From NCBI GenBank assembly GCA_028687275.1, contig JAQUAK010000001.1:292213-356212 (forward strand): DNA of 64,000 bases. Reading direction: 5' to 3'. The notes beneath the pieces are model-generated. The model did no database searches, was not told where the DNA came from, and worked only from the letters and a program-made list of their open reading frames with translations. The position numbers were made by a program, and so were the translations under genes. This document shows positions 1 to 64,000 of the stretch, piece after piece; within the stretch, counting starts at the first letter, position 1; each line of letters begins with the position of its first letter. This stretch comes from Patescibacteria group bacterium. Its GTDB lineage: Bacteria > Patescibacteriota > Patescibacteriia > Patescibacteriales > UBA12465.

Positions 1-1
1 A

Positions 2-622
2 GCCTGTAAGTGGGGCTCAAAATTAGCTGCTCATTTGGAGCCAATCAGTATTAGTAAGATTTTAGTGATAAAAGGGAAGGGCTTTGACTACGTGGGATCA
101 GCTTTAATTACCGAAGCTTTTATTAATATTAAACAGGATTTAAATAAATTATATTTTGTGGGGCAGGCTCTATCGTTCTTCAATCGTTTAGTTAAAGTGG
201 GGGAGGCGGACAGGGAGTTATATGAATGGCTGGAGACCTGGTTGTATAATATGGATAATGCCGAGGCTGGTGAATTATTTAATAAAGAGGATGGCCGTTT
301 TCGCTTGTCGGTCTTTACCTGGCATTTGCTTTCTTTATTAGGTTATGGTGTGCAGTTACAAACTTGTGTGGTGTGCGACCAGAGCTTAGAAGCTGGAAAA
401 AATAATTTTGACTTGAGCCGTGGCGGACTAATTTGTTCTGGTTGCCAAGCAAAGCTGGAATATTCATTGACAGATAATCCGCTTTTACCTTTATCTGATA
501 ATTGTATTAAATTATTGCGCTTGGTTGATGGCGGTGAAGTTATAAACATTAAATTTTCACCTAAACTCTTAAAGGAATGGGAAAATTTAAATTTACAAAG
601 ACAGCGCTGGCTAGCACTTTAA
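2..622 (+). CDS. recO: DNA repair protein RecO, N-terminus cut by the window edge
   Basis: Frame is open from base 2; the track start at 35 is an internal TTG. C-terminal Cys4 motif CVVCDQ...CSGCQ is typical of RecO. Confidence 0.7.
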   Translation, partial: ACKWGSKLAAHLEPISISKILVIKGKGFDYVGSALITEAFINIKQDLNKLYFVGQALSFFNRLVKVGEADRELYEWLETWLYNMDNAEAGELFNKEDGRFRLSVFTWHLLSLLGYGVQLQTCVVCDQSLEAGKNNFDLSRGGLICSGCQAKLEYSLTDNPLLPLSDNCIKLLRLVDGGEVINIKFSPKLLKEWENLNLQRQRWLAL

Positions 623-763
623 ATGTTTCTTTAAAGTCTTTTTTCTAAAAAAATAGCTGATTTAGGAGTTATTTACAACTTGCTAAATGGCCTGAAATGA
701 GTTAAGATTAAAAGGTGAAAAAGCCTTAAATATTAAGGATTTTTATAATTAAATACATAAAAT

Positions 764-2071
764 ATGTCAAGAATATCGATTGCTGCTGCCAAGGCTCAGG
801 GCAGTGGTAAGGTAGAAATAACTGGCTTTGTGCAAAATATCCGTCTCATGAAAGGTTTGGCTTTTCTTGATTTACGCGATTTAGGCGGCAATATGCAGTT
901 AGTGATTGAAGAGTCTTCTGATGCTGATATTTATGCTCGTACTCAGACTATTAATTTAGAAAGTATTATTAGTGTTAGCGGGGAATTAAAGGAAAAGCCA
1001 GCCAAGAAGAATGACCCTAATCCAGTTAAAGACTACGAAATGCTTGTCAGTGAATTAAATATTTTAAGTTTGGCGGAGGCTAATTTACCAATTCCAGTTT
1101 TAACTAAAATTGATAATGAGGCTAATTTAGAGAATCGTTTGGATTGGCGTTGGCTAGATTTACGTCGATCAGAACATCGCCAAATTTTTCAAGTTTGGAC
1201 TAAATTAGAAGAAGGTTTTCGTGCACAGTTGTTAGCTGAAGATTTTATGCAGATATATACGCCGTGTCTTATGAGCACGGCTAGTGAGACTGGTGCTGAA
1301 GTTTTTACGGTAAAATATTTCGATACTAAAGCTTATCTTTCACAGTCGCCACAATTTTACAAACAAATGGCTATTGCTTCTGGTTTTGAAAAGGTTTTTA
1401 TGACTGGACCAGTTTTTCGAGCAGAAGCCTCTTTTACCAGCCGCCACGTGACTGAGTTTACCGGTTGGGATTTTGAATTCGCTTATATTAATTCTCACAC
1501 CGATATCATGGATTTAGAGGAGCGTGTACTTATTAACGCTTTTAAGAAGGTGAAGGAATTAAATATCGAAGTAGAAATTCCGGTCTCTCCTTTTCCACGC
1601 TTAAGCTTAGCTGAGGTTAAGGCTAAGTTAAAAGCTATTGGGATTATTAGCGAAAAAGATCATGATTTGTCGCCGGAGGAAGAAAGGGAAATTTGCCGTT
1701 TAATTAAAGAGGAACAGGGCCATGACTTTATTTTTGTAACTGATTATCCAATTGCCGCGCGTCCTTTTTATCACATGCGTCATGAGGGTGATCAGAATTT
1801 AACGAAGAGTTTTGATTTGCTCTATCGTGGTATTGAAATTACTACTGGCGCTCAACGTGAACATCGTTTAGATGTTTTAAAGAAGCAGGCCTTGGATAAA
1901 GGGATGAATTTAGAAGAATTAGAGGATTATTTGAATTTCTTCCGTTATGCTTGTCCTCCTCATGGTGGCGTTGGTATTGGTCCGGCTCGCATTATTATGA
2001 AAATACTTAATATTGATAATATCAAAGAAGTTTGTTTCTTGCCTCGAGATGTTAAGCGCCTAAGACCTTAA
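764..2071 (+). CDS. aspS: Aspartyl-tRNA synthetase, short archaeal/type-2 form
   Basis: 435 aa. Class II motifs FRAEASFTSRHVTEF and GGVGIGPARIIMKIL. N-terminal OB-fold region. Confidence 0.88.
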   Translation: MSRISIAAAKAQGSGKVEITGFVQNIRLMKGLAFLDLRDLGGNMQLVIEESSDADIYARTQTINLESIISVSGELKEKPAKKNDPNPVKDYEMLVSELNILSLAEANLPIPVLTKIDNEANLENRLDWRWLDLRRSEHRQIFQVWTKLEEGFRAQLLAEDFMQIYTPCLMSTASETGAEVFTVKYFDTKAYLSQSPQFYKQMAIASGFEKVFMTGPVFRAEASFTSRHVTEFTGWDFEFAYINSHTDIMDLEERVLINAFKKVKELNIEVEIPVSPFPRLSLAEVKAKLKAIGIISEKDHDLSPEEEREICRLIKEEQGHDFIFVTDYPIAARPFYHMRHEGDQNLTKSFDLLYRGIEITTGAQREHRLDVLKKQALDKGMNLEELEDYLNFFRYACPPHGGVGIGPARIIMKILNIDNIKEVCFLPRDVKRLRP

Positions 2072-2099
2072 GTTAAAATAATTATCAGCCTTAAATTAT

Positions 2100-3491
2100 A
2101 TGTCTAAAGTTTCTATTAAACACATTTATCGACACAGTGAAGACTACTTAAAGCAAGAAGTAAATATTTCTGGTTGGGTGCGCACGGTGCGATCTTCGGG
2201 GGAAGTGGCTTTCATTGAAGTTAATGACGGCAGCTTTTTTAAAGGTTTACAGGTGGTTATTAATAATACTTTGAAAAATTTTGAAGCTTTGGAGAAATTA
2301 AATATTGGCTCTTCATTAGAGGTTAAAGGACAATTAATTCCTTCGCCAGCTGAAGGCCAGCCGTTTGAATTATCAGCTCAAGTGGTTAATGTTATTAATG
2401 AGGCCCGTGAAGATTATCCTTTGCAGAAGAAGCGCCATAGTTTTGAATTCTTACGTGAGATTGCTCATTTGCGTCCACGTAGTAATACTTTTTCTGCAGT
2501 TTTTCGCTTACGTTCAGCACTTAGCTTTGCTATTCATAAGTTTTTTCAGGAAGAAGATTTTTCCTATGTTCATACTCCTATTATTTCTGCTAGTGATTGT
2601 GAGGGCGCTGGAGAAATGTTTCAGGTTTCAACTTTAAATTTAAAAAAAATCCCTTTAACCAAAGAGGCCGAAGTTGACTTTTCTAAAGACTTCTTTGGAC
2701 AGAAGGCCGGACTGACAGTTAGTGGTCAATTAAACGCGGAAGCTTTGATTATGGGACTTGATAAAGTATATACTTTTGGTCCGACCTTTAGGGCGGAAAA
2801 TTCAAATACTAGTCGTCATGCTTCTGAGTTTTGGATGGTTGAGCCAGAGATTGCTTTTGCTGACTTAAAGACAGACATGGATTTAGCTGAGCGCATGTTG
2901 AAATATTTAATTAACTATATCTTAAAGGAATTGCCAGAGGAGATGGCCTTCTTTAATGAATTTATTGACAAGGGCTTAATTGAGCGTTTGCAAGCAGTAG
3001 CGGCGGCTGACTTTGGTCGTATCACCTATACTGAAGCGATTGAATTATTATTAAAGAGTGATGAAAAATTTACTTATCCTGTGTCTTGGGGCATTGATTT
3101 ACAAACTGAACATGAGCGTTATTTAGCAGAAAAAGTTTTCAATAAGCCAATGTTTTTAACTGACTATCCTAAAGAGATTAAAGCTTTCTATATGCGTCAG
3201 AATGACGATGGCAAGACGGTGGCGGCCATGGACTTATTAGTGCCGGGTATTGGTGAAATCATTGGTGGTAGTCAGAGAGAAGATCGTTATGAAGTTTTAG
3301 AAAAGCGTATTGCTGAATTAGGAATGAATCCGGAGGATTATCGTTGGTATCTTGATTTACGCCAGTATGGTTCTGTTCCTCACGCTGGTTTTGGGCTTGG
3401 TTTCGAAAGGGCGATTATGTATCTATCGGGGATGGCTAATATTCGTGATGTTATTCCATTTCCACGTACACCAAAAAATGCAAAATTTTAA
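2100..3491 (+). CDS. asnS: Asparaginyl-tRNA synthetase
   Basis: 463 aa. [21 protein letters not shown] and [27 protein letters not shown] are AsnRS signature strings. Confidence 0.9.
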
Positions 3492-3544
3492 TTTTACTCG
3501 CTTTTTAGAAATTATATTTGTAAAGACGAGCAAAGTATAACTAT

Positions 3545-4474
3545 ATGAATAGTCACAATGCTAAGTTTGCTTTCTATTATCTCTTATCACTTGCTGCTTT
3601 AATCTTTGTCGCCTTATCAGTCGGCATGATTATTTTTGGTATTATTGATAGCACTATTATCGATGCTTTAACTTATAACAGCTATAATAGCGTTGACGGT
3701 CAACTCAAGTTTGCGATTTCTGCACTTTTGATTGCTGCTCCTATTTATTATTTTCTGTCTCACTTAATCAATCGCGGTTTAAGAAAAAAAGAATTAGAAA
3801 TTGACTCGCCTTTACGTCGCTGGCTAACTTATTTTATTATTTTAGTGGCCTCTGTTACTATTCTTGGTGTGTTTATCAGCGTGATTAATAATTTTCTTTC
3901 TGGCGAACTGACTGGACGCTTTATTTTAAAGGCGGCCACCATGTTGCTAATTGCGGCGGCTGTTTTTTCTTTCTATTTCTACGACATTAAAAGGTTAGTA
4001 ATAAAAAAGAAAGATCTAGTTTTGATTTTATTTGCTTCTATTTCTGGATTTTTAGTCTTGGCAACTTTTGTGGCAGCTTGGTTTTTTGTGGAGTCACCAC
4101 AAATTGCTCGGGCTAAACGTCTAGATCAAATTGTTAGCAATAATATTTATCAACTGGAAGATGCGGTTAATAATTATTATGCAGAGTATAAAGTTTTGCC
4201 AAGTAATCTTGATGAATTAAAGAATGCAAAAAATGTTTATTATGATCCTAAGACTTTAGTTGATCCGGAAACGAAACAACCGATAGAATATCGGGTTGAT
4301 GGGGAGAAAGAGTTTTCTTTTTGTGCTACCTATCGCGCCGCTAGCGGTGATGAGGCTCAATTAAATACGTACTATGGTGTTGGTAAACGTGAGCATGTTG
4401 CTGGTTACGATTGCGTTTCTGGACAACTTTGGATTGATGAATCTGTAAACACAGCCGTGCCCGTCAAAAGATAA
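3545..4474 (+). CDS. Multi-pass membrane protein, DUF5671-like N-terminus with extracytoplasmic C-terminal domain
   Basis: 309 aa ORF with 5-6 hydrophobic helices. Function assigned only from recalled family resemblance. Confidence 0.5.
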   Translation: MNSHNAKFAFYYLLSLAALIFVALSVGMIIFGIIDSTIIDALTYNSYNSVDGQLKFAISALLIAAPIYYFLSHLINRGLRKKELEIDSPLRRWLTYFIILVASVTILGVFISVINNFLSGELTGRFILKAATMLLIAAAVFSFYFYDIKRLVIKKKDLVLILFASISGFLVLATFVAAWFFVESPQIARAKRLDQIVSNNIYQLEDAVNNYYAEYKVLPSNLDELKNAKNVYYDPKTLVDPETKQPIEYRVDGEKEFSFCATYRAASGDEAQLNTYYGVGKREHVAGYDCVSGQLWIDESVNTAVPVKR

Positions 4475-4480
4475 TTATTT

Positions 4481-5197
4481 ATGATTGATTTTAGTACTGA
4501 AAAATTTCAAGGTCCGCTCGCTCTCCTTCTACAGATGATTGAGAAAGAAGAGATGGATATTACGGAAATTGCTTTGGCTTCCATTGCCGACCAATACGTA
4601 GCCTATGTTGAGCAAGCTGAAAACATTGATTTAGATGAAATTGCTGATTTTTTAGTGGTAGCTGCCCGTTTATTATATATTAAATCAAAAGCCTTATTAC
4701 CTTATTTAAGTAATGATGAGGATGAGGCTGAGATTGATGATTTAGAAAGACAGTTGCGGATGTATAAGGAGTTTGTGGATGCTAGTTTACAGATTTCCGC
4801 CTTGATTAATCGTGACCGTTTAATGTTTACTCCGGTTTTTAATAAGGATGGCCGTCAAGAGAAAAAAAGGGAAGTTTCCTTTGCCCCTCCCTTGAAACTA
4901 AAGATAGCTGATTTAGCAGAAAGCTGGCTCTTAATTTTGGCTCGTTTGAAGAAAAGAGAAGAGAAGTTGCCAGAGAGGAGATTAGAACCAAAGGTTAGTA
5001 TTGATGAGCGCATTGGTCATATCAGAGGTTTGTTAACAGAGCAATTGTCCTTAAGTTTTCAAAATTTTTTGAAAACTGCTACTTCCAGAGTGGAAGTTAT
5101 CGTTAATATTTTAGCCGTCTTGGAGTTAGCTAAACAGAGAGAATTAGTGTTTGAACAAGAAGAACTTTTTAGTGAAATAAAAGTTCTTAAAATATAA
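4481..5197 (+). CDS. scpA: Segregation and condensation protein A
   Basis: N-terminus FQGPLALLLQMIEKEEMDITEIALASIADQY is typical of ScpA. Followed directly by scpB. Confidence 0.85.
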   Translation: MIDFSTEKFQGPLALLLQMIEKEEMDITEIALASIADQYVAYVEQAENIDLDEIADFLVVAARLLYIKSKALLPYLSNDEDEAEIDDLERQLRMYKEFVDASLQISALINRDRLMFTPVFNKDGRQEKKREVSFAPPLKLKIADLAESWLLILARLKKREEKLPERRLEPKVSIDERIGHIRGLLTEQLSLSFQNFLKTATSRVEVIVNILAVLELAKQRELVFEQEELFSEIKVLKI

Positions 5198-5209
5198 TTA
5201 ATTGTTGTT

Positions 5210-5761
5210 ATGTCAAAGTTATCATCACAATTAGAAGCAATTTTACTAGTGGCTAATAAGCCGGTTAGTTTGAAAGAGTTAAGTAAAGCTACTGAAGCTA
5301 AAACAGCTGAGGTAGAGAATGCCTTAAATGATTTAAGTTCAGAATATAATCAAGCTGAACGGGGCTGGCGTTTAATTAGTGCTAATAATAATTATCAATT
5401 AGTCAGCGCCGGTGAACATTCGGCTTTAATTAAAGATTTCTTAAAAAGTGAAGCTAGCGGTGAACTTTCTCAGCCTAGTTTAGAGGCTCTAACCATTATC
5501 GCCTATCGCGGTCCGGTGACTAAAATAGAATTAGAGCGGGTGCGGGGTGTTAATTGTAGTTTGATTGTACGTAATCTTTTACTTCGTGGTTTAATTGAAG
5601 AAATTTTTGATAAGCAAAAGAATGAAAACTATTATCAAGTAACTTTAGATTTTGTTCGTTTCTTAGGTTTAAATAATATCAGTGAATTGCCTGATTATAA
5701 GCGTCTGCATAACCCTGAAACTTTGGATGATTTGTTAGCGGAGGAAGAAAAAGCATGTTAG
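5210..5761 (+). CDS. scpB: Segregation and condensation protein B
   Basis: SQPSLEALTIIAYRGPVTKIELERVRGVNC winged-helix string of ScpB. Confidence 0.85.
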   Translation: MSKLSSQLEAILLVANKPVSLKELSKATEAKTAEVENALNDLSSEYNQAERGWRLISANNNYQLVSAGEHSALIKDFLKSEASGELSQPSLEALTIIAYRGPVTKIELERVRGVNCSLIVRNLLLRGLIEEIFDKQKNENYYQVTLDFVRFLGLNNISELPDYKRLHNPETLDDLLAEEEKAC

Positions 5762-6666
5762 GTATTACTGCGAACATTTTGGCCTTGGTAATGTCTATTT
5801 TTTTGCCAACCACCCCAGCGGTTTATGCGAGTGGAGATTGGCGAGGTGTAGATGCCTGTGTTAGCGATAGCCATTTACCAGTTAATGATGATAAGCAAAT
5901 ATTAATTGCTGAGGCTCCAGAAGTTGAGGCCAGAAGTGTGGCCGTTTTAACCGATGATGGTAATGTTTGGCTCACCAGCAAAGATGCTGCCCGGACACAG
6001 CCAATTGCTAGTATTACTAAATTGATGACTGCTTTAGTATTTTTAGAGCATAATCCTGGCTGGGATGAAATTTATACAATCGAGAGGGCTGATATTGTAG
6101 CTGGTGGTCGTATTAATTTTTTCTGGGGAGAACAAATGAAAATTCGGGATTTATTTAATGCTAGTTTAATTGGCTCAGATAATGGTGCCACCTTATCGCT
6201 GGCACGTTCTACCGGCTTAAGTGATGAAGAGTTTATTGTCGCTATGAATAAAAAGGCAAAACAGTTAGGTTTAATGCAAACTGAATTTGCTGACGCGGTT
6301 GGTCTAGATAATCGTAATTTATCTAATGCTAAGGATGTGGCCCGTTTAGCTCAAGCTGCTTTAAATCAGGCTGATATTGCCGCCACCACGGGCAAATCTG
6401 CCTACTCATTTGATACCGTACAAGGAAAAAATAAGATGATAGAATCCACCGATTGGCTACTAGATGGTGATTTGCCAGATAGTATTGAGGCAATTGGTGG
6501 CAAGACCGGATATACAGAAGAAGCTGGTTATTGTTTCGTTGGCCGCTTTAAAGATGCTAGTGGTCGCAGTATTATTACCGTAGTTTTAGATAGCGGCGGC
6601 ATAAATGAGCGTTTTCAACAAGCAAGCATTCTCGCCCGTTGGGCATTTACATATTGTCAGTGGTAA
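5755..6666 (+). CDS. Serine-type D-Ala-D-Ala carboxypeptidase (peptidase S11, PBP5-like)
   Basis: SxxK (ASITK), SxN (GSDNG) and KTG (GGKTGYT) motifs in the correct order. N-terminal hydrophobic anchor. Confidence 0.8.
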   Translation: MLGITANILALVMSIFLPTTPAVYASGDWRGVDACVSDSHLPVNDDKQILIAEAPEVEARSVAVLTDDGNVWLTSKDAARTQPIASITKLMTALVFLEHNPGWDEIYTIERADIVAGGRINFFWGEQMKIRDLFNASLIGSDNGATLSLARSTGLSDEEFIVAMNKKAKQLGLMQTEFADAVGLDNRNLSNAKDVARLAQAALNQADIAATTGKSAYSFDTVQGKNKMIESTDWLLDGDLPDSIEAIGGKTGYTEEAGYCFVGRFKDASGRSIITVVLDSGGINERFQQASILARWAFTYCQW

Positions 6667-6670
6667 AATT

Positions 6671-7150
6671 ATGTCATTAATTAATAGTTTATATTTGCGG
6701 TTCGGCCGATTCTTGCAGAACAAACATGCTCGGATATTTAATGTCTGTGAAAAACGTAAATCAGTTGTTAAATTTTTTATCTCCGGCAGCTTGGCATCCG
6801 TGGTCGATTTATTAGCTTTATATCTTTTTCACGGCGTCTTCCGTTGGGAAATAGTTTTATCAACTTCACTGGCTTTCTTGTTTTCTTTTATGGTCAGTTT
6901 CAGTTTGCAAAAGTTTTGGACCTTCCGTGACTATAGTAATAAACGCCTACCCCATCAGTTAGTTTTATACATCGGCGCTGCTTTTATAAGCTTAAATCTT
7001 AATGCTTTAGCAATGCATGTACTAGTTAATAATTGGCAGATTTGGTATTTATTATCACAGATAGTGGTTAATTTGTTTCTGGGCGTTATTAATTTCTTTA
7101 CTTATAAATACATAGTTTTTCCAAAAAAATTAAATGAAGATAAAAATTAA
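6671..7150 (+). CDS. GtrA-family membrane protein
   Basis: Four-helix GtrA-like pattern. ATG at 6671 is preferred over the track start at 6605, which overlaps the upstream gene. Confidence 0.7.
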   Translation: MSLINSLYLRFGRFLQNKHARIFNVCEKRKSVVKFFISGSLASVVDLLALYLFHGVFRWEIVLSTSLAFLFSFMVSFSLQKFWTFRDYSNKRLPHQLVLYIGAAFISLNLNALAMHVLVNNWQIWYLLSQIVVNLFLGVINFFTYKYIVFPKKLNEDKN

Positions 7151-7571
7151 AACTGAACAACTAGGAGGAACTAGTCCGGCTCAGTGGTTACGTAGAGCTG
7201 GCTACGTATATATTGTTGATCGCCAGACTGATCAAGAGAGCTTTGCCCGTCGTTTTAATCGTGATTTTTATCCTCGTTTCCATTTGTATGTTCAGCTTGA
7301 GCCAGACAAAGACTTTCTCTTTTTTAATCTCCATTTAGATCATAAGAAAGCTAGCTATGAGGGGCAGAGTCGCCATAGCGCCGATTACGATGGCGAATTA
7401 GTGGAAGGAGAGGCGGCTCGCTTGCAGGCGTTGCTTAGGCCAATCAATACTAGCACTACTGGTAGCACTTCAGTTGATAATCATGATGTCTTAAATCGTC
7501 TACAAGCACCTGATATTAGTCAAAGAAGAGAAATACTTAAAAAACAATCTTGGTGGCAAAAAATATTTTAA
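7134..7571 (+). CDS. Hypothetical protein
   Basis: 145 aa ORF in an operon-like position. No motif recognised. Confidence 0.5.
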   Translation: MKIKIKTEQLGGTSPAQWLRRAGYVYIVDRQTDQESFARRFNRDFYPRFHLYVQLEPDKDFLFFNLHLDHKKASYEGQSRHSADYDGELVEGEAARLQALLRPINTSTTGSTSVDNHDVLNRLQAPDISQRREILKKQSWWQKIF

Positions 7572-7577
7572 TAAATT

Positions 7578-9380
7578 ATGTCTTCAGCGGAAGAAATTAA
7601 AACCAAATTGGATATTGTAGATGTAATTAGGGAATATATCCAAGTGAAGGCGGTGGGCGCTAATTTTCAAGCCCTCTGTCCTTTTCATCATGAAAAATCT
7701 CCTTCTTTTGTAATTTCTCCAGATAAACAGATTTGGCATTGTTTTGGCTGTGGCAAGGGTGGCGATGTTCTGTCTTTTGTGCAAGAAATGGAAGGCCTTA
7801 GTTTCCCGGACACCCTACGACTGTTAGCTCCAAAGGCCGGTGTGACTTTAAAATATGAATCAACTCAGGAATATTCTAAACGGGGAAGACTCTTGGATTG
7901 TCTATTAGCAGCGTCTGAGCAAGGACAGTATTGGTTGGAGCATGATGCCATGGGCAAGAAGATGAAAGCCTATTTGTTAAAACGTGGTTTAAGTGAGAAG
8001 ACTTTAAAAGATTGGCAAGTCGGTTATGTGCCCGATGCCTGGACACCAATGCTTGATTATTTGCGTTCTAAAAAATTTAAAGATGAAGAAATATTTGCCG
8101 CCGGTTTAGCTGGACGCAGTGAGCGTGGGAGTGCCTATGATCGTTTTCGAGATCGTATTATTTTTCCGATTAAAGATGTGAGCGGCCATGTTATTGCTTT
8201 TACCGCCCGCGTTAATCCCGAAAAGGAACAAACTATTCCGGGCGGGAAATATATTAATAGTCCCCAAACAGAGGTGTATGACAAAAGTCGAGTTCTATTT
8301 GCGCTCGATAAGGCAAAGCGTAACATTAAAGACCGTGGCTTTGCGATTGTAGTGGAGGGTCAAATGGACGCTATTGCTTGCCATCAACATGGCTTTACCA
8401 ATACAGTTGCTTCTTCGGGAACCGCCCTAACGGCTGAGCAGTTAAATCTATTAAAACGTTTTAGTAATAACATCGCCCTATCATTTGATATGGATACGGC
8501 TGGCCAGTTAGCGGCTGATCGGGGTATTCGCGAAGCCATGGCTTTAGATATTAATTTAAAGATTATTACCTTATCGGCAGAATATAAAGATCCAGATCAA
8601 TGCCTGCAGACTAATCCTGATGATTTTAAGCAGGCCGTTATTAATTCCCGACCAGTGATGGAATATTATTTTGATAAGATTAGTGCGGGAAAAGATTTGA
8701 GTAAGTTAGCTGATAAGAAGGAGGTAGTTAGATTAATGTTGAATATGATTGTCAAGTTGGCTAATAAGATTGACCAAGAATTCTGGTTTAAGCGTTTAGC
8801 TGAGAGTACTGGCGTATCCGAACAAATTTTGCGTGAAAGCGTAGTAGATAAGCCTTTAAAAGGCAAGACACCTCTAAAAACAGTGGTTAAGCCAGCTGTA
8901 GCTGAACTTGAACCAGTCAATCGGGATGAGCGTTTAGCTGATATTCTACTAGCTCTGCTTTTGAAGGCTCCAGAATACATTCCTTATGCTGCATCTCATT
9001 TAGAACCAGAAGATTTGTTGTCGGATAATTTGCGCCAATTTTACAAGAACTTAATAATCTATTATAATAAGTTTGCCCTGCTTGAGTATGATGCTTTTCG
9101 CTTATATTTGCAGGAACAGGCTGATAAAGGGGTGGAGATTATTGATCGCCTCGCTCTTTTGGCAGAAAGAGACTATTATGACTACGATTTAAATCAGCTT
9201 AAGTCAGAATTAAGTAAGATTTTATTAGAATTAAAAAAATTCAGTTTGAAGAGGAAAATTAAGCAATTAGAAGGTCAGATTGGAGTTGCTGAAGCTAGCT
9301 CAGGTCAGGCAGATCTGAACAATTTAATGACAGAGATAAAAAATTTGACTGAGCAGCTCAATTCGCTGCATAGTTTTTAA
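7578..9380 (+). CDS. dnaG: DNA primase
   Basis: Zinc ribbon [11 protein letters not shown]...CFGCGKGGD, and a Toprim region with EGQMD and DMDTAG. Confidence 0.92.
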
Positions 9381-9384
9381 AATT

Positions 9385-10758
9385 ATGGCCACATCCAAAA
9401 ATACAAAAAAAACCACTTCTAAAAAAGTGGCAATAAAAAAAACAGTGAGCCCTAAAGCGGCTGTGAAAAAGACAGGCACTAAAGTGTCTAAGAAGGTGGC
9501 GCCCAAAAAGACTGTGGCTAAAAAAGTGGTAGTAAAAAAATCTCCAGTCAAAAAGACTGTGGCTAAGAAAATAAAAGCGAAAAAAGCCTCTGCTAAAAAA
9601 ACTATTAGCAAGAAGATAAATGCTAAGAAGGTGGCTAAGCCTAAGGTGGTTAATAAGGTGCCTCATGTGGTTGTCTTTCCTACCGAAGAGCAGATTAAGA
9701 AGCTTTTAGATAAGGGTCGCTTAAGAGGTTTTTTAACTGAAACTGAACTACTATACTTATTTCCAGAGGTAGAAGAGTATGTTTATGAATTTGATGTTTT
9801 TCTAGGTGATTTACAGAAAAATGGCATTCGTATCGCTGAAGACTCAGGTAGAATTTTAGATACTCATGAAAAGAATCCTAACATCACTTCCGCTAAAGCC
9901 GCTGCTTCTGTTACCTTTGATTTATCCAAATTAAGTGCTGATTCTATTCAGATGTATTTAAAGGAAATTGGCAAAGTGCCACTTTTAACTTCGGCTGAAG
10001 AAGTGGAATTAGCTAAGCGTAAAGAAAAGGGTGATAGAGAGGCAGAAAAGAAGATTATTGAGGCTAATCTACGTTTAGTTGTTTCCATTGCTAAGAAGTT
10101 TGCTGGAGCTAAGGGTTTGAGTTTGCTTGACCTGATTCAGGAGGGCAATATTGGCCTATTTAGAGCCGTAGAGAAGTTTGAATACCGTAAGGGCTATAAG
10201 TTCTCAACTTATGCTACTTGGTGGATTAGACAGGCAATTACGAGGGCTTTAGCTGATCAGAGTCGTACCATTCGTATTCCTGTTCATATGGTGGAAACTA
10301 TTAATAAATTTCAACAAGTTCAGCGTACTTTAATTCAGGAATTAGGACGTGAGCCTTTAGCAGATGAGATTGCTGCTGAGATGGGTGAAGATATTGTTAA
10401 GGTGAGATATATTATTAAGATTTCTCAGGATACTATTTCTTTAGAAACAAGTATTGGTGATGATGAAGAAGATTCAACTCTGGAAGATTTTATTGAGGAT
10501 GTAAAGAATGTTACTCCAGATAGGGCGGCTGCTTTGCAGTTGTTGCGTGATTATGTGCGTGATATTGTGGCGCAGTTATCACCACGTGAACAGAAGATTT
10601 TAGAAATGCGTTTTGGTTTAGTTGACGGCGTTGCTCATACCTTAGAAGAGGTAGGGCAAGAGTTTGAAGTTACTCGTGAACGTATTCGTCAAATCGAGTC
10701 TAAGGCTTTAGAGAAAATCAGACGCTTTAAGGGCCTAGAGAAGTTGAGAGATTACTAA
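9385..10758 (+). CDS. rpoD: Primary RNA polymerase sigma factor with a Lys/Ala/Val-rich N-terminal extension
   Basis: Region 2 ([13 protein letters not shown]) and region 4 ([22 protein letters not shown]). The first ~90 aa are KKxVAKK-type repeats. Confidence 0.92.
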
Positions 10759-10775
10759 GCTATTTTTATAGAAAA

Positions 10776-10812
10776 GAGGGATTAGATTGGTAAAAATATG
10801 ATCTAATCTCTC
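10776..10812 (+). terminator. Strong hairpin after rpoD, ~12 bp stem, no clear U tract
   Basis: GAGGGATTAGAT (10776-10787) pairs with ATCTAATCTCTC (10801-10812). Confidence 0.4.
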
Positions 10813-10814
10813 CC

Positions 10815-10843
10815 TTGACTTGCAGTGGCATTTATTCTAGAAT
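10815..10843 (+). promoter_or_regulatory. Sigma-70-type promoter for the tRNA gene
   Basis: TTGACT (10815-10820), 17-nt spacer, TAGAAT (10838-10843). Lies ~50 nt upstream of the tRNA 5' end. Confidence 0.6.
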
Positions 10844-10893
10844 GTAGAAGAAATGTTGAGCAAAAACATTTTTTGTTTTAACAATCAAATAAT

Positions 10894-11211
10894 TCCCAGG
10901 TAGCGCAGCGGTAGCGCAGTTGGCTGTGAACACAAGTAATACGCAGCTTCCTCAAGTAATTGAGGTCGAAAACAAGGTGAACTGTCTGGAAGCCTAAAAT
11001 CGAAAGATCAAGGTAATCAGCAGCCAAGCCGTGTATATCTTTACACGGAAGGTTCAGAGACTATCCCGAAAGGGAGTAGGTCCGTCTGCAAAGACGGCCC
11101 GAAGCGCCTTGCGCCCATCAATTTTGGTGGGCGATGATATAGTCCACACCATTAAGAAATTAGTGGGTAAGTGTAACCAATTGGTCGTGGGTTCGAATCC
11201 CACCCTGGGAG
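10894..11211 (+). tRNA. tRNA-Asn(GUU) interrupted by an intron. Exons are 10894-10927 and 11174-11211. CCA is not encoded.
   Basis: Acceptor TCCCAGG/CCTGGGA; D arm GCGC-AGCGGTA-GCGC; anticodon stem GTTGG/CCAAT; T arm GTGGG-TTCGAAT-CCCAC; discriminator G. The spliced loop is CTGTTAA. Confidence 0.85.
10928..11173 (+). ncRNA. Group I intron (IC3-like) in the anticodon loop, no ORF
   Basis: P1: exon GCTGT with GCAGC (10943-10947), giving a U.G pair at the splice site. Terminal G at 11173. GNRA-capped hairpins at 10950-10965, 10999-11008, 11064-11075 and 11082-11097. CAGAGACTA core at 11055-11063. Confidence 0.75.
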
Positions 11212-11220
11212 CAAGCAAAA

Positions 11221-11246
11221 ATAGGCTAATATTAGCTTATTTTTTG
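11221..11246 (+). terminator. Rho-independent terminator after the tRNA
   Basis: ATAGGCTA/TAGCTTAT stem followed by a T run. Confidence 0.65.
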
Positions 11247-11265
11247 TTATCAAAGAGATAATTAT

Positions 11266-11291
11266 GTCACAATTTGTGACGCTATTGTGAC
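11266..11291. repeat. Perfect palindrome GTCACAATTTGTGAC followed by a GTGAC-N6-GTGAC direct repeat
   Basis: The 17-mer TGTGACGCTATTGTGAC recurs at 12101-12117 and 21697-21713. Confidence 0.7.
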
Positions 11292-11425
11292 GTAGAAACT
11301 CAATGTTTTGCGCTCCTCGGTTTTTTTCTGTATCCTACCCCGGAATTGACAATGGGAGTTGTGATGTGGTATATTTTCTTAATTACTTTAACAATTTAAA
11401 TATATTCGAACAAAGAGAGAGCCAT

Positions 11426-12004
11426 ATGAAAATAAAAAAAGGAAACAACCGCATCGTTTTTACTTTCCCCTTTTTAGGGATAGTAATAAAATTTCCGATC
11501 ATTAATCTTTTTAGAGTGTTTAAGACAGTTTTCACAGGGAGAGTGGAGGGAATAAGAAACAAAAAATTGTTCAAAAGATATTTTGAGTGGTCGGTACATG
11601 ATCCCAATTCTTTTAAATATGCATTATTCAGAGGGCTACTTGCTAATTGGAGTGAATTCCGATTTTATCGCAACACTAAAAACCCTTTTCTTACACCTAC
11701 TTATTTTTCCCTGCTTGGTTTTGTTAATATTCAGAAACATGGTCGCGAATGTCAATTACTTCAAGCTGACCTGTGGTGTCAACTTTTCGCACTAACTGGT
11801 GGTAAAGTTTTTGATGATGCTCATCATTTTTCCGAGCCACACAATTTTTGTCTTCAAAAAGATAAATTGCAGATTTTTGACTATGGAAGCTCTAGGACTC
11901 ATAAAGTAATTTTAGAGTATGGAGAAAAGATTGTTGAAAATTTTAATGCATCATATTGCTGGGAAGAAGAAAAAAAGAAAATTAAAGAACTAGAAAAAAT
12001 CTAG
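11426..12004 (+). CDS. Hypothetical protein with a possible protein-kinase-like fold
   Basis: ATG at 11426 preferred, preceded by an AGAGAGAG stretch. GIVIKFP resembles a VAIK motif; HHFSEPHNF...IFDYGS resembles catalytic-loop/DFG motifs. Weak. Confidence 0.4.
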   Translation: MKIKKGNNRIVFTFPFLGIVIKFPIINLFRVFKTVFTGRVEGIRNKKLFKRYFEWSVHDPNSFKYALFRGLLANWSEFRFYRNTKNPFLTPTYFSLLGFVNIQKHGRECQLLQADLWCQLFALTGGKVFDDAHHFSEPHNFCLQKDKLQIFDYGSSRTHKVILEYGEKIVENFNASYCWEEEKKKIKELEKI

Positions 12005-12020
12005 AAAAATTAAATCTAAA

Positions 12021-12050
12021 CGAGTGCATTCAACATACACTCGTTTTTTT
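12021..12050 (+). terminator. Rho-independent terminator
   Basis: CGAGTG...CACTCG stem followed by TTTTTTT. Confidence 0.7.
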
Positions 12051-12070
12051 ATTACCCATCTCCCACCACC

Positions 12071-12262
12071 CCTCCTTGTATTGCCAGCGAAACAAAAAGA
12101 TGTGACGCTATTGTGACTGAAAGGTGATAAAAGCTGGTAATTTGTGGATACGGATGACAATTTAGAAAGTGTAAAAAAATATCTAAAACTAGATAAATTT
12201 AGCTACTATTAAATAAAATTCTAAATCATCAATTTCTGCTTCGAATCCCACCCTGGGAGCAA
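12071..12262 (+). repeat. Direct repeat DR1 (~190 bp), ending in an exact 23-nt copy of the tRNA-Asn 3' end
   Basis: About 90% identical by eye to 21667-21855. 12240-12262 equals 11192-11214 (TTCGAATCCCACCCTGGGAGCAA). Confidence 0.85.
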
Positions 12263-12304
12263 ATTAAAATTTCTGCTTGTTTTAGCGGATTTTTTGTATT
12301 TATT

Positions 12305-12329
12305 GGTTCGAATCCTTGTTGGGTTGTGA
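12305..12329 (+). repeat. tRNA T-loop/acceptor-like fragment (a different acceptor sequence)
   Basis: GGTTCGAATCCTTGTTGGGTTGTGA with no matching 5' half. Confidence 0.5.
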
Positions 12330-12373
12330 ATTAATTTATGTTATAATTTGATTATCAAATTAATTATAATGAT

Positions 12374-12955
12374 ATGACAAAATTTATTTTACACGGAGGG
12401 GAGACTGGTATTCCCAATGAACATAACAAGGCTTTTTATCAAGAATGGGTTAAAGATTTTGGTGATAACAAAGTGCCAACAATCTTATTGGTTTATTTCT
12501 CAAGACCGGAAGAAATTTGGGATGATCTTGAAAAATCTGATAAGGAAAGATTTGCTAATTATACCAATGATAGAGTAGCTAATTTTATGGTTGCTAGTAA
12601 TGATATGGATAAATTTAAAGAACAAATAGAAGAAGCAGATGTTCTATATTTCAGAGGAGGGGAGACTCAAAAAATAGTAGATACTATGAAATCAATAAAG
12701 GATGAATTTTTATTGTTAATAGATGGAAAAACATATGCAGGCTCATCAGCTGGTGTAATGTTTTTATCTCACTATTCAAAAAGCAATGAAAGAGATTGGC
12801 AAAAATATTTGGGATTACTACCGATAGATTCGTTTGTCCATTATTCACGAGAAAAGCATAAAGGGATTATTGAGGAATTTAAAAAAGAACATCCTGAAAA
12901 TCATAATGAATGTATTTTGTTACCGGAGACAGAGTTTGTTATAAAAAATTATTAA
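12374..12955 (+). CDS. Peptidase S51 / class-I glutamine amidotransferase-like protein
   Basis: FRGGETQKIVD...YAGSSAGVMFLS nucleophile-elbow pattern of the peptidase E family. Confidence 0.55.
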   Translation: MTKFILHGGETGIPNEHNKAFYQEWVKDFGDNKVPTILLVYFSRPEEIWDDLEKSDKERFANYTNDRVANFMVASNDMDKFKEQIEEADVLYFRGGETQKIVDTMKSIKDEFLLLIDGKTYAGSSAGVMFLSHYSKSNERDWQKYLGLLPIDSFVHYSREKHKGIIEEFKKEHPENHNECILLPETEFVIKNY

Positions 12956-12960
12956 CTTTA

Positions 12961-12988
12961 GTTCGAACATCGTCCACGACCCCGAGCA
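12961..12988 (+). repeat. Degenerate T-loop/acceptor-like fragment
   Basis: GTTCGAACATCGTCCACGACCCCGAGCA, followed by TCACCCTGGGGG at 13021-13032. Confidence 0.4.
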
Positions 12989-13041
12989 TGTGATCTGTAC
13001 TCCCATAAATATATAGTGAGTCACCCTGGGGGTAAACTATT

Positions 13042-13082
13042 AAATCATCAAACAGGTTCTAACGTTTTCCAGCTCTCGGAGC
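13042..13082 (+). repeat. Diverged att-like repeat (R2a)
   Basis: AAATCATCAAACAGGTTCTAACGTTTTCCAGCTCTCGGAGC. About 70% identical to 13533-13573. Shares the AAATCATCAA lead-in and GGAGC end with DR1/DR2. Confidence 0.5.
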
Positions 13083-13141
13083 TAAGGCAAAAACCCCATT
13101 AATATTGGGGTTTTTGTTATACCCCGGATAGGACGCTCGAA

Positions 13142-13528
13142 ATGATTGAAGAATTTTGGTATAATAATTATATATTAAAAATTGTAAAGGGTATGAAAAT
13201 ATTACAGTTTACAACTATTTTTACAGCGTTTTTGTGGGTAGCGACAGGGCTGGTGACTGTTGGAAGTATATATCTTTCCAATATTGGTTTTGTTATTAAC
13301 TTGATTGTGGGGTTGTCATTTATCCTAATAGGTTTTTACCTTCACCTAAAAGAGAAGAATATATTTGGACTTTTAAAGATAGTCCCTGAAGATCAGAGCA
13401 GAAATCTGTATAAGAAAGTAATCGTGGGAGAAATTATTTTTATTGCAGCAGCTTTGTTTTTTGGACTTATGGCTTTTTCTGCAGTTTTATCAAGAGTATT
13501 TGGAGAAGGTTTTGCAGTGTTCGGTTAG
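13142..13528 (+). CDS. Small membrane protein, 3 predicted helices
   Basis: Hydrophobic ORF. Alternative start at 13193 (MKILQF). Confidence 0.5.
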   Translation: MIEEFWYNNYILKIVKGMKILQFTTIFTAFLWVATGLVTVGSIYLSNIGFVINLIVGLSFILIGFYLHLKEKNIFGLLKIVPEDQSRNLYKKVIVGEIIFIAAALFFGLMAFSAVLSRVFGEGFAVFG

Positions 13529-13532
13529 TAGG

Positions 13533-13573
13533 AATCAACAAAACAGTTTCTAACCTTCTCTAGTTCCTGGAGC
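13533..13573 (+). repeat. Diverged att-like repeat (R2b)
   Basis: AATCAACAAAACAGTTTCTAACCTTCTCTAGTTCCTGGAGC, followed by a terminator hairpin, as R2a is. Confidence 0.5.
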
Positions 13574-13705
13574 CTGTAATTTTTGGGTGTGCTTGAACGA
13601 CGTAATTCGTTTAAAATCAGCTAAAAAACAAAAGAACATGATCTAGGTCATGTTCTTTTGTTTTAGTCAAAAGTGAGAAAAGACAGTAAAATGGGGTGAT
13701 TGTTA

Positions 13706-13727
13706 GTTCGAATCCGAGGTCTAGTCA
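13706..13727 (+). repeat. tRNA T-loop/acceptor-like fragment
   Basis: GTTCGAATCCGAGGTCTAGTCA followed by TTTTTTAGCGGAA. The same TTTAGCGGA string follows DR1 at 12283-12291. Confidence 0.5.
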
Positions 13728-13828
13728 TTTTTTAGCGGAATTCTCTTTGACTATCGGTTAAATTAATGAGATTATAGTAATATAAAGTTTTTATAAAGAA
13801 AATATAAAATAATTATAAATTTACTTAT

Positions 13829-14176
13829 ATGTCAGATATAAATCAATTAACTGAGAGAATACAAAATTTTATAAAAGAACGTGATTGGAATCAATTCCAT
13901 AATCCTAAAGATTTAGCTCTTTCTTTAGTTTTAGAGTCCGCCGAAGTAATGGAACATTTCCAATGGAAGAATAACGAAGAAATTCAGGAATATATAAAAT
14001 CTCATAAAAATGAGATTGGCGAGGAGCTGTCGGATGTTTTATATTGGGTTTTACTAATGAGCCATGATTTAGATATTGATATAAAAAAAGCGTTTGAAGA
14101 TAAGATGCTTAAAAATGAAGCGAAGTATCCGATAGATAAAGCGAAGGGAAAACATGATAAATATACCAGTTATTAA
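13829..14176 (+). CDS. MazG-like nucleoside triphosphate pyrophosphohydrolase (dCTPase/YpjD-like all-alpha NTP-PPase)
   Basis: 115 aa. ERDWNQFHNPKDLALSLVLESAEVMEHFQWK and EELSDVLYWVL carry the EExxE/D-type motifs of the family. Confidence 0.8.
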   Translation: MSDINQLTERIQNFIKERDWNQFHNPKDLALSLVLESAEVMEHFQWKNNEEIQEYIKSHKNEIGEELSDVLYWVLLMSHDLDIDIKKAFEDKMLKNEAKYPIDKAKGKHDKYTSY

Positions 14177-14179
14177 TTT

Positions 14180-16033
14180 ATGTTAGTTTATCAAGCGACT
14201 AAGGAAAAATTTTCAAACGATATCTTAAGCAATAATATTGAAAATATTATTGCTGATATTATTAAAGTTAAATTAAATTTTTCTGTTCCAAAAAATCAAA
14301 TATTGGCATTTAAAAATTCTTTGATTTACATGGATAAAGTTATTGCTGATCCAGACATACCTAGCGATAGCGGAGTGGCTATTGAGTTCCAAATTCCACA
14401 AACATCCAAGCGGGTTGATTTTATTCTGACAGGACAGGATGATAAAAAAGATGACCAAGTAATAATAATTGAGCTTAAACAATGGGAAGAAGCTCAAATT
14501 ACAGAAAAAGATGGTGTCGTTATAACTCGCTTTGCCCATGGCACAGTAGAAGCTAGCCACCCTTCATATCAGGCGTGGTCTTATGCGGCCCTTATTAACG
14601 GTTTTAATGAGGCTGTTTATGATGGAAATATCACATTAAACCCTTGTGCTTATTTACATAACTACAAGGATAATGGAGTTATTACTGATCCTTTTTATAA
14701 AGAATATCTTGATAAGGCTCCGGCTTTTTTAAAAAATGACGCTTTAAAGTTGAGAGATTTTATTAAAACTTTTGTTAAATATGGAGATAAAACGAATATA
14801 ATGTATCGCATCGAGGCCGGAAAGATCAGGCCTTCAAAAGCACTGTCAGATAGTTTGTCTTCAATGCTAAAGGGTAATCAAGAATTCGTAATGATTGATG
14901 ACCAGAAGATAGTTTATGAAACCGCGCTTTCTTTGGCAAGAAAATCAAGCGAGAAAAATAAAAATGTCTTAATTGTTCAAGGTGGGCCGGGTACTGGAAA
15001 ATCTGTTGTGGCTATCAATTTATTAGTGCAAGCAACAAAAGCAGGTTTAGTGGCAAAATATGTGACAAAAAATTCAGCACCACGAGATGTTTACGCTAGT
15101 AAATTAACAGGAACTTTGAAAAGAACAGAATTTAGTAATTTATTTTCTGGTTCTGGAAGTTTTGTTAATTGCCCAGAAAATTCTTTTGATTTTTTGATTA
15201 TTGATGAAGCTCATAGACTTAATGAAAAATCAGGTATGTTTAAAAACTTAGGTGAGAATCAAGTAAAAGAAATTATTAAATCGTCAAAATGTTCAGTCTT
15301 TTTTATAGATGAAGATCAAAGGGTCACTTTAAATGATATTGGGAGTCAACAGGAAATAACTAAGTGGGCGGAAGATGCCGACTGTAGAGTTCATACTCTA
15401 GAATTAGCTTCTCAATTCAGGTGTAATGGATCAGACGGATATTTAGCCTGGCTTGATAATTCTTTACAAATACGAGAGACGGCTAATGTTAGATTTGAAA
15501 ATATTGATTATGATTTTCAAATTATTGATTCACCAAGTGAGTTGCGGGATATAATCTTTGAGAAAAATAAACTAAATAATAAAGCTAGGTTAGTGGCAGG
15601 ATACTGTTGGAATTGGGTGAGCAAGAAGAATAAAAATGATAACGATATAGTGATCCCTGAATTTGATTTTAAAATGCGTTGGAATTTAGCCACAGATGGA
15701 AATTTATGGATTATCAAGCCAGAATCCGTTAATGAAATCGGGTGTATACATACTTGTCAGGGTTTGGATTTAGATTATGTCGGCGTAGTTGTCGGTGATG
15801 ATTTAGTAGTGCGAGACGGAAGAGTTCTTGTTGATCCGAGTAAGCGTGCGGGTACAGATAAATCATTGAATGGTTTTAAAAAAATGTTGAAAGATGACCC
15901 AGAAGAAGCTAAGAAGCACGCGAGTCTTATTATAAGAAATACCTATCGAACTTTAATGACTCGAGGAATGAAGGGTTGCTATGTATATTTTACAGACAAT
16001 GAAACAAGAGAATATTTTAAATTGTTAATGTAA
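14180..16033 (+). CDS. PD-(D/E)xK nuclease-like N-domain fused to a DUF2075 (Schlafen-group-III-like SF1) P-loop ATPase
   Basis: VDFILTG...IIIELKQW (D...ExK). Walker A GGPGTGKSV and Walker B IIDEAHRL. C-terminal TCQGLDLDYVGVV...TRGMKGCYVY as in DUF2075. Confidence 0.8.
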   Translation: MLVYQATKEKFSNDILSNNIENIIADIIKVKLNFSVPKNQILAFKNSLIYMDKVIADPDIPSDSGVAIEFQIPQTSKRVDFILTGQDDKKDDQVIIIELKQWEEAQITEKDGVVITRFAHGTVEASHPSYQAWSYAALINGFNEAVYDGNITLNPCAYLHNYKDNGVITDPFYKEYLDKAPAFLKNDALKLRDFIKTFVKYGDKTNIMYRIEAGKIRPSKALSDSLSSMLKGNQEFVMIDDQKIVYETALSLARKSSEKNKNVLIVQGGPGTGKSVVAINLLVQATKAGLVAKYVTKNSAPRDVYASKLTGTLKRTEFSNLFSGSGSFVNCPENSFDFLIIDEAHRLNEKSGMFKNLGENQVKEIIKSSKCSVFFIDEDQRVTLNDIGSQQEITKWAEDADCRVHTLELASQFRCNGSDGYLAWLDNSLQIRETANVRFENIDYDFQIIDSPSELRDIIFEKNKLNNKARLVAGYCWNWVSKKNKNDNDIVIPEFDFKMRWNLATDGNLWIIKPESVNEIGCIHTCQGLDLDYVGVVVGDDLVVRDGRVLVDPSKRAGTDKSLNGFKKMLKDDPEEAKKHASLIIRNTYRTLMTRGMKGCYVYFTDNETREYFKLLM

Positions 16034-16038
16034 ATTTA

Positions 16039-16638
16039 ATGTGTATAACTAATCATGAACAAAGTGTTTCTGAAAAATTAAGTGATGAGTTAAATAGAGA
16101 TATGGATGAAATGCACAGACTTGCTAATAAGGCGAGTGATTTATCACTAAAAAATTATTCAACTTGGCGGGATTACTTACACAAGTATTATCTTGTGATG
16201 CTGGCTATTGCCGGGGGCCTAGGAATATATCAAGACGGTAATAGATCAAGTTTAATCTTAATTGTCATAGGCGTATTAATAGGTTTTTTAACAATAAATT
16301 TATATTTATATTGGGAAAGAAAGCATATAAGGTTTAGCTATGATATCGATATTACTAAACCTTATAAATTTTTTAATCATTCTGATATAAAGGAGAGCGA
16401 CCCACCTTTAGCATTAAGACTTAACTTAAGAGATGTTATTGAGGCTAACAGAAAATTGTTAAAAGAATCTAGTAATAAGGAAGAATCAAAAATTTTAAAA
16501 GGTAAGATAAATGCTGATAAAAGATGGCTCAGTATGATAAAGTATTGGAATATGTATGGTTTTGATCCTTTTTGGATCACTGGAGTAATAATCAGCTTGC
16601 TGTTAACTTTTTTGGGATTAATTTTAATTATTTCATAA
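16039..16638 (+). CDS. Membrane protein of unknown function, 3-4 helices
   Basis: Starts 5 nt after the ATPase stop codon. Two central helices and one C-terminal hydrophobic helix. Confidence 0.55.
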   Translation: MCITNHEQSVSEKLSDELNRDMDEMHRLANKASDLSLKNYSTWRDYLHKYYLVMLAIAGGLGIYQDGNRSSLILIVIGVLIGFLTINLYLYWERKHIRFSYDIDITKPYKFFNHSDIKESDPPLALRLNLRDVIEANRKLLKESSNKEESKILKGKINADKRWLSMIKYWNMYGFDPFWITGVIISLLLTFLGLILIIS

Positions 16639-16736
16639 ATAATAGCTAATATAATTGCCATACAAGTTGATAAACGTCAATATTAATGCTAGAATGGTAT
16701 TAAAAATAGCAATAAATAAAAAACCAATTTTATTAT

Positions 16737-17918
16737 ATGGGGGATTATTCATGGCTGATAATTATAGTTTTTATAGTTTCTTGCATAAGTTTTGTATCTT
16801 GGGCACGAGAGCAACATTTGAATTCTAAAAAATATTTAGAACTTAAACCTAGATTAGACAATTTGGATAAATCGGTAGCTGAATTTAACGCCCAGTCCAA
16901 AAAAGAACGAGAGGATATTGATAAAATGGTAAAACAAAAATCAATGGGCTTTCCGTGGTTAGCAGAAGCATTTGCTGATTACTATTCGTTGGCGGATTCC
17001 CAAAGAGAAGATTATTTAAAAAGAAAAAGTCATCCTGCATATACCTCTGCTGAGGTTGTCCGGGAAATAAAAAAAGAAAAAAAGGAATTACTTAGGTCAA
17101 ATAAAATAACTAATTACAAAATTAATTATTATGAAAAATTATTTCCGTGGCTTACAGAATTAATTGCGGAAAATGAAGACGAAGAAATGCCTGTGAAAAT
17201 GGGTAACGATAATGAGGACGATAACAATAACGAGGACAAAGTAAAGGACTTTTTAACACCAGAAGAATATAAAAAACTTCCGTCAGTAGTGAGAAATCAA
17301 AAAGCATTAGATAGATATTTATTAAATAGAAATAAGTCAAAATGGGCGATTGGTAGAGATTACGAAATGTACGTTGGATATTTATTTGAACAAAAAGGAT
17401 ATTCTATTGAATACAAGGGAATAATTGACGGATTTGAAGATTTAGGGAGAGATGTTATTGCTATTAAAGATGACGAGGTATGCATTATTCAATGTAAATA
17501 TTGGGCGCGATATAAAGAAATACACGAAAAACATATTTTCCAATTATTTGGCACAACTATGGAATATTGGATACAGAATTTCAATAATTCCAAAAAACCA
17601 AAAACTTTTGTCGAATTTGCCAAATTTTTAAATGAAGACAAGCTCAGGCCAATATTTTTTACATCAACGTCTTTGTCTGATAAATCAAAGGAAATGGCGA
17701 GAGCTCTTAGTATCGAGATTACAGAGAAGGTGCCGATTGGAGATTTTCCGAGAATTAAATGTAACATTTCTGGCAGGGATGGTGAAAAAATATATCACTT
17801 GCCATTCGATCAGCAATATGACAGAACAATTATAAAAAATAAAGGAGAATTTCATGCTTTTACTGTCAAAGAGGCTGAAGATTCGGGATTCAGAAGAGCT
17901 TTTAGACACAGATATTAA
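16737..17918 (+). CDS. Membrane-anchored Mrr-cat-type restriction endonuclease-domain protein
   Basis: N-terminal TM helix, coiled-coil, acidic linker. GRDYEMYVGYLFEQKGY...GRDVIAIKDDEVCIIQCKYW matches the Mrr catalytic core. C-terminal KIYHLP...EAEDSGFRRA motif. Confidence 0.7.
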   Translation: MGDYSWLIIIVFIVSCISFVSWAREQHLNSKKYLELKPRLDNLDKSVAEFNAQSKKEREDIDKMVKQKSMGFPWLAEAFADYYSLADSQREDYLKRKSHPAYTSAEVVREIKKEKKELLRSNKITNYKINYYEKLFPWLTELIAENEDEEMPVKMGNDNEDDNNNEDKVKDFLTPEEYKKLPSVVRNQKALDRYLLNRNKSKWAIGRDYEMYVGYLFEQKGYSIEYKGIIDGFEDLGRDVIAIKDDEVCIIQCKYWARYKEIHEKHIFQLFGTTMEYWIQNFNNSKKPKTFVEFAKFLNEDKLRPIFFTSTSLSDKSKEMARALSIEITEKVPIGDFPRIKCNISGRDGEKIYHLPFDQQYDRTIIKNKGEFHAFTVKEAEDSGFRRAFRHRY

Positions 17919-17964
17919 TTTAATTGTAAAATAATAAGTTTTATTGAATTTAAAAAATAAAAAA

Positions 17965-18495
17965 ATGAGGTTATTTAGAAATGTTAAATTGTCCTGGTTG
18001 TTTGTTATTATTTTATTAATACTTGTTATTGTTTTATTTTTACAAAAACAAGGTTATAAATATGAATTAATTTATAAATATCGAACTATTCCAGATATAG
18101 ACTTATCAAATACTTTACAAGAATTTCAAGACAGCAACATAGGTGAAATTAGAGGATTTGTTAAATTTGATAACGTTAGTAATCAGCCTAAAAATTTAAA
18201 ACAGTATTATATTATAAAACCTCTCAATAAGTTCGATGAAAATTTGTTGCAATATTATTCAGTCGAGGAAATAATAAAGATGGATTATCTTCCTCCTGCG
18301 AGTATTGGTTTTTCGGAAATAAAAGAAGTGAGTAAAACTTATAATATTGTGACTCTAGAAGATGAAAATGGTAATCAGTTTTTCATTAATAGGAATACAA
18401 AAGAAGTATCGATGAGAGATTCATCGGGAGATAATACTATATTGATTACCGATGAATGGGATTATTCTGATTTTATGACAGAATGGCTAAAATAA
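17965..18495 (+). CDS. Hypothetical single-pass membrane protein
   Basis: ATG at 17965 preferred over the TTG at 17944. N-terminal TM helix. No motif recognised. Confidence 0.5.
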   Translation: MRLFRNVKLSWLFVIILLILVIVLFLQKQGYKYELIYKYRTIPDIDLSNTLQEFQDSNIGEIRGFVKFDNVSNQPKNLKQYYIIKPLNKFDENLLQYYSVEEIIKMDYLPPASIGFSEIKEVSKTYNIVTLEDENGNQFFINRNTKEVSMRDSSGDNTILITDEWDYSDFMTEWLK

Positions 18496-18519
18496 TATAT
18501 ATATAATTTTAAATATCAT

Positions 18520-19290
18520 ATGTTTAAAAATGACAGATTAAAAAAATCGCCACTTAGAAAAGAGTCTTTACGTCGAGCAGGACAGTCTTTAGACGAAAAA
18601 ATTAATAAAGAGATTGATGATAAAATAATCTTTCCGTTTATAGTCGTCTTTGTTATTTGGGCTATCGTAATTATTTCGTGGTTGAGCATTTATTTTAAAA
18701 TCTCTTATAATCCACAGATTTTTACAATTGCGGCGATTCTAGTTACTATTTTTTTTGCTATTAAAATTCCAGCGGCTATTAAAAATATTAAAAACATGCG
18801 ACTAGGTAGAGATGGTGAGTGTATAGTAGCTGAATCCCTGGAGGAGCTTAGATCAGTAGGCTATAAAATTTATAATGATATAGTAGGAGAATCTTTCAAT
18901 ATTGATCATATAATAGTCGGTCCAGGTGGTGTATTTACTATAGAAACCAAAACATACAGAAAGCGAGTCGGCACTAATCCCCAGGTTAATTATGATGGTA
19001 ATGTTATAAAAATTGATGGAGCTGTATACCCAAAAGATGCTATTCAGCAAGCAAAGGGGCAAATGTATTGGCTAGAGGGATTTATAAAAGATAAGGTCAA
19101 GTTGACCATGAATGTTATTCCTGTGGTTATTTTTCCAGGATGGTTTATTACTGGCAATAATAGTAGTAGAGAAGTTTGGGTTTTAAATGAAAATTCTCTG
19201 TTAACAATATTAAAAAGTAGGGAGCAAATATTAAATAAAGAGCAAATAAATTTAATTGCAAGTCATATTGAGAGTTATAATAGAAGTTAG
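18520..19290 (+). CDS. Membrane-anchored NERD-domain nuclease-like protein
   Basis: Two N-terminal TM helices, then GRDGECIVAESL...NIDHIIVGPGGVFTIETKTY (NERD D/E...ExK core). Confidence 0.75.
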   Translation: MFKNDRLKKSPLRKESLRRAGQSLDEKINKEIDDKIIFPFIVVFVIWAIVIISWLSIYFKISYNPQIFTIAAILVTIFFAIKIPAAIKNIKNMRLGRDGECIVAESLEELRSVGYKIYNDIVGESFNIDHIIVGPGGVFTIETKTYRKRVGTNPQVNYDGNVIKIDGAVYPKDAIQQAKGQMYWLEGFIKDKVKLTMNVIPVVIFPGWFITGNNSSREVWVLNENSLLTILKSREQILNKEQINLIASHIESYNRS

Positions 19291-19311
19291 TTTAATATAT
19301 AAAAGTATATT

Positions 19312-20943
19312 ATGTTAGAAAAAATTTTTTTGAAAAATTATCGCAGTTTTGGTGGAGGTGGCGTGCATGTAGACGGACTGGGCAAGGTGAATATTTTTAT
19401 TGGAAAAAATAACTGTGGTAAAACTAATCTATTAAGATTCCTTGATTTTTTAGATAAAAATTTACCATTAGGAAATGCTAGTCCTAGTAAACATGCCTTA
19501 GATATAGATGATTATTTAAATTCGGACACAAAAAATCAAGTGGAGCTTGTAATTAATAATAACATTCCGGATACTTTAGCTGGAGATTTGGAGACTATGG
19601 GCATAGTTAATTTGGAACGGAAATTTATTTTTTCTGCAATGAATGGTGAACGCACTAGCATCTCAACAAATAATACATTTAATAAAGGCACAGTTATTGA
19701 AGAGGCTGTAAGAAAATATGTTACAAATACTCTGCACGGCCCAAGTGGCGGACCTTTTGAGGATAGGCTGAGAGATTTAGATATTGGAGTAATACAGAAT
19801 ATTTTTCCCAACATTCCCAGAGTAATTTTTTTAGAAGAATATAGAAAATTATCAAATGATCGTGGATTAAGGGCGCAGCTTAATAGTATTATTAATTATA
19901 ATCATCTTTCAAGAGCTAAAAATAAAAAGAAGAAAGAGGACTTACTTCAATTTATTTCAGATATTTTAGGTGAGAGCGCAGAAATAAATATCCCCTCATT
20001 AGAAGAAGAAATAGAATTAATAATGAATAATGATAAACATCTACCATTAACTCATTTTGGCACCGGCATACAAGACGTTCTTCTCCTAGGCATGTATTTG
20101 ACCGCAAATGATGACATGATTATTTGCATTGATGAGCCAGAGCTTCATCTCCATCCCGGTATTCAAAAATCTCTATTAAAATTTATTTCTGAGAAAACTA
20201 ATAATCAATATTTTATATCTACTCATTCAAATGCCTTTTTAGATTTTAAGATTAAAGACAAAAAGGTTTTTAGGGTTTGCTTAGATAGGCATGGTAATAC
20301 AAATATTGATTTATGTGAGAATATAAGTAGCACCCATAATATTTTGGATGATTTAGGTATTGGGGCAAGTGATATAATGCAGTCAAACGGGATTATTTGG
20401 GTGGAGGGTCCCAGCGACAGGGTTTACATAAAAAAGTGGCTAGAAATATTAGCCCCAGATTTGATAAATGATTTTCACTACTCTTTTCAATTTTATGGCG
20501 GAACAATATTAAGTCATTATGCGGTTAGTGAAAATTACTTTTCAGATTACATTAATTTATTAATGATAAATAGAAATTCATACATAGTTATGGACAGTGA
20601 CATGGATAGAGAGTTCATCACTGAAGATCTTAGAGAGACTAAACAAAGAGTAATTAATGAGTGCAACCAAAATGGTTTAGGGTACTGGGTTACAAGCGGA
20701 AGAGAAATAGAAAATTATTTGAGCAATAATTTATTAGAAAATTGTTTTAATGAACAAGTATCTCGTGATAAATTTTTAAAAATTGAAAGTTATTGTAGTC
20801 ATTTTAATTCCAAAAAAAAGATAGATTTTGCTAAAGTGGTTTCAAATGCTATGACAGTAGACGAATTCGATGATAATTATGATTTAAAGATAAAGATGGA
20901 TGAATTAATACAGAAAATTAAAGATTGGAATAATATAGAATAA
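19312..20943 (+). CDS. OLD-family ATPase-Toprim nuclease (AAA_15/21-type ABC ATPase plus Toprim/DUF4435-like domain)
   Basis: Walker A GKNNCGKTN. Walker B/D-loop ICIDEPELHLHP. Toprim glutamate in IIWVEGPSDRVY and DxD in VMDSDMD. Confidence 0.78.
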   Translation: MLEKIFLKNYRSFGGGGVHVDGLGKVNIFIGKNNCGKTNLLRFLDFLDKNLPLGNASPSKHALDIDDYLNSDTKNQVELVINNNIPDTLAGDLETMGIVNLERKFIFSAMNGERTSISTNNTFNKGTVIEEAVRKYVTNTLHGPSGGPFEDRLRDLDIGVIQNIFPNIPRVIFLEEYRKLSNDRGLRAQLNSIINYNHLSRAKNKKKKEDLLQFISDILGESAEINIPSLEEEIELIMNNDKHLPLTHFGTGIQDVLLLGMYLTANDDMIICIDEPELHLHPGIQKSLLKFISEKTNNQYFISTHSNAFLDFKIKDKKVFRVCLDRHGNTNIDLCENISSTHNILDDLGIGASDIMQSNGIIWVEGPSDRVYIKKWLEILAPDLINDFHYSFQFYGGTILSHYAVSENYFSDYINLLMINRNSYIVMDSDMDREFITEDLRETKQRVINECNQNGLGYWVTSGREIENYLSNNLLENCFNEQVSRDKFLKIESYCSHFNSKKKIDFAKVVSNAMTVDEFDDNYDLKIKMDELIQKIKDWNNIE

Positions 20944-21094
20944 ACAGAAGATGCAAAAGAATATCTTTTTATAACAGGATTTGATATAATATTGATGAAT
21001 ATTTATTAAATAAAGATAAAGTATTTTATCAGTTTTGTTTAATATATAATATATGCATTTGACTTTTTATGAAAAATGAAATATATTGATTATA

Positions 21095-21124
21095 CAAAAA
21101 AACTCCTGAATTTCATTTCAGGAG
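21095..21124 (-). terminator. Terminator oriented for a minus-strand transcript
   Basis: CTCCTGAA/TTCAGGAG 8-bp stem with an A run on the plus strand upstream, which reads as a U run on the minus strand. Confidence 0.55.
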
Positions 21125-21666
21125 TATAAAATTTACATAAATCAGCAACCATTGTTTTACGTTAAGTTAATTGTCTCTTTTGATGAAGAACCGTTCCAGC
21201 GGTTCTTTTCTTATATTCGGGGCATTTTTAAGTACCTCGTTTTTTTAGGGAATATATACTTTCCATTTTTTACTACAAAATTACACAGTAAATATTCTCG
21301 TCCGTCATTATCTGTTATATTAAAACATCTCTGGGTGGGCCTTTTCATGTTATTTTGGCTCACCCATAAAACTGTTACACACTTTTAAGGGTGAGCAGTT
21401 ATATGGTTGCTGGTTTGTATAAATTTTTAAATAACTTAACGCAATCATTCCTATTGGCAACACACTACATATTGTGGTTGATTAGATAAATCTATAGCAT
21501 TTCTTTACTTTTATTATCCAACTTTAGCACAATAGTTTTCAAGGGTCAAAAAATACTAATATTAAGTAAAATAATATGTATTTACAAATTTTAAAAATTG
21601 GGGTGTGGATAACTATTTATTAAAAATGATAGATATAAGCATTAATTAACAATCTTATTTATCACT

Positions 21667-21855
21667 CCTCTTTGTATTGCCAGAGAAACAAAAAACTGTG
21701 ACGCTATTGTGACTGAAAGGCGACAAAAACTGGTAATTTGTGGATACGGCTGACAACTTAGAAGGTGAAAAAAATATCTAAAAATAGATAAATTTAGCTA
21801 ATATTAAATAAAATTCTAAATCATCAATTTTTACTTCGAACCCCACTCTGGGAGC
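21667..21855 (+). repeat. Direct repeat DR2, ending in a 19/21 copy of the tRNA-Asn 3' end (candidate attR)
   Basis: Aligns with 12071-12260 along its whole length. 21835-21855 is TTCGAACCCCACTCTGGGAGC. Confidence 0.85.
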
Positions 21856-21870
21856 CCCTCCCATCCACCA

Positions 21871-21891
21871 AACGAGCCCCCCCTCGTTTTT
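21871..21891 (+). terminator. Terminator hairpin at the island's right flank; possibly the original tRNA terminator
   Basis: AACGAG-CCCCCC-CTCGTT followed by a T run. Confidence 0.55.
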
Positions 21892-21908
21892 CTCTATTCT
21901 TTACAGGT

Positions 21909-21920
21909 GAACGTTTGTTT
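21909..21920. promoter_or_regulatory. Candidate LexA operator (Cheo-box-like GAAC-N4-GTTT)
   Basis: GAACGTTTGTTT lies 30 nt upstream of the lexA ATG. One mismatch to GAAC-N4-GTTC. Confidence 0.5.
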
Positions 21921-21949
21921 ACTATACTGTCATTAGTAAACAGAAAAAT

Positions 21950-22516
21950 ATGATTGAAAAATATAAGCAACAAATTGTTAAGTTCTATCGCCAAAATAAA
22001 AGAATGCCTAACTTTTCTGAAGTAATGGTGCTCTTAGCTTTTAAGTCTAAGAATGCTGTTTTTAAATTAGTCAGTAAATTAGAAGAGGATAATTTCTTAA
22101 GTAAGGATGAGAAGGGCAAACTAATACCGAAGAATCTATACGGTGAGCTTAGAGTCTTAGGAGAAGTGGAGGCGGGCTTTCCTTCGGCCGCTGAAGAGGA
22201 ATTAGCCGATACGATGAGCATGGATGAATATCTGATTAAAAATAAAGAAGCCAGCTACCTACTTAAGGTTAGTGGCGACTCCATGAAGGACGCGGGTATA
22301 ATGAATGGTGATATGGTCTTGGTTGATCGTAGTGTAACGGCTGTGCCTGGTGATATTGTTATTGCCGAAGTTGATAAGCAGTGGACCATTAAATATTTAA
22401 GGAAAAAAGGGAAGGAGACCTACTTAGAACCGGCTAATAAGAAATTTGCCAATATTTACCCGACGGAGGAATTAAAGATTGCCGCGGTCGTTAAGGCAGT
22501 GATTAGAAAATACTAA
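21950..22516 (+). CDS. lexA: LexA-type repressor (HTH plus S24 peptidase)
   Basis: Ala-Gly cleavage site in VEAGFPS. Catalytic Ser in GDSMKDAGI. Lys in TIKYLRKKG. Confidence 0.85.
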   Translation: MIEKYKQQIVKFYRQNKRMPNFSEVMVLLAFKSKNAVFKLVSKLEEDNFLSKDEKGKLIPKNLYGELRVLGEVEAGFPSAAEEELADTMSMDEYLIKNKEASYLLKVSGDSMKDAGIMNGDMVLVDRSVTAVPGDIVIAEVDKQWTIKYLRKKGKETYLEPANKKFANIYPTEELKIAAVVKAVIRKY

Positions 22517-22517
22517 T

Positions 22518-23822
22518 ATGGCCTATACTTTGTCCTCATTTCCGCAAGCGATTTTACACGTGGACGCTGATTCTTTTTTTGCCTCCTGCGAGGTTGCTCG
22601 TCATCCCGAGTTAAAAGGCAAGCCAGTGGTAACCGGCTTAGAGCGGGGCATTGTCTCCTCTTTAACTTATGAAGCTAAGGCTCGTGGAGTAAGAAGAGCC
22701 ATGTCTTTTCGGGAGGTAAAGAAAATATGTCCAGATGTAGTTTTTTTACCTTCTGACTATGAAACCTATAGCTTATATTCTTTGCGGATGTTTAGCATTG
22801 TCCGGCGCTTTACGCCTGAGGTGGAAGAATATAGCATTGATGAGTGTTTCGCCGATTTAACGGGCATGCAGAGGCCAAATCAGCTCTCCTATGAGAAGAT
22901 GGCAGCGAAGATTAAAGCTGCCTTAGATAGCGAGTTAGGCTTTACCTTCTCTATCGGTTTAGCGCCCACGAAAGTACTAGCGAAAATTGGCTCTAAGTGG
23001 AAAAAGCCCTCTGGCTTAACTATAATTTCTAGCAATGAAATCAATAATTATCTCAGCCAGTTAAAAGTTGATGCCGTTTGGGGCATTGGACCACATACCA
23101 GTGCTTATTTAAATAAACTAGGAATTAATACCGCTTTGCAATTTGCCGAAAAAGATGAGGATTGGGTTAAAAATAGATTAACTAAACCCCATCAGGAAAT
23201 CTGGCAGGAGTTAAGAGGGCAAATGGTTTATAAAGTTGATGCCAATAAAAAGAGTAGCTATCAATCAATTAGCAAAACTAAAACTTTTACCCCACCCTCA
23301 AGGGAGAGGGAATATATATTCAGTCAGCTTTCTAAGAATACGGAAAATGCCTGTATTAAACTAAGACGCTATCAGTTAGCAACTAAGAAGGTTTTCTTTT
23401 TCCTAAAGACTCAAGATTTTATTTGTCAGGGCTATGAGTTTAAACTTGTTCGTCCGACTGATAATCCGGTGGAGATTATTAAAATGATTAATAAATACTT
23501 TGATTCCGTCTTAACCGTGGGGCATTTATTTAGGGCTAGTGGTATTATTTTACTTGATTTAGTGGCCAATTTTTCTCGACAAGCCGATTTGTTTAATGAA
23601 GTGGCAACTGCCGAAAAGATTTCTCGCATCTTTGCTAGCGTTGATGGTGTTTCCAAACGCTATGGCAAGCACACCCTGTTTCTGGGCTCTAGTTTATCAG
23701 CCATAACTGAGCCTCAGCACGCTGGGACTCGTCAAATAGCGGCTGAGCGTAAGCATGATTTATTTAAAGGTGAGACCATCAGAAAAAAATTAGCCATACC
23801 TTTTTTAGGGACAGTGGTTTAA
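22518..23822 (+). CDS. Y-family translesion DNA polymerase (UmuC/DinB-like)
   Basis: ILHVDADSFFASCEV and YSIDECFADLTG catalytic motifs. Starts 2 nt after the lexA stop. Confidence 0.88.
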   Translation: MAYTLSSFPQAILHVDADSFFASCEVARHPELKGKPVVTGLERGIVSSLTYEAKARGVRRAMSFREVKKICPDVVFLPSDYETYSLYSLRMFSIVRRFTPEVEEYSIDECFADLTGMQRPNQLSYEKMAAKIKAALDSELGFTFSIGLAPTKVLAKIGSKWKKPSGLTIISSNEINNYLSQLKVDAVWGIGPHTSAYLNKLGINTALQFAEKDEDWVKNRLTKPHQEIWQELRGQMVYKVDANKKSSYQSISKTKTFTPPSREREYIFSQLSKNTENACIKLRRYQLATKKVFFFLKTQDFICQGYEFKLVRPTDNPVEIIKMINKYFDSVLTVGHLFRASGIILLDLVANFSRQADLFNEVATAEKISRIFASVDGVSKRYGKHTLFLGSSLSAITEPQHAGTRQIAAERKHDLFKGETIRKKLAIPFLGTVV

Positions 23823-23834
23823 TCTCATATATTT

Positions 23835-24095
23835 ATGATCCAATATTTTCTCTATATAATTGAGTGCCAGGACGGAACGCTCTATACGGGTATAACGACT
23901 GATTTAGAGCGGCGAATAGATGAGCATAATCAGTCTCCGCTTGGCGCCCGCTATACACGGGGTCGAGGACCAGTTAAATTAGTTTACTCTAAAAAATTTA
24001 ATAACCGCTCTTTAGCCTCTAAAGAAGAATATCGCATCAAAAAGCTTTCTCGGGTAGGGAAGTTGGAGATGATAGGGGCGGAGGAGGGGATTTGA
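23835..24095 (+). CDS. GIY-YIG nuclease superfamily protein (UPF0213-like)
   Basis: YIIECQDGTLYTGITTDLERRIDEHN. Confidence 0.8.
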   Translation: MIQYFLYIIECQDGTLYTGITTDLERRIDEHNQSPLGARYTRGRGPVKLVYSKKFNNRSLASKEEYRIKKLSRVGKLEMIGAEEGI

Positions 24096-24194
24096 ATTAT
24101 GAATTTTTAAAATTGATTGCACTTTAGAGAAAATCTTGACAAAATCATTATATTATTTTAAAATCTCTAGTTACTCTAGTTTTTTAACAAATAG

Positions 24195-24259
24195 ATTAAT
24201 GTGTTAATTATTAAGTTCAGCTACCCGTTTAGGTAGATTTAATAATTAACACAATTAAT
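24195..24259 (+). promoter_or_regulatory. Long AT-rich extended hairpin in the 5' leader of the downstream gene
   Basis: ATTAATGTGTTAATTATTAA pairs with TTAATAATTAACACAATTAAT. Inner hairpin CTACC-CGTTTA-GGTAG. Confidence 0.45.
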
Positions 24260-24286
24260 TCTAATTATATAACCAAAACGACAATC

Positions 24287-25288
24287 ATGAAAAAACTGTG
24301 GATTCTCTTATTAGTTGCCTTCATCGCAACGTTATTAATTGTCGGATTTTATCCGAAGATTAAACTTTTTATGAGCGAGGATCAAAATCCAGGTTTAGTA
24401 AAAAGACAAATTGTTATTGAACCTACGCCTATTTTTACCATTGAAATGCAAGATGGAAAATTTGGCTTACGACTCGGGATGCAATTAATGACTCCCTGCA
24501 AGTATGATTCAATTGATGTTTCTGGGTCATATCCTATCCTTTATAGTAATGTAAAGGATAAGTATATTTTCAGTCTGAAATCAGGCAAAAAAATTCGCTT
24601 AGCTGGTCCGTTTACAAGGGTTGATCAAATTGATCCAGACATTTTCCTGGTAGGCCCTGTTTATGGCGACTACGCTTTCTACAAGCCAATTGGCGGTGAC
24701 TTAATATTTAAGGATACGATTAGATCAAGAGTTAAAGGTGTTGGGGGTCTCTTCTGGGTTTATACTAAGTCTGGCAAGAAAGGAATATTTTCTAATTTAG
24801 AATATCGTGGCTACATTCTTCCCATTGATTATTACAGCTTTGTTAAGGTAAAAAAAGATTACCTTCCATATATAAGTTGTATTGGGGTTTCAGAGACCTT
24901 TCACTATTATATTCAGTACTACACAAAAAATTCTTGGGGCATGTCGCATACTCAAATAGGTGGGGAGATGGGTTCAGCCATACCAAGAATTTGTAGAAAC
25001 AAAATAACCAATAAAAATCTTGATGCTATATTTGGCATTAACACATCCATTGATAAAATTTATGATAATGGCTTTGCAATTTTAAAGTCAGGATCTAATT
25101 ATGCTTTACTTAGCAATGGTTGTGGCTTAGTTGTGCCATTTAAGTATCACGATTATTTAATGACTGATTCTGTGGGTTATTTTTTTTCGGATAGTACCAC
25201 CCTGATTAAAAAAATTATTCCAATCTCAGGAAGTGATATTGATTATAGATTACGTAAGGAGGCAGACCCTGAGTTGTATGATGATTAA
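24287..25288 (+). CDS. WG-repeat-like protein with an N-terminal membrane anchor
   Basis: Repeated xDGKFGL...YDSI-type units. Signal/TM helix at the N-terminus. Confidence 0.5.
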   Translation: MKKLWILLLVAFIATLLIVGFYPKIKLFMSEDQNPGLVKRQIVIEPTPIFTIEMQDGKFGLRLGMQLMTPCKYDSIDVSGSYPILYSNVKDKYIFSLKSGKKIRLAGPFTRVDQIDPDIFLVGPVYGDYAFYKPIGGDLIFKDTIRSRVKGVGGLFWVYTKSGKKGIFSNLEYRGYILPIDYYSFVKVKKDYLPYISCIGVSETFHYYIQYYTKNSWGMSHTQIGGEMGSAIPRICRNKITNKNLDAIFGINTSIDKIYDNGFAILKSGSNYALLSNGCGLVVPFKYHDYLMTDSVGYFFSDSTTLIKKIIPISGSDIDYRLRKEADPELYDD

Positions 25289-25347
25289 ACGCTAAAGCAA
25301 ATAGATCTTTAAGGATAGATATTTATATATCTATCCTTTTTTATTAA

Positions 25348-25512
25348 TGTTTTAATTATCTAAAAGTTTTTGATTGGTTAACGCCGATTAATGAGTGGGA
25401 AGAAATTAAAAAGAACAATGTTAGCGTGGCGATTATTATTTCTGCTCTAATTATCGGCACCTCTTTAGTTATTGGGTTGACTATATTAGGTATTCTTCTT
25501 TTCTCTTTATAG
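25348..25512 (+). pseudogene. Start-less fragment resembling one DUF350 membrane repeat
   Basis: Frame reads DWLTPINEWEEIKKNNVSVAIIISALIIGTSLVIGLTILGILLFSL* with no ATG/GTG/TTG near the 5' end. Confidence 0.3.
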
Positions 25513-25586
25513 AAATTATATCCCTGATTAAATTTACAAAATAGTATTTTTATGATATTTTTTGTGTATAAAATAATAATCAAAAT

Positions 25587-26834
25587 ATGAAAGAGTCAAA
25601 TTTTATATCAAAACAAAATATAGATAATAGCTGTGAAGAAAGCGTTGAAGAAATAAAAGTAAAGTTGGAATCATTAAAAGAAGATATTTCAGAATATACA
25701 CCTGAGACTAAAGAATTTTCTGAAATTAAAGAAAATTTTATTAAAATTCAATCGGTGATAGAAAAGGAGGTCCAGAAATATATAGAGAGAGAGGAGGCAT
25801 CAGAATATCACTTTAGTATTGATAGGGGATATAAGTCTTATTTTGAACTTATTGATAAATTAGATTTACTGAACGAATCTAATAAAGAAATGGCGGCTAA
25901 AGTATTTATGATGTCTGACCATATTGATCATGCTATCGCCAATAGTATTCTGAGTAAAAGGCAGCAATATAAAACTGAAGGACAAAATATAGACCATCAT
26001 GAGGGTCTGGCTGAGTATATATTGAAAAAATTTGATTTTTCTGAAGAAGAAGTATCTGACCTTATTCAAAGCTGGCTTTCAGTTGAAGATGATGAAACTG
26101 CTGACTGGTATATATATCAAAATTTAAAAAATATAAGGGGCCTTGAAAATTTTGAAAACAAATCTGCAAAATATCTATTAAATAATTTTGGTATTCGTGG
26201 TTTTGGTAGATATAATATACATGAACTTAAAAAGCAGTATAATGAAAGAGATAATATGGAGCCATACGGAGTCTATTTTCAGGGGGTCATGGATTGGAAC
26301 GGCTCTTTTTCACAATCTAATCAGTCGGAAGATATACGAGAGAAAGTAGAAGAAAATTCTTTTGTTTTTAGAGTAATAGAAGCAAACGGAAAAATTGATT
26401 TGGCTAAGAGATTACTGTTTCTACGTGATAAATATAAGCAAAAAATAAAGTTCATGTATATGCATGTGCATGGCAATACAGATGTTATTGGATTTGGAGA
26501 TAAAAAAGGAAATAACCGCATGCTTCGCCAAGAAGATTTGGGTGGCAAGGGGATACAGAGGGTTAAAGAATTGTTCGAAAATGATGCAGAATTAGTCTTA
26601 TCTAGTTGCCTCACTGGCGTTAGAGGTGGATTAGCAGAGGAAATGTCTAAGGTCTACAATGTAAAAGTTATTGCCGCTGATAAGCCAACAGAAGGTGAGC
26701 CGAAGTCTGTAGATATTAAAAAAAATTCTGCTGGCAGTAATTTAGAATTTAATATTGTCTTTAATACTGTAGATGAGGATGATAAAGAGGGCAGTAAGAT
26801 GAAAAAAGGTACGGTAATCTATAAGCCTGAATAG
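25587..26834 (+). CDS. Hypothetical protein with a C-terminal caspase/CHAT-like His-Cys dyad
   Basis: MYMHVHGNTD ... AELVLSSCLTG spacing and context resemble CHAT/caspase-fold proteases. The N-terminal 240 aa are unknown. Confidence 0.45.
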   Translation: MKESNFISKQNIDNSCEESVEEIKVKLESLKEDISEYTPETKEFSEIKENFIKIQSVIEKEVQKYIEREEASEYHFSIDRGYKSYFELIDKLDLLNESNKEMAAKVFMMSDHIDHAIANSILSKRQQYKTEGQNIDHHEGLAEYILKKFDFSEEEVSDLIQSWLSVEDDETADWYIYQNLKNIRGLENFENKSAKYLLNNFGIRGFGRYNIHELKKQYNERDNMEPYGVYFQGVMDWNGSFSQSNQSEDIREKVEENSFVFRVIEANGKIDLAKRLLFLRDKYKQKIKFMYMHVHGNTDVIGFGDKKGNNRMLRQEDLGGKGIQRVKELFENDAELVLSSCLTGVRGGLAEEMSKVYNVKVIAADKPTEGEPKSVDIKKNSAGSNLEFNIVFNTVDEDDKEGSKMKKGTVIYKPE

Positions 26835-27038
26835 TGGGTAAATTTAATTTTACTTTGTCTAAGAACTTAAGCAAATGGGACTAATAAAATCGCTAAGGCT
26901 TTTTCGGTGATTCAAAAAGTTGAAAAAGTAATGAGATATTTAGTGGCGACAGTCTTCGTTTTAGTGGGTTTATATTATTTTCAATTTTTATTACTACATC
27001 TTGTCAGTTTCTTTTAATAAAATGGTAAATAAAGTTTT

Positions 27039-27069
27039 AAAAAAGACCTATTTTGATTAGGTCTTTTTG
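27039..27069. terminator. Bidirectional terminator between convergent genes
   Basis: AGACCTA/TAGGTCT stem flanked by A and T runs. Confidence 0.65.
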
Positions 27070-27132
27070 TATTTTATTTATTATACTCGTAGTCTTTAAT
27101 AATTATATATAAGCCTTTCTATATCTAAAGCT

Positions 27133-28812
27133 CTAAAGATAAGCGCTTTGGATATATTGCTGTAACATGCGCTGGGTATTAAAGAAGGAGGCGTTAATAG
27201 CGATGGTGTAGCGCATAGTCTCTTGCCAGTTGTGGGGATGTTTGTAATAACGAGGTAGTATTCTAGTCTCCAGCTTATTATATAAATTAGTGGCGTCTTT
27301 AGAATTTAATTCTTTAGGGTTAAGAGTGCTCCGCCTATCACCAATAGACCAGCCAGTCTTTCTATTTACAAAACCCTCTACCCACCAACCATCTAAGGTA
27401 CTGAAATGAGGCACGCCGTTATGAGCTGCTTTCATGCCACTTGTGCCTGAGGCTTCATTAGGTGGTAAAGGGGTGTTTAGCCAGACATCTACACCAGCTG
27501 TCATCAGTTTAGCAATTTCCATGTCGTAATTTTCTAAAAATATTATTTTTATATCTTTTTTATACACCTCTTTTAGACGATGAATCTCTTTAATCATTGC
27601 CTTACCATCAGTGTCTCGAGGATGGGCCTTGCCGGCGTAGATAATTTGCATAGGTCCAGCTGATTTATTAATTCTTACTAATTCCGCCATATCGTGAAAG
27701 AGCAGAGTAGAGCGTTTATAACCAGTAAAGCGGCGAGCAAAGCCAATAGTGAACACGTTTAACTTTAATTTTTCCTTCTGTTTTTTATAGATATAGTCTA
27801 GCAATCTTTGTTTAGCGCTCTGGTGAGCTTGCCAAATCTCACTGGTACTAATATTAAAAGCGTTACGAAGGGAAAGATTGTCGGATCTCCAAGTGGGGAT
27901 GTGTTTATCAAACAGTTTTTGGAATTCTTTAGATGTCCAAGTGCTAGAGTGAACGCCGTTAGTAACCGAGTAGATATAGTGATTAGGAAACATTTTGGCT
28001 GAGACTTCTTGATGGCTAAAAGCAACACCATTTACATAGCCACTGAAGTATAAAGCTAGTTCAGTCATATTTAATTCAGCGCTCTTAATGAGGCCAAGGA
28101 GTTTAAGGGGGAGATCTTTTTGTAATTCTCTAACTAGAGATATAGGAAAGACGTCATGCCCAGCCTTAATAGGAGTGTGAGTGGTAAATACACATTTTTC
28201 TTGAATTTCTTTAACTCGCTGGCTAATATTTTTAGTACTTGAATTGCTATATAGCTCAACGGTCGCTAAGGCAGCGTGACCTTCGTTTAAATGATATTTA
28301 TTTATATTATTATAGTTTAAAGCAGATAAGATCTTGACGCCCGCTCGGCCAAGAATAATTTCTTGCATTAGGCGGTAGGTGGGGTCGGCTTTATAAAGTT
28401 CACCACTGAGGTCGCGGTATTTCTGCTTATTACCAGTAATATCGGTGTCTAGAAAGTAGATTGGTAAACAAGTCTTGTTTCTAGAAATTAGGCAATATTG
28501 CCAAGCCTGTACAATTACTTTATCATCACCGATTTTAACAGACACCCTTTCTTTCATCTTTTTAAGCTTCTTATATCTAAAGTTGTCAGCCACCTCTATT
28601 TGTTCACCTTCTTTATTGATTTTTTGTTTAAAAAAACCTTTTTTATTCAAAATTGTTATACCAAGCATGGGAATTTGTAGGTCAGCGGCAGATTTGAGAG
28701 TATCGCCAGCTAAAACTCCTAATCCACCAGAGTAGCTTTTAATCCAGCTTTCTAAAGCTATTTCCATACTGAAATAGGCAATTTTTATTTCTTTTTTATT
28801 GATTTCTTGCAT
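27133..28812 (-). CDS. glgP: Alpha-glucan (glycogen/maltodextrin) phosphorylase, short GT35 form
   Basis: EASGTSGMKAAHNGVPHFSTLDGWW contains the PLP lysine context. 559 aa. Confidence 0.87.
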   Translation of the reverse strand: MQEINKKEIKIAYFSMEIALESWIKSYSGGLGVLAGDTLKSAADLQIPMLGITILNKKGFFKQKINKEGEQIEVADNFRYKKLKKMKERVSVKIGDDKVIVQAWQYCLISRNKTCLPIYFLDTDITGNKQKYRDLSGELYKADPTYRLMQEIILGRAGVKILSALNYNNINKYHLNEGHAALATVELYSNSSTKNISQRVKEIQEKCVFTTHTPIKAGHDVFPISLVRELQKDLPLKLLGLIKSAELNMTELALYFSGYVNGVAFSHQEVSAKMFPNHYIYSVTNGVHSSTWTSKEFQKLFDKHIPTWRSDNLSLRNAFNISTSEIWQAHQSAKQRLLDYIYKKQKEKLKLNVFTIGFARRFTGYKRSTLLFHDMAELVRINKSAGPMQIIYAGKAHPRDTDGKAMIKEIHRLKEVYKKDIKIIFLENYDMEIAKLMTAGVDVWLNTPLPPNEASGTSGMKAAHNGVPHFSTLDGWWVEGFVNRKTGWSIGDRRSTLNPKELNSKDATNLYNKLETRILPRYYKHPHNWQETMRYTIAINASFFNTQRMLQQYIQSAYL

Positions 28813-29016
28813 AAATTATATTTTCTAGAATAGTATTTTATATCTACTATCTTAGCAGATTATCATAAGCTTGTCAGTTCTATTAATAATAGCTGTTTTA
28901 GTAGGTAGCTTTTTTATCTCTCAAAAATACGATAACTTTATTTTATTTTTTTATAAAGACAGCTTCATATTTAACTACATATTTGCTATAATTTAACTGC
29001 TGATAGCTATAATTAT

Positions 29017-29412
29017 ATGAATTCAAGTAATTGGTACTCACAACTCATTAAACCATTCTGGTCACCGCCATCATGGCTTTTTGGGCCGGTATGGACATTT
29101 CTATATGTATTAATAGCTATCTCTTTTGGCAAAGTAGTACTTTTATTTATTCAAAAGAAAGTTCCTTTTATTGTCCTTTTGCCTTTTATCTTAAACATTA
29201 TTTTTAATCTATCCTTCACCTATTTTCAGTTTGGATTAAAGAATAATATTCTAGCGGCCATTGATATTATATTAGTCTTAGGCACTTTAGTTTGGGCTAT
29301 AATTGTTATCTATCCATATGTGCAATGGGTGGCTTATGTGCAGATTCCATATTTGTTATGGGTGTCTTTTGCTAGCGTCCTTCAACTTTCTATTACTTAT
29401 TTAAATAAATAA
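29017..29412 (+). CDS. tspO: TspO/MBR family protein
   Basis: WYSQLIKPFWSPPSWLFGPVWTFLY N-terminal signature. Five hydrophobic helices. Confidence 0.8.
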   Translation: MNSSNWYSQLIKPFWSPPSWLFGPVWTFLYVLIAISFGKVVLLFIQKKVPFIVLLPFILNIIFNLSFTYFQFGLKNNILAAIDIILVLGTLVWAIIVIYPYVQWVAYVQIPYLLWVSFASVLQLSITYLNK

Positions 29413-29413
29413 T

Positions 29414-29803
29414 ATGTTTATAAAAAATTATCTAGTTGCTTTTATCGTTTTCCTTCTAATTGACATGACCTGGCTGGTTCTAATAGCTAATAATTTCTAT
29501 AGCAAGCACATTGGCTTTTTAATGAAGACTAATGTTAATTGGGTGGCAGCTACAATCTTCTATTTGATCTTTATCGCTGGAGTAGTTATTTTTGTTATTA
29601 ACCCAGCGTTAGTAAAGGGGAGTTGGAGCCATGCTCTAATCTTTGGGGCTATGTTTGGCTTAGTTACTTATGCTACCTATGATTTAACCAATCTGGCCAC
29701 TATTAAGGACTGGCCTTTAATTATAACAATTGTAGATTTAATTTGGGGGACTGTTTTAACGGCGAGTGTTTCTATTATTACCTATTTTATTATCAATATA
29801 TGA
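29414..29803 (+). CDS. DUF2177 family membrane protein
   Basis: Four helices. Family call is from recall only. Confidence 0.6.
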   Translation: MFIKNYLVAFIVFLLIDMTWLVLIANNFYSKHIGFLMKTNVNWVAATIFYLIFIAGVVIFVINPALVKGSWSHALIFGAMFGLVTYATYDLTNLATIKDWPLIITIVDLIWGTVLTASVSIITYFIINI

Positions 29804-30570
29804 ACTATTTTATATTTCTAGGTCTTGCTCTGTGGATATATATGACGTTATGGTTTTTTATTTCTATTTGGATGAAGAGAAATGATATTGCCGATATTGC
29901 CTGGGGACTAGGATTTATGTTTATAGCTTGGCTTGCTATTTTATGGACAAATAATTTTAGTTTACCTAGTCTGCTAATTTTGTTATTGGTAAATATTTGG
30001 GGAATACGCTTAGCTTGGCATATATATTTGCGCAACAAAGGGAAGGCTGAAGACTATCGTTATTTAGCCTGGCGTAAAGAATGGGGAAAATTATTCTATC
30101 TTCGTTCTTATCTGCAAGTATATATCCTTCAGGGTGTATTATTATTTCTTATCTCTCTTTCAGTTATGCTTGTTATGCAGCGAGCATCGGAAATCTCTCG
30201 TCCAGCCATAATTATTGGTTTATTGATATGGTTAATTGGCTTCGCCTTTGAGGCTATTGGTGATTATCAGTTAAAAACATTTTTAACTAAGACTGAAAAC
30301 AAGGGGAGATTAATACAATCTGGTTTATGGAAATATACCAGGCATCCTAATTATTTTGGAGAAGTACTGTTATGGTGGGGACTTGGCATAATTGCTTTTT
30401 TTGCAACAAGCTCCTGGTTAGTATTAATTAGTCCTCTGGTAATTACCTTTTTAATAACCAGAGTTTCGGGGATTCCTATGCTGGAGAAAAAGATGAAAGA
30501 GCATCCTGACTTCGCTGAATATAGTAGAAAAACAAGCATCTTCTTTCCTTGGGTTAGGAGGAAGATATAG
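29800..30570 (+). CDS. DUF1295 / steroid-5-alpha-reductase-like membrane protein
   Basis: GLWKYTRHPNYFGEVLLWWG motif. ATG at 29800 overlaps the upstream stop (ATGA). Confidence 0.75.
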   Translation: MNYFIFLGLALWIYMTLWFFISIWMKRNDIADIAWGLGFMFIAWLAILWTNNFSLPSLLILLLVNIWGIRLAWHIYLRNKGKAEDYRYLAWRKEWGKLFYLRSYLQVYILQGVLLFLISLSVMLVMQRASEISRPAIIIGLLIWLIGFAFEAIGDYQLKTFLTKTENKGRLIQSGLWKYTRHPNYFGEVLLWWGLGIIAFFATSSWLVLISPLVITFLITRVSGIPMLEKKMKEHPDFAEYSRKTSIFFPWVRRKI

Positions 30571-30610
30571 GATGAGTCTGTATTAGTATAAATAATTAGT
30601 ATAGAAATAT

Positions 30611-31141
30611 ATGAGAAAAAAACAATTAGCTATAATTTTAGGCACTGCCAGAGAAGGTCGGCAATCCTTTAAGGTGGCTGAATATATCTATAATTATCTA
30701 GCTAAAGATGAAGAGCTCGATACTGTTTTGGTTGATATTAAGAAATATGCTGTCAATAAAACAATTCCACCCTGGCAAAAGAGTGAAGAAACTTTAGCCT
30801 GGAGAGAATTGGTTAAAAATAGTGATGCTTTTATTCTGGTAGTGCCAGAGTATAATCATGGTTATCCAGGTGAGTTAAAGATAGTTTTAGATCAAGAAGC
30901 AGAGGCTTATGTAAACAAGCCCATAGTTTTAGCTGGTGTTTCAGCGGGTAAATTTGGCGGGACTAGGGTGGTTGAAGCTATATTACCGGTTCTAAATACT
31001 TTAGGTTTAAGAAACTTACCTCATCCTCTGTATTTTCCAGAAGTAGAAACTTTATTTGCTCAAAGCAAGGAGGATATTGACAATATTTATCTTAAAAAAA
31101 TAGATAATATTGTAAAACTGATTAAAGAAGTCTTGGAATAA
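30611..31141 (+). CDS. NAD(P)H-dependent FMN reductase (flavodoxin-like fold)
   Basis: LAIILGTAREGRQS and FILVVPEYNHGYPGELK. Confidence 0.75.
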   Translation: MRKKQLAIILGTAREGRQSFKVAEYIYNYLAKDEELDTVLVDIKKYAVNKTIPPWQKSEETLAWRELVKNSDAFILVVPEYNHGYPGELKIVLDQEAEAYVNKPIVLAGVSAGKFGGTRVVEAILPVLNTLGLRNLPHPLYFPEVETLFAQSKEDIDNIYLKKIDNIVKLIKEVLE

Positions 31142-31169
31142 GGAAAATATAAATTGGATCAGTAAATAC

Positions 31170-31197
31170 AAAAATAGCACTAAAAGTGCTATTTTTT
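31170..31197. terminator. Bidirectional terminator
   Basis: ATAGCACT-AAA-AGTGCTAT flanked by A and T runs. Confidence 0.7.
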
Positions 31198-31217
31198 GAT
31201 ACTTTATGCTAAGTTAA

Positions 31218-31820
31218 TTAATTGCAGCTACCAGCTGGAATTACAATGGTAATATTATCAAAGCCAGCCGATCTCAAAATTACTTCTATTTGTTGTTTAG
31301 CATTTTTTGAGGCCTCCTCAAGAATGCCGCCCTGACAAGCCGCTTCTCTAATTGCTGTCTCTGCTTGTTGGCGAGCCTCGGCCTCTAGATTAATATTACC
31401 CTTGGTAAGGAGACCCTGGTCACGATCAAATACTTTAGTCTGTGAATTATCCAAAATAACATCGAATATTTTAGGGGCGGGTAAATTAATGGCTATAGAG
31501 GCGCCTGAGCCAGAAAAGTCTTGTGTTTGCATGGTAGATAAATCAAAACCAGCAATTACTTTTCCGTTAGCAATTAAAAGTAATTTATCACCAAAGAGAA
31601 ATTGTCTCAGATTATCATAATCAGTGCCAGCCTCAATAATTTTGTCTATGGTGAAAGAGGCTGTTTCTAAGCGAGACAGCAGCTCTATTTCTTTTATGAC
31701 GGCTGCCCTGTCAGCTCCAAACCTGTATTCCGGCTTAGTTGATAACCAAGCTTTGATAAAGAAAAATAAAGATAAGGCTATAACGGCCCCGATAATTAGT
31801 AGGATTAGAGATTTTTTCAT
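31218..31820 (-). CDS. DUF4230-like membrane-anchored protein
   Basis: N-terminal TM helix. AAVIKEIELLSRLETASFTIDKII pattern. Confidence 0.55.
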   Translation of the reverse strand: MKKSLILLIIGAVIALSLFFFIKAWLSTKPEYRFGADRAAVIKEIELLSRLETASFTIDKIIEAGTDYDNLRQFLFGDKLLLIANGKVIAGFDLSTMQTQDFSGSGASIAINLPAPKIFDVILDNSQTKVFDRDQGLLTKGNINLEAEARQQAETAIREAACQGGILEEASKNAKQQIEVILRSAGFDNITIVIPAGSCN

Positions 31821-31932
31821 ATGTTTATATTAGCTGATTATATTATAACATGTTTACTGACTAGTTTATAATAGATAAAGTAAACAAAAAACACCCTCTA
31901 AGGTGTTTTATTGTTTATCTAAAATAACCATC

Positions 31933-32991
31933 TTAGTTATTTATAGATTTTCCAACCTTGTAATTTGAAAAAAAAGTATCAGGGATATCTTCAACTTGTT
32001 TATTCCAGTCTTTTCCGTAATATTTTTCAGCAATTACCGGTGTCTCCATTAAACGTAGAGTGCCACCCGGAGAAACAGCGTAGACTCGTGTATCAGTTTG
32101 AATTTTGACTAATTTTACCCCCGGACGGTAGGTAACGTTACCGCCTAAACTAATTTTACCAATATCTTCAAGCGAAATTATTTCGACATTAGAAAAGTCA
32201 TCATACCAGGTAGAATAGGTTTGAAGATTAGGGAAGACATAGCGCTTACCGTCAGCGCCACAGTAATACACTGAGGAAATTGAGGCAGTACGTATGAGAG
32301 AGCCGGGTGAGCAATAGCTAGTTAAGTCTGGATTTATAGTTAGAGCCTTATCATGGTTTATAGTTGGACTAGCAGTTTTTGCTTCAGCGACATCGTAGGC
32401 GAATATTTTTAAAGAGGCTTGTAAATAGATATAAGGATTAATAGCGCTATCATCAGCAATACGAATTTCAAAATGGAGATGTGGGCCTGTATTTTCTGCA
32501 TTACCAGAATCACCAACCCAAGCAATGTGCTGACCTTGAACTACCTGTACGCCTTGGCTAATCCCAGGCGCATAGGCAGTTTCTGGGCCGCCTAAGCCAT
32601 CATCAGTTCCAAGAGTGTCATTATTAATATGAAGATAATTATATTTATAACCATCGTCACCTCGGATAGAGAGCATATAACCGTAGCTTGGCTCTGTCAT
32701 AGGTGCAAAGCTAACAGTTCCACCTCTAGCGGCGATGATCTTAGTCATCTTTGGGGCCATTAAATCGTTAGCCTCATGAGTGCGCCCACCACTACGACCA
32801 TCACCAAAATCGTCATAAAAAATTGCCCCACCTTCAACCGGAAAAATAATTTCTGGCGGACCAGAGATGGCAATTGTTGGAGTGTCGTGATTCCATTTAT
32901 AAGTGAAGTCATCATACAGCTGAGCGTTAGCTATTAAAGGCAATAGTATAATTGTAGTGACTAAGGTGTACAAAAATAAGCGAATATTCAT
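31933..32991 (-). CDS. Secreted M23 (LytM-type) peptidoglycan endopeptidase with a C-terminal surface-associated domain
   Basis: HEANDLMAP...GNAENTGPHLHFEIR metal ligands. The C-terminal ~110 aa are homologous to the N-terminus of the 61437 protein. Confidence 0.85.
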   Translation of the reverse strand: MNIRLFLYTLVTTIILLPLIANAQLYDDFTYKWNHDTPTIAISGPPEIIFPVEGGAIFYDDFGDGRSGGRTHEANDLMAPKMTKIIAARGGTVSFAPMTEPSYGYMLSIRGDDGYKYNYLHINNDTLGTDDGLGGPETAYAPGISQGVQVVQGQHIAWVGDSGNAENTGPHLHFEIRIADDSAINPYIYLQASLKIFAYDVAEAKTASPTINHDKALTINPDLTSYCSPGSLIRTASISSVYYCGADGKRYVFPNLQTYSTWYDDFSNVEIISLEDIGKISLGGNVTYRPGVKLVKIQTDTRVYAVSPGGTLRLMETPVIAEKYYGKDWNKQVEDIPDTFFSNYKVGKSINN

Positions 32992-33108
32992 ATAATTTTA
33001 ATTTGACTAATAGCATAGCATAATTAAGGATTAATCGAAATAGTAATTTGATTAGTGTTTATTTTTAAGTTTTTTAGTTATAATGTTACTATAAATAAAA
33101 GCCTATAT

Positions 33109-33696
33109 ATGGATATAGAATACGAAGCAACTTTTGTGGATATAGATAGAGATAAATTTAGGGAGATTTTAAAATCTGTCGGAGCTGTTTTAGTGAAAGC
33201 TAATTTTCTTCAAAAACGAACAGTCTTTAATTTGCCGTCAGGCCACGAAATGGCTGGGGCTTGGTTAAGAGTGAGAGATGAGGGGGATAAAATAACTATG
33301 AGTTTAAAGAGTGTTGATGGTGATAAAATAGAAAATCAAAAAGAGCTTTGTCTAAATATTGATAATTTTGGCCTCGCGGTTGAATTTCTAGAATCTATTG
33401 GTTGCCAAAGGAAGGCTTTTCAAGAGAGTAAAAGGGAATTATGGACACTAAATGGGGTTGAAATAACAATTGATGAATGGCCGTTTTTAGAGCCCTTTGT
33501 TGAAATAGAGGCAAAAACAGAAAAAGAAGTGAAGGCTACTAGTATTGTCCTCGGTTTTGATTATGATCAAGCTTTGTTTTGCGCGGTTGATACTTTATAT
33601 AGCAATAAATACGGTGTCAGCAAAGATATTATCTGTAATAATATCAAGAATATCTGTTTTGATGGTGAAAATCCCTTTTTAAAATTTGCAAATTAA
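33109..33696 (+). CDS. CYTH-domain (triphosphate tunnel metalloenzyme) protein
   Basis: N-terminal DIEYEATF (ExExK-like) and alternating beta-strand charge pattern. ATG at 33109 preferred. Confidence 0.65.
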   Translation: MDIEYEATFVDIDRDKFREILKSVGAVLVKANFLQKRTVFNLPSGHEMAGAWLRVRDEGDKITMSLKSVDGDKIENQKELCLNIDNFGLAVEFLESIGCQRKAFQESKRELWTLNGVEITIDEWPFLEPFVEIEAKTEKEVKATSIVLGFDYDQALFCAVDTLYSNKYGVSKDIICNNIKNICFDGENPFLKFAN

Positions 33697-33756
33697 TCTT
33701 AAAAATATTATTAAATATTTATTAAAAAATAGCATTTTTTGTTATAATAATTATAT

Positions 33757-34344
33757 ATGAAAAAAACAATCTTAATTTTAATCATTGTTATCATGGCTGC
33801 GGTCATCGCTTTCTTAGCTTGGCCAGAACCAAAAATGAATCCACCAGTTATAGATGAGCCCATGGTTATTGAGCCGATAGTTGAAGATCAAATCTTAGTT
33901 ACAAGTTTTGAGGAGTGTGTGGCGGCTGGTAATGCGGTTATGGAAAGTTACCCTCGTCAATGTATTGCGGGCGGAGTAAATTATACCGAAGATATCGGTG
34001 GAGACTTAGAAAAGGCTGATCTGATTCGTATTAACTCACCAAGACCTAATAGTGAGATAAGTAGCCCCTTAATGATAAGTGGTGAAGCTCGGGGTAATTG
34101 GTTTTTTGAGGCTAGTTTCCCAGTATTTTTAACTGATTGGGATGGTAGAATTATTGCCGAAGGCATTGCTAACGCTCAGGCCGATTGGATGACAACTGAT
34201 TTTGTTCCCTTTGATCTGACCCTCAATTTTTCTCCAGATGAACAAGTTTATAGCAATAGAGGAACTTTGATATTTAAGAAAGATAATCCCTCTGGCTTGC
34301 CTGAATTTGATGACGCCTTAGAAATTCCGGTGATAATTAATTAA
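33757..34344 (+). CDS. Gmad2 immunoglobulin-like domain protein, membrane-anchored
   Basis: INSPRPNSEISSPLMISGEARGNWFFEASFPVFLTDWDG. Confidence 0.6.
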   Translation: MKKTILILIIVIMAAVIAFLAWPEPKMNPPVIDEPMVIEPIVEDQILVTSFEECVAAGNAVMESYPRQCIAGGVNYTEDIGGDLEKADLIRINSPRPNSEISSPLMISGEARGNWFFEASFPVFLTDWDGRIIAEGIANAQADWMTTDFVPFDLTLNFSPDEQVYSNRGTLIFKKDNPSGLPEFDDALEIPVIIN

Positions 34345-34368
34345 AATTCCTATATAAAGTATAGCTAT

Positions 34369-36054
34369 ATGAATAATTTTGAGTTAGGTAATTTAAACCA
34401 AGAGGTAAAAGCCGATACTGAAGAGCAAAAAGCGGAAGAGTTGTTGAAATCAGAAACAAACATCAACTCCAGTTTGCTGGCAAAGATAAAAAATAACCCA
34501 ATGCTGAGGAAGGCTTTTTATACTATAGCCTTATCGGTCGGATTATTAGCCGGGAAGGAAGCTTTATCTCAAGAGAGCCCAAATAGTATTAAAGAGCCAG
34601 AAAAGATAGAGATTCAAAATGTCACGCCGGAGGTAGAAGAATTAGACTTGCAGAAAATTGCTCAGGAATCTTCGAGATATATTCAGAATAGTGAATATTT
34701 TTCTGCTCATCCTAATTCTTTGATGGCCTGGGCCGCTTCCGCTGAAAAACCAACTGATTATCAAGCAAAACAAATTGTAGAGCTTCATGATGAAATTTCT
34801 GCGGCAGCTCGGCTAGAAGGTTTTGAAAGTACGTCTGAGTTAATAGCTTTTATTAATGAAAAGCTTGATGCTGATTTTTCAAACCAAGAATCTTATGTAA
34901 AATTAAAAGATATATTCCCAGAATCAGATTCTCTTCCGGCAAAGGCAAGGTTTGACTGTGACTCAAGGGCTATAATGGTGTCTTCTATTTTACAAAATAT
35001 GGGTTACACTGGGGATGATGCGGTTATGTGTGAAATGGAAGGGCATATGATTATGTACGCTAAAAAGGATAATGTTTATTTTGAGCTTACAACTAACCAG
35101 GCTACGAATTTAAGCAAGGATGAGGAAATTCAACTTAATCCAATCGATACCCCTGAAAAATATTTTTCTCATTTATTATCTAACGAAGGTACGGCCTTGG
35201 GTCTTGAAGCGGAAGTTAGTTTGTCTAAAGGTTATGTGGATAAAGATAAACAGGAAGAAGCTTATAAAAAAATCAGTCAGGCCGTGGAATTGGATTCAGA
35301 CAATATAACCGCTAAACTCAATTTAATAACTTTATCATCCCGGGTAAAGTCCGGTACTGAAAGATTGCGCGTGGTCTCTAATTTGCATAAAGAAATTTTA
35401 GCTAGTCTCGTTTACAGATATCATAATGCGGAGATTAAAAATCAAGAGAGTAGTTTTGAAATTAAAAAAGAGGGCATAAAAGAACTTCCTGAAATTAAAC
35501 AACAAGAATTAAGCCTGAAAGATTTAAGTATGGAGGCAGTTAAGGAAAGTGAGTACATTAGAGATAAATTTGAAACTTACGCCGAATTTTCTTATTTTAA
35601 AGCTGATAATTATAAAGAGGCCGCGTCTATGTATCAGCTTCTTTTAGAAGCTCTGCCTGAGAGCGAAAAGAATAGTATCACAGCTGCTATGTACGAGCGT
35701 AAAATAGCCGATTCTCAGTTTAATGACCGCGCTTTTGATTCTTATCTTGAAAATGTTGATAAAACAATAGAAAAAATAAAATCCATACAAGATGAAACAA
35801 AATTTAGTCCTCTGTCAGGTGATGTCGAAAAATTAGAAGCTCAAAAATTAGTAGCCGATATTCTTAGCCATAAAATTGAAATTACACCAGAAAATGTCGC
35901 TGATTTTATAAAATCTTATAGTGATCATCCAGTGCTAGGTCCAGTTATATCTGGCAGGGGGCATTGGAATGCTAGTTATACGGACGCAGTGGACATGTTA
36001 AGAAATTGGGAGGGTTATAGTAAGCTTAAAGATGTTATTGCATTGGGGAAGTAA
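34369..36054 (+). CDS. Hypothetical protein, possible transglutaminase-like Cys-His core plus helical repeats
   Basis: ARFDCDSRAIMVSSIL ... EGHMIMY. Weak. Confidence 0.4.
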   Translation: MNNFELGNLNQEVKADTEEQKAEELLKSETNINSSLLAKIKNNPMLRKAFYTIALSVGLLAGKEALSQESPNSIKEPEKIEIQNVTPEVEELDLQKIAQESSRYIQNSEYFSAHPNSLMAWAASAEKPTDYQAKQIVELHDEISAAARLEGFESTSELIAFINEKLDADFSNQESYVKLKDIFPESDSLPAKARFDCDSRAIMVSSILQNMGYTGDDAVMCEMEGHMIMYAKKDNVYFELTTNQATNLSKDEEIQLNPIDTPEKYFSHLLSNEGTALGLEAEVSLSKGYVDKDKQEEAYKKISQAVELDSDNITAKLNLITLSSRVKSGTERLRVVSNLHKEILASLVYRYHNAEIKNQESSFEIKKEGIKELPEIKQQELSLKDLSMEAVKESEYIRDKFETYAEFSYFKADNYKEAASMYQLLLEALPESEKNSITAAMYERKIADSQFNDRAFDSYLENVDKTIEKIKSIQDETKFSPLSGDVEKLEAQKLVADILSHKIEITPENVADFIKSYSDHPVLGPVISGRGHWNASYTDAVDMLRNWEGYSKLKDVIALGK

Positions 36055-36145
36055 TTATTATTTAATTTTTAAATTAATTTGGAATTATTAAGTATTTGCA
36101 TTATAATTAAAGTCTAGTTGTAATCTAGTAATTTAAGTTTTTAGA

Positions 36146-36598
36146 ATGAATAAGTTTTATCACAATATAATTTCGGCGCTACTTATTGTTGCGGTCTTAC
36201 CGATGATAGGAGTTTTTTGTTTTTCTCAACTTGAAGCTAACGACTTGGGTGTAAATAGCGAGACTACTATCTATGATGATGCTTGTATGCCTCACGAACT
36301 TGAGGCTAGCAATAATTTGGCTTTAGCTAAACCTATGGTGGCAATGCCAATGCCAATGCTTAGCGATAATCAAGAGACTGATAAGAAAAGCAATACTTTA
36401 CTACCTTGTTGTCAGGAGGGTGGCAGGGCTCAAATAGCCAATTATAATAATTTAAACCGTCTTGATCATATAGTGTTAGCAATGATATTTTTTGTTACGG
36501 AGGTAAGTTATCAAAATACAGAGTCTATTATATATCACGCTCCTGATATTTCTCCGCCAGCCTTAGTGGCTCTACAAACAACAGTTTTGCGTCTATAG
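36146..36598 (+). CDS. Hypothetical membrane-anchored protein with Met-rich and CC motifs
   Basis: KPMVAMPMPML and LLPCCQEGG. Sits at the head of the copper cluster. Confidence 0.45.
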   Translation: MNKFYHNIISALLIVAVLPMIGVFCFSQLEANDLGVNSETTIYDDACMPHELEASNNLALAKPMVAMPMPMLSDNQETDKKSNTLLPCCQEGGRAQIANYNNLNRLDHIVLAMIFFVTEVSYQNTESIIYHAPDISPPALVALQTTVLRL

Positions 36599-36670
36599 AG
36601 GATTATTATTATTTGATCAGATATTTGATCAAGCGTTTTTTCTACGTTATATAATAATAATTCTTTTTTT

Positions 36671-38488
36671 ATGTCTAATAATAAGTATTTACATGTGTTT
36701 GTAAAGGGGATGCACTGCCGTTCTTGTGAAATATTAGTTGAAGATAAGCTTAAAGAGCTTAAACGAGTTGAGTCAGTTGATATTAATTACAAGACTGGTG
36801 AGGCTACTCTTAGTTATAAGGGGGTAAAACCGACTGAAGCTGAAATTAATCAAGCTGTTTGTGCGGCTGGCTATGAAATTGGTCGTCCGGAAAAATTACC
36901 CTTATTCAGTCGGGATCGCAAAGAATATATAAACCTAGGGGCTGCTTTTATTTTTCTAATTGCTGCTTACTTTATTTTTAAAGGCTTAGGCTTGGGAGAT
37001 ATTAATCTTGGTAGTAGTTTAAGTAGTCCTAGCTGGGGCTTAATTGTCGTTATTGGTTTAGTGGCTGGTTTTTCTACTTGCATGGCTTTAATTGGCGGCT
37101 TGTCTTTAGGCTTATCAACTAAGTTTGCCGACAATCATCCTCAGGCTTCAGCCAAGGAAAAGTTTAGACCTCATCTTTTCTTTATTTTAGGGCGCATCTT
37201 GTCCTACGCTTTTTTAGGTGGAATTTTAGGGGTCTTAGGTACTGTTTTCCAGTTCTCATCTTTAGCTAATGGTATTTTGACTTTTCTGGTTGGCCTAGTG
37301 ATGTTAGTTATGGGTTTACAGCTAATAAATATTTTACCGCGTTTTAGTAAATACAAATTTACTCTACCAAAAAGTATCAGTCGCTATTTAGGAGTTAGCA
37401 AGAATAAAAAACAATATAGTCATAAACAGGCGATGATTTTAGGGGCAATGACTTTTTTTCTGCCCTGTGGCTTCACCCAGGCAATGCAACTCTATGCGGT
37501 TAGCACTGGTAGTATTATTTCTGGTGCTTTAATTATGGCTCTATTTGCTATAGGTACAGCCCCTGGTCTTTTAAGTATCGGTGGCGTCACGGCTTTAGTG
37601 AAGGGAACATTTAAAGAAAGATTCTTTAAGGCGGCTGGTTTGGCGGTAATATTTTTTGCTGTTTTTAATTTCAATAATGCCTATACTTTAGCTAGTCTTA
37701 GTTTAGGAAAATTAACAGTAGCTCCAGTGGAGGCTCAAGTTAAAGTGCTTGATCCTAATGTTAGCTTAGTAAATGGCGTTCAAGTAGTTAAGATGGTGGA
37801 AAATAATCGCGGCTATTCACCTAGTAATTTTTCAATTCAGAAAGATGTCCCGGTTAAGTGGGTCATTGATGCTCAGGCTCCATATTCATGTGCTAGCTCG
37901 CTAGTGATGCCTAGTTTAGGTATTAAAAAGAATTTACAGTCTGGAGAAAATGTAATTGAATTTACAGCAACAAAGGTAGGCAAACTCAGTTTCTCTTGCT
38001 CAATGGGCATGTATACCGGCTATTTTAATGTCTATGATGCTAGTGAAAAAAATAATATAAATAGTCTTAAAAATGTTTCCGTTGCTACTCCCTCATCAAG
38101 TTCTGGTAGTTGTGGGTCGGCTGCCAGTAGCTGCGGCAGTGGTTGTGGTTGTGGTGGGAGCGGCGCTCCGATTGAAACTGATAAAAAAATAACCCCCGCG
38201 TCCACGGAAGGAAAAGTGCAGGTGATTAAAACAAACTATACTTTAGAGAGTGATATTCAACCAAATAACTTTACCATTAAAGTTGGGCAACCAGTTCGTT
38301 TTGAGATTACCTCTGATGACGACGGCTCGGGTTGTATGGCCGAAATTGCGGTTCAAGGCTTATATACCAGGCCCCAGCTCTTACAGGCTGGCAAAACAGT
38401 GGTAATGGAATTTACACCGCAGAAGCGGGGCTCTTATTTAATAGTCTGTGCTATGAATATACCTCGCGGAAAAATAACTGTTGAATAA
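36671..38488 (+). CDS. HMA domain / DsbD_2 (TauE-like) permease / two cupredoxin-like domains fusion protein
   Basis: GMHCRSCE metal site. TM Cys motifs GFSTCMAL and FLPCGFTQ. Cys/Gly/Ser linker SSSGSCGSAASSCGSGCGCGG. Two PF13473-like C-terminal modules. Confidence 0.7.
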   Translation: MSNNKYLHVFVKGMHCRSCEILVEDKLKELKRVESVDINYKTGEATLSYKGVKPTEAEINQAVCAAGYEIGRPEKLPLFSRDRKEYINLGAAFIFLIAAYFIFKGLGLGDINLGSSLSSPSWGLIVVIGLVAGFSTCMALIGGLSLGLSTKFADNHPQASAKEKFRPHLFFILGRILSYAFLGGILGVLGTVFQFSSLANGILTFLVGLVMLVMGLQLINILPRFSKYKFTLPKSISRYLGVSKNKKQYSHKQAMILGAMTFFLPCGFTQAMQLYAVSTGSIISGALIMALFAIGTAPGLLSIGGVTALVKGTFKERFFKAAGLAVIFFAVFNFNNAYTLASLSLGKLTVAPVEAQVKVLDPNVSLVNGVQVVKMVENNRGYSPSNFSIQKDVPVKWVIDAQAPYSCASSLVMPSLGIKKNLQSGENVIEFTATKVGKLSFSCSMGMYTGYFNVYDASEKNNINSLKNVSVATPSSSSGSCGSAASSCGSGCGCGGSGAPIETDKKITPASTEGKVQVIKTNYTLESDIQPNNFTIKVGQPVRFEITSDDDGSGCMAEIAVQGLYTRPQLLQAGKTVVMEFTPQKRGSYLIVCAMNIPRGKITVE

Positions 38489-38495
38489 TAAATAT

Positions 38496-38711
38496 ATGAA
38501 AACAATTCACTTTAAAATAAAAGGATTAACTTGTTCGGCTTGTGTTAAGCTGGCTAGTAATCGCTTAAAAAAAATACTGGGGGTGGAAGTGGTTGATATT
38601 GATTTAGATACAGGACAGGTTAGTCTTAGTTATAATGGTAAAATGTCAATTGAACTTTTGCGTCAAAGCTTAGCGGACACGCATTATTCAATTGAAGAAA
38701 TAAATATATGA
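38496..38711 (+). CDS. copZ: Copper chaperone (HMA domain)
   Basis: GLTCSACV metal-binding loop. ATG at 38496 preferred over the TTG at 38481. Confidence 0.8.
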
Positions 38712-41407
38712 AAAAAATATTATTAGATATCAAGGGCATGCACTGTTCGGCTTGCGAAACGATTATTAGTGAAGATTTAGCAGAGTTAGAAGGAATAACA
38801 TTACTATCTATTAAGCATAAAACAGGCAGGGCTGAGTTATTGCTTGATGAACAACAGAATAATATTGACTCAATTATAACTAGTGTTAAACGGTCTGGTT
38901 ATCAGCCCAAGCTATTTTCTAGTGAGGATAATAACAGTCCTACTTTCAGCGCTGAAGCGGGAGAAATTAGAAAATTAGATATAGATAAAAAAGAAGATTT
39001 AAATAATATTGCTAAGCAAGAGCGAATTAATCTTTCGCTCTCGGGTATGCATTGTTCCTCTTGCGCTAATCTGATTGAACGCAGTTTAAATAAGACTTTA
39101 GGGGTGAGTAAGGCCAGTGTTAATTTTGCGGCCGAGAAAGTTTCAATCTTCTATGATAGAAACAAGGAGCAGCCAGAGTCTTTGATTCAGGTGATAGCTA
39201 AAGCTGGTTATAAAGCTGAATTAGTTGATGAGAAGGACCGTGATTTTGATTATCGGAAACGTCAGCATGAAACAAAAATGTATTTTAGGAAATTTATTAT
39301 TAGTTTAATTTTAAGTTTGCCTTTGTTATATTTCATGGTTCTAGATTTTGTGGCTTTGCCGGGCAGTATGGTGCTGATGCCTTATATGGGTCTAGTTTCT
39401 TTAGTTCTGACTATTCCTATTCAATTCTATATCGGCGCTGGTTTCTATCGGGGGATGTGGGCAGCTCTAAGGATGAAAACTTTTAATATGGATAGCTTGG
39501 TGGCCATTGGTACCTCTACCGCTTTCATTTATAGTTGTGTTAACTATATTAGTTATATAGGACAAACAGGTTCACTAATTGGAGTAGGCACTAAGGTTCC
39601 AGATTTATATTTTGAAACAGCCGCCTTTTTAATTACCTTTGTGGTCTTAGGTAAATGGCTAGAAATACGAACTAAGGCTAAGACGGGGGATGCAATTAAG
39701 GAGTTGATGGGGCTACAAGCTAAAACGGCGCGAGTAGTTAGAAATAAAGAAACGCTCGATATTTCCGTAGATAAAGTGTTGCACGGTGATCATATTATTG
39801 TTCGTCCGGGTGAAAAAATTCCAGTTGATGGCAAGATTGTGAGTGGCAGCTCAGCCGTTGACGAGGCCATGATTAGTGGTGAGAGTCTACCTGTAGAAAA
39901 AAAGCTTGGCGATTTGGTGATTGGGAGCACGATTAATAAGTATGGTAGCTTTGAATTCGTAGCTACGCGTATTGGTAGTGAAACGACTTTAGCTCAGATT
40001 GTAAAATTAATTGAAGATGCTCAGGGTTCTAAGGCCCCGATTCAAGGCATGGCCGATCGTATTGCCTCGGTGTTTGTGCCGATAGTTATTGGTTTAGCTC
40101 TTTTGACTTTTTTTGTTTGGTTTGTATTTTTAGGAGCTAGCTTATCTTTTGCCTTAATGGCTTTTACCTCCGTAATTGTAATTGCTTGCCCCTGTGCTTT
40201 AGGTTTAGCAACCCCCACCGCTCTTATGGTGGGAACTGGCCAGGGGGCAGTCAGGGGAATTCTTATAAAAGGTGGTGATCCCTTGGAAGCAGCTAGTCAT
40301 ATTAATACAATTATTTTTGATAAGACTGGAACGCTAACCAGAGGGAAGCCGGAGATTACAGATATTATCACCCTTGATCGTTTAAAGGAGGCAGAAATTT
40401 TACTTATAACGGCTAGTCTAGAAAAACTATCAGAACACCCTCTGGCTGAGGCTATTTATAATCGGGCTAGGCTTCAAGGCATCTCTTTGCAGAAAGTCAA
40501 TAACTTTTCCGCTATCTCCGGACATGGTGTGCAGGGAGTAATTTCTGAGACTGAATATTTTTTTGGTAATCGTCGTTTAATGACAGAAATATTAAAGCAT
40601 GATATCAGTTCTATTAATGCACAGCTTGGCGCTCTTGAGCTGCAAGGGAAGACGGTTATGGTGTTAGCTGATAAGAATAAAGTCTTGGGGGCAGTGGCGG
40701 TGGCTGATACAGTTAAGCCGACTTCAGCTGAGGCGATAGCTAAGCTCAAGAAATTAGGTCTAGAGGTCTATTTAATAACTGGTGATAATGAAAGAACGGC
40801 CAAGGCGATTGCGGAGCAAGTAGGGATAGAGAGTGTTTTAGCCGAAGTTTTACCTCAAGATAAGGCTAGGGAAGTAAAGAAATTACAAGCCAATAATCAA
40901 AAAGTAGCAATGGTGGGTGATGGTATCAATGATGCTCCCGCTTTAGCTCAGGCTGACTTAGGCATTGCCATGGGTTCAGGTACCGATGTGGCTATAGAAA
41001 CAGGGGGCATTATTATTATGCGCGATGATTTAAACGATGTTGTTACCGCTTTTAAATTAGCCAGAGAAACTATGGGCAAGATTAAACAAAATCTATTTTT
41101 TGCTCTTTTCTATAATGTAATTGGCATTCCTATCGCCGCCCGTGTTTTTATGTCTTTTGGCTTAATCTTAAAGCCAGAGTTAGCTGGTTTAGCTATGGCC
41201 TTTAGTTCTATCTCGGTGGTTGGTAATTCTTTGTTGTTGCGTTATTTTAGGCCAAACAAAAAGAATTATTTATCTATTGCTGCCCCTTATATAATGATTC
41301 TTATTTTTACCTTTGCCTTCTTTGAATTTGCCAGATTAAGTGTCGGTATCGAAAATAGGGATCAACAAGCAATGCCGGTGTCAGTAGGCACTGTCCCGAG
41401 ATTGTAG
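38708..41407 (+). CDS. copA: Copper-translocating P1B-type ATPase
   Basis: Two N-terminal HMA domains ([16 protein letters not shown]). CPC in TM6. DKTGTLT and GDGINDAP. Confidence 0.93.
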
Positions 41408-41515
41408 AATTGAGAATCTTTTAGATAATACAGTCGCTCTAATTAGGGAGGCTGTTTTGTTGGTCTATGCTATAATATTAATGTTATTTACTTATTGAAA
41501 TGAGTGCGTAATTTT

Positions 41516-41947
41516 ATGAATTATCAAATCCGAGAGCTACAATTGCAAGATTTAAGTAATGAGTCTTTTTTTCAAACCCTATCTGCTCTAAGGGCGGTGA
41601 AAGATTTAACACCAGCTTTGGCGGAAGAGATATTTAAGGGTTGTAAGGCTAAGGGGATTGAAACATATGTGCTGGTGGATGATAAGAAAATAGTGGGCAC
41701 TATTAGATTTTTATTTGAAGCAAAATTTTATCATCAGGGTCGTTTAGCTGCTCACATTGAAGATGTAGCTGTTCATTCTGATTATCAAGGCAAGGGAATC
41801 GGGAAGACGCTAATTCAGTTTGCTATTAAGCATTGTCAAGAAAGAAATTGTTATAAAATAATTTTAGACTGCAATGACTCCTTGTTAGAATTTTATCAGA
41901 AGCAAGGCTTTGTGCAGCATGAAAACTGCTTACGCTATAATTTATAA
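41516..41947 (+). CDS. GNAT-family N-acetyltransferase
   Basis: VAVHSDYQGKGIGKTLI acetyl-CoA-binding motif. Confidence 0.8.
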   Translation: MNYQIRELQLQDLSNESFFQTLSALRAVKDLTPALAEEIFKGCKAKGIETYVLVDDKKIVGTIRFLFEAKFYHQGRLAAHIEDVAVHSDYQGKGIGKTLIQFAIKHCQERNCYKIILDCNDSLLEFYQKQGFVQHENCLRYNL

Positions 41948-42024
41948 GTAAGCAAATAGAGGTTAAAATTAAAAAAGTCATCTTTAAAATAGATGACTTT
42001 TTTTAATTTAGATTAAGTGAGATT

Positions 42025-42468
42025 TTATTTATCTTTAACTAGGGCATCGCGAATCTCTTGTAATAATTTTATCTCCTCATTCGGTTCCTTAGGGGCTGGG
42101 GTAGCCTCTTTTTCTTCTGGTTCAGCTTTGCGAAATTTGTCTTTCACTTTTAGTAAAACTTTTATCATGATGAAAACAGAGAAGGAAATAATTAAAAAAT
42201 CAATAATATTTTGTACAAATATACCAGCGTTCAGACTTAAGGCGGCTCTTATAATACTGCCATCAGCGGCTAACTCAGCGGGACGTAAAATAATTTTCCA
42301 GGCACTAAAGCTATTGCCGCCAGTGAATAGGCCGACTAGGGGCATCACAATATCGGCTACCAAGGAAGAGACAATTTTACCAAAAGCACCACCGATAATA
42401 ACGGCAGTGGCCAAGTCAACTACATTACCCTTAATAGCAAACTTTTTAAATTCTTCTAAAAGTTTCAT
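42025..42468 (-). CDS. mscL: Large-conductance mechanosensitive channel
   Basis: EFKKFAIKGNVVDLATAVIIGGAFGKIVSSLVADIVMP. Confidence 0.9.
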   Translation of the reverse strand: MKLLEEFKKFAIKGNVVDLATAVIIGGAFGKIVSSLVADIVMPLVGLFTGGNSFSAWKIILRPAELAADGSIIRAALSLNAGIFVQNIIDFLIISFSVFIMIKVLLKVKDKFRKAEPEEKEATPAPKEPNEEIKLLQEIRDALVKDK

Positions 42469-42648
42469 AAAATTAATGTTTATTTATCTATATTTTAATA
42501 TATTTATGCTTATTTATCAAATTTTAACTTAATATCAGCCACGCTAATAACTTTTTAAATGATTCAATTATTAGTTAGTTGACGGTAATATTATTTGCTG
42601 ATATTCTAAATTATCATATAAAATAGCACATTTACAAAATTGATAAAC

Positions 42649-43254
42649 ATGGAAATTAAGACAAATGATTTTGAATTAAAGCCGGTTGAAGCTTTATATT
42701 TGCTTAGTTTAAGTAAGCAAGAAATCTTCAATGCTAAAAATGCCCTAACTGCGATTATCGCGTATTTGTTCGAAGAGCAAATTCTTAACCTTAAACATGG
42801 CGGCATTAAATTAACCAAAAGAGGCTACGAGTTAAAAATTAATAGCCATTATTTGGATTCAATTGAGAGCGCAGTGAGCTGGTTTATTCACACCGATGAT
42901 CATGAGCGTATTTTCCCGTTTATAGTTATTTTTGATTTCTCTAGTTCTTTATTAAGGAAAAAGATGATTGTTAAAGAAGAAAAAAAACTTTTTCATTTTT
43001 TATCTTTTTCTAGAAATAAATTTGCATTGAGTAGATTAGGCGAGGAGCGTGTTAGTTCACTCCTTAAGCTAAGGGATGATATTATTACTCATAATAAGGT
43101 TCCTGATATTGCTGTTATCAGCATCTTTCCTTCAATCCATTTTCGGCTTAGTCATAAAAACATGACGGCGATAAGGCATTATGTACAAAAAACATTTACC
43201 GCCTATCGGAAAAGAGTGAAATCAGCCTGGCTTAATCCTGGTCAAAATAGCTAG
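42649..43254 (+). CDS. Hypothetical protein
   Basis: ATG at 42649 preferred over the TTG at 42640. No motif recognised. Confidence 0.5.
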   Translation: MEIKTNDFELKPVEALYLLSLSKQEIFNAKNALTAIIAYLFEEQILNLKHGGIKLTKRGYELKINSHYLDSIESAVSWFIHTDDHERIFPFIVIFDFSSSLLRKKMIVKEEKKLFHFLSFSRNKFALSRLGEERVSSLLKLRDDIITHNKVPDIAVISIFPSIHFRLSHKNMTAIRHYVQKTFTAYRKRVKSAWLNPGQNS

Positions 43255-43366
43255 TAGTTTTTAAGCATTAGAAAAAATGCCGCCGCTTGTTAAATAAAAT
43301 GAGCGGTTTTTTTATTTTTCGTTTATTATCTGTTATAATTAAAAGACTATAAACTAAAATTTAATT

Positions 43367-44755
43367 ATGGCTTTGCATAAATTTCCGGTACCGCCGCGTT
43401 TAAAGAAGATGATCGGTCCGAGTTTTATTATTCTAGCTCTCGGTCTTGGCTCTGGTGAGATTATTTTATGGCCTTATTTGGTCGCTAATTACGGTCTAGG
43501 CGTGGCTTGGGGGGCAATTCTTGGTATTACTTTCCAGTTCTTTATTAATATGGAAATTGAGCGCTACGCCTTAGTGAAAGGTGAAAGTGTTTTTGTAGGT
43601 ATTGCCAAGCTTTTCCCTAAGGCTGTTTATTGGTTTATTATTTCTACTTTTATCGGTTTTGGTTTGCCTGGCATTGTGGCTGCGGCCGCTCAAGTTCTAG
43701 CTCATGTCTTTGGCTTAGCTGATTTTAAGTGGCTAGCCATTGGCTTATTATTAGTCATTGGTGTTATCTTAACGATTGGTCGCACTATTTACGGCATGAT
43801 GGAGCGTATTACTAAAATAATTTTATTAGTAGGTGTGCCTTTTATATTTATACTAGCTATTTATTTTGGTAGTGCTGAGAGTTGGACTGTTTTAGCTGGT
43901 GGTATTATTGGCAAGGGTGAAGGTTTCTGGTTTTTTGCCCCTGGAATTGCTATCGCCACCTTTTTAGGTGCCTTTGCCTATTCAGGCGCAGGCGGAAACT
44001 TGAATTTAACTCAGTCAATTTATGTAAAGGAAAAGGGTTACGGCATGGGTGCCTATGCTCAAAAAATTACTGGTCTTTTTGCTAAAAAAGGGGAGCGACC
44101 GGAGATTAAGTTAGCTGGTGAAGATTTTGAAATGAATGCTAGAAATATTAGTTTGTTTAAAAAGTGGTGGCGTTTGATTAATTGGGAACATTTTCTGGTT
44201 TTTTGGTTTATTGGGAGCTTATCCATGCTGATGTTAATGTTTTTAGCTTATAACACTGTTTTTGGGCAGGCGGACAATACTCAGGGAATTAATTTTGTAA
44301 TTAGTGAAGGGGCTCATATGTCTCTATTAGCCCATCCTCTAGTTGGTCTTATCTTTTTGATTATGGTAGGCATTATGCTTTTTCAAACTCAACTGGGTAT
44401 TATGGATTCCACTAGTCGTATTATGTCGGAAAATACGGCTATCAAAAAGTTGAGCAAGAGCGGTGATAGCCGCATTAATCTTTCTAAAATTTATTCAATT
44501 TTTGTTTGGGCACAAATTGCCTTTGGCACTACCTTATTCTTATTTAATTTCTACGAACCTAAGACCTTAATTGTTCTAGGAGCGGTAATTAATGCTTTTG
44601 CCATGTTGGTGCATGTTATTTTAGTGACTATTTTAAACCGCCGTTCATTAGCCAAGGTTTTTCAACCAGCCCTATGGCGACAGATAGTTCTATATATAAT
44701 TATCGCTTTTTTTGCTATTTTTAGCTTTATTGTTTTGAAAAGCCAAATTTTCTAA
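43367..44755 (+). CDS. NRAMP-family divalent metal transporter
   Basis: About 11 TM helices. LGLGSGEIILWPYLVANYG and MDSTSR motifs. Confidence 0.78.
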   Translation: MALHKFPVPPRLKKMIGPSFIILALGLGSGEIILWPYLVANYGLGVAWGAILGITFQFFINMEIERYALVKGESVFVGIAKLFPKAVYWFIISTFIGFGLPGIVAAAAQVLAHVFGLADFKWLAIGLLLVIGVILTIGRTIYGMMERITKIILLVGVPFIFILAIYFGSAESWTVLAGGIIGKGEGFWFFAPGIAIATFLGAFAYSGAGGNLNLTQSIYVKEKGYGMGAYAQKITGLFAKKGERPEIKLAGEDFEMNARNISLFKKWWRLINWEHFLVFWFIGSLSMLMLMFLAYNTVFGQADNTQGINFVISEGAHMSLLAHPLVGLIFLIMVGIMLFQTQLGIMDSTSRIMSENTAIKKLSKSGDSRINLSKIYSIFVWAQIAFGTTLFLFNFYEPKTLIVLGAVINAFAMLVHVILVTILNRRSLAKVFQPALWRQIVLYIIIAFFAIFSFIVLKSQIF

Positions 44756-44821
44756 ATTGATTTGTTACTTTTATTAAATTTGAACGTTATCTCTTATATA
44801 ATATTAATTAATTTAAATTTT

Positions 44822-45559
44822 ATGGAAAAAAATCAAATTATCTTACCTATTGTGGCAATTTTAATAGTGGCTGGAATCGCTGCTACGGCTATTGTTATGA
44901 ATGATCGTAGTAATGATCAAGATCGCTTTACTGTTAATGGTTCTGGGGTTGTTTATGCAAAAGCTGATATTGCCAACATCACCGTTGGCTTACAAACTGA
45001 AACCAGAAAAACCGCTGCTGAAGCTACGGTTGAGAGCACTGATAAGATGAATAATATTATTACTGCTTTAAATAATTTAGGAATTGAGGAAAAAGATGTA
45101 AAAACTACTAATTATAATTTAAGTCCAATTTACAGCTGGCTGGAAAATAAAGGACAGGTTTTGCAGGGTTATCAAGTTTCTCAAAATGTGGATGTAAAAG
45201 TACGTGATTTATCACAAATTGGTGATGTGATTGCTAAAACAACCGAGCAGGGAGCTAATCAGGTCGGTAATATCAGTTTCACTATTGATGATGAGTATGA
45301 ATTAAAAAATCAAGCCCGTGAATTAGCTATTACTAAAGCTAAAGAAAAGGCACAGATGATTGCTGACCAAGCTGGTATGAAATTAGGTGAAGTTAAGGGT
45401 GTTTATGAAGTTAATAGTGAATATCAGCCAATGCCTATGTATTCTAATGCGAAAATGGAAATGAGTGCTGATAGTGTTGGCGGTATTGTTTCTCCAAATA
45501 TTCAAAGTGGACAGAATGAAATTAGAGTTGAGGTTTCATTGAGTTATGAGATTAAGTAG
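44822..45559 (+). CDS. SIMPL/DUF541 periplasmic protein
   Basis: ATG at 44822. Typical SIMPL strings (NYNLSPIY, GYQVSQNV, ARELAITKAKEKA). Confidence 0.72.
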   Translation: MEKNQIILPIVAILIVAGIAATAIVMNDRSNDQDRFTVNGSGVVYAKADIANITVGLQTETRKTAAEATVESTDKMNNIITALNNLGIEEKDVKTTNYNLSPIYSWLENKGQVLQGYQVSQNVDVKVRDLSQIGDVIAKTTEQGANQVGNISFTIDDEYELKNQARELAITKAKEKAQMIADQAGMKLGEVKGVYEVNSEYQPMPMYSNAKMEMSADSVGGIVSPNIQSGQNEIRVEVSLSYEIK

Positions 45560-45585
45560 AAAAATATAGATTTATCAATAAAAAA

Positions 45586-45615
45586 ATAGGGTCGAATTAT
45601 CGATCCTATTTTTTT
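45586..45615. terminator. Bidirectional terminator
   Basis: ATAGGGTCGA/TCGATCCTAT stem flanked by A and T runs. Confidence 0.65.
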
Positions 45616-45625
45616 AACTAATCCA

Positions 45626-46201
45626 TTAGGCTAAATATTTAATTACTCTTCCTGACATTTTTTCTAATCGTCCTTTATTTTCCTCCAAATGACGAGCACT
45701 ACCGAAGAGGAAGCCTTTAGTTTGCATGCCACAAAATTTGAGAGTGTGTTTTAGTAAGACTTTAAGGGATGAACTTCCAGTAAAGAAGTGGGTGTAGACA
45801 CTTGGCCCGCTACAGGTTGTAAAAGCAGCTGCCCGTTTGCCTTTTAATAGGCCGATAGGTAGGCCATGTTTATAAGTAACACCAAAGCCACCAGTAAAGA
45901 TTCTGTCTAAGAAACCCTTTAAAATAGCGGGCACATTCTGCCACCAAGTTGGATAAATAAAAAGTAAACGATTAGCTCCTTTAATTTTAGCTTGGAGGGC
46001 TAAATTTTCTTCAGAGATGGCTTTGCGCCCAGAACTATATAACTCCTCGTTTTTTAGAACGGGATTATAGTTTAGTTGATATAAATCGATTAATTCATAA
46101 TCAGTAGCTTGTTTTTTTAATTTATTTTCTATTTGCTCTAAAAAATAACCGCAATGTCCTTCGCGGCTAGGATGAGCGTAGATTATAAGAAATTTTGACA
46201 T
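45626..46201 (-). CDS. Flavodoxin-like-fold NAD(P)H (quinone) oxidoreductase
   Basis: FLIIYAHPSREGHCGY and LFIYPTWWQNVPAILKGFLDR. Confidence 0.75.
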   Translation of the reverse strand: MSKFLIIYAHPSREGHCGYFLEQIENKLKKQATDYELIDLYQLNYNPVLKNEELYSSGRKAISEENLALQAKIKGANRLLFIYPTWWQNVPAILKGFLDRIFTGGFGVTYKHGLPIGLLKGKRAAAFTTCSGPSVYTHFFTGSSSLKVLLKHTLKFCGMQTKGFLFGSARHLEENKGRLEKMSGRVIKYLA

Positions 46202-46346
46202 AGACTGGATAGATATTCCTAGCTGGTTAAAACCAAAAAAGATAAATCTTATTATTATATATTTGTATGGTAGCGAATAGTGACTACTTGTGTCAATAAG
46301 GATATAATGCTATAATTTCTTTACTAAAAATTAATTAATTACGTAT

Positions 46347-47024
46347 ATGAAACAAAAATATTTAATCTTTGTCTTAGTGATAGGTTTGCTTGCTTTTACA
46401 GCTTGCACGAGTAATTATTATCCTAATGAAGAAAATAATAGTTCAGAGAGTAATGAAAATAATCAGATTATGGAAATTGAAGATAATCAAACTACTTTAG
46501 TTTCCGGTGATTATCAAATCAATTCGGCTGACTCTAAAATGACCTGGTATGGTTATCGTCTGGTTGGCAACAATCATAGAGGTGTCATTGACATTAAAAG
46601 TGGGTCTTTGCAGGTTGTCGATGGCCAATTAAGTGGGGGTGAGTTTGTTATTGATATGGCCTCTTTAAAAAGCGATGACGACATTGAAGCTTTAGAAAAT
46701 CACTTAAAGGGAGAGGATTTCTTTAATATTGCTCAATATCCTGAAGCTAAATTAGTGATTACAAACGTGCTGCCTGTTGCTGAGCCTGGCAGTTATCAAG
46801 TCGAGGCTGATTTAAGTATTAAAGATGTGACTGCTCCTATTAATTTCATGGCTCAGCTTAGCCAGACGGCTAACACCTTAGAAGCAAACACTGAATTATC
46901 AATTGATCGTACTATTTGGAATTTGCAGTATGGTTCTGGTAATTTTTTTCAAGATTTAGGCGATAAGGTAATTAGTGACGATATTGATTTTACAGTAGAC
47001 TTAAAGGCAAATTTAGTTAATTAA
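46347..47024 (+). CDS. YceI-family lipoprotein
   Basis: Lipobox LLAFTAC. YceI beta-barrel strings (HRGVIDIKSGSL, EFVIDMASL). Confidence 0.78.
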   Translation: MKQKYLIFVLVIGLLAFTACTSNYYPNEENNSSESNENNQIMEIEDNQTTLVSGDYQINSADSKMTWYGYRLVGNNHRGVIDIKSGSLQVVDGQLSGGEFVIDMASLKSDDDIEALENHLKGEDFFNIAQYPEAKLVITNVLPVAEPGSYQVEADLSIKDVTAPINFMAQLSQTANTLEANTELSIDRTIWNLQYGSGNFFQDLGDKVISDDIDFTVDLKANLVN

Positions 47025-47160
47025 ATTGTATTAGCTAAAAAATCATTTAGATAATAGGAAAAGGGGCCCGGTAATTAGCCTCTTTTTCTTATTAATGCTC
47101 TAGTATTTTTTTCTAATTTCTGTTAATCTAGGGGAGAATTATTAAGAATTATCAAATTAT

Positions 47161-48624
47161 ATGGCTGAAGAAGTAATATTAAGATTTAATGAGGTTACTT
47201 TTGAGTATCTCGTCAAAAAGCCGGTATTGAAAGATGCTAGTTTTAGTGTGCGCAAGGGTGCAAAAATTACCCTCATGGGACAAAATGGGGCTGGTAAAAG
47301 CACAATTTTTTCTTTAATTAAGGGTGAGATCAAACCGAAAAGTGGACAATTGTCTATGACCAATAATCCTAGCATTGGCTCGGCTCGCCAGACAATGTTA
47401 CGCGAACATTTAGTTTTAAGCGTTGAAGATTATTTCGCCGAGGCTTATAGTGAGCGCCCCGCCAATTTACGTAGTCATATTAGCAAGGTTTTAGAGGCGG
47501 TTAATTTAGAGGTGTCTTTTGACCATATTGTCGGTGAATTATCTGGCGGACAGCAGGCACGCCTATTATTAGCTTATGCGCTAATCCAGGATCCTGATAT
47601 TTTACTGCTGGATGAGCCTACTAATAATTTAGATAAAGAGGGGATCGATCACTTACTTAGCTTTTTAATCATGTATGATAAGACTGTGATAGTTATCTCT
47701 CATGACGCTGATTTTCTAAATTGCTTCACCGAGGGCGTTATTTACCTTGATGTCTTTACTCATCAAACTGAAATCTATGTGGGCGACTATTATTCGGTAG
47801 TTGAAGAAATTACTCGTCGGATTGATAGAGAAATTAAGAAGAATGCTCAGTTAGAGAAAAAGATTATTGATCGTAAGGAAAAGGTTAATTTCTTTGCTCA
47901 TAAAGGTGGTAAGATGAGAAAATTAGCACAGAAGATGAAAGAAGAGACTGAAGAATTGGTTGATAATATGGTTGATGTGCGTCGTGAAGATAAAACAATT
48001 AGAAGTTTTGAAATTCCTTGGCAGGATGATTTAAGTGGTGAAATTGTGCACTTAGATAAAGTGCGCGTGATTCAAAAACATGAGCCTGTATTTCATCAAA
48101 TTAATAAAGGCTTAACTCGCCGCACTCGTTTGTTAATAACTGGCCCTAATGGCATCGGCAAAAGCACTCTATTACGTGCTCTAGTGTCTGGCACTCAAGA
48201 GGGAATTAGTATTGAGCCTAAAGTTAAAGTTGGTTATTATAGCCAGGATTTTTCTAACATTGATTTTACTAAGACTGCTTATAAAGTTTTGGAAGCTGAC
48301 CTAAGAGATGGTTTGGGCGAGCAGGAATTACGTTCCATTGCTTCAGGCTTTTTGTTAACCGGTGAAGTTTTAGCCTTACCAGTAGCCGCTCTATCGGAGG
48401 GGCAAAAGGGCTTACTCGCTTTTGCTCGTTTAGCTTTAATGAAACCAGGTTTATTAATTTTAGATGAGCCCACTAACCATATAAACTTTCGTCATCTGCC
48501 AGTTATTGCTGAAGCCTTAAATAATTATGAAGGTGCTATTATTGTGGTTAGCCATATGCCGGAATTTGTTGGACAGGTGAAGATTGATGAAGAGCTTGAT
48601 TTAGGTAAATTAGCTAATAAATAA
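47161..48624 (+). CDS. ABC-F family ATPase (two ABC domains, no TMD)
   Basis: Two Walker A sites (GQNGAGKST, GPNGIGKST). Two signature motifs (LSGGQ, LSEGQ). Charged inter-domain linker. Confidence 0.87.
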   Translation: MAEEVILRFNEVTFEYLVKKPVLKDASFSVRKGAKITLMGQNGAGKSTIFSLIKGEIKPKSGQLSMTNNPSIGSARQTMLREHLVLSVEDYFAEAYSERPANLRSHISKVLEAVNLEVSFDHIVGELSGGQQARLLLAYALIQDPDILLLDEPTNNLDKEGIDHLLSFLIMYDKTVIVISHDADFLNCFTEGVIYLDVFTHQTEIYVGDYYSVVEEITRRIDREIKKNAQLEKKIIDRKEKVNFFAHKGGKMRKLAQKMKEETEELVDNMVDVRREDKTIRSFEIPWQDDLSGEIVHLDKVRVIQKHEPVFHQINKGLTRRTRLLITGPNGIGKSTLLRALVSGTQEGISIEPKVKVGYYSQDFSNIDFTKTAYKVLEADLRDGLGEQELRSIASGFLLTGEVLALPVAALSEGQKGLLAFARLALMKPGLLILDEPTNHINFRHLPVIAEALNNYEGAIIVVSHMPEFVGQVKIDEELDLGKLANK

Positions 48625-48636
48625 AATTATTTGCTT

Positions 48637-49170
48637 ATGAAAACAGTCGTTGTCGCCTCTTTAAATCCGGTAAAAATTGAAGCTGCCCGTCTTTCTTTTG
48701 AGAGAGTATTTCCGGAACAAGTCTTTAATTTTATTGGTGTGGCTGCTCAATCAGGTGTAGCTGACCAACCCTTATCGGATAAAGAGACAAGAATGGGAGT
48801 AAATAATCGTTTGCACTCAGCTCAGTTGTTAAGTCCAGAGGCTGATTATTATATTGCTTTTGAGGGCGGGGTTGAAGATAAGGAGGATGGTTTAGAGATT
48901 TTTGCCTGGATTTCTATAATAGATAGTAGTGGCAAAAGAGGTAAGGCCAGAAGTGCTAGCTTTATTTTGCCTAATAAAATCAGAGAATTAGTCATAGATC
49001 AGGGCTTAGAGATGGGTGATGCTAATGACATCCTTTTTAATCTTAAAAATTCTAAACAAAAAGCTGGCGGTATTGCTAGCTTGAGCAAAGGCTTAATTGC
49101 TCGTACCGACTATTACGTTCATACTGGCATTTTAGCACTTGTGCCTTTTATGCACTCAGACTTATATTAA
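48637..49170 (+). CDS. Non-canonical purine NTP phosphatase (YjjX-like)
   Basis: VVVASLNPVKIEAARLSFERVF N-terminus. ATG at 48637. Confidence 0.72.
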   Translation: MKTVVVASLNPVKIEAARLSFERVFPEQVFNFIGVAAQSGVADQPLSDKETRMGVNNRLHSAQLLSPEADYYIAFEGGVEDKEDGLEIFAWISIIDSSGKRGKARSASFILPNKIRELVIDQGLEMGDANDILFNLKNSKQKAGGIASLSKGLIARTDYYVHTGILALVPFMHSDLY

Positions 49171-49190
49171 TATAATTTATATTTTATCTT

Positions 49191-49220
49191 AGCCAGCTTC
49201 AGCTGGCTTTTATTTTTTTA
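49191..49220 (+). terminator. Rho-independent terminator
   Basis: AGCCAGCT-TC-AGCTGGCT followed by a T-rich run. Confidence 0.7.
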
Positions 49221-49262
49221 TTTTTTAAAAAATGATATGATAAGCGAGTAATTTCTAAATTT

Positions 49263-50357
49263 ATGATTATTTCCATTTTATCTTTTTTTATTCTAGTGAT
49301 ATTAGGACATTATTTTGCTTGGTATTTATCTCTGGCAGCTTGTCCGCGCCTAAAGATGAAAAAATACTGGTTGTTAGCTATATATATTAGCATTACTGTT
49401 ATTTTCTTAGGCAGTTTTGCTTATTTGCATCAAAGTATTAGCCCAATTTTTGCTTATATCTATGTTACTAGTGCCGTTCTATTTGGCTTATTGTCGCAAT
49501 TAATGCTTTTGGGAACCTTTTATTATTTATTAATAACTATAAGTAAGTCACTGTCTTCACTCAAAGTTTTTTTAGAAAAATATCAGTCTAGATTTGCCCA
49601 AGCTTTAATTGTTCTTGCCCTGTGTTTATTTGTTTTAGGAACCTATAATGCTTTTTTCCCTCATGTTAAAAATATTAATTTAGATAATTGGCCGGAAGAA
49701 TTAAAGGGCAAGAGTGTTGTGCATTTATCTGATTTACACTTAGGCGCAATTTATCGACCAGCTTATTTAAATCGTATTGTGAACCAGGTGAATGCTTTGA
49801 ATGCGGACCTAATTATTATTAGTGGCGATTTATTTGATGGTAGTGATGAATTTTTGCCAGAATTTATTGAACCTTTGTCTAATTTTTCCGCTCCTACTAT
49901 TTTTGTGCCTGGTAATCACGATACTTATGTAACTAATAATGAAGTTGAACGTACGGTATTGACGGCTGGTTTAATTAACTTAGTTGATAGCGCTCTTATA
50001 GTGGATGGTATTAAAGTTATTGGTTTTAATTATTCTGGCAGGGCAGATAGTGAACAAAGGCGGGTGATTGATAATTTAGAAGAAGGGACTGGCTTGGCTG
50101 AAATTGTGGTAAATCACGTGCCGGTTGATCAAGCTGAAGCTAAGGCCTTGGGAGCTGATTTGATGTTATCGGGGCACACTCATCGAGGGCAAATTTTTCC
50201 GTTTTCTATTGTGATTAATTTACTTTACGGACGCTTTGCTTATGGCTTGGAAGATTATGAGGGTATGAGCGTTTATACGAGCGCTGGTACTGGTACTTGG
50301 GGGCCGCCACTACGCACTCTTTTCCCAGGTGAGATAATAAAATTTAATTTACGTTAA
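49263..50357 (+). CDS. Membrane-bound metallophosphoesterase
   Basis: N-terminal TM helices. DLHLG, GDLFDG, GNHD and GHTHRG motifs. Confidence 0.82.
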   Translation: MIISILSFFILVILGHYFAWYLSLAACPRLKMKKYWLLAIYISITVIFLGSFAYLHQSISPIFAYIYVTSAVLFGLLSQLMLLGTFYYLLITISKSLSSLKVFLEKYQSRFAQALIVLALCLFVLGTYNAFFPHVKNINLDNWPEELKGKSVVHLSDLHLGAIYRPAYLNRIVNQVNALNADLIIISGDLFDGSDEFLPEFIEPLSNFSAPTIFVPGNHDTYVTNNEVERTVLTAGLINLVDSALIVDGIKVIGFNYSGRADSEQRRVIDNLEEGTGLAEIVVNHVPVDQAEAKALGADLMLSGHTHRGQIFPFSIVINLLYGRFAYGLEDYEGMSVYTSAGTGTWGPPLRTLFPGEIIKFNLR

Positions 50358-50399
50358 AAAAAGGCCGCTTATATAAATAAATAAGCGGCTTTGTGTTTT
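50356..50399. terminator. Bidirectional terminator
   Basis: GGCCGCTTAT/ATAAGCGGCT stem. Confidence 0.65.
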
Positions 50400-50401
50400 A
50401 G

Positions 50402-51442
50402 CTATTTAGCATCAGGAAAGCTGATGCCAATTGTTACTAAGTTGTTTTCATATTTGACGTATGGCTTACCACCATGAGCTTCTGCAGTTAGGCGAATTGT
50501 CTTGGTGCCTAAGCCGTTACCACGCTCTTTGGTGCTAAACTGACTTTTGAACATTTTGTTCAAATTTTCAGGCGAGATAGTGCCTGGATTGGTTACGGCA
50601 AATGATATCATCTCATTTGGCTCTCTGCCAAAAATGATGGTGATTTCTTTTTTTTGGCCATTAGCTTCTAAGGCTTCAATAGCGTTAAGAATCATGTTCT
50701 CAATTGCCGTCTCTAGTAATTCACGATCAGCTTTAATGACGTGGCCATGACCACCCATTAACTGTCGGGATAATTTTATACCCTTTTTTTCTGTGGTCGT
50801 GTGGAATTTTTCGATGCAGCTTTGGGTGAATTGAAGCATGTCAATTTGCTCGAGATTAGTTTTTGCTAAGCCTTGTTCGAGCTTAGCTATAATCAAGAGT
50901 TTGTTGATTTTTTTCACCATGGAATTACTACCATTAAATACCACTTCAATGTGGTTTTTAATATCAGTAATAATTTTTTGGTTTTCAGCTTCGCTTGCAC
51001 TGAAGTCGATGTCTTCTAGATTCTCAGCTATTAATTGGCTAAAGCCAAAAATGGAGTTAATTGGTGTCTTTAAGTCATGAACAGTCTGCGCGGTGGCATC
51101 AGCTAGTCTTTTCTCTAAAATTGTCTTGATTCCATTTTTGCCGTCTAATTGATGGGCGGTGATAAGATAGGATTCATTATTTGGTATTTTATGACTTACC
51201 ATCTCCATTAATTCGCCATTAATATAACGGTGATTAATATTTTTTGTGTCCGGTGGCCATAATATCTCGGCGTCATTGTTTTGACGCAGTAATTCTGGTC
51301 CACTCATGCCGATGAGATCTTTTTTTAGCACCTCAGTGGCGCTATTGTTCATCCAAGTAATTAGACCGTCTTTATCGAGAATAAGCGCTCCTTCGGGAGC
51401 CTCTTGATATAGGTCTTGTAGAAAGGCAATGTTTTCTTCCAT
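50402..51442 (-). CDS. Cytoplasmic PAS-domain sensor histidine kinase, orphan
   Basis: H box VHDLKTPINSIFGF. N and G boxes (NAIEA, GNGLG). No adjacent response regulator. Confidence 0.8.
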   Translation of the reverse strand: MEENIAFLQDLYQEAPEGALILDKDGLITWMNNSATEVLKKDLIGMSGPELLRQNNDAEILWPPDTKNINHRYINGELMEMVSHKIPNNESYLITAHQLDGKNGIKTILEKRLADATAQTVHDLKTPINSIFGFSQLIAENLEDIDFSASEAENQKIITDIKNHIEVVFNGSNSMVKKINKLLIIAKLEQGLAKTNLEQIDMLQFTQSCIEKFHTTTEKKGIKLSRQLMGGHGHVIKADRELLETAIENMILNAIEALEANGQKKEITIIFGREPNEMISFAVTNPGTISPENLNKMFKSQFSTKERGNGLGTKTIRLTAEAHGGKPYVKYENNLVTIGISFPDAK

Positions 51443-51555
51443 GATAATGTATATTTTGGTTTATTTTTGTTGTTAATTTACGAAATTATTCAATAATAGT
51501 ATCATATTTTATTTTATTTGTCAATCTAGACTTAGATTTAATTTAATAAGTTAGT

Positions 51556-51584
51556 TTGACAGCTTGTATTTGCTTTGTTACTAT
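51556..51584 (+). promoter_or_regulatory. Sigma-70-type promoter of the zur-znu operon
   Basis: TTGACA (51556-51561), 17 nt spacer, TACTAT (51579-51584). Confidence 0.6.
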
Positions 51585-51588
51585 ATAT

Positions 51589-51601
51589 GCGACTAAGTCG
51601 C
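51589..51601. promoter_or_regulatory. Perfect palindrome GCGACT-A-AGTCGC embedded in ATAT flanks; candidate Zur/Fur operator
   Basis: Lies immediately downstream of the -10 element and 6 nt before the zur ATG. Confidence 0.5.
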
Positions 51602-51606
51602 AATAT

Positions 51607-52047
51607 ATGAATAGCCGTGAATTAAAACAATTATTTAGCCTGCTAAGTAAACAGGGAATTCGCCTCTCGTTAAGTCGCCGGGCAGTTTTGACCGTCTTAG
51701 CTAAGGCCAGGAGACCTTTATCAGCAGCGGATATTTTAAAAGCAAAAATTATAATTCAGGAAAATGTAAATCGGGCGACTGTTTATCGCGCCCTCTCCTT
51801 TTTGGAAACTACGGGCATAGTTGAGCTTTTATATTTAGCTGGAGATGAGCGCCTCTATCATCTCAATTTAAATCACCATCACCATTTAATTTGTACTAGT
51901 TGTCAAAAGATTGAGGCAGTTCATATTTGTAATCAGCTGTCTGTTCAGGAGAATGAGATACAAGCTAGCACGGGCTTTAAAGTTCAAAGGCATATTTTAG
52001 AATTCTATGGTCTTTGTCGTGATTGTTTAGAGAAAAATAAAATTTAA
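51607..52047 (+). CDS. zur: Fur-family metalloregulator, probably Zur
   Basis: Winged-helix NRATVYRAL. HHHHLICTSCQ...CRDC zinc sites. Heads the znuABC genes. Confidence 0.78.
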   Translation: MNSRELKQLFSLLSKQGIRLSLSRRAVLTVLAKARRPLSAADILKAKIIIQENVNRATVYRALSFLETTGIVELLYLAGDERLYHLNLNHHHHLICTSCQKIEAVHICNQLSVQENEIQASTGFKVQRHILEFYGLCRDCLEKNKI

Positions 52048-52058
52048 AAAATATTATT

Positions 52059-53051
52059 ATGAAACAAAGAAATATCATTATTGTTGTTATGGCACTGTTA
52101 GTAGTTTCTTTAATTACTTGGGGCCTTGTTGGCGGCTATAGTAATAGGGGCGGTGATGAGGCTAATAACTTAGGTGATAATATCGGGGGGACGGACAAGA
52201 TTGTTGTAGTCACTAGTCTTTTTCCTTGGTATGATTTGGCTCGCCAAATTGGTGGTGATTATGTTGAGGTTAGCTTATTGCTACCACCAGGAGTAGAAGC
52301 TCATGCTTTTGAGCCAACGCCTAGCGATATGATAAATATTAGTCAGGCTGGCTTATTTATTTACACTGGTGATTATTTAGAACCATGGGCTAAAGATTTA
52401 ATTATTAGTTTAGGTAAAAATGCACCTGAAAGTATTGCCTTAGGCGATGGCTTAGCTCAAATTATTATGCAGGAAGACGCTGACCACGAAGACGCTGACC
52501 ACGAAGAGCATACAAATACAGGTTTAGACCCTCATATTTGGACAGACCCAGCAATTTATGCGCAGTTAGCTGGACCTTTAGCGACTGAATTGGTTAAAAT
52601 AGATCCTGATCATGCTGATTATTATAATGCTCGCTTAGATAATTATCGCCAGAGTTTAGTGACTTTAGATAGTGATTTTTACCAAGCCTTAAGTACTTGT
52701 CAGCAAACTGAGTTTATTTATGCTGGCCATTATGCTTTTGGCTATTTAGCTAAGCGCTATGATTTAAAGTATGAAGCTGCTCAGGGTTTTTCGCCAGATG
52801 CAGAGAGTAATCCTCAGCGCTTAAAGACTTTGACCGATTTGTTAAAAAAATATCAAGCTGATTATATTTTTGCAGAAGAATTAGATAGTCCCCAATTAGC
52901 TGAAGCTTTAGCTCAGGAGGTGGGAGTTGATATTCTTTTACTAAACTCAGCTCATAATGTTTCTAAAGAGGATATGCGCGCCGGCATAACCTATGAAGAG
53001 ATAATGCGTACTAATTTAGGGCAATTAAAACTTGGACTCAAATGTCAGTAA
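52059..53051 (+). CDS. znuA: Metal ABC transporter substrate-binding protein (ZnuA-like, cluster A-I)
   Basis: His/Asp/Glu-rich loop EDADHEDADHEEH, typical of zinc-specific ZnuA. Confidence 0.83.
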   Translation: MKQRNIIIVVMALLVVSLITWGLVGGYSNRGGDEANNLGDNIGGTDKIVVVTSLFPWYDLARQIGGDYVEVSLLLPPGVEAHAFEPTPSDMINISQAGLFIYTGDYLEPWAKDLIISLGKNAPESIALGDGLAQIIMQEDADHEDADHEEHTNTGLDPHIWTDPAIYAQLAGPLATELVKIDPDHADYYNARLDNYRQSLVTLDSDFYQALSTCQQTEFIYAGHYAFGYLAKRYDLKYEAAQGFSPDAESNPQRLKTLTDLLKKYQADYIFAEELDSPQLAEALAQEVGVDILLLNSAHNVSKEDMRAGITYEEIMRTNLGQLKLGLKCQ

Positions 53052-53785
53052 TTTTAAAAGTTGAACAAGTAAATATTGATTATAATCGTATACCCGCTTT
53101 AAAAGAGGTGTCTTTTCAGGTGGAGTCTGGTGATTATATTGGTTTGGCTGGACCAAATGGGGCGGGCAAGAGTACTTTAGTGAAGGCTATTTTAGGGCTT
53201 GAACCCTTAGGTGCTGGTAGTATTGAATTATTTGGTGAACAATTAGCTAGTTTTTCTCAGTGGGAGAAAATTGCCTATCTGCCCCAGAAACATCAGTATA
53301 ATCAACTCTTTCCGGCTAGTGTCTCCGAAGTAGTTTTAAGCGGTTTGGCCGGTCTGCCACGCAAAGCTAAGCAGGGAGCAGAGATAAGGATAAGAGAAAT
53401 ACTAACCGAGTTAGAAATTGCCAGTGAAGAGTATAAACTATTTAGTCGCTTATCTGGCGGACAACAACAGCGAGTATTATTAGCTCGAGCTTTAATTCGA
53501 CGTCCAGAATTATTAATTCTAGATGAGCCGACAACTGCGCTTGACCCACAGGTGCGTGAAAAGTTTTTTAGTATTTTAAGTAAAATAAATAAGGAAAAGA
53601 AAACGACTATTATTATGGTTACCCATGATACGGCTGATATTGGCCGCTATGCTGAGTCCTTACTTTACTTGGATAGAAGCTTAGTATTTTTTGGCTTATT
53701 TTCTGATTTTTGTGATTCGAAAAAAATGCAGGATTACTTTGGTGATTTTTCCCAGCATTTAATTTGTCATCAACACGATCATTAA
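53042..53785 (+). CDS. znuC: Metal ABC transporter ATP-binding protein
   Basis: GPNGAGKST, LSGGQQQR, LILDEPT. Confidence 0.87.
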   Translation: MSVILKVEQVNIDYNRIPALKEVSFQVESGDYIGLAGPNGAGKSTLVKAILGLEPLGAGSIELFGEQLASFSQWEKIAYLPQKHQYNQLFPASVSEVVLSGLAGLPRKAKQGAEIRIREILTELEIASEEYKLFSRLSGGQQQRVLLARALIRRPELLILDEPTTALDPQVREKFFSILSKINKEKKTTIIMVTHDTADIGRYAESLLYLDRSLVFFGLFSDFCDSKKMQDYFGDFSQHLICHQHDH

Positions 53786-53789
53786 TTTT

Positions 53790-54599
53790 ATGGAATTACT
53801 TAATTTTTTTCAATATGATTTTCTTTTACGGGCTTTAATTGCTGGCTCTTTACTAGCTGTTTTAGCTGGTGTGTTGGGAGTTTTTTTAGTCCTACGTAAG
53901 TTATCTTTAATTGGTGATGGCTTAGCGCATGTTAGCTTTGGTGCTGTGGCTCTGGGTTTATTACTAGGTATTTATCCTTTTTATATATCAGTGCCAATAA
54001 CAGCCCTGGCGGCTTTTTTAATTTTTCGTTTAGGTGAAAAGGCAAAATTTTATGGTGACGCTGCCATTGGCATCGTTTCCGCTGTTGGTATTGCTGGCGG
54101 TGTTATTATTGCTAGCCTTGCTCAGGGCTTCAACGTTGATCTTTTTAGCTATTTATTTGGTAGTCTGTTGGCAATTAGTTGGTCTGAATTATATTTTCTA
54201 TTAGCTTTAACTGTAGTGAGTCTTATTTTTATTATTTATTATTATCGCCCCCTATTTGCGCTTGCCTTTGATGAAACAGCGGCTAAAGCTTTAGGGGTCA
54301 AGGTTAAGTTCTTAAATACCATTTTATTACTGCTAACGGCTTTAACTGTGGCAGCAGCTGTTAAAGCGGTCGGGGTGATGTTAGTTTCAGCCCTGTTAAT
54401 TTTACCAGCGGCTACTGCCTTGCAGTTAGCCAAGAATTTTAAAGCTACTTTATTAATGGCGGCTGGTTTTGCAGTTCTATCAGTTATTTTTGGTTTAGCC
54501 GCTTCTTTAACATATAATCTGCCAGCAGGAGCTAGTATTGTGATGGCCTCTTTTTTCTTGTTTATTTTTAGTTATCTAATTTCTTATTTACGTAAATAA
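53790..54599 (+). CDS. znuB: Metal ABC transporter permease
   Basis: 8-9 TM helices, ABC-3 family pattern. Confidence 0.87.
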   Translation: MELLNFFQYDFLLRALIAGSLLAVLAGVLGVFLVLRKLSLIGDGLAHVSFGAVALGLLLGIYPFYISVPITALAAFLIFRLGEKAKFYGDAAIGIVSAVGIAGGVIIASLAQGFNVDLFSYLFGSLLAISWSELYFLLALTVVSLIFIIYYYRPLFALAFDETAAKALGVKVKFLNTILLLLTALTVAAAVKAVGVMLVSALLILPAATALQLAKNFKATLLMAAGFAVLSVIFGLAASLTYNLPAGASIVMASFFLFIFSYLISYLRK

Positions 54600-54637
54600 A
54601 AAAGCCCCTAATTTTGTGTATATTAGGAGCTTGCGAG

Positions 54638-54925
54638 TTAGGCTTTTACCGGGGGTTTGCAGATTTTAATTGCTTTCTCGATTTCAATTTCTTTACGTCG
54701 AAAGTTTGCCTGCTCGGAATTAGCCTTTATTTTTTCTTTTATGGCTTTCCATTTTTCTTCAAATTGAAGGGCTAGCTCTGGGTTAGCACATTCTTTAATT
54801 TTTTCCACCCCTTCGACAAGGTAGTCGAGGGCTTGATGACATTTTTGTTGGTTAGTGTCTTCGCCAATCAGATAATTGTCAATCAAATTAAATAATTGAT
54901 CAACGGCTTCAGTTCTTTTGCTCAT
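54638..54925 (-). CDS. Small helical hypothetical protein (paralog A)
   Basis: 95 aa. Similar in length and helix pattern to the neighbouring ORF. Confidence 0.5.
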   Translation of the reverse strand: MSKRTEAVDQLFNLIDNYLIGEDTNQQKCHQALDYLVEGVEKIKECANPELALQFEEKWKAIKEKIKANSEQANFRRKEIEIEKAIKICKPPVKA

Positions 54926-54962
54926 GCTTTCTTTTTTTAGAGTTAAAACTATTTTGTTTATT

Positions 54963-55244
54963 TTAATTTTGTGCTAGATCTGGGAACATGATCCTTTCAA
55001 TATTTAGTTCAATCAAATGTTTTTGATCGGCAAAATATTTTTCATCAGAAAGGTCTTTGATTTTATCGGCAATATCAATCCAGTAGCTTTGAAAATTACT
55101 AGCTAGGAGAGGGTCTTTAATTCTTTCTACTCTTTCAGATAGTGCTTCTAATACTAAATGAGCAGCTTCTTCACTCGGTTCATTTTCTATTCTGGCTTTT
55201 AGTACTTCGAATAGAAAACGTAATCTTTCGGATTTGTTGGCCAT
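54963..55244 (-). CDS. Small helical hypothetical protein (paralog B)
   Basis: 93 aa. Shared features such as ...EALxxxVExIKxP/C...W..I..KIK. Confidence 0.5.
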   Translation of the reverse strand: MANKSERLRFLFEVLKARIENEPSEEAAHLVLEALSERVERIKDPLLASNFQSYWIDIADKIKDLSDEKYFADQKHLIELNIERIMFPDLAQN

Positions 55245-55372
55245 AGTTTAAAGGTTTTTGAATGTTAATGAAACTAATTTATCTTCCTATTTAAATACAA
55301 ATATTATATATTGTCAAGAGGGGTCTAGGGGTATTGACCTAAACAAATTTTTGTACATCTAAATTAAAAATT

Positions 55373-55837
55373 ATGATTAAAATAACTCTCATCGCAGTTG
55401 GAACCTTGAAAAATAAGGCTTTACAAAGTTTGGCTGACGATTATATTAAACGCTTACGACCCTATGCTTCTTTTGAGCTGATTGAAACTAAGGCTAGTTC
55501 TTTTGCTAAGGGCGATAGGGATAAGGCTAAAAAGCTAGATAAAGATAGCTTAGAAAAGGTTTTGCACAGATTTCCGAAGGACTCTATTTACTTGTTAGCA
55601 GAGCAGGGACGTTTATATGATTCTATTGCTTGGGCCGATTTTATGGACTCACATGATGGCTCGGATCTTGTTTTAGTATTGGCGGGCGCTTTAGGTTGGG
55701 ATAAAGAGTTGTTAGTCAGATATCCTCGCCTGTCATTATCCAGCTTAACTTTTCCACACGAGTTGGCACGAGTAGTTTTATTAGAACAAGTTTATCGGGG
55801 CTTATTGATAAAAATGAATAAGGAATATCATTATTAA
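55373..55837 (+). CDS. rlmH: 23S rRNA (pseudouridine1915-N3)-methyltransferase
   Basis: SPOUT family. MIKITLIAVGTLKNKALQSLADDYIKRL and C-terminal LTFPHELARVVLLEQVYR. Confidence 0.87.
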   Translation: MIKITLIAVGTLKNKALQSLADDYIKRLRPYASFELIETKASSFAKGDRDKAKKLDKDSLEKVLHRFPKDSIYLLAEQGRLYDSIAWADFMDSHDGSDLVLVLAGALGWDKELLVRYPRLSLSSLTFPHELARVVLLEQVYRGLLIKMNKEYHY

Positions 55838-55861
55838 ATATTTTTTGTTATAATTTAGTAT

Positions 55862-56662
55862 ATGCCTCCTAAGAAAAAGACTGAATTATTTTTTAGTAAA
55901 GAGCAGCGCCAGCTAATTTGGACAATGTTAGTATTGTTAATAATTGCAGGTGCTCTTTTATTTATATTCTCTTGGCAGTTAACACGTTTAAAATATTTAC
56001 CAGACTTAGTGAAGGAGCAGACTCTGTCTTATTTATTCCAAGGAGAGCTTTTAGCCGAACAAAATTTAGCTACTCTGCCGGCTAGTGATAGCTTTGATGA
56101 ACTTTCTTTTTTAGCTTCTCCTAACGGACGTCGCTTCGCTTATATCTTAAATAATAATGAAAGTCAGCAATTAGTTTTAGATGAAAAGGCGGATCCAATT
56201 TTTTCCAGTATTACTTTTATGACCTTCTCCCCTGATAGTAACAACTTTGCCTATCTTGCTAAAAGGGATAATAGGGAGGTGGCGGTTATAAATGGTCAGG
56301 TGGGCAGGGAATATGATTGGATATTTAGTCCTCATTTATTTAGTCTTGATAGTCAATATTTTATTTATAAAGCCCGACGAGATGGAAAAGAGTTTATGGT
56401 AGTTAATGAAAATGAAAGCCGAGCTTATGATCGGATTTATGACATCATGCTGAGCCCTGTCCTAGGCGTGGATATTCGTCATTTTATTTATAAAGCACAA
56501 AGGGATGGAAAAGAGTTTATAGTAGTTAATGAAAATGAAAGTCGGGCCTATGACAGTATCTATGATTTAATGCTTAGTCCGGATAATAGCTCGCTTTTCT
56601 TTTTTGCTCGTGAGGGGGAACATTTATGGCGCGGAGAAATTCCTTTAACAGAAATTGATTAA
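55862..56662 (+). CDS. Membrane-anchored repeat protein (~41-aa beta-repeat units)
   Basis: N-terminal TM helix. Near-identical tandem units FIYKA(R/Q)RDGKEF(M/I)VVNENESRAYD. Confidence 0.6.
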   Translation: MPPKKKTELFFSKEQRQLIWTMLVLLIIAGALLFIFSWQLTRLKYLPDLVKEQTLSYLFQGELLAEQNLATLPASDSFDELSFLASPNGRRFAYILNNNESQQLVLDEKADPIFSSITFMTFSPDSNNFAYLAKRDNREVAVINGQVGREYDWIFSPHLFSLDSQYFIYKARRDGKEFMVVNENESRAYDRIYDIMLSPVLGVDIRHFIYKAQRDGKEFIVVNENESRAYDSIYDLMLSPDNSSLFFFAREGEHLWRGEIPLTEID

Positions 56663-56905
56663 GCTAATTTAAAAGCCTTTCAAAAGAAAGGCTTTATGTT
56701 TTTAAATTTGCACTTGGACAATGAGGTCTCGGAGGATCGTTAAGATCTTCACTAAGATTTCACTGGCAAGAGCAGCGGCTTCTTCAGGCATGGCCCAACG
56801 CAGTACGAGTATTAGTACTAGGAAGCCAATAATTGAACTTAATTCTTTCATATATTTGAAGATTAAGTTTATAAATTTGGGAATCCGAGTGACTAGCTCG
56901 TATCT

Positions 56906-64000: not shown

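Follow-up and report, generated by a model that had tools for sequence, protein, structure and literature searches.

Downstream of dnaG and rpoD, the window (by which we mean the whole 64,000-nt stretch of Patescibacteria DNA analysed here) very probably carries a tRNA-Asn(GUU) gene in which a group I intron of subgroup IA, 246 nt long, separates U35 from U36; island-like segments that repeat the 3' end of the gene lie downstream of it (Table 1). With default settings, ARAGORN reports no tRNA in the whole 64-kb window. Once nucleotides 10928-11173 are removed, it returns a tRNA-Asn(gtt) with a canonical cloverleaf and the anticodon GUU, in which the acceptor stem is formed by TCCCAGG and CCTGGGA, the D arm by GCGC and GCGC, the anticodon stem by GTTGG and CCAAT, and the T arm by GTGGG and CCCAC. 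The 3' exon ends in the discriminator G, and CCA is not encoded, the next bases being CAA. The coordinates, exons, stems, discriminator, P1 pairing and core string at 11055-11063 that were described in an earlier, sequence-only reading of this locus are all present in the sequence. Upstream of the gene lies a candidate promoter, of a sigma-70-like type for which matches are no commoner here than in shuffled sequence.

Table 1 Features of the split tRNA-Asn(GUU) gene, its intron and the adjacent island, with positions given in window coordinates
Feature	Position	Strand	Evidence
Candidate sigma-70-like promoter (TTGACT, 17 nt, TAGAAT), ~50 nt upstream of tRNA 5' end	10815..10843	+	Consensus match only
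5' exon, tRNA-Asn(GUU) positions 1-35, last base U35	10894..10927	+	ARAGORN call on spliced sequence; same 34-mer elsewhere
P1: exon GGCUGU and intron G10928 with C10942-U10948	10922..10948	+	7/7 pairs invariant in 12 sequences
246-nt group I intron with the architecture of subgroup IA and without homing-endonuclease ORF	10928..11173	+	RF00028, covariation, MFE z-score
P2 hairpin, GUAA loop	10950..10965	+	Compensatory changes in 5/6 pairs
P3 5' strand (CAAGGUG), partner 11105-11111	10973..10979	+	Compensatory changes in 3/7 pairs
P4-P5-P5a domain, GAAA loop 11002-11005	10983..11022	+	P4/P5 100% paired, 3 covarying pairs; P5a 3 covarying
P6 and P6a	11023..11053	+	P6 invariant; 5/6 pairs of P6a covary
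P7 5' strand (G, bulged A11058, GACUA), partner 11140-11145, pseudoknot with P3	11057..11063	+	Invariant in 12 sequences
P7.1 hairpin (UCCC GAAA GGGA)	11064..11075	+	100% paired, one covarying pair
P7.2 hairpin, GCAA loop	11079..11099	+	Compensatory changes in 6/8 pairs
P3 3' strand (CGCCUUG)	11105..11111	+	Covariation alignment of 12 sequences
P8 hairpin	11112..11133	+	6/8 pairs covary
P7 3' strand (UAGUCC)	11140..11145	+	Rfam match and 12-sequence alignment
P9 hairpin, GAAA loop	11149..11166	+	4/7 pairs covary
Terminal guanosine (omega G)	11173	+	Final ...UAAGUG invariant in 12/12 homologues
3' exon, tRNA-Asn(GUU) positions 36-73	11174..11211	+	Junction CTGT/TAACCAAT as in intron-less alleles
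att-like core in 3' exon (TTCGAATCCCACCCTGGGAGC)	11192..11212	+	Repeats at 12240-12260 (exact) and 21835-21855 (2 mismatches)
Island right end, first copy, ~194 nt, tRNA 3' fragment at its end	12067..12260	+	Repeat families D1, D2
Island right end, second copy	21663..21855	+	89-93% identical to first copy

The inserted sequence matches the Rfam group I intron family RF00028 at 10918-11166 (model positions 1-253) with a score of 79.9 bits (gathering threshold 50) and an E-value of 1.1e-18, far beyond chance, and no other Rfam family has a match in the 64 kb; the group I identity proposed from the letters alone is thus upheld by the covariance model. Both the first and the last base of the intron are G, and its end at G11173 is set independently by intron-less alleles. 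The identical 34-mer of the 5' exon recurs at 26 genome loci, each from a species-representative genome (mostly titled as Patescibacteria, Magasanikbacteria or Falkowbacteria), 14 of which are intron-less tRNA-Asn genes while the other 12 have an intron at exactly this site. The spliced tRNA has the same sequence as the intron-less genes of five of these loci (L121, L128, L136, L137 and L144), each called tRNA-Asn(gtt), and its exon junction, CTGT/TAACC, agrees with the intron-less tRNA-Asn genes of related Patescibacteria; the allele in L121 and L128 includes GGCTGTTAACCAAT. The dnaG-rpoD-tRNA synteny is common to the first four of these loci, and the locus in L144 covers only the 3' end of rpoD. 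At the 5' splice site, the exon part of P1, GCUGU (10923-10927), pairs with GCAGC (10943-10947), including the wobble U10927.G10943, a position that is UG in 12/12 homologues and with which the conserved U and G of the Rfam alignment coincide. Inspection by eye revealed no convincing P10 pairing in the window between the 3' exon and a guide sequence in L1. In some relatives, GUU(A) could pair with (U)AAC.

We drew a P1-P9 structure by hand, including P7.1, P7.2 and the P3/P7 pseudoknot, and checked it across the 12 homologous introns. Paired cells make up 97.6% of this structure, and 36 of its 76 pairs have compensatory changes on both sides; none of 500 shuffles reaches this level, and slid controls give 31-44%. 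The same helices emerge from an independent MFE fold (z = -5.87). Across the 12 introns there is no variation in P1 with its U.G wobble, in P7 or in the terminal G, and the P4-P6 and P3-P7-P8 domains hold in all of them, bearing out the expectation that a core with P3-P7 and a guanosine-binding site can be folded. P7 agrees with the Rfam consensus GUUCAaAGACUA ... GAUAUAGUC, and since P7 never varies it is this consensus match that backs it; within it, G11059-C11144 corresponds to the consensus pair that binds guanosine in group I introns and, on the basis of established group I structure, would be expected to do so here. Hairpins capped by GNRA loops had been noted previously and are indeed present, although there are five rather than four: L2 (GUAA, 10956-59), L5a (GAAA, 11002-05), L7.1 (GAAA, 11068-71), L7.2 (GCAA, 11088-91) and L9 (GAAA, 11156-59). 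Under standard group I chemistry, the P7 site would bind an exogenous guanosine, which would attack the 5' splice site; the terminal G11173 would next occupy the same guanosine site, and the freed 3'-OH of U35 would attack the 3' splice site, such that ligation of the exons would yield a tRNA of 72 nt whose loop reads CUGUUAA.

The placement of the split between nt 35 and 36, as the sequence-only reading had it, draws support from the RF00028 match, the exon junctions of intron-less orthologues, the U.G wobble, the terminal G and the covariation of the core. It must be weighed against a tRNA-Thr(UGU) gene whose intron would begin two bases upstream, occupying 10926-11171 at position 33/34. This is what ARAGORN returns when run with its intron option (-i), namely a tRNA-Thr(tgt) with a 246-nt intron, and with these boundaries too a U would precede the 5' cut and the intron would end in G (11171). 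However, U10925 would then face A10945 in a Watson-Crick pair, leaving no U.G wobble, whereas the conserved splice-site U.G of the Rfam alignment is U10927.G10943, and the 14 genes that have these exons but no intron read CTGTTAACC, those that were tested being called as tRNA-Asn. The body of the tRNA also speaks for Asn, as it has U1-A72 and G73, a combination typical of bacterial tRNA-Asn and unlike tRNA-Thr. Moreover, the same ARAGORN miscall as tRNA-Thr(UGU), reproduced here at 33/34 on the window gene, has been described by Nakagawa et al. (mSystems 2026; PMC13011429), where sequencing of the spliced product disproved tRNA-Thr. Consequently, the Thr assignment is effectively already refuted, and we give it next to no probability. 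The subgroup of the intron in this tRNA-Asn gene also admits two answers, given that the core string CAGAGACTA at 11055-11063 had been read as a sign of affinity with IC3 introns, which would make the intron kin to those of cyanobacterial tRNA-Leu and Azoarcus tRNA-Ile, moved to a new host tRNA. A small, ORF-less, tRNA-resident intron fits IC3, and CAGAGACUA-like strings do occur in IC3 introns, for example as GCAGAGACUC in Anabaena (PMC13011429 supplement). Yet when viral contigs were scanned for GGTTCAGAGACTA ... GATATAGTC (the CAGAGACUA string plus a downstream motif), at least 120 loci matched, which shows that the CAGAGACUA and GATATAGTC core strings occur in group I introns generally and can serve neither as a marker of IC3 nor as a family-specific probe. 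Compared with the Rfam consensus, the intron has a 39-nt insertion between P7 and P3', which houses P7.1 (one covarying pair) and P7.2 (six), two hairpins that are absent from IC3 introns. In the 1990 scheme of Michel and Westhof, subgroup IA is reportedly set apart by additional helices, P7.1 and P7.2 (or P7.1a), located between P7 and P3', and their presence therefore places the intron in IA and not IC3. Of all the introns compared, the IC3 intron of Anabaena tRNA-Leu is the least similar, at only 54% identity. In PMC13011429, 25 of the 28 introns at 35/36 are IA and no Patescibacteria tRNA intron is classed as IC, with the Asn introns of WWE3 and Nitrospirota given as IA1. The assignment to subgroup IA rests on both the P7.1/P7.2 architecture and this published classification of relatives, and an IC3 origin appears extremely improbable.

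A further explanation holds that the intron is a decayed relic incapable of splicing, in which case the locus would be a tRNA pseudogene and another gene would supply tRNA-Asn. The window copy has no homing endonuclease, mobile islands are inserted beside the tRNA gene, and our view is confined to a 64-kb window of the genome, all of which would be compatible with decay. Against this, the elements of the catalytic core are all intact and invariant, the peripheral helices stay paired via compensatory changes, and intron-less alleles that look functional have exactly these exons (100% identity). The intron core is also 96-97% identical to those of two close relatives, L146 and L143, whose neighbouring coding DNA, that of rpoD, is only 80-82% identical. 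Furthermore, intron-bearing and intron-less copies for one anticodon are seldom found together in one genome (PMC13011429), and we therefore regard a dead relic as very unlikely. The same study demonstrated precise in vitro splicing of a homologue that shares site and host tRNA with the window intron and is 64% identical to it, and found that a terminal G-to-C change in the validated intron abolishes exon ligation. The window copy is predicted to self-splice, and the split gene would presumably be the working tRNA-Asn gene of the cell.

Comparison with the relatives suggests how the intron has been maintained. Compensatory pairs are found among the differences between copies (in P8, for instance, G-C in one of the window and L146 copies is A-U in the other), and we therefore argue for selection on the RNA. 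Recent lateral transfer was considered as a cause of the higher identity of the intron than of rpoD, yet it is unnecessary, since the C-terminal 299 residues of RpoD are 99% identical between the window and both L143 and L146, such that vertical descent together with RNA constraint explains the pattern. As first read, the intron contains no homing-endonuclease ORF, and indeed loop L1 (10929-10941) is only 13 nt long in the window copy, whereas four relatives (L130, L141, L143 and L145) have an insertion of 313-330 nt at this point with an ORF of 102-116 aa, that of L143 having 116 aa. The two of these ORFs that were scanned against the Pfam HNH profile (PF01844) scored 23.0 bits in L130, above the 21.4 cut-off, and 20.2 bits in L143, just below it. 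Lacking an endonuclease, the window intron is probably immobile. The state of the intron differs between sister lineages (absent in L140, present in L131), and a single clade contains both an endonuclease-bearing form (L143) and forms that lack it (the window and L146). A tentative interpretation, to which we give somewhat less than even credence, is that the family is now cycling through gain, endonuclease loss and intron loss among close Patescibacteria, as opposed to being a static, vertically inherited element; PMC13011429 suggests 'limited' transfer of such introns. Intron-less, HNH-bearing and HNH-less forms at one syntenic site provide a small natural series for study of the homing cycle.

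The tRNA gene had also been put forward as the integration target of the adjacent island, a proposal supported by the recurrence of its 3' end as a direct repeat at 12240 and 21835, although the integrase (a tyrosine or serine recombinase) that it would call for was not found. For the 21-nt att-like core, no recurrence is expected by chance. The first copy of the island right end bounds a 1.05-kb segment with a single 233-aa ORF, for which there is no match in Pfam, NCBIfam or PADLOC, and the second bounds a 9.6-kb low-GC segment carrying defence-type genes, with a GC content of 0.29-0.34 compared with 0.37-0.39 upstream. No integrase or recombinase domain was detected with Pfam in any ORF of at least 120 aa between 11.3 and 28.8 kb, nor was an integrase found in NCBIfam and PADLOC scans of subsets of the ORFs, and several ORFs of the island region have no match to any profile. 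Searches with tblastn using 14 island and downstream proteins gave no matches in the 26 related loci. If this interpretation is correct, two unrelated mobile elements, the intron and a set of integrase-less islands with defence cargo that enter via the 3' exon, exploit one essential 72-nt gene.

A practical consequence concerns annotation. Default tRNA finders miss the gene and the intron mode of ARAGORN assigns it the wrong amino acid, and genomes of this kind therefore seem to be without tRNA-Asn, an apparent absence that distorts both estimates of CPR completeness and inferences on codon usage.

An Asn(GUU) host with an insertion at 35/36 was initially judged unusual, but for this phylum both are already in print (bioRxiv preprint by K. 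P. Williams, 2020, 10.1101/2020.01.27.920355; PMC13011429). Nakagawa et al. report 15 tRNA-Asn(GUU) 35/36 introns of subgroup IA in Patescibacteria, and since an intron of this type has been published at this very position and shown to splice, the window intron is a new example and not a discovery. As an insertion at 35/36 of a GUN-anticodon tRNA in Patescibacteria, it falls within the group that they describe. The published introns, including those of GCA_016699245.1 (Paceibacteria) and GCA_016700035.1 (Saccharimonadia, the copy that was spliced), share with it the host tRNA, the site CUGU/UAA, the phylum and an IA-type core with the core strings GGUUCAGAGACUA ... GAUAUAGUCC. The intron of GCA_016699245.1, to which the window intron is 70.7% identical (compared with 64% for the validated intron of GCA_016700035.1), likewise has P7.1 (UCCC...GGGA) and P7.2, and the L1 HNH endonucleases of L143 and of the published GCA_023898525.1 both show the pattern KRxYADRAEYLK...CANCH...TQLP. 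Nevertheless, the sequence of the window intron is new relative to 14 of the 15 published copies (a comparison that leaves out GCA_016700315.1), its exon sequence has no equal among the published entries, and the 16-base exon-intron junction string occurs in the supplement only in GCA_023898525.1, whose acceptor stem differs.

More distant counterparts place the intron in a wider context. The Williams preprint presents a tFind catalogue with new types of tRNA intron, including, as cited in PMC13011429, an 'Asn.4Ug' type that is ambiguous with 'Thr.2Ug'; like the window intron it follows the fourth base of the tRNA-Asn anticodon loop, has a U at -1 and ends in G, and it is a catalogue entry only. 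Introns at 35/36 of tRNA-Asn(GUU) in Nitrospirota, classed as IA1 in Table S5 of PMC13011429, occupy the same tRNA and site and have an IA core in which additional helices follow P7, but they belong to another phylum, are ~59% identical, and have a post-P7 element of different form. The classical tRNA introns, those of cyanobacterial Leu(UAA), fMet(CAU), Agrobacterium Arg(CCU) and Azoarcus Ile(CAU), are likewise small, ORF-less ribozymes of the anticodon loop in which P1 involves the anticodon stem-loop and carries a U.G wobble, and which end in G. Unlike the window intron, however, they are mostly IC3, do not have P7.1 or P7.2, and interrupt the loop at other positions (34/35 in tRNA-Leu(UAA) and, according to PMC13011429, 36/37 in Arg and 33/34 in fMet). 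Host, site, subgroup and self-splicing are all published, and no new question is opened. Going by record titles, the nearest genomes to the window are Magasanikbacteria- or Falkowbacteria-like MAGs, whereas the classes named in the consulted tables of PMC13011429 are WWE3, UBA1384, Saccharimonadia, Paceibacteria, Microgenomatia and Dojkabacteria, and what the window adds to these known systems is a family member from a Magasanikbacteria- or Falkowbacteria-like lineage.

We find that a group I intron interrupts a tRNA-Asn(GUU) gene in the window, and that this is a confirmed observation, not a chance pattern. The sequence features described in the sequence-only reading are all present as stated, and its main interpretation proves correct, given the match to the Rfam family Intron_gpI and the exon junction seen in intron-less alleles. 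By default, ARAGORN reports no tRNA in the 64-kb window, where no further tRNA was detected either; once the insert is deleted, it returns tRNA-Asn(gtt) with a regular cloverleaf. The Rfam match (RF00028, 10918-11166, full model length) scores 79.9 bits (E 1.1e-18; gathering score 50), and beyond it no Rfam family reaches gathering score in the 64-kb window.

A potential alternative comes from the intron mode of ARAGORN, which places the insert two bases upstream and calls a tRNA-Thr(UGU) with an intron at 10926-11171, at position 33/34. Under this placement, too, the 5' exon would end in U and the intron in G, but U10925 would then pair with A10945, whereas the Asn site has the canonical wobble U10927.G10943, on which the conserved U and G of the Rfam alignment fall. 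Moreover, a scan of the 34-nt 5' exon against 185,579 species-representative genomes yielded 26 loci, in 14 of which the exon runs straight on into TAACCAAT...; six of these 14 intron-less loci were tested with ARAGORN, all six being called tRNA-Asn(gtt), and the mature sequence in L121, L128, L136, L137 and L144 is identical to the spliced window gene. The tRNA body also carries U1-A72 and G73, which are typical of bacterial tRNA-Asn, as in E. coli and B. subtilis. Consequently, the P1 wobble, the intron-less alleles and these identity positions favour Asn at 35/36 over Thr at 33/34. Indeed, the same two-base miscall by ARAGORN/tFind has already been described, and was disproved by sequencing of spliced products (Nakagawa et al., mSystems 2026, PMC13011429).

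Features of the split tRNA gene, its surroundings and related introns (window positions; for related loci, designated L, positions in the locus). Helices were drawn by hand and from the Rfam alignment.
Feature	Position	Detail
dnaG	7578-9380	upstream of tRNA
rpoD	9385-10758	directly upstream of tRNA
Promoter-like TTGACT-17-TAGAAT	10815-10843	consensus match only
tRNA-Asn 5' exon	10894-10927	TCCCAGGTAGCGCAGCGGTAGCGCAGTTGGCTGT
Intron insert	10928-11173	246 nt, G first, G last
P1	10922-10928 / 10942-10948	loop L1 10929-10941
P2	10950-10965	GUAA loop
P3	10973-10979 / 11105-11111	
P4-P5-P5a	10983-11022	GAAA loop
P6-P6a	11023-11053	
P7	11057-11063 / 11140-11145	bulged A11058; G11059-C11144 aligns with G-binding pair
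P7.1	11064-11075	GAAA loop
P7.2	11079-11099	GCAA loop
P8	11112-11133	
P9	11149-11166	GAAA loop
Omega G	11173	
tRNA-Asn 3' exon	11174-11211	TAACCAATTGGTCGTGGGTTCGAATCCCACCCTGGGAG
Last 21 nt of tRNA	11192-11212	TTCGAATCCCACCCTGGGAGC
MazG-like protein	13829-14176	
Schlafen-group-3/AbiO/Nhi-like helicase	14180-16033	
Mrr-type nuclease	16737-17918	
NERD protein	18520-19290	
OLD/GajA/AriA-like ATPase	19312-20943	
S51 peptidase-like protein		9.6-kb segment between repeats
Endonuclease-ORF intron, L143	40-599 (-)	
Endonuclease-ORF intron, L145	7220-7769 (-)	
Endonuclease-ORF intron, L141	2585-3150 (-)	
Endonuclease-ORF intron, L130	1792-2341 (-)	

The fold was assessed in an alignment of the window with 11 fully recovered intron-bearing relatives, endonuclease insertions removed; a twelfth (L125) was left out because it ends at the locus edge. 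Standard pairs occupy 97.6% of cells in this 12-sequence alignment, 36 of 76 pairs change on both sides, and none of 500 shuffles reaches any observed measure, while a control in which the 3' partners are shifted by 1-3 columns lowers pairing to 31-44%. Covariation backs P2, P3, P4, P5a, P6a, P7.1, P7.2, P8 and P9; P1, P6 and P7 are invariant, such that covariation neither supports nor contradicts them, and they match the family consensus. An unconstrained minimum free energy fold gives the same hairpins (z = -5.87). No convincing P10 was found in the window intron.

Relative to the Rfam consensus, a 39-nt insertion forming two covarying hairpins lies between P7 and the P3 3' strand. P7.1/P7.2 helices in this position are the mark of subgroup IA in the Michel-Westhof scheme. 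IC3 introns, such as that of Anabaena tRNA-Leu, have neither helix, and at 54% identity the Anabaena intron is the least similar of all introns compared. The affinity to IC3 suggested by the sequence-only reading is therefore rejected. Its marker string CAGAGACUA belongs to the core that group I introns have in common; the core strings GGTTCAGAGACTA ... GATATAGTC have at least 120 matches in viral contigs. Published introns at 35/36 are classed as IA in 25 of 28 cases, and no Patescibacteria tRNA intron is classed as IC (PMC13011429); the same paper labels Asn introns of WWE3 and Nitrospirota as IA1. Judged by its P7.1/P7.2 architecture and the published classing of its relatives, the window intron is predicted to belong to subgroup IA.

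An intron occupies the same site in 12 of the 26 exon-sharing loci, with lengths of 234-310 nt in seven and 550-566 nt in four, plus an additional long intron in L125 that runs off the locus end. The four complete long introns carry a 313-330 nt insertion in L1, encoding a protein of 102-116 aa, a homologue of the endonuclease published for GCA_023898525.1; Pfam HNH (PF01844) scored 23.0 bits (L130) and 20.2 bits (L143) in the two of four ORFs scanned (cut-off 21.4). The reading frame continues through the P1 3' strand into P2, with the conserved ...TQLP encoded by ACGCAGCTTCC in the P1 3' strand, and the protein C-terminus and ribozyme guide sequence therefore share nucleotides.

The nearest relatives of the window are L146 (JAIPIE010000027.1, no endonuclease) and L143 (JAFGTW010000010.1, with endonuclease), whose ribozymes are 97.2% and 96.0% identical to that of the window, against 60-85% for the remaining relatives. 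Both are 99% identical to the window over the C-terminal 299 residues of RpoD, and 80-82% identical in rpoD 3' DNA. Compared with this coding DNA, which is synonymous-saturated, the intron is highly conserved, and copies of it differ by compensatory changes (e.g. P8, window versus L146); both observations point to selection on the ribozyme, and hence to its being functional. The window, L146 and L143 group as a single clade in an RpoD tree, and elsewhere in it intron-bearing and intron-less genomes are mixed (e.g. L131 with, L140 without). This distribution is consistent with the usual homing cycle, in which an intron invades, its endonuclease decays and the intron is then lost, and recent transfer into the window's lineage is not required to explain it.

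The order dnaG-rpoD-tRNA-Asn is common to many of the 26 loci, intron-bearing and intron-less alike, and record titles are mostly those of Patescibacteria, Magasanikbacteria, Falkowbacteria or Moranbacteria MAGs. Six loci with a Patescibacteria-type tRNA-Asn are titled 'uncultured Gammaproteobacteria bacterium' (L121, L123, L124, L128, L134, L141), of which L121, L124, L128 and L141 share the dnaG-rpoD synteny; these titles are probably mislabels in the deposited records. The same exon occurs in L135, titled Candidatus Udaeobacter. At its N-terminus, the window RpoD is extended by ~90 aa rich in Lys and Ala, which match the histone-H1-like HC2 family below threshold (34.6 bits, cut-off 40). 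Across 1-64000, genes lie nearly all on the + strand and GC skew is strongly positive.

The tRNA had also been proposed as the target of the adjacent island. Its last 21 nt, TTCGAATCCCACCCTGGGAGC, recur at 12240-12260 (exact) and 21835-21855 (two mismatches), where chance predicts no repeats. Both copies terminate a ~194-nt repeat (12067-12260 and 21663-21855, 89-93% identical), and there are three copies of a 17-nt motif, TGTGACGCTATTGTGAC (11275, 12101 and 21697). The 9.6-kb segment between the repeats is of lower GC (0.29-0.34 over 12374-20943) and holds defence-type genes in a CPR genome; ORFs 11303-12004, 13142-13528, 16039-16638 and 17944-18495 have no family matches. The region 11212-21855 appears to consist of two insertions placed in tandem at the 3' end of tRNA-Asn, with an att core wholly within the 3' exon and the intron untouched. 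Pfam, NCBIfam and PADLOC searches in and beyond the island found no integrase gene, such that its segments are either remnants or mobilised in trans, and none of the related loci gave an island-free counterpart that aligns over the insertion point; the proposal is consequently supported in part. Directly after the distal att repeat lies a UmuD-like S24 peptidase and UmuC/ImpB-like Y-family polymerase pair (21950-23822), which may be the tRNA's original neighbour or further mobile cargo.

The Asn(GUU) host and 35/36 site, regarded as unusual in the sequence-only reading, are already in the literature, and the window intron therefore adds to a published kind, with neither host tRNA nor site being new. 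Williams (bioRxiv 2020, 10.1101/2020.01.27.920355) lists 21 types of bacterial tRNA interrupted by introns, where 4 had been known, among them 'Asn.4Ug' according to PMC13011429. Nakagawa et al. describe Patescibacteria group I introns at 35/36 in 15 tRNA-Asn(GUU) and 3 tRNA-Asp(GUC) genes, four of the Asn introns having HNH genes. For one intron of each tRNA, their in vitro assays showed that self-splicing is precise and GTP-dependent, a terminal-G-to-C change serving as the control (PMC13011429). The worth of the present case lies in annotation, as an essential tRNA gene is hidden: default ARAGORN likewise misses any tRNA in the whole 8-kb loci of L146 and L143, so that the deposited records of both probably lack an annotation for tRNA-Asn. 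The window's exon sequence is absent from the 14 published Asn entries compared, which are all of the 15 but GCA_016700315.1. The window intron also adds a further case to what is known of intron dynamics in CPR bacteria. It is 64% identical to the experimentally spliced intron of GCA_016700035.1, and closest, among the published sequences retrieved, to that of GCA_016699245.1 (70.7% identity), with which it shares both P7.1 and P7.2.

Follow-up and report, generated by a model that had tools for sequence, protein, structure and literature searches.

Integrase-less units at a split tRNA-Asn gene of a Patescibacteria genome carry a candidate arm-type motif shared with integrase-bearing elements of several phyla

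The window, as we call the whole 64-kb stretch of DNA analysed, contains a tRNA-Asn(GUU) gene divided by a group I intron. The 5' exon (10894..10927, + strand) and the 3' exon (11174..11212, +) flank an intron (10928..11173, +) that lies in the anticodon loop between anticodon nucleotides 35 and 36. The Rfam group I intron model RF00028 matches 10918-11166 with 79.9 bits (E 1e-18), a U precedes the 5' splice site and the last base of the intron is a G. ARAGORN reported zero tRNAs in the whole window because the intron splits the gene, but 10894-10927 joined to 11174-11212 gave an intact 73-nt tRNA-Asn(gtt), collinear with the uninterrupted tRNA-Asn of two related loci (L081 and L029). An earlier reading made from the sequence alone (the sequence-only reading) had placed a tRNA beside a pair of direct repeats; this is borne out once the exons are joined, although the gene is a split one that the tRNA finder does not detect. 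In relatives, the rpoD-tRNA-Asn synteny is kept and the intron is absent. The attachment (att) core sits inside the 3' exon, with core copy A (11192..11214, +) in the functional tRNA 3' end on the attL side.

The core is followed by a P' arm module (11215..11352, +), homologous to ~140-bp modules found after cores in relatives (three times in L018, and in L012 and L059). The conserved order of this module is core, terminator, TCACAATT, 17-mer and partial core. The window copy contains the tRNA terminator hairpin with its T-run (~11221-11245), an inverted half-site GTCACA (11266-11271), the first copy of the 17-mer TGTGACGCTATTGTGAC (11275..11291, +) with two TGTGAC half-sites 11 bp apart, and a partial core-like sequence ATCCTACCCCGG (11332-11343). 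A promoter-like TTGACA-18-TATATT (11346..11375, +; 11/12 matches, with a TG) marks the left end of a small cassette, which encodes a single cargo ORF of 192 aa without a family match (11426..12004, +) and has a terminator-like hairpin after the ORF (12018..12046). The cassette closes in the repeat DR1 (12067..12262, +), which consists of a P arm (12067-12239) and a perfect core copy B (12240-12262) and forms the attR of what we call unit 1. The second 17-mer (12101..12117, +) lies in this P arm, 139 nt upstream of the core, and is enclosed by a hairpin on the minus, integrase-sense strand (12060..12133).

Unit 2 begins directly after this core. Its cargo (12263..21662, +; 9.4 kb, 30.7% GC) comprises ten co-oriented ORFs, among them genes for an S51 peptidase, a MazG-like protein, an SLFN-type helicase, Mrr, a NERD protein and an OLD/GajA-like ATPase. 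No P' arm is recognisable at its left end, and it carries no integrase. It closes in DR2 (21663..21857, +), the attR of this unit, with a P arm, the third 17-mer (21697..21713, +), a weakened hairpin and a core copy C (21835-21855) that has 2 mismatches. The right flank contains lexA, from 21950 onward. The G+C content is 0.33 in unit 1 and 0.31 in unit 2 compared with 0.36-0.38 in the flanks.

DR1 (12067-12262) and DR2 (21663-21857) are 89.8% identical in a global alignment (176/196 columns), with one 1-nt indel and exact runs of up to 29, 24 and 20 nt. A repeat search of the window recovered the pair as 12067-12178/21663-21774 (89%) and 12173-12260/21768-21855 (93%), and a profile search found these two as the only full copies of the unit in the window (E 4e-56 and 1e-49). 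The tRNA 3' end TTCGAATCCCACCCTGGGAGC is present at 11192 in the gene, at 12240 (perfect) and at 21835 (2 mismatches), against a chance expectation of 0.00. The 17-mer is found at 11275, 12101 and 21697 (chance expectation 0.03), with no fourth copy in the 64-kb window when up to 3 mismatches are allowed. Measured from the core start, the 17-mer starts 83 nt downstream in the P' arm; in the P arms it starts 139 nt upstream. All three copies and both repeats are directly oriented in the same sense as the tRNA. The window has 48 occurrences of the GTGAC 5-mer (34.2 +/- 5.2 in shuffles), of which 7 fall within the three 17-mer sites.

Most of what the sequence-only reading had described here is upheld: a direct repeat pair of ~190 bp at ~90% identity, a tRNA-derived core at the end of both copies, the 17-mer in each repeat and again after the tRNA, and enrichment of GTGAC over background. 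The unit is also not a dispersed repeat unrelated to tRNA genes. The repeats start somewhat further upstream than had been given, by about 4 nt in the alignment (12067/21663) and by about 10-14 nt in the profile match (12057/21656), and the supposed perfect palindrome at 11266-11280 (GTCACAATTTGTGAC) is a 6-bp inverted repeat with a 3-nt spacer. The proposal that the repeats bracket the defence block holds in that they flank it; they are not an attL/attR pair, as both are right-end (attR-type) junctions of successive units. Homologous recombination between DR1 and DR2 is possible, judging from the exact runs of up to 29 nt.

The absence of a cognate recombinase gene, noticed earlier, extends to the whole 64-kb window. 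None of the island ORFs is a recombinase, and a tblastn search of the window with the integrases of the family described below found no homologue (best E 0.4). The window therefore presents both units as CIME-like passengers, a CIME having attL and attR and no recombination or transfer genes of its own. Unit 1 (11215-12262) fits this description fully and unit 2 only in part, as its left P' arm is not detectable. The properties of an attR site are likewise present, with a core repeat at the distal boundary, a regenerated tRNA gene and the same motif in both arms at defined distances from the core. A cognate integrase gene adjoining attL is missing from the window and is found in relatives (L081, L008 and others). 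Homologues of the unit 1 cargo ORF lie in ordinary chromosomal contexts without the repeat and not in cassettes, so this particular cassette gives no sign of spread.

An exact scan for the 17-mer across one genome per GTDB species returned 81 stretches, mainly from Patescibacteria and also from delta-proteobacteria, Syntrophobacteraceae, Acidobacteriota and Ignavibacteria. The motif is present in at least four bacterial phyla. The matches outside the Patescibacteria include megabase-scale delta-proteobacterial contigs and one complete chromosome, a Syntrophobacteraceae MAG and Acidobacteriota contigs of 0.25-5 Mb. In the unit that recurs across these loci, a C-rich arm is followed by TTGTATTGCCAGC..ACAAAAA and the 17-mer, then by GAAAGGTGATAAAA, an AT-rich stretch and a tRNA 3' fragment, with the tRNA that supplies the fragment varying by lineage. 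The distance from the motif start to the core TTCGA is 138-141 nt in 26 of the 28 measurable units, from several phyla. A T-loop-like fragment stands at that distance from 38% of the motif occurrences compared with 2.4% of random positions in the same loci; the occurrences without it are other real arrangements or chance matches. All members of the family were gathered by the exact 17-mer, so that its invariance is partly a matter of ascertainment; four variant copies were seen in additional units, and in the variants TGTGACGCTATTGTGCC, TGTGACGGAATTGTGAC and TGTGCCATTATTGTGAC the half-sites are preserved. A longer phased series of GTGAC-like sites in the P arm, five or six in number, was also considered and dropped: only the two half-sites of the 17-mer match TGTGAC with one mismatch or none, and the other candidates are weak. 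Rfam has no match on the P arm, and a literature search found no description of the motif or of its integrase family.

One contig of IMG/VR (L002) also matched, with an Acidobacteria-type P arm and a tRNA core next to a gene for an unrelated large serine recombinase. We had suspected a chance match and abandoned that view on account of the P arm and core.

The family data bear on another account of the window, in which the repeats stem from a segmental duplication at the locus or represent a small non-autonomous transposon present twice, and the link with the tRNA is incidental. Two direct copies at ~90% identity with no local recombinase would suit such an origin, but each repeat terminates exactly in the tRNA 3'-end core, every copy is co-oriented with the tRNA, terminal inverted repeats and target-site duplications are lacking, and in other phyla the same module stands at a fixed distance from different tRNA cores. 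We regard this account as highly improbable. The ends of a Tn7-like or other transposon or MITE were also considered and rejected, as the copies are all direct and bounded by tRNA cores.

The integrase missing from the window is encoded in relatives. In four loci (L005, L008, L039 and L076) a second copy of the motif lies 251-266 nt downstream of the first, beyond the core; a tyrosine integrase gene on the opposite strand follows directly, with its 3' end towards the motif. Homologous integrases (23-82% identity) are encoded in 18 loci, and in about 12 of these the 17-mer is at most ~125 nt from the int 3' end and opposite in strand. The proteins have 370-390 aa, Phage_integrase and SAM-like domains and a match to phrog_1, and 1590 homologues were found at E <=1e-30. 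In L008 and L081 the motif is in frame inside int and encodes (C/R)HNSVT. Exactly HNSVT is found in 45 of the best 120 homologues, and the others end in HKNVT, HNMAT and similar sequences; for some of these, HKNVT among them, the coding DNA could still contain both GTCACA half-sites. In the AlphaFold (AF2) model of the integrase (mean pLDDT 85.9) the tail from residue 347, HNSVT included, is disordered. The constraint on this segment therefore appears to act on the DNA, since the tail is predicted to be disordered and variants keep GTCACA-N5-GTCACA.

The same model predicts an N-terminus of three strands and a helix (E2-6, E9-16, E19-24, H30-45; pLDDT ~90). This is the fold of the arm-binding (AB) domain that defines the complex, element-borne tyrosine recombinases (PMC8138268). 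Full-length lambda Int was aligned by Foldseek over 337-348 columns, compared with 271-281 for lambda Int(75-356), while a sequence search against PDB chains left the N-domain uncovered, so that it was reached by fold comparison only. The N-terminal arm-binding domain expected of a heterobivalent integrase is present in the predicted structure only, and on that model the family integrase is a heterobivalent, lambda-like tyrosine integrase. This predicted architecture makes the motif the obvious candidate for its arm site. The arm-type reading of the 17-mer put forward earlier gains from the fixed spacing to tRNA cores, the recurrence of the motif at the int 3' end and the predicted arm-binding domain, and the 17-mer is most likely an arm-type site to which the N-terminal domain of the integrase would bind. 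Elements from at least four phyla, with integrases as little as 23-48% identical, yielded the motif in unchanged form, which would imply, on a tentative view, an unusually rigid recognition of the arm combined with a freely evolving specificity for the core (the tRNA). Integrases that share one arm site and use different tRNA cores form a natural series for the study of heterobivalent integrases and perhaps for re-targeting them.

The 17-mer and the inverted GTGA(C/T) motifs around it could instead be sites for a recombination directionality factor (RDF) or a host architectural protein. Dimeric HTH proteins prefer inverted arrangements of sites, and inverted half-sites do accompany the direct ones, as GTCACA-N3-TGTGAC at 11266-11280 and in degenerate form in the P arms. 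We think this unlikely. Across phyla the 17-mer co-occurs with one integrase clade while the neighbouring genes vary, and the predicted AB domain of that integrase requires a target. The half-sites are direct repeats 11 bp apart and occur in both arms, which is the classical layout of lambda arm sites.

One feature is not needed by a pure arm-site model. The P-arm motif is contained in a loop of ~48 nt closed by a stem of 9-13 bp. RNAalifold finds this stem only when the minus (integrase-sense) strand is folded and not for the plus strand. In the minus-strand alignment 89% of cells pair, compared with 57-68% when the partners are slid. Four pairs of the stem are changed on both sides, and the covariation score (0.373, compared with 0.319 in shuffles and reached by 5/500) is within the range that the tool gives for related structureless sequences. 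Cognate arms are more complementary than non-cognate ones (0/5000 permutations). The DR1 hairpin has a predicted energy of -27.7 kcal/mol (z -4.8, with 0/200 shuffles as stable) and that of DR2 -14.6 kcal/mol (z -1.25). The numerous G.U pairs of the stem would turn into A.C mismatches on the opposite strand and argue for one particular folded strand, and by eye the GGTGAT to GGCGAC changes in DR2 keep G.U pairing on the integrase-sense strand.

These observations suggest another reading, in which the conserved repeat is mainly a structured element of the integrase-sense strand and the 17-mer is kept for structure and not as a protein site. The element might, speculatively, be an RNA hairpin in the 3' UTR of int in the excised form, similar to the retroregulator sib/tI of lambda, or a hairpin of single-stranded DNA such as a single-strand origin for rolling-circle replication. 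Its position across the core from int parallels that of lambda sib. The minus-strand motif contains TAGCGT, identical to the CS-6 of ssoA origins, and L081 and L078 encode a rolling-circle Rep beside int. These are the only two loci where Rep adjoins int, most int-bearing relatives being without it, and a rolling-circle single-strand origin is therefore only a minor rival. The stem is not followed by a U-run, so it is not an intrinsic terminator, and Rfam has no match for the hairpin region. The 17-mer of the P' arm has no such hairpin, as fits a protein site, and the shuffle control is marginal for related sequences. The inner helix can equally be read as a degenerate inverted half-site, perfect in L043 as AGCGTCACA-N5-TGTGACGCT. 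With GGTGAT/ATCACC in the outer stem as well, what looks like a hairpin could come from protein sites nested in inverted orientation, and these are a serious alternative source of the hairpin signal. We consider a mainly structural role for the repeat rather unlikely, though less so than an RDF or host-protein site.

The explanation that we favour, and hold to be probable, is that DR1 and DR2 are the attR junctions of successive integrations of related elements at the 3' end of tRNA-Asn(GUU) by a lambda-like integrase, both now without an integrase. What the data show is the anatomy of the window, the co-occurrence of motif, core and integrase throughout the family and the absence of int from the window; the hairpin favoured on the integrase-sense strand counts against the explanation. 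Each attR would consist of a P arm of ~173 bp and a core of 21-23 bp copying the tRNA-Asn 3' end, and the attL with its P' module would be 11215-11352, adjoining the tRNA. The two TGTGAC half-sites of the 17-mer lie one helical turn apart. The P arm has one 17-mer at a fixed distance of ~139 nt from the core, and the P' arm has another, which is placed inside the int 3' end in intact elements.

The window has two or three accreted units, none with an integrase. Unit 1 (11215-12262), with its one cargo gene, is nearest the tRNA and would be the newest, inserted later at the regenerated tRNA end. Unit 2 (12263-21857), with the defence block, would be the older, as core copy C has 2 mismatches, the DR2 hairpin is weak and the P' arm is gone; this order of insertion we infer from the decay of its P' arm, core and hairpin. 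If an integrase were supplied in trans, attL x DR1 would excise a circle of 1,048 bp and attL x DR2 a composite of 10.6 kb, and unit 2 by itself would have no left arm for excision. A metagenome scan for the right junction gave 0 matches, with no empty site or alternative junction recovered. In exact-protein look-ups for strain variants RpoD was not on record, and LexA, the 192-aa ORF and the S51 peptidase led only to short Logan contigs identical to the window. For this reduced Patescibacteria genome, successive integration accounts for the presence of both a 9.4-kb defence block and a one-gene unit beside a tRNA, and it predicts which junctions could still move given a supplied integrase. 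The signature TGTGAC-N5-TGTGAC, ~139 nt upstream of a tRNA 3' fragment, is searchable and flags island boundaries even where the integrase is lacking and the tRNA is invisible to tRNA finders.

A fuller form of such a locus is seen on contig CAZIJG010000004.1 (labelled Gammaproteobacteria, ~30-33% GC), whose RpoD is 89% identical to that of the window. The contig has the order rpoD, tRNA-Asn, an element of ~5.7 kb with an integrase and a rolling-circle Rep, and at least seven cassettes of 1-3.9 kb. Each cassette closes in the repeat and core, and the cassette ORFs are all co-oriented with the tRNA. Their cargo includes TspO, a pyrimidine-dimer glycosylase, DUF6653, a CAAX protease and NERD; genes of other integrase-bearing relatives encode DUF2726, PIN_8, HATPase/DUF4325 and Uma2. 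A promoter sequence resembling TTGACAAAAGTATA comes directly after the core in many cassettes of relatives. The window locus thus appears to be the integrase-less state of a recurrent island-building site, and the cassette arrays of relatives suggest a hitherto undescribed route of gene capture in candidate-phyla bacteria.

A more ambitious interpretation, which we put forward as a tentative one, is that the ~195-bp unit is the portable site of an integron-like gene-capture platform of Patescibacteria, with the P-arm hairpin as a functional switch made of RNA or single-stranded DNA. Cassettes of one to a few genes, with a promoter and without an integrase, would be inserted and excised by a single arm-binding tyrosine integrase next to tRNA-Asn, and each would have a complete P arm and in many cases also the P' module of ~140 bp. 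The hairpin would then sequester the arm site and would not be a by-product of inverted binding sites.

The mechanism of the favoured explanation is that of lambda-type integrative elements. Lambda attP and attR likewise have a core between P and P' arms with short repeated sites, the P' sites adjoin the int 3' end, and lambda Int shares the full-length fold alignment and the N-terminal domain of three strands and a helix predicted for the family integrase. The 17-mer also resembles the lambda arm consensus, which contains GTCAC. The family differs from lambda in its targets, the 3' ends of tRNA genes, in an arm motif that stays unchanged as a 17-mer inside the int coding region of integrases 23-48% identical, and in a P arm with a fixed spacing of 138-141 nt and a hairpin favoured on one strand.

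Integron arrays (IntI, attI and attC) are similar in having an integrase beside a fixed insertion point, followed by small co-oriented cassettes of one to three genes, each closed by a conserved recombination site that includes an imperfect inverted repeat. Integrons are defined by an IntI-type integrase and by attC sites that fold as single strands and recombine at the hairpin base. The integrase here is of the phage type with a predicted AB domain and not an IntI, and the NCBIfam integron-integrase models give it 61-85 bits against cut-offs of 265-435. Further differences from integrons are that the crossover core, a tRNA 3' end, lies ~120 nt away from the hairpin, that the cassettes carry promoter-like sites and that the site, unlike attC, is ~195 bp long and conserved in sequence. 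Identity with integrons is rejected, the IntI models being far below their cut-offs and the crossover away from the hairpin.

The tandem, partly integrase-less layout matches the accretion of CIMEs in streptococci, the tandem tmRNA-linked ssrA genomic islands of Dehalococcoides (PMC3146451) and the tandem tRNA-linked islands known as tycheposons in Prochlorococcus (bioRxiv 10.1101/2020.12.28.424599). Features shared with these systems are that new insertions push older units away from the tRNA, that the ends of units are partial copies of the tRNA 3' end and that some units have no integrase, so that their movement may depend on a neighbour or on help in trans; the cargo often consists of defence or niche genes. 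The ssrA islands differ in using a serine recombinase and in a conserved flank of only ~15 bp (PMC3146451). The units of the window and its family differ from these systems in keeping a conserved arm of ~175 bp in every unit, in being as small as ~1 kb with one gene and its own promoter, and in their Patescibacteria hosts. The 3' ends of tRNA-Asn genes are also hot spots for islands with direct repeats at their ends in Enterobacteria, as at the asn tDNAs of Klebsiella (PMC4891358), whereas those islands are large, have unrelated P4-like integrases and do not have the 17-mer and P-arm module. The kind of element is therefore already known, and the integrase family marked by the 17-mer is widespread and undescribed in the literature found. 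The conservation of the motif across phyla and the cassette arrays are unusual, the points of note being an arm module unchanged across integrases 23-48% identical and arrays of small cassettes that each keep the full ~195-bp site.

The window tRNA-Asn(GUU) gene (10894-11214), whose 3' end carries core copy A, contains a group I intron of 246 nt (10928-11173), which sits between positions 35 and 36 of the anticodon; because this intron splits the gene, it was missed by tRNA finders. The gene is intron-free in the close relatives L081 and L029. A Logan contig from the short-read assembly of SRR22315507 (L084) starts at window position 11183, so that the break falls 9 nt before core copy A begins, as would be expected if the assembly graph had been confused by the repeated core or by alternative junctions.

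Directly after core B, the stretch at 12263-12320 contains AATTTCTGCTT, a repeat of the end of DR1. Next come, in this order, a terminator-like hairpin (12272-12289) and TTCGAATCCTTGTTGGGTTG, a second tRNA-like 3' fragment. This stretch may be a decayed third repeat end with its core, or else what remains of a further att site. Further into unit 2, the cargo at 14180-20943 encodes an SLFN-type helicase with AbiO/Nhi-like matches, an Mrr-domain protein, a NERD protein and an OLD/GajA-like ATPase, for which no GajB partner was recognised in this cargo. To the right of core C (21858-24095) lie a C-rich run, a terminator (21870-21889) and SOS-type genes, namely lexA (21950-22516), a Y-family polymerase gene (22518-23822) and a GIY-YIG gene (23835-24095). 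This SOS-type cassette directly adjoins the island boundary, and GC is 0.43 at 22-23 kb.

The 17-mer, a candidate arm-type site, is found in several other contexts. In L081 and L008 its P' copy lies in frame within the integrase genes (L081:1585-2697; L008:4728-5897), where it encodes (C/R)HNSVT in the C-terminal tail, predicted by AlphaFold to be disordered, so that DNA site and integrase coding sequence overlap. In high-GC units of Acidobacteria type (L002 6260-6450; L010, L016, L070) the tRNA 3' fragment that follows the 17-mer after ~140 nt is a different one, GGTTCAAATCCCGCCGGGGACGCCA; in L002, an IMG/VR contig, the unit adjoins a gene for an unrelated large serine recombinase, at the 3' end of that gene. 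The cyanobacterial matches L003 (4745-4790) and L051 (6980-7015) have tandem TGTGA(C/T)-containing repeats surrounding the 17-mer, preceded in L003 by CTATTGTGACGCTATTGTGAT, and the Pelagibacteraceae matches L015 and L046 share a different conserved context. None of these four loci matches the P-arm architecture.

The cassette array comprising L081, L018 and L065 lies on CAZIJG010000004.1 (48001-72000), a MAG contig labelled Gammaproteobacteria with a GC content of about 30-33%. Its RpoD is 89% identical to that of the window and its rpoD-tRNA-Asn synteny is the same, and it is probably a mis-assigned Patescibacteria genome.

The window cassette opens directly past the core with a strong promoter-like sequence, TTGACA-18-TATATT (11346-11375), and TTGACAAAAGTATA, also strong and promoter-like, lies directly past the cores in the relatives L018, L019, L038, L062 and L065. 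The cassettes seem to carry their own promoter, in which they differ from integron cassettes.
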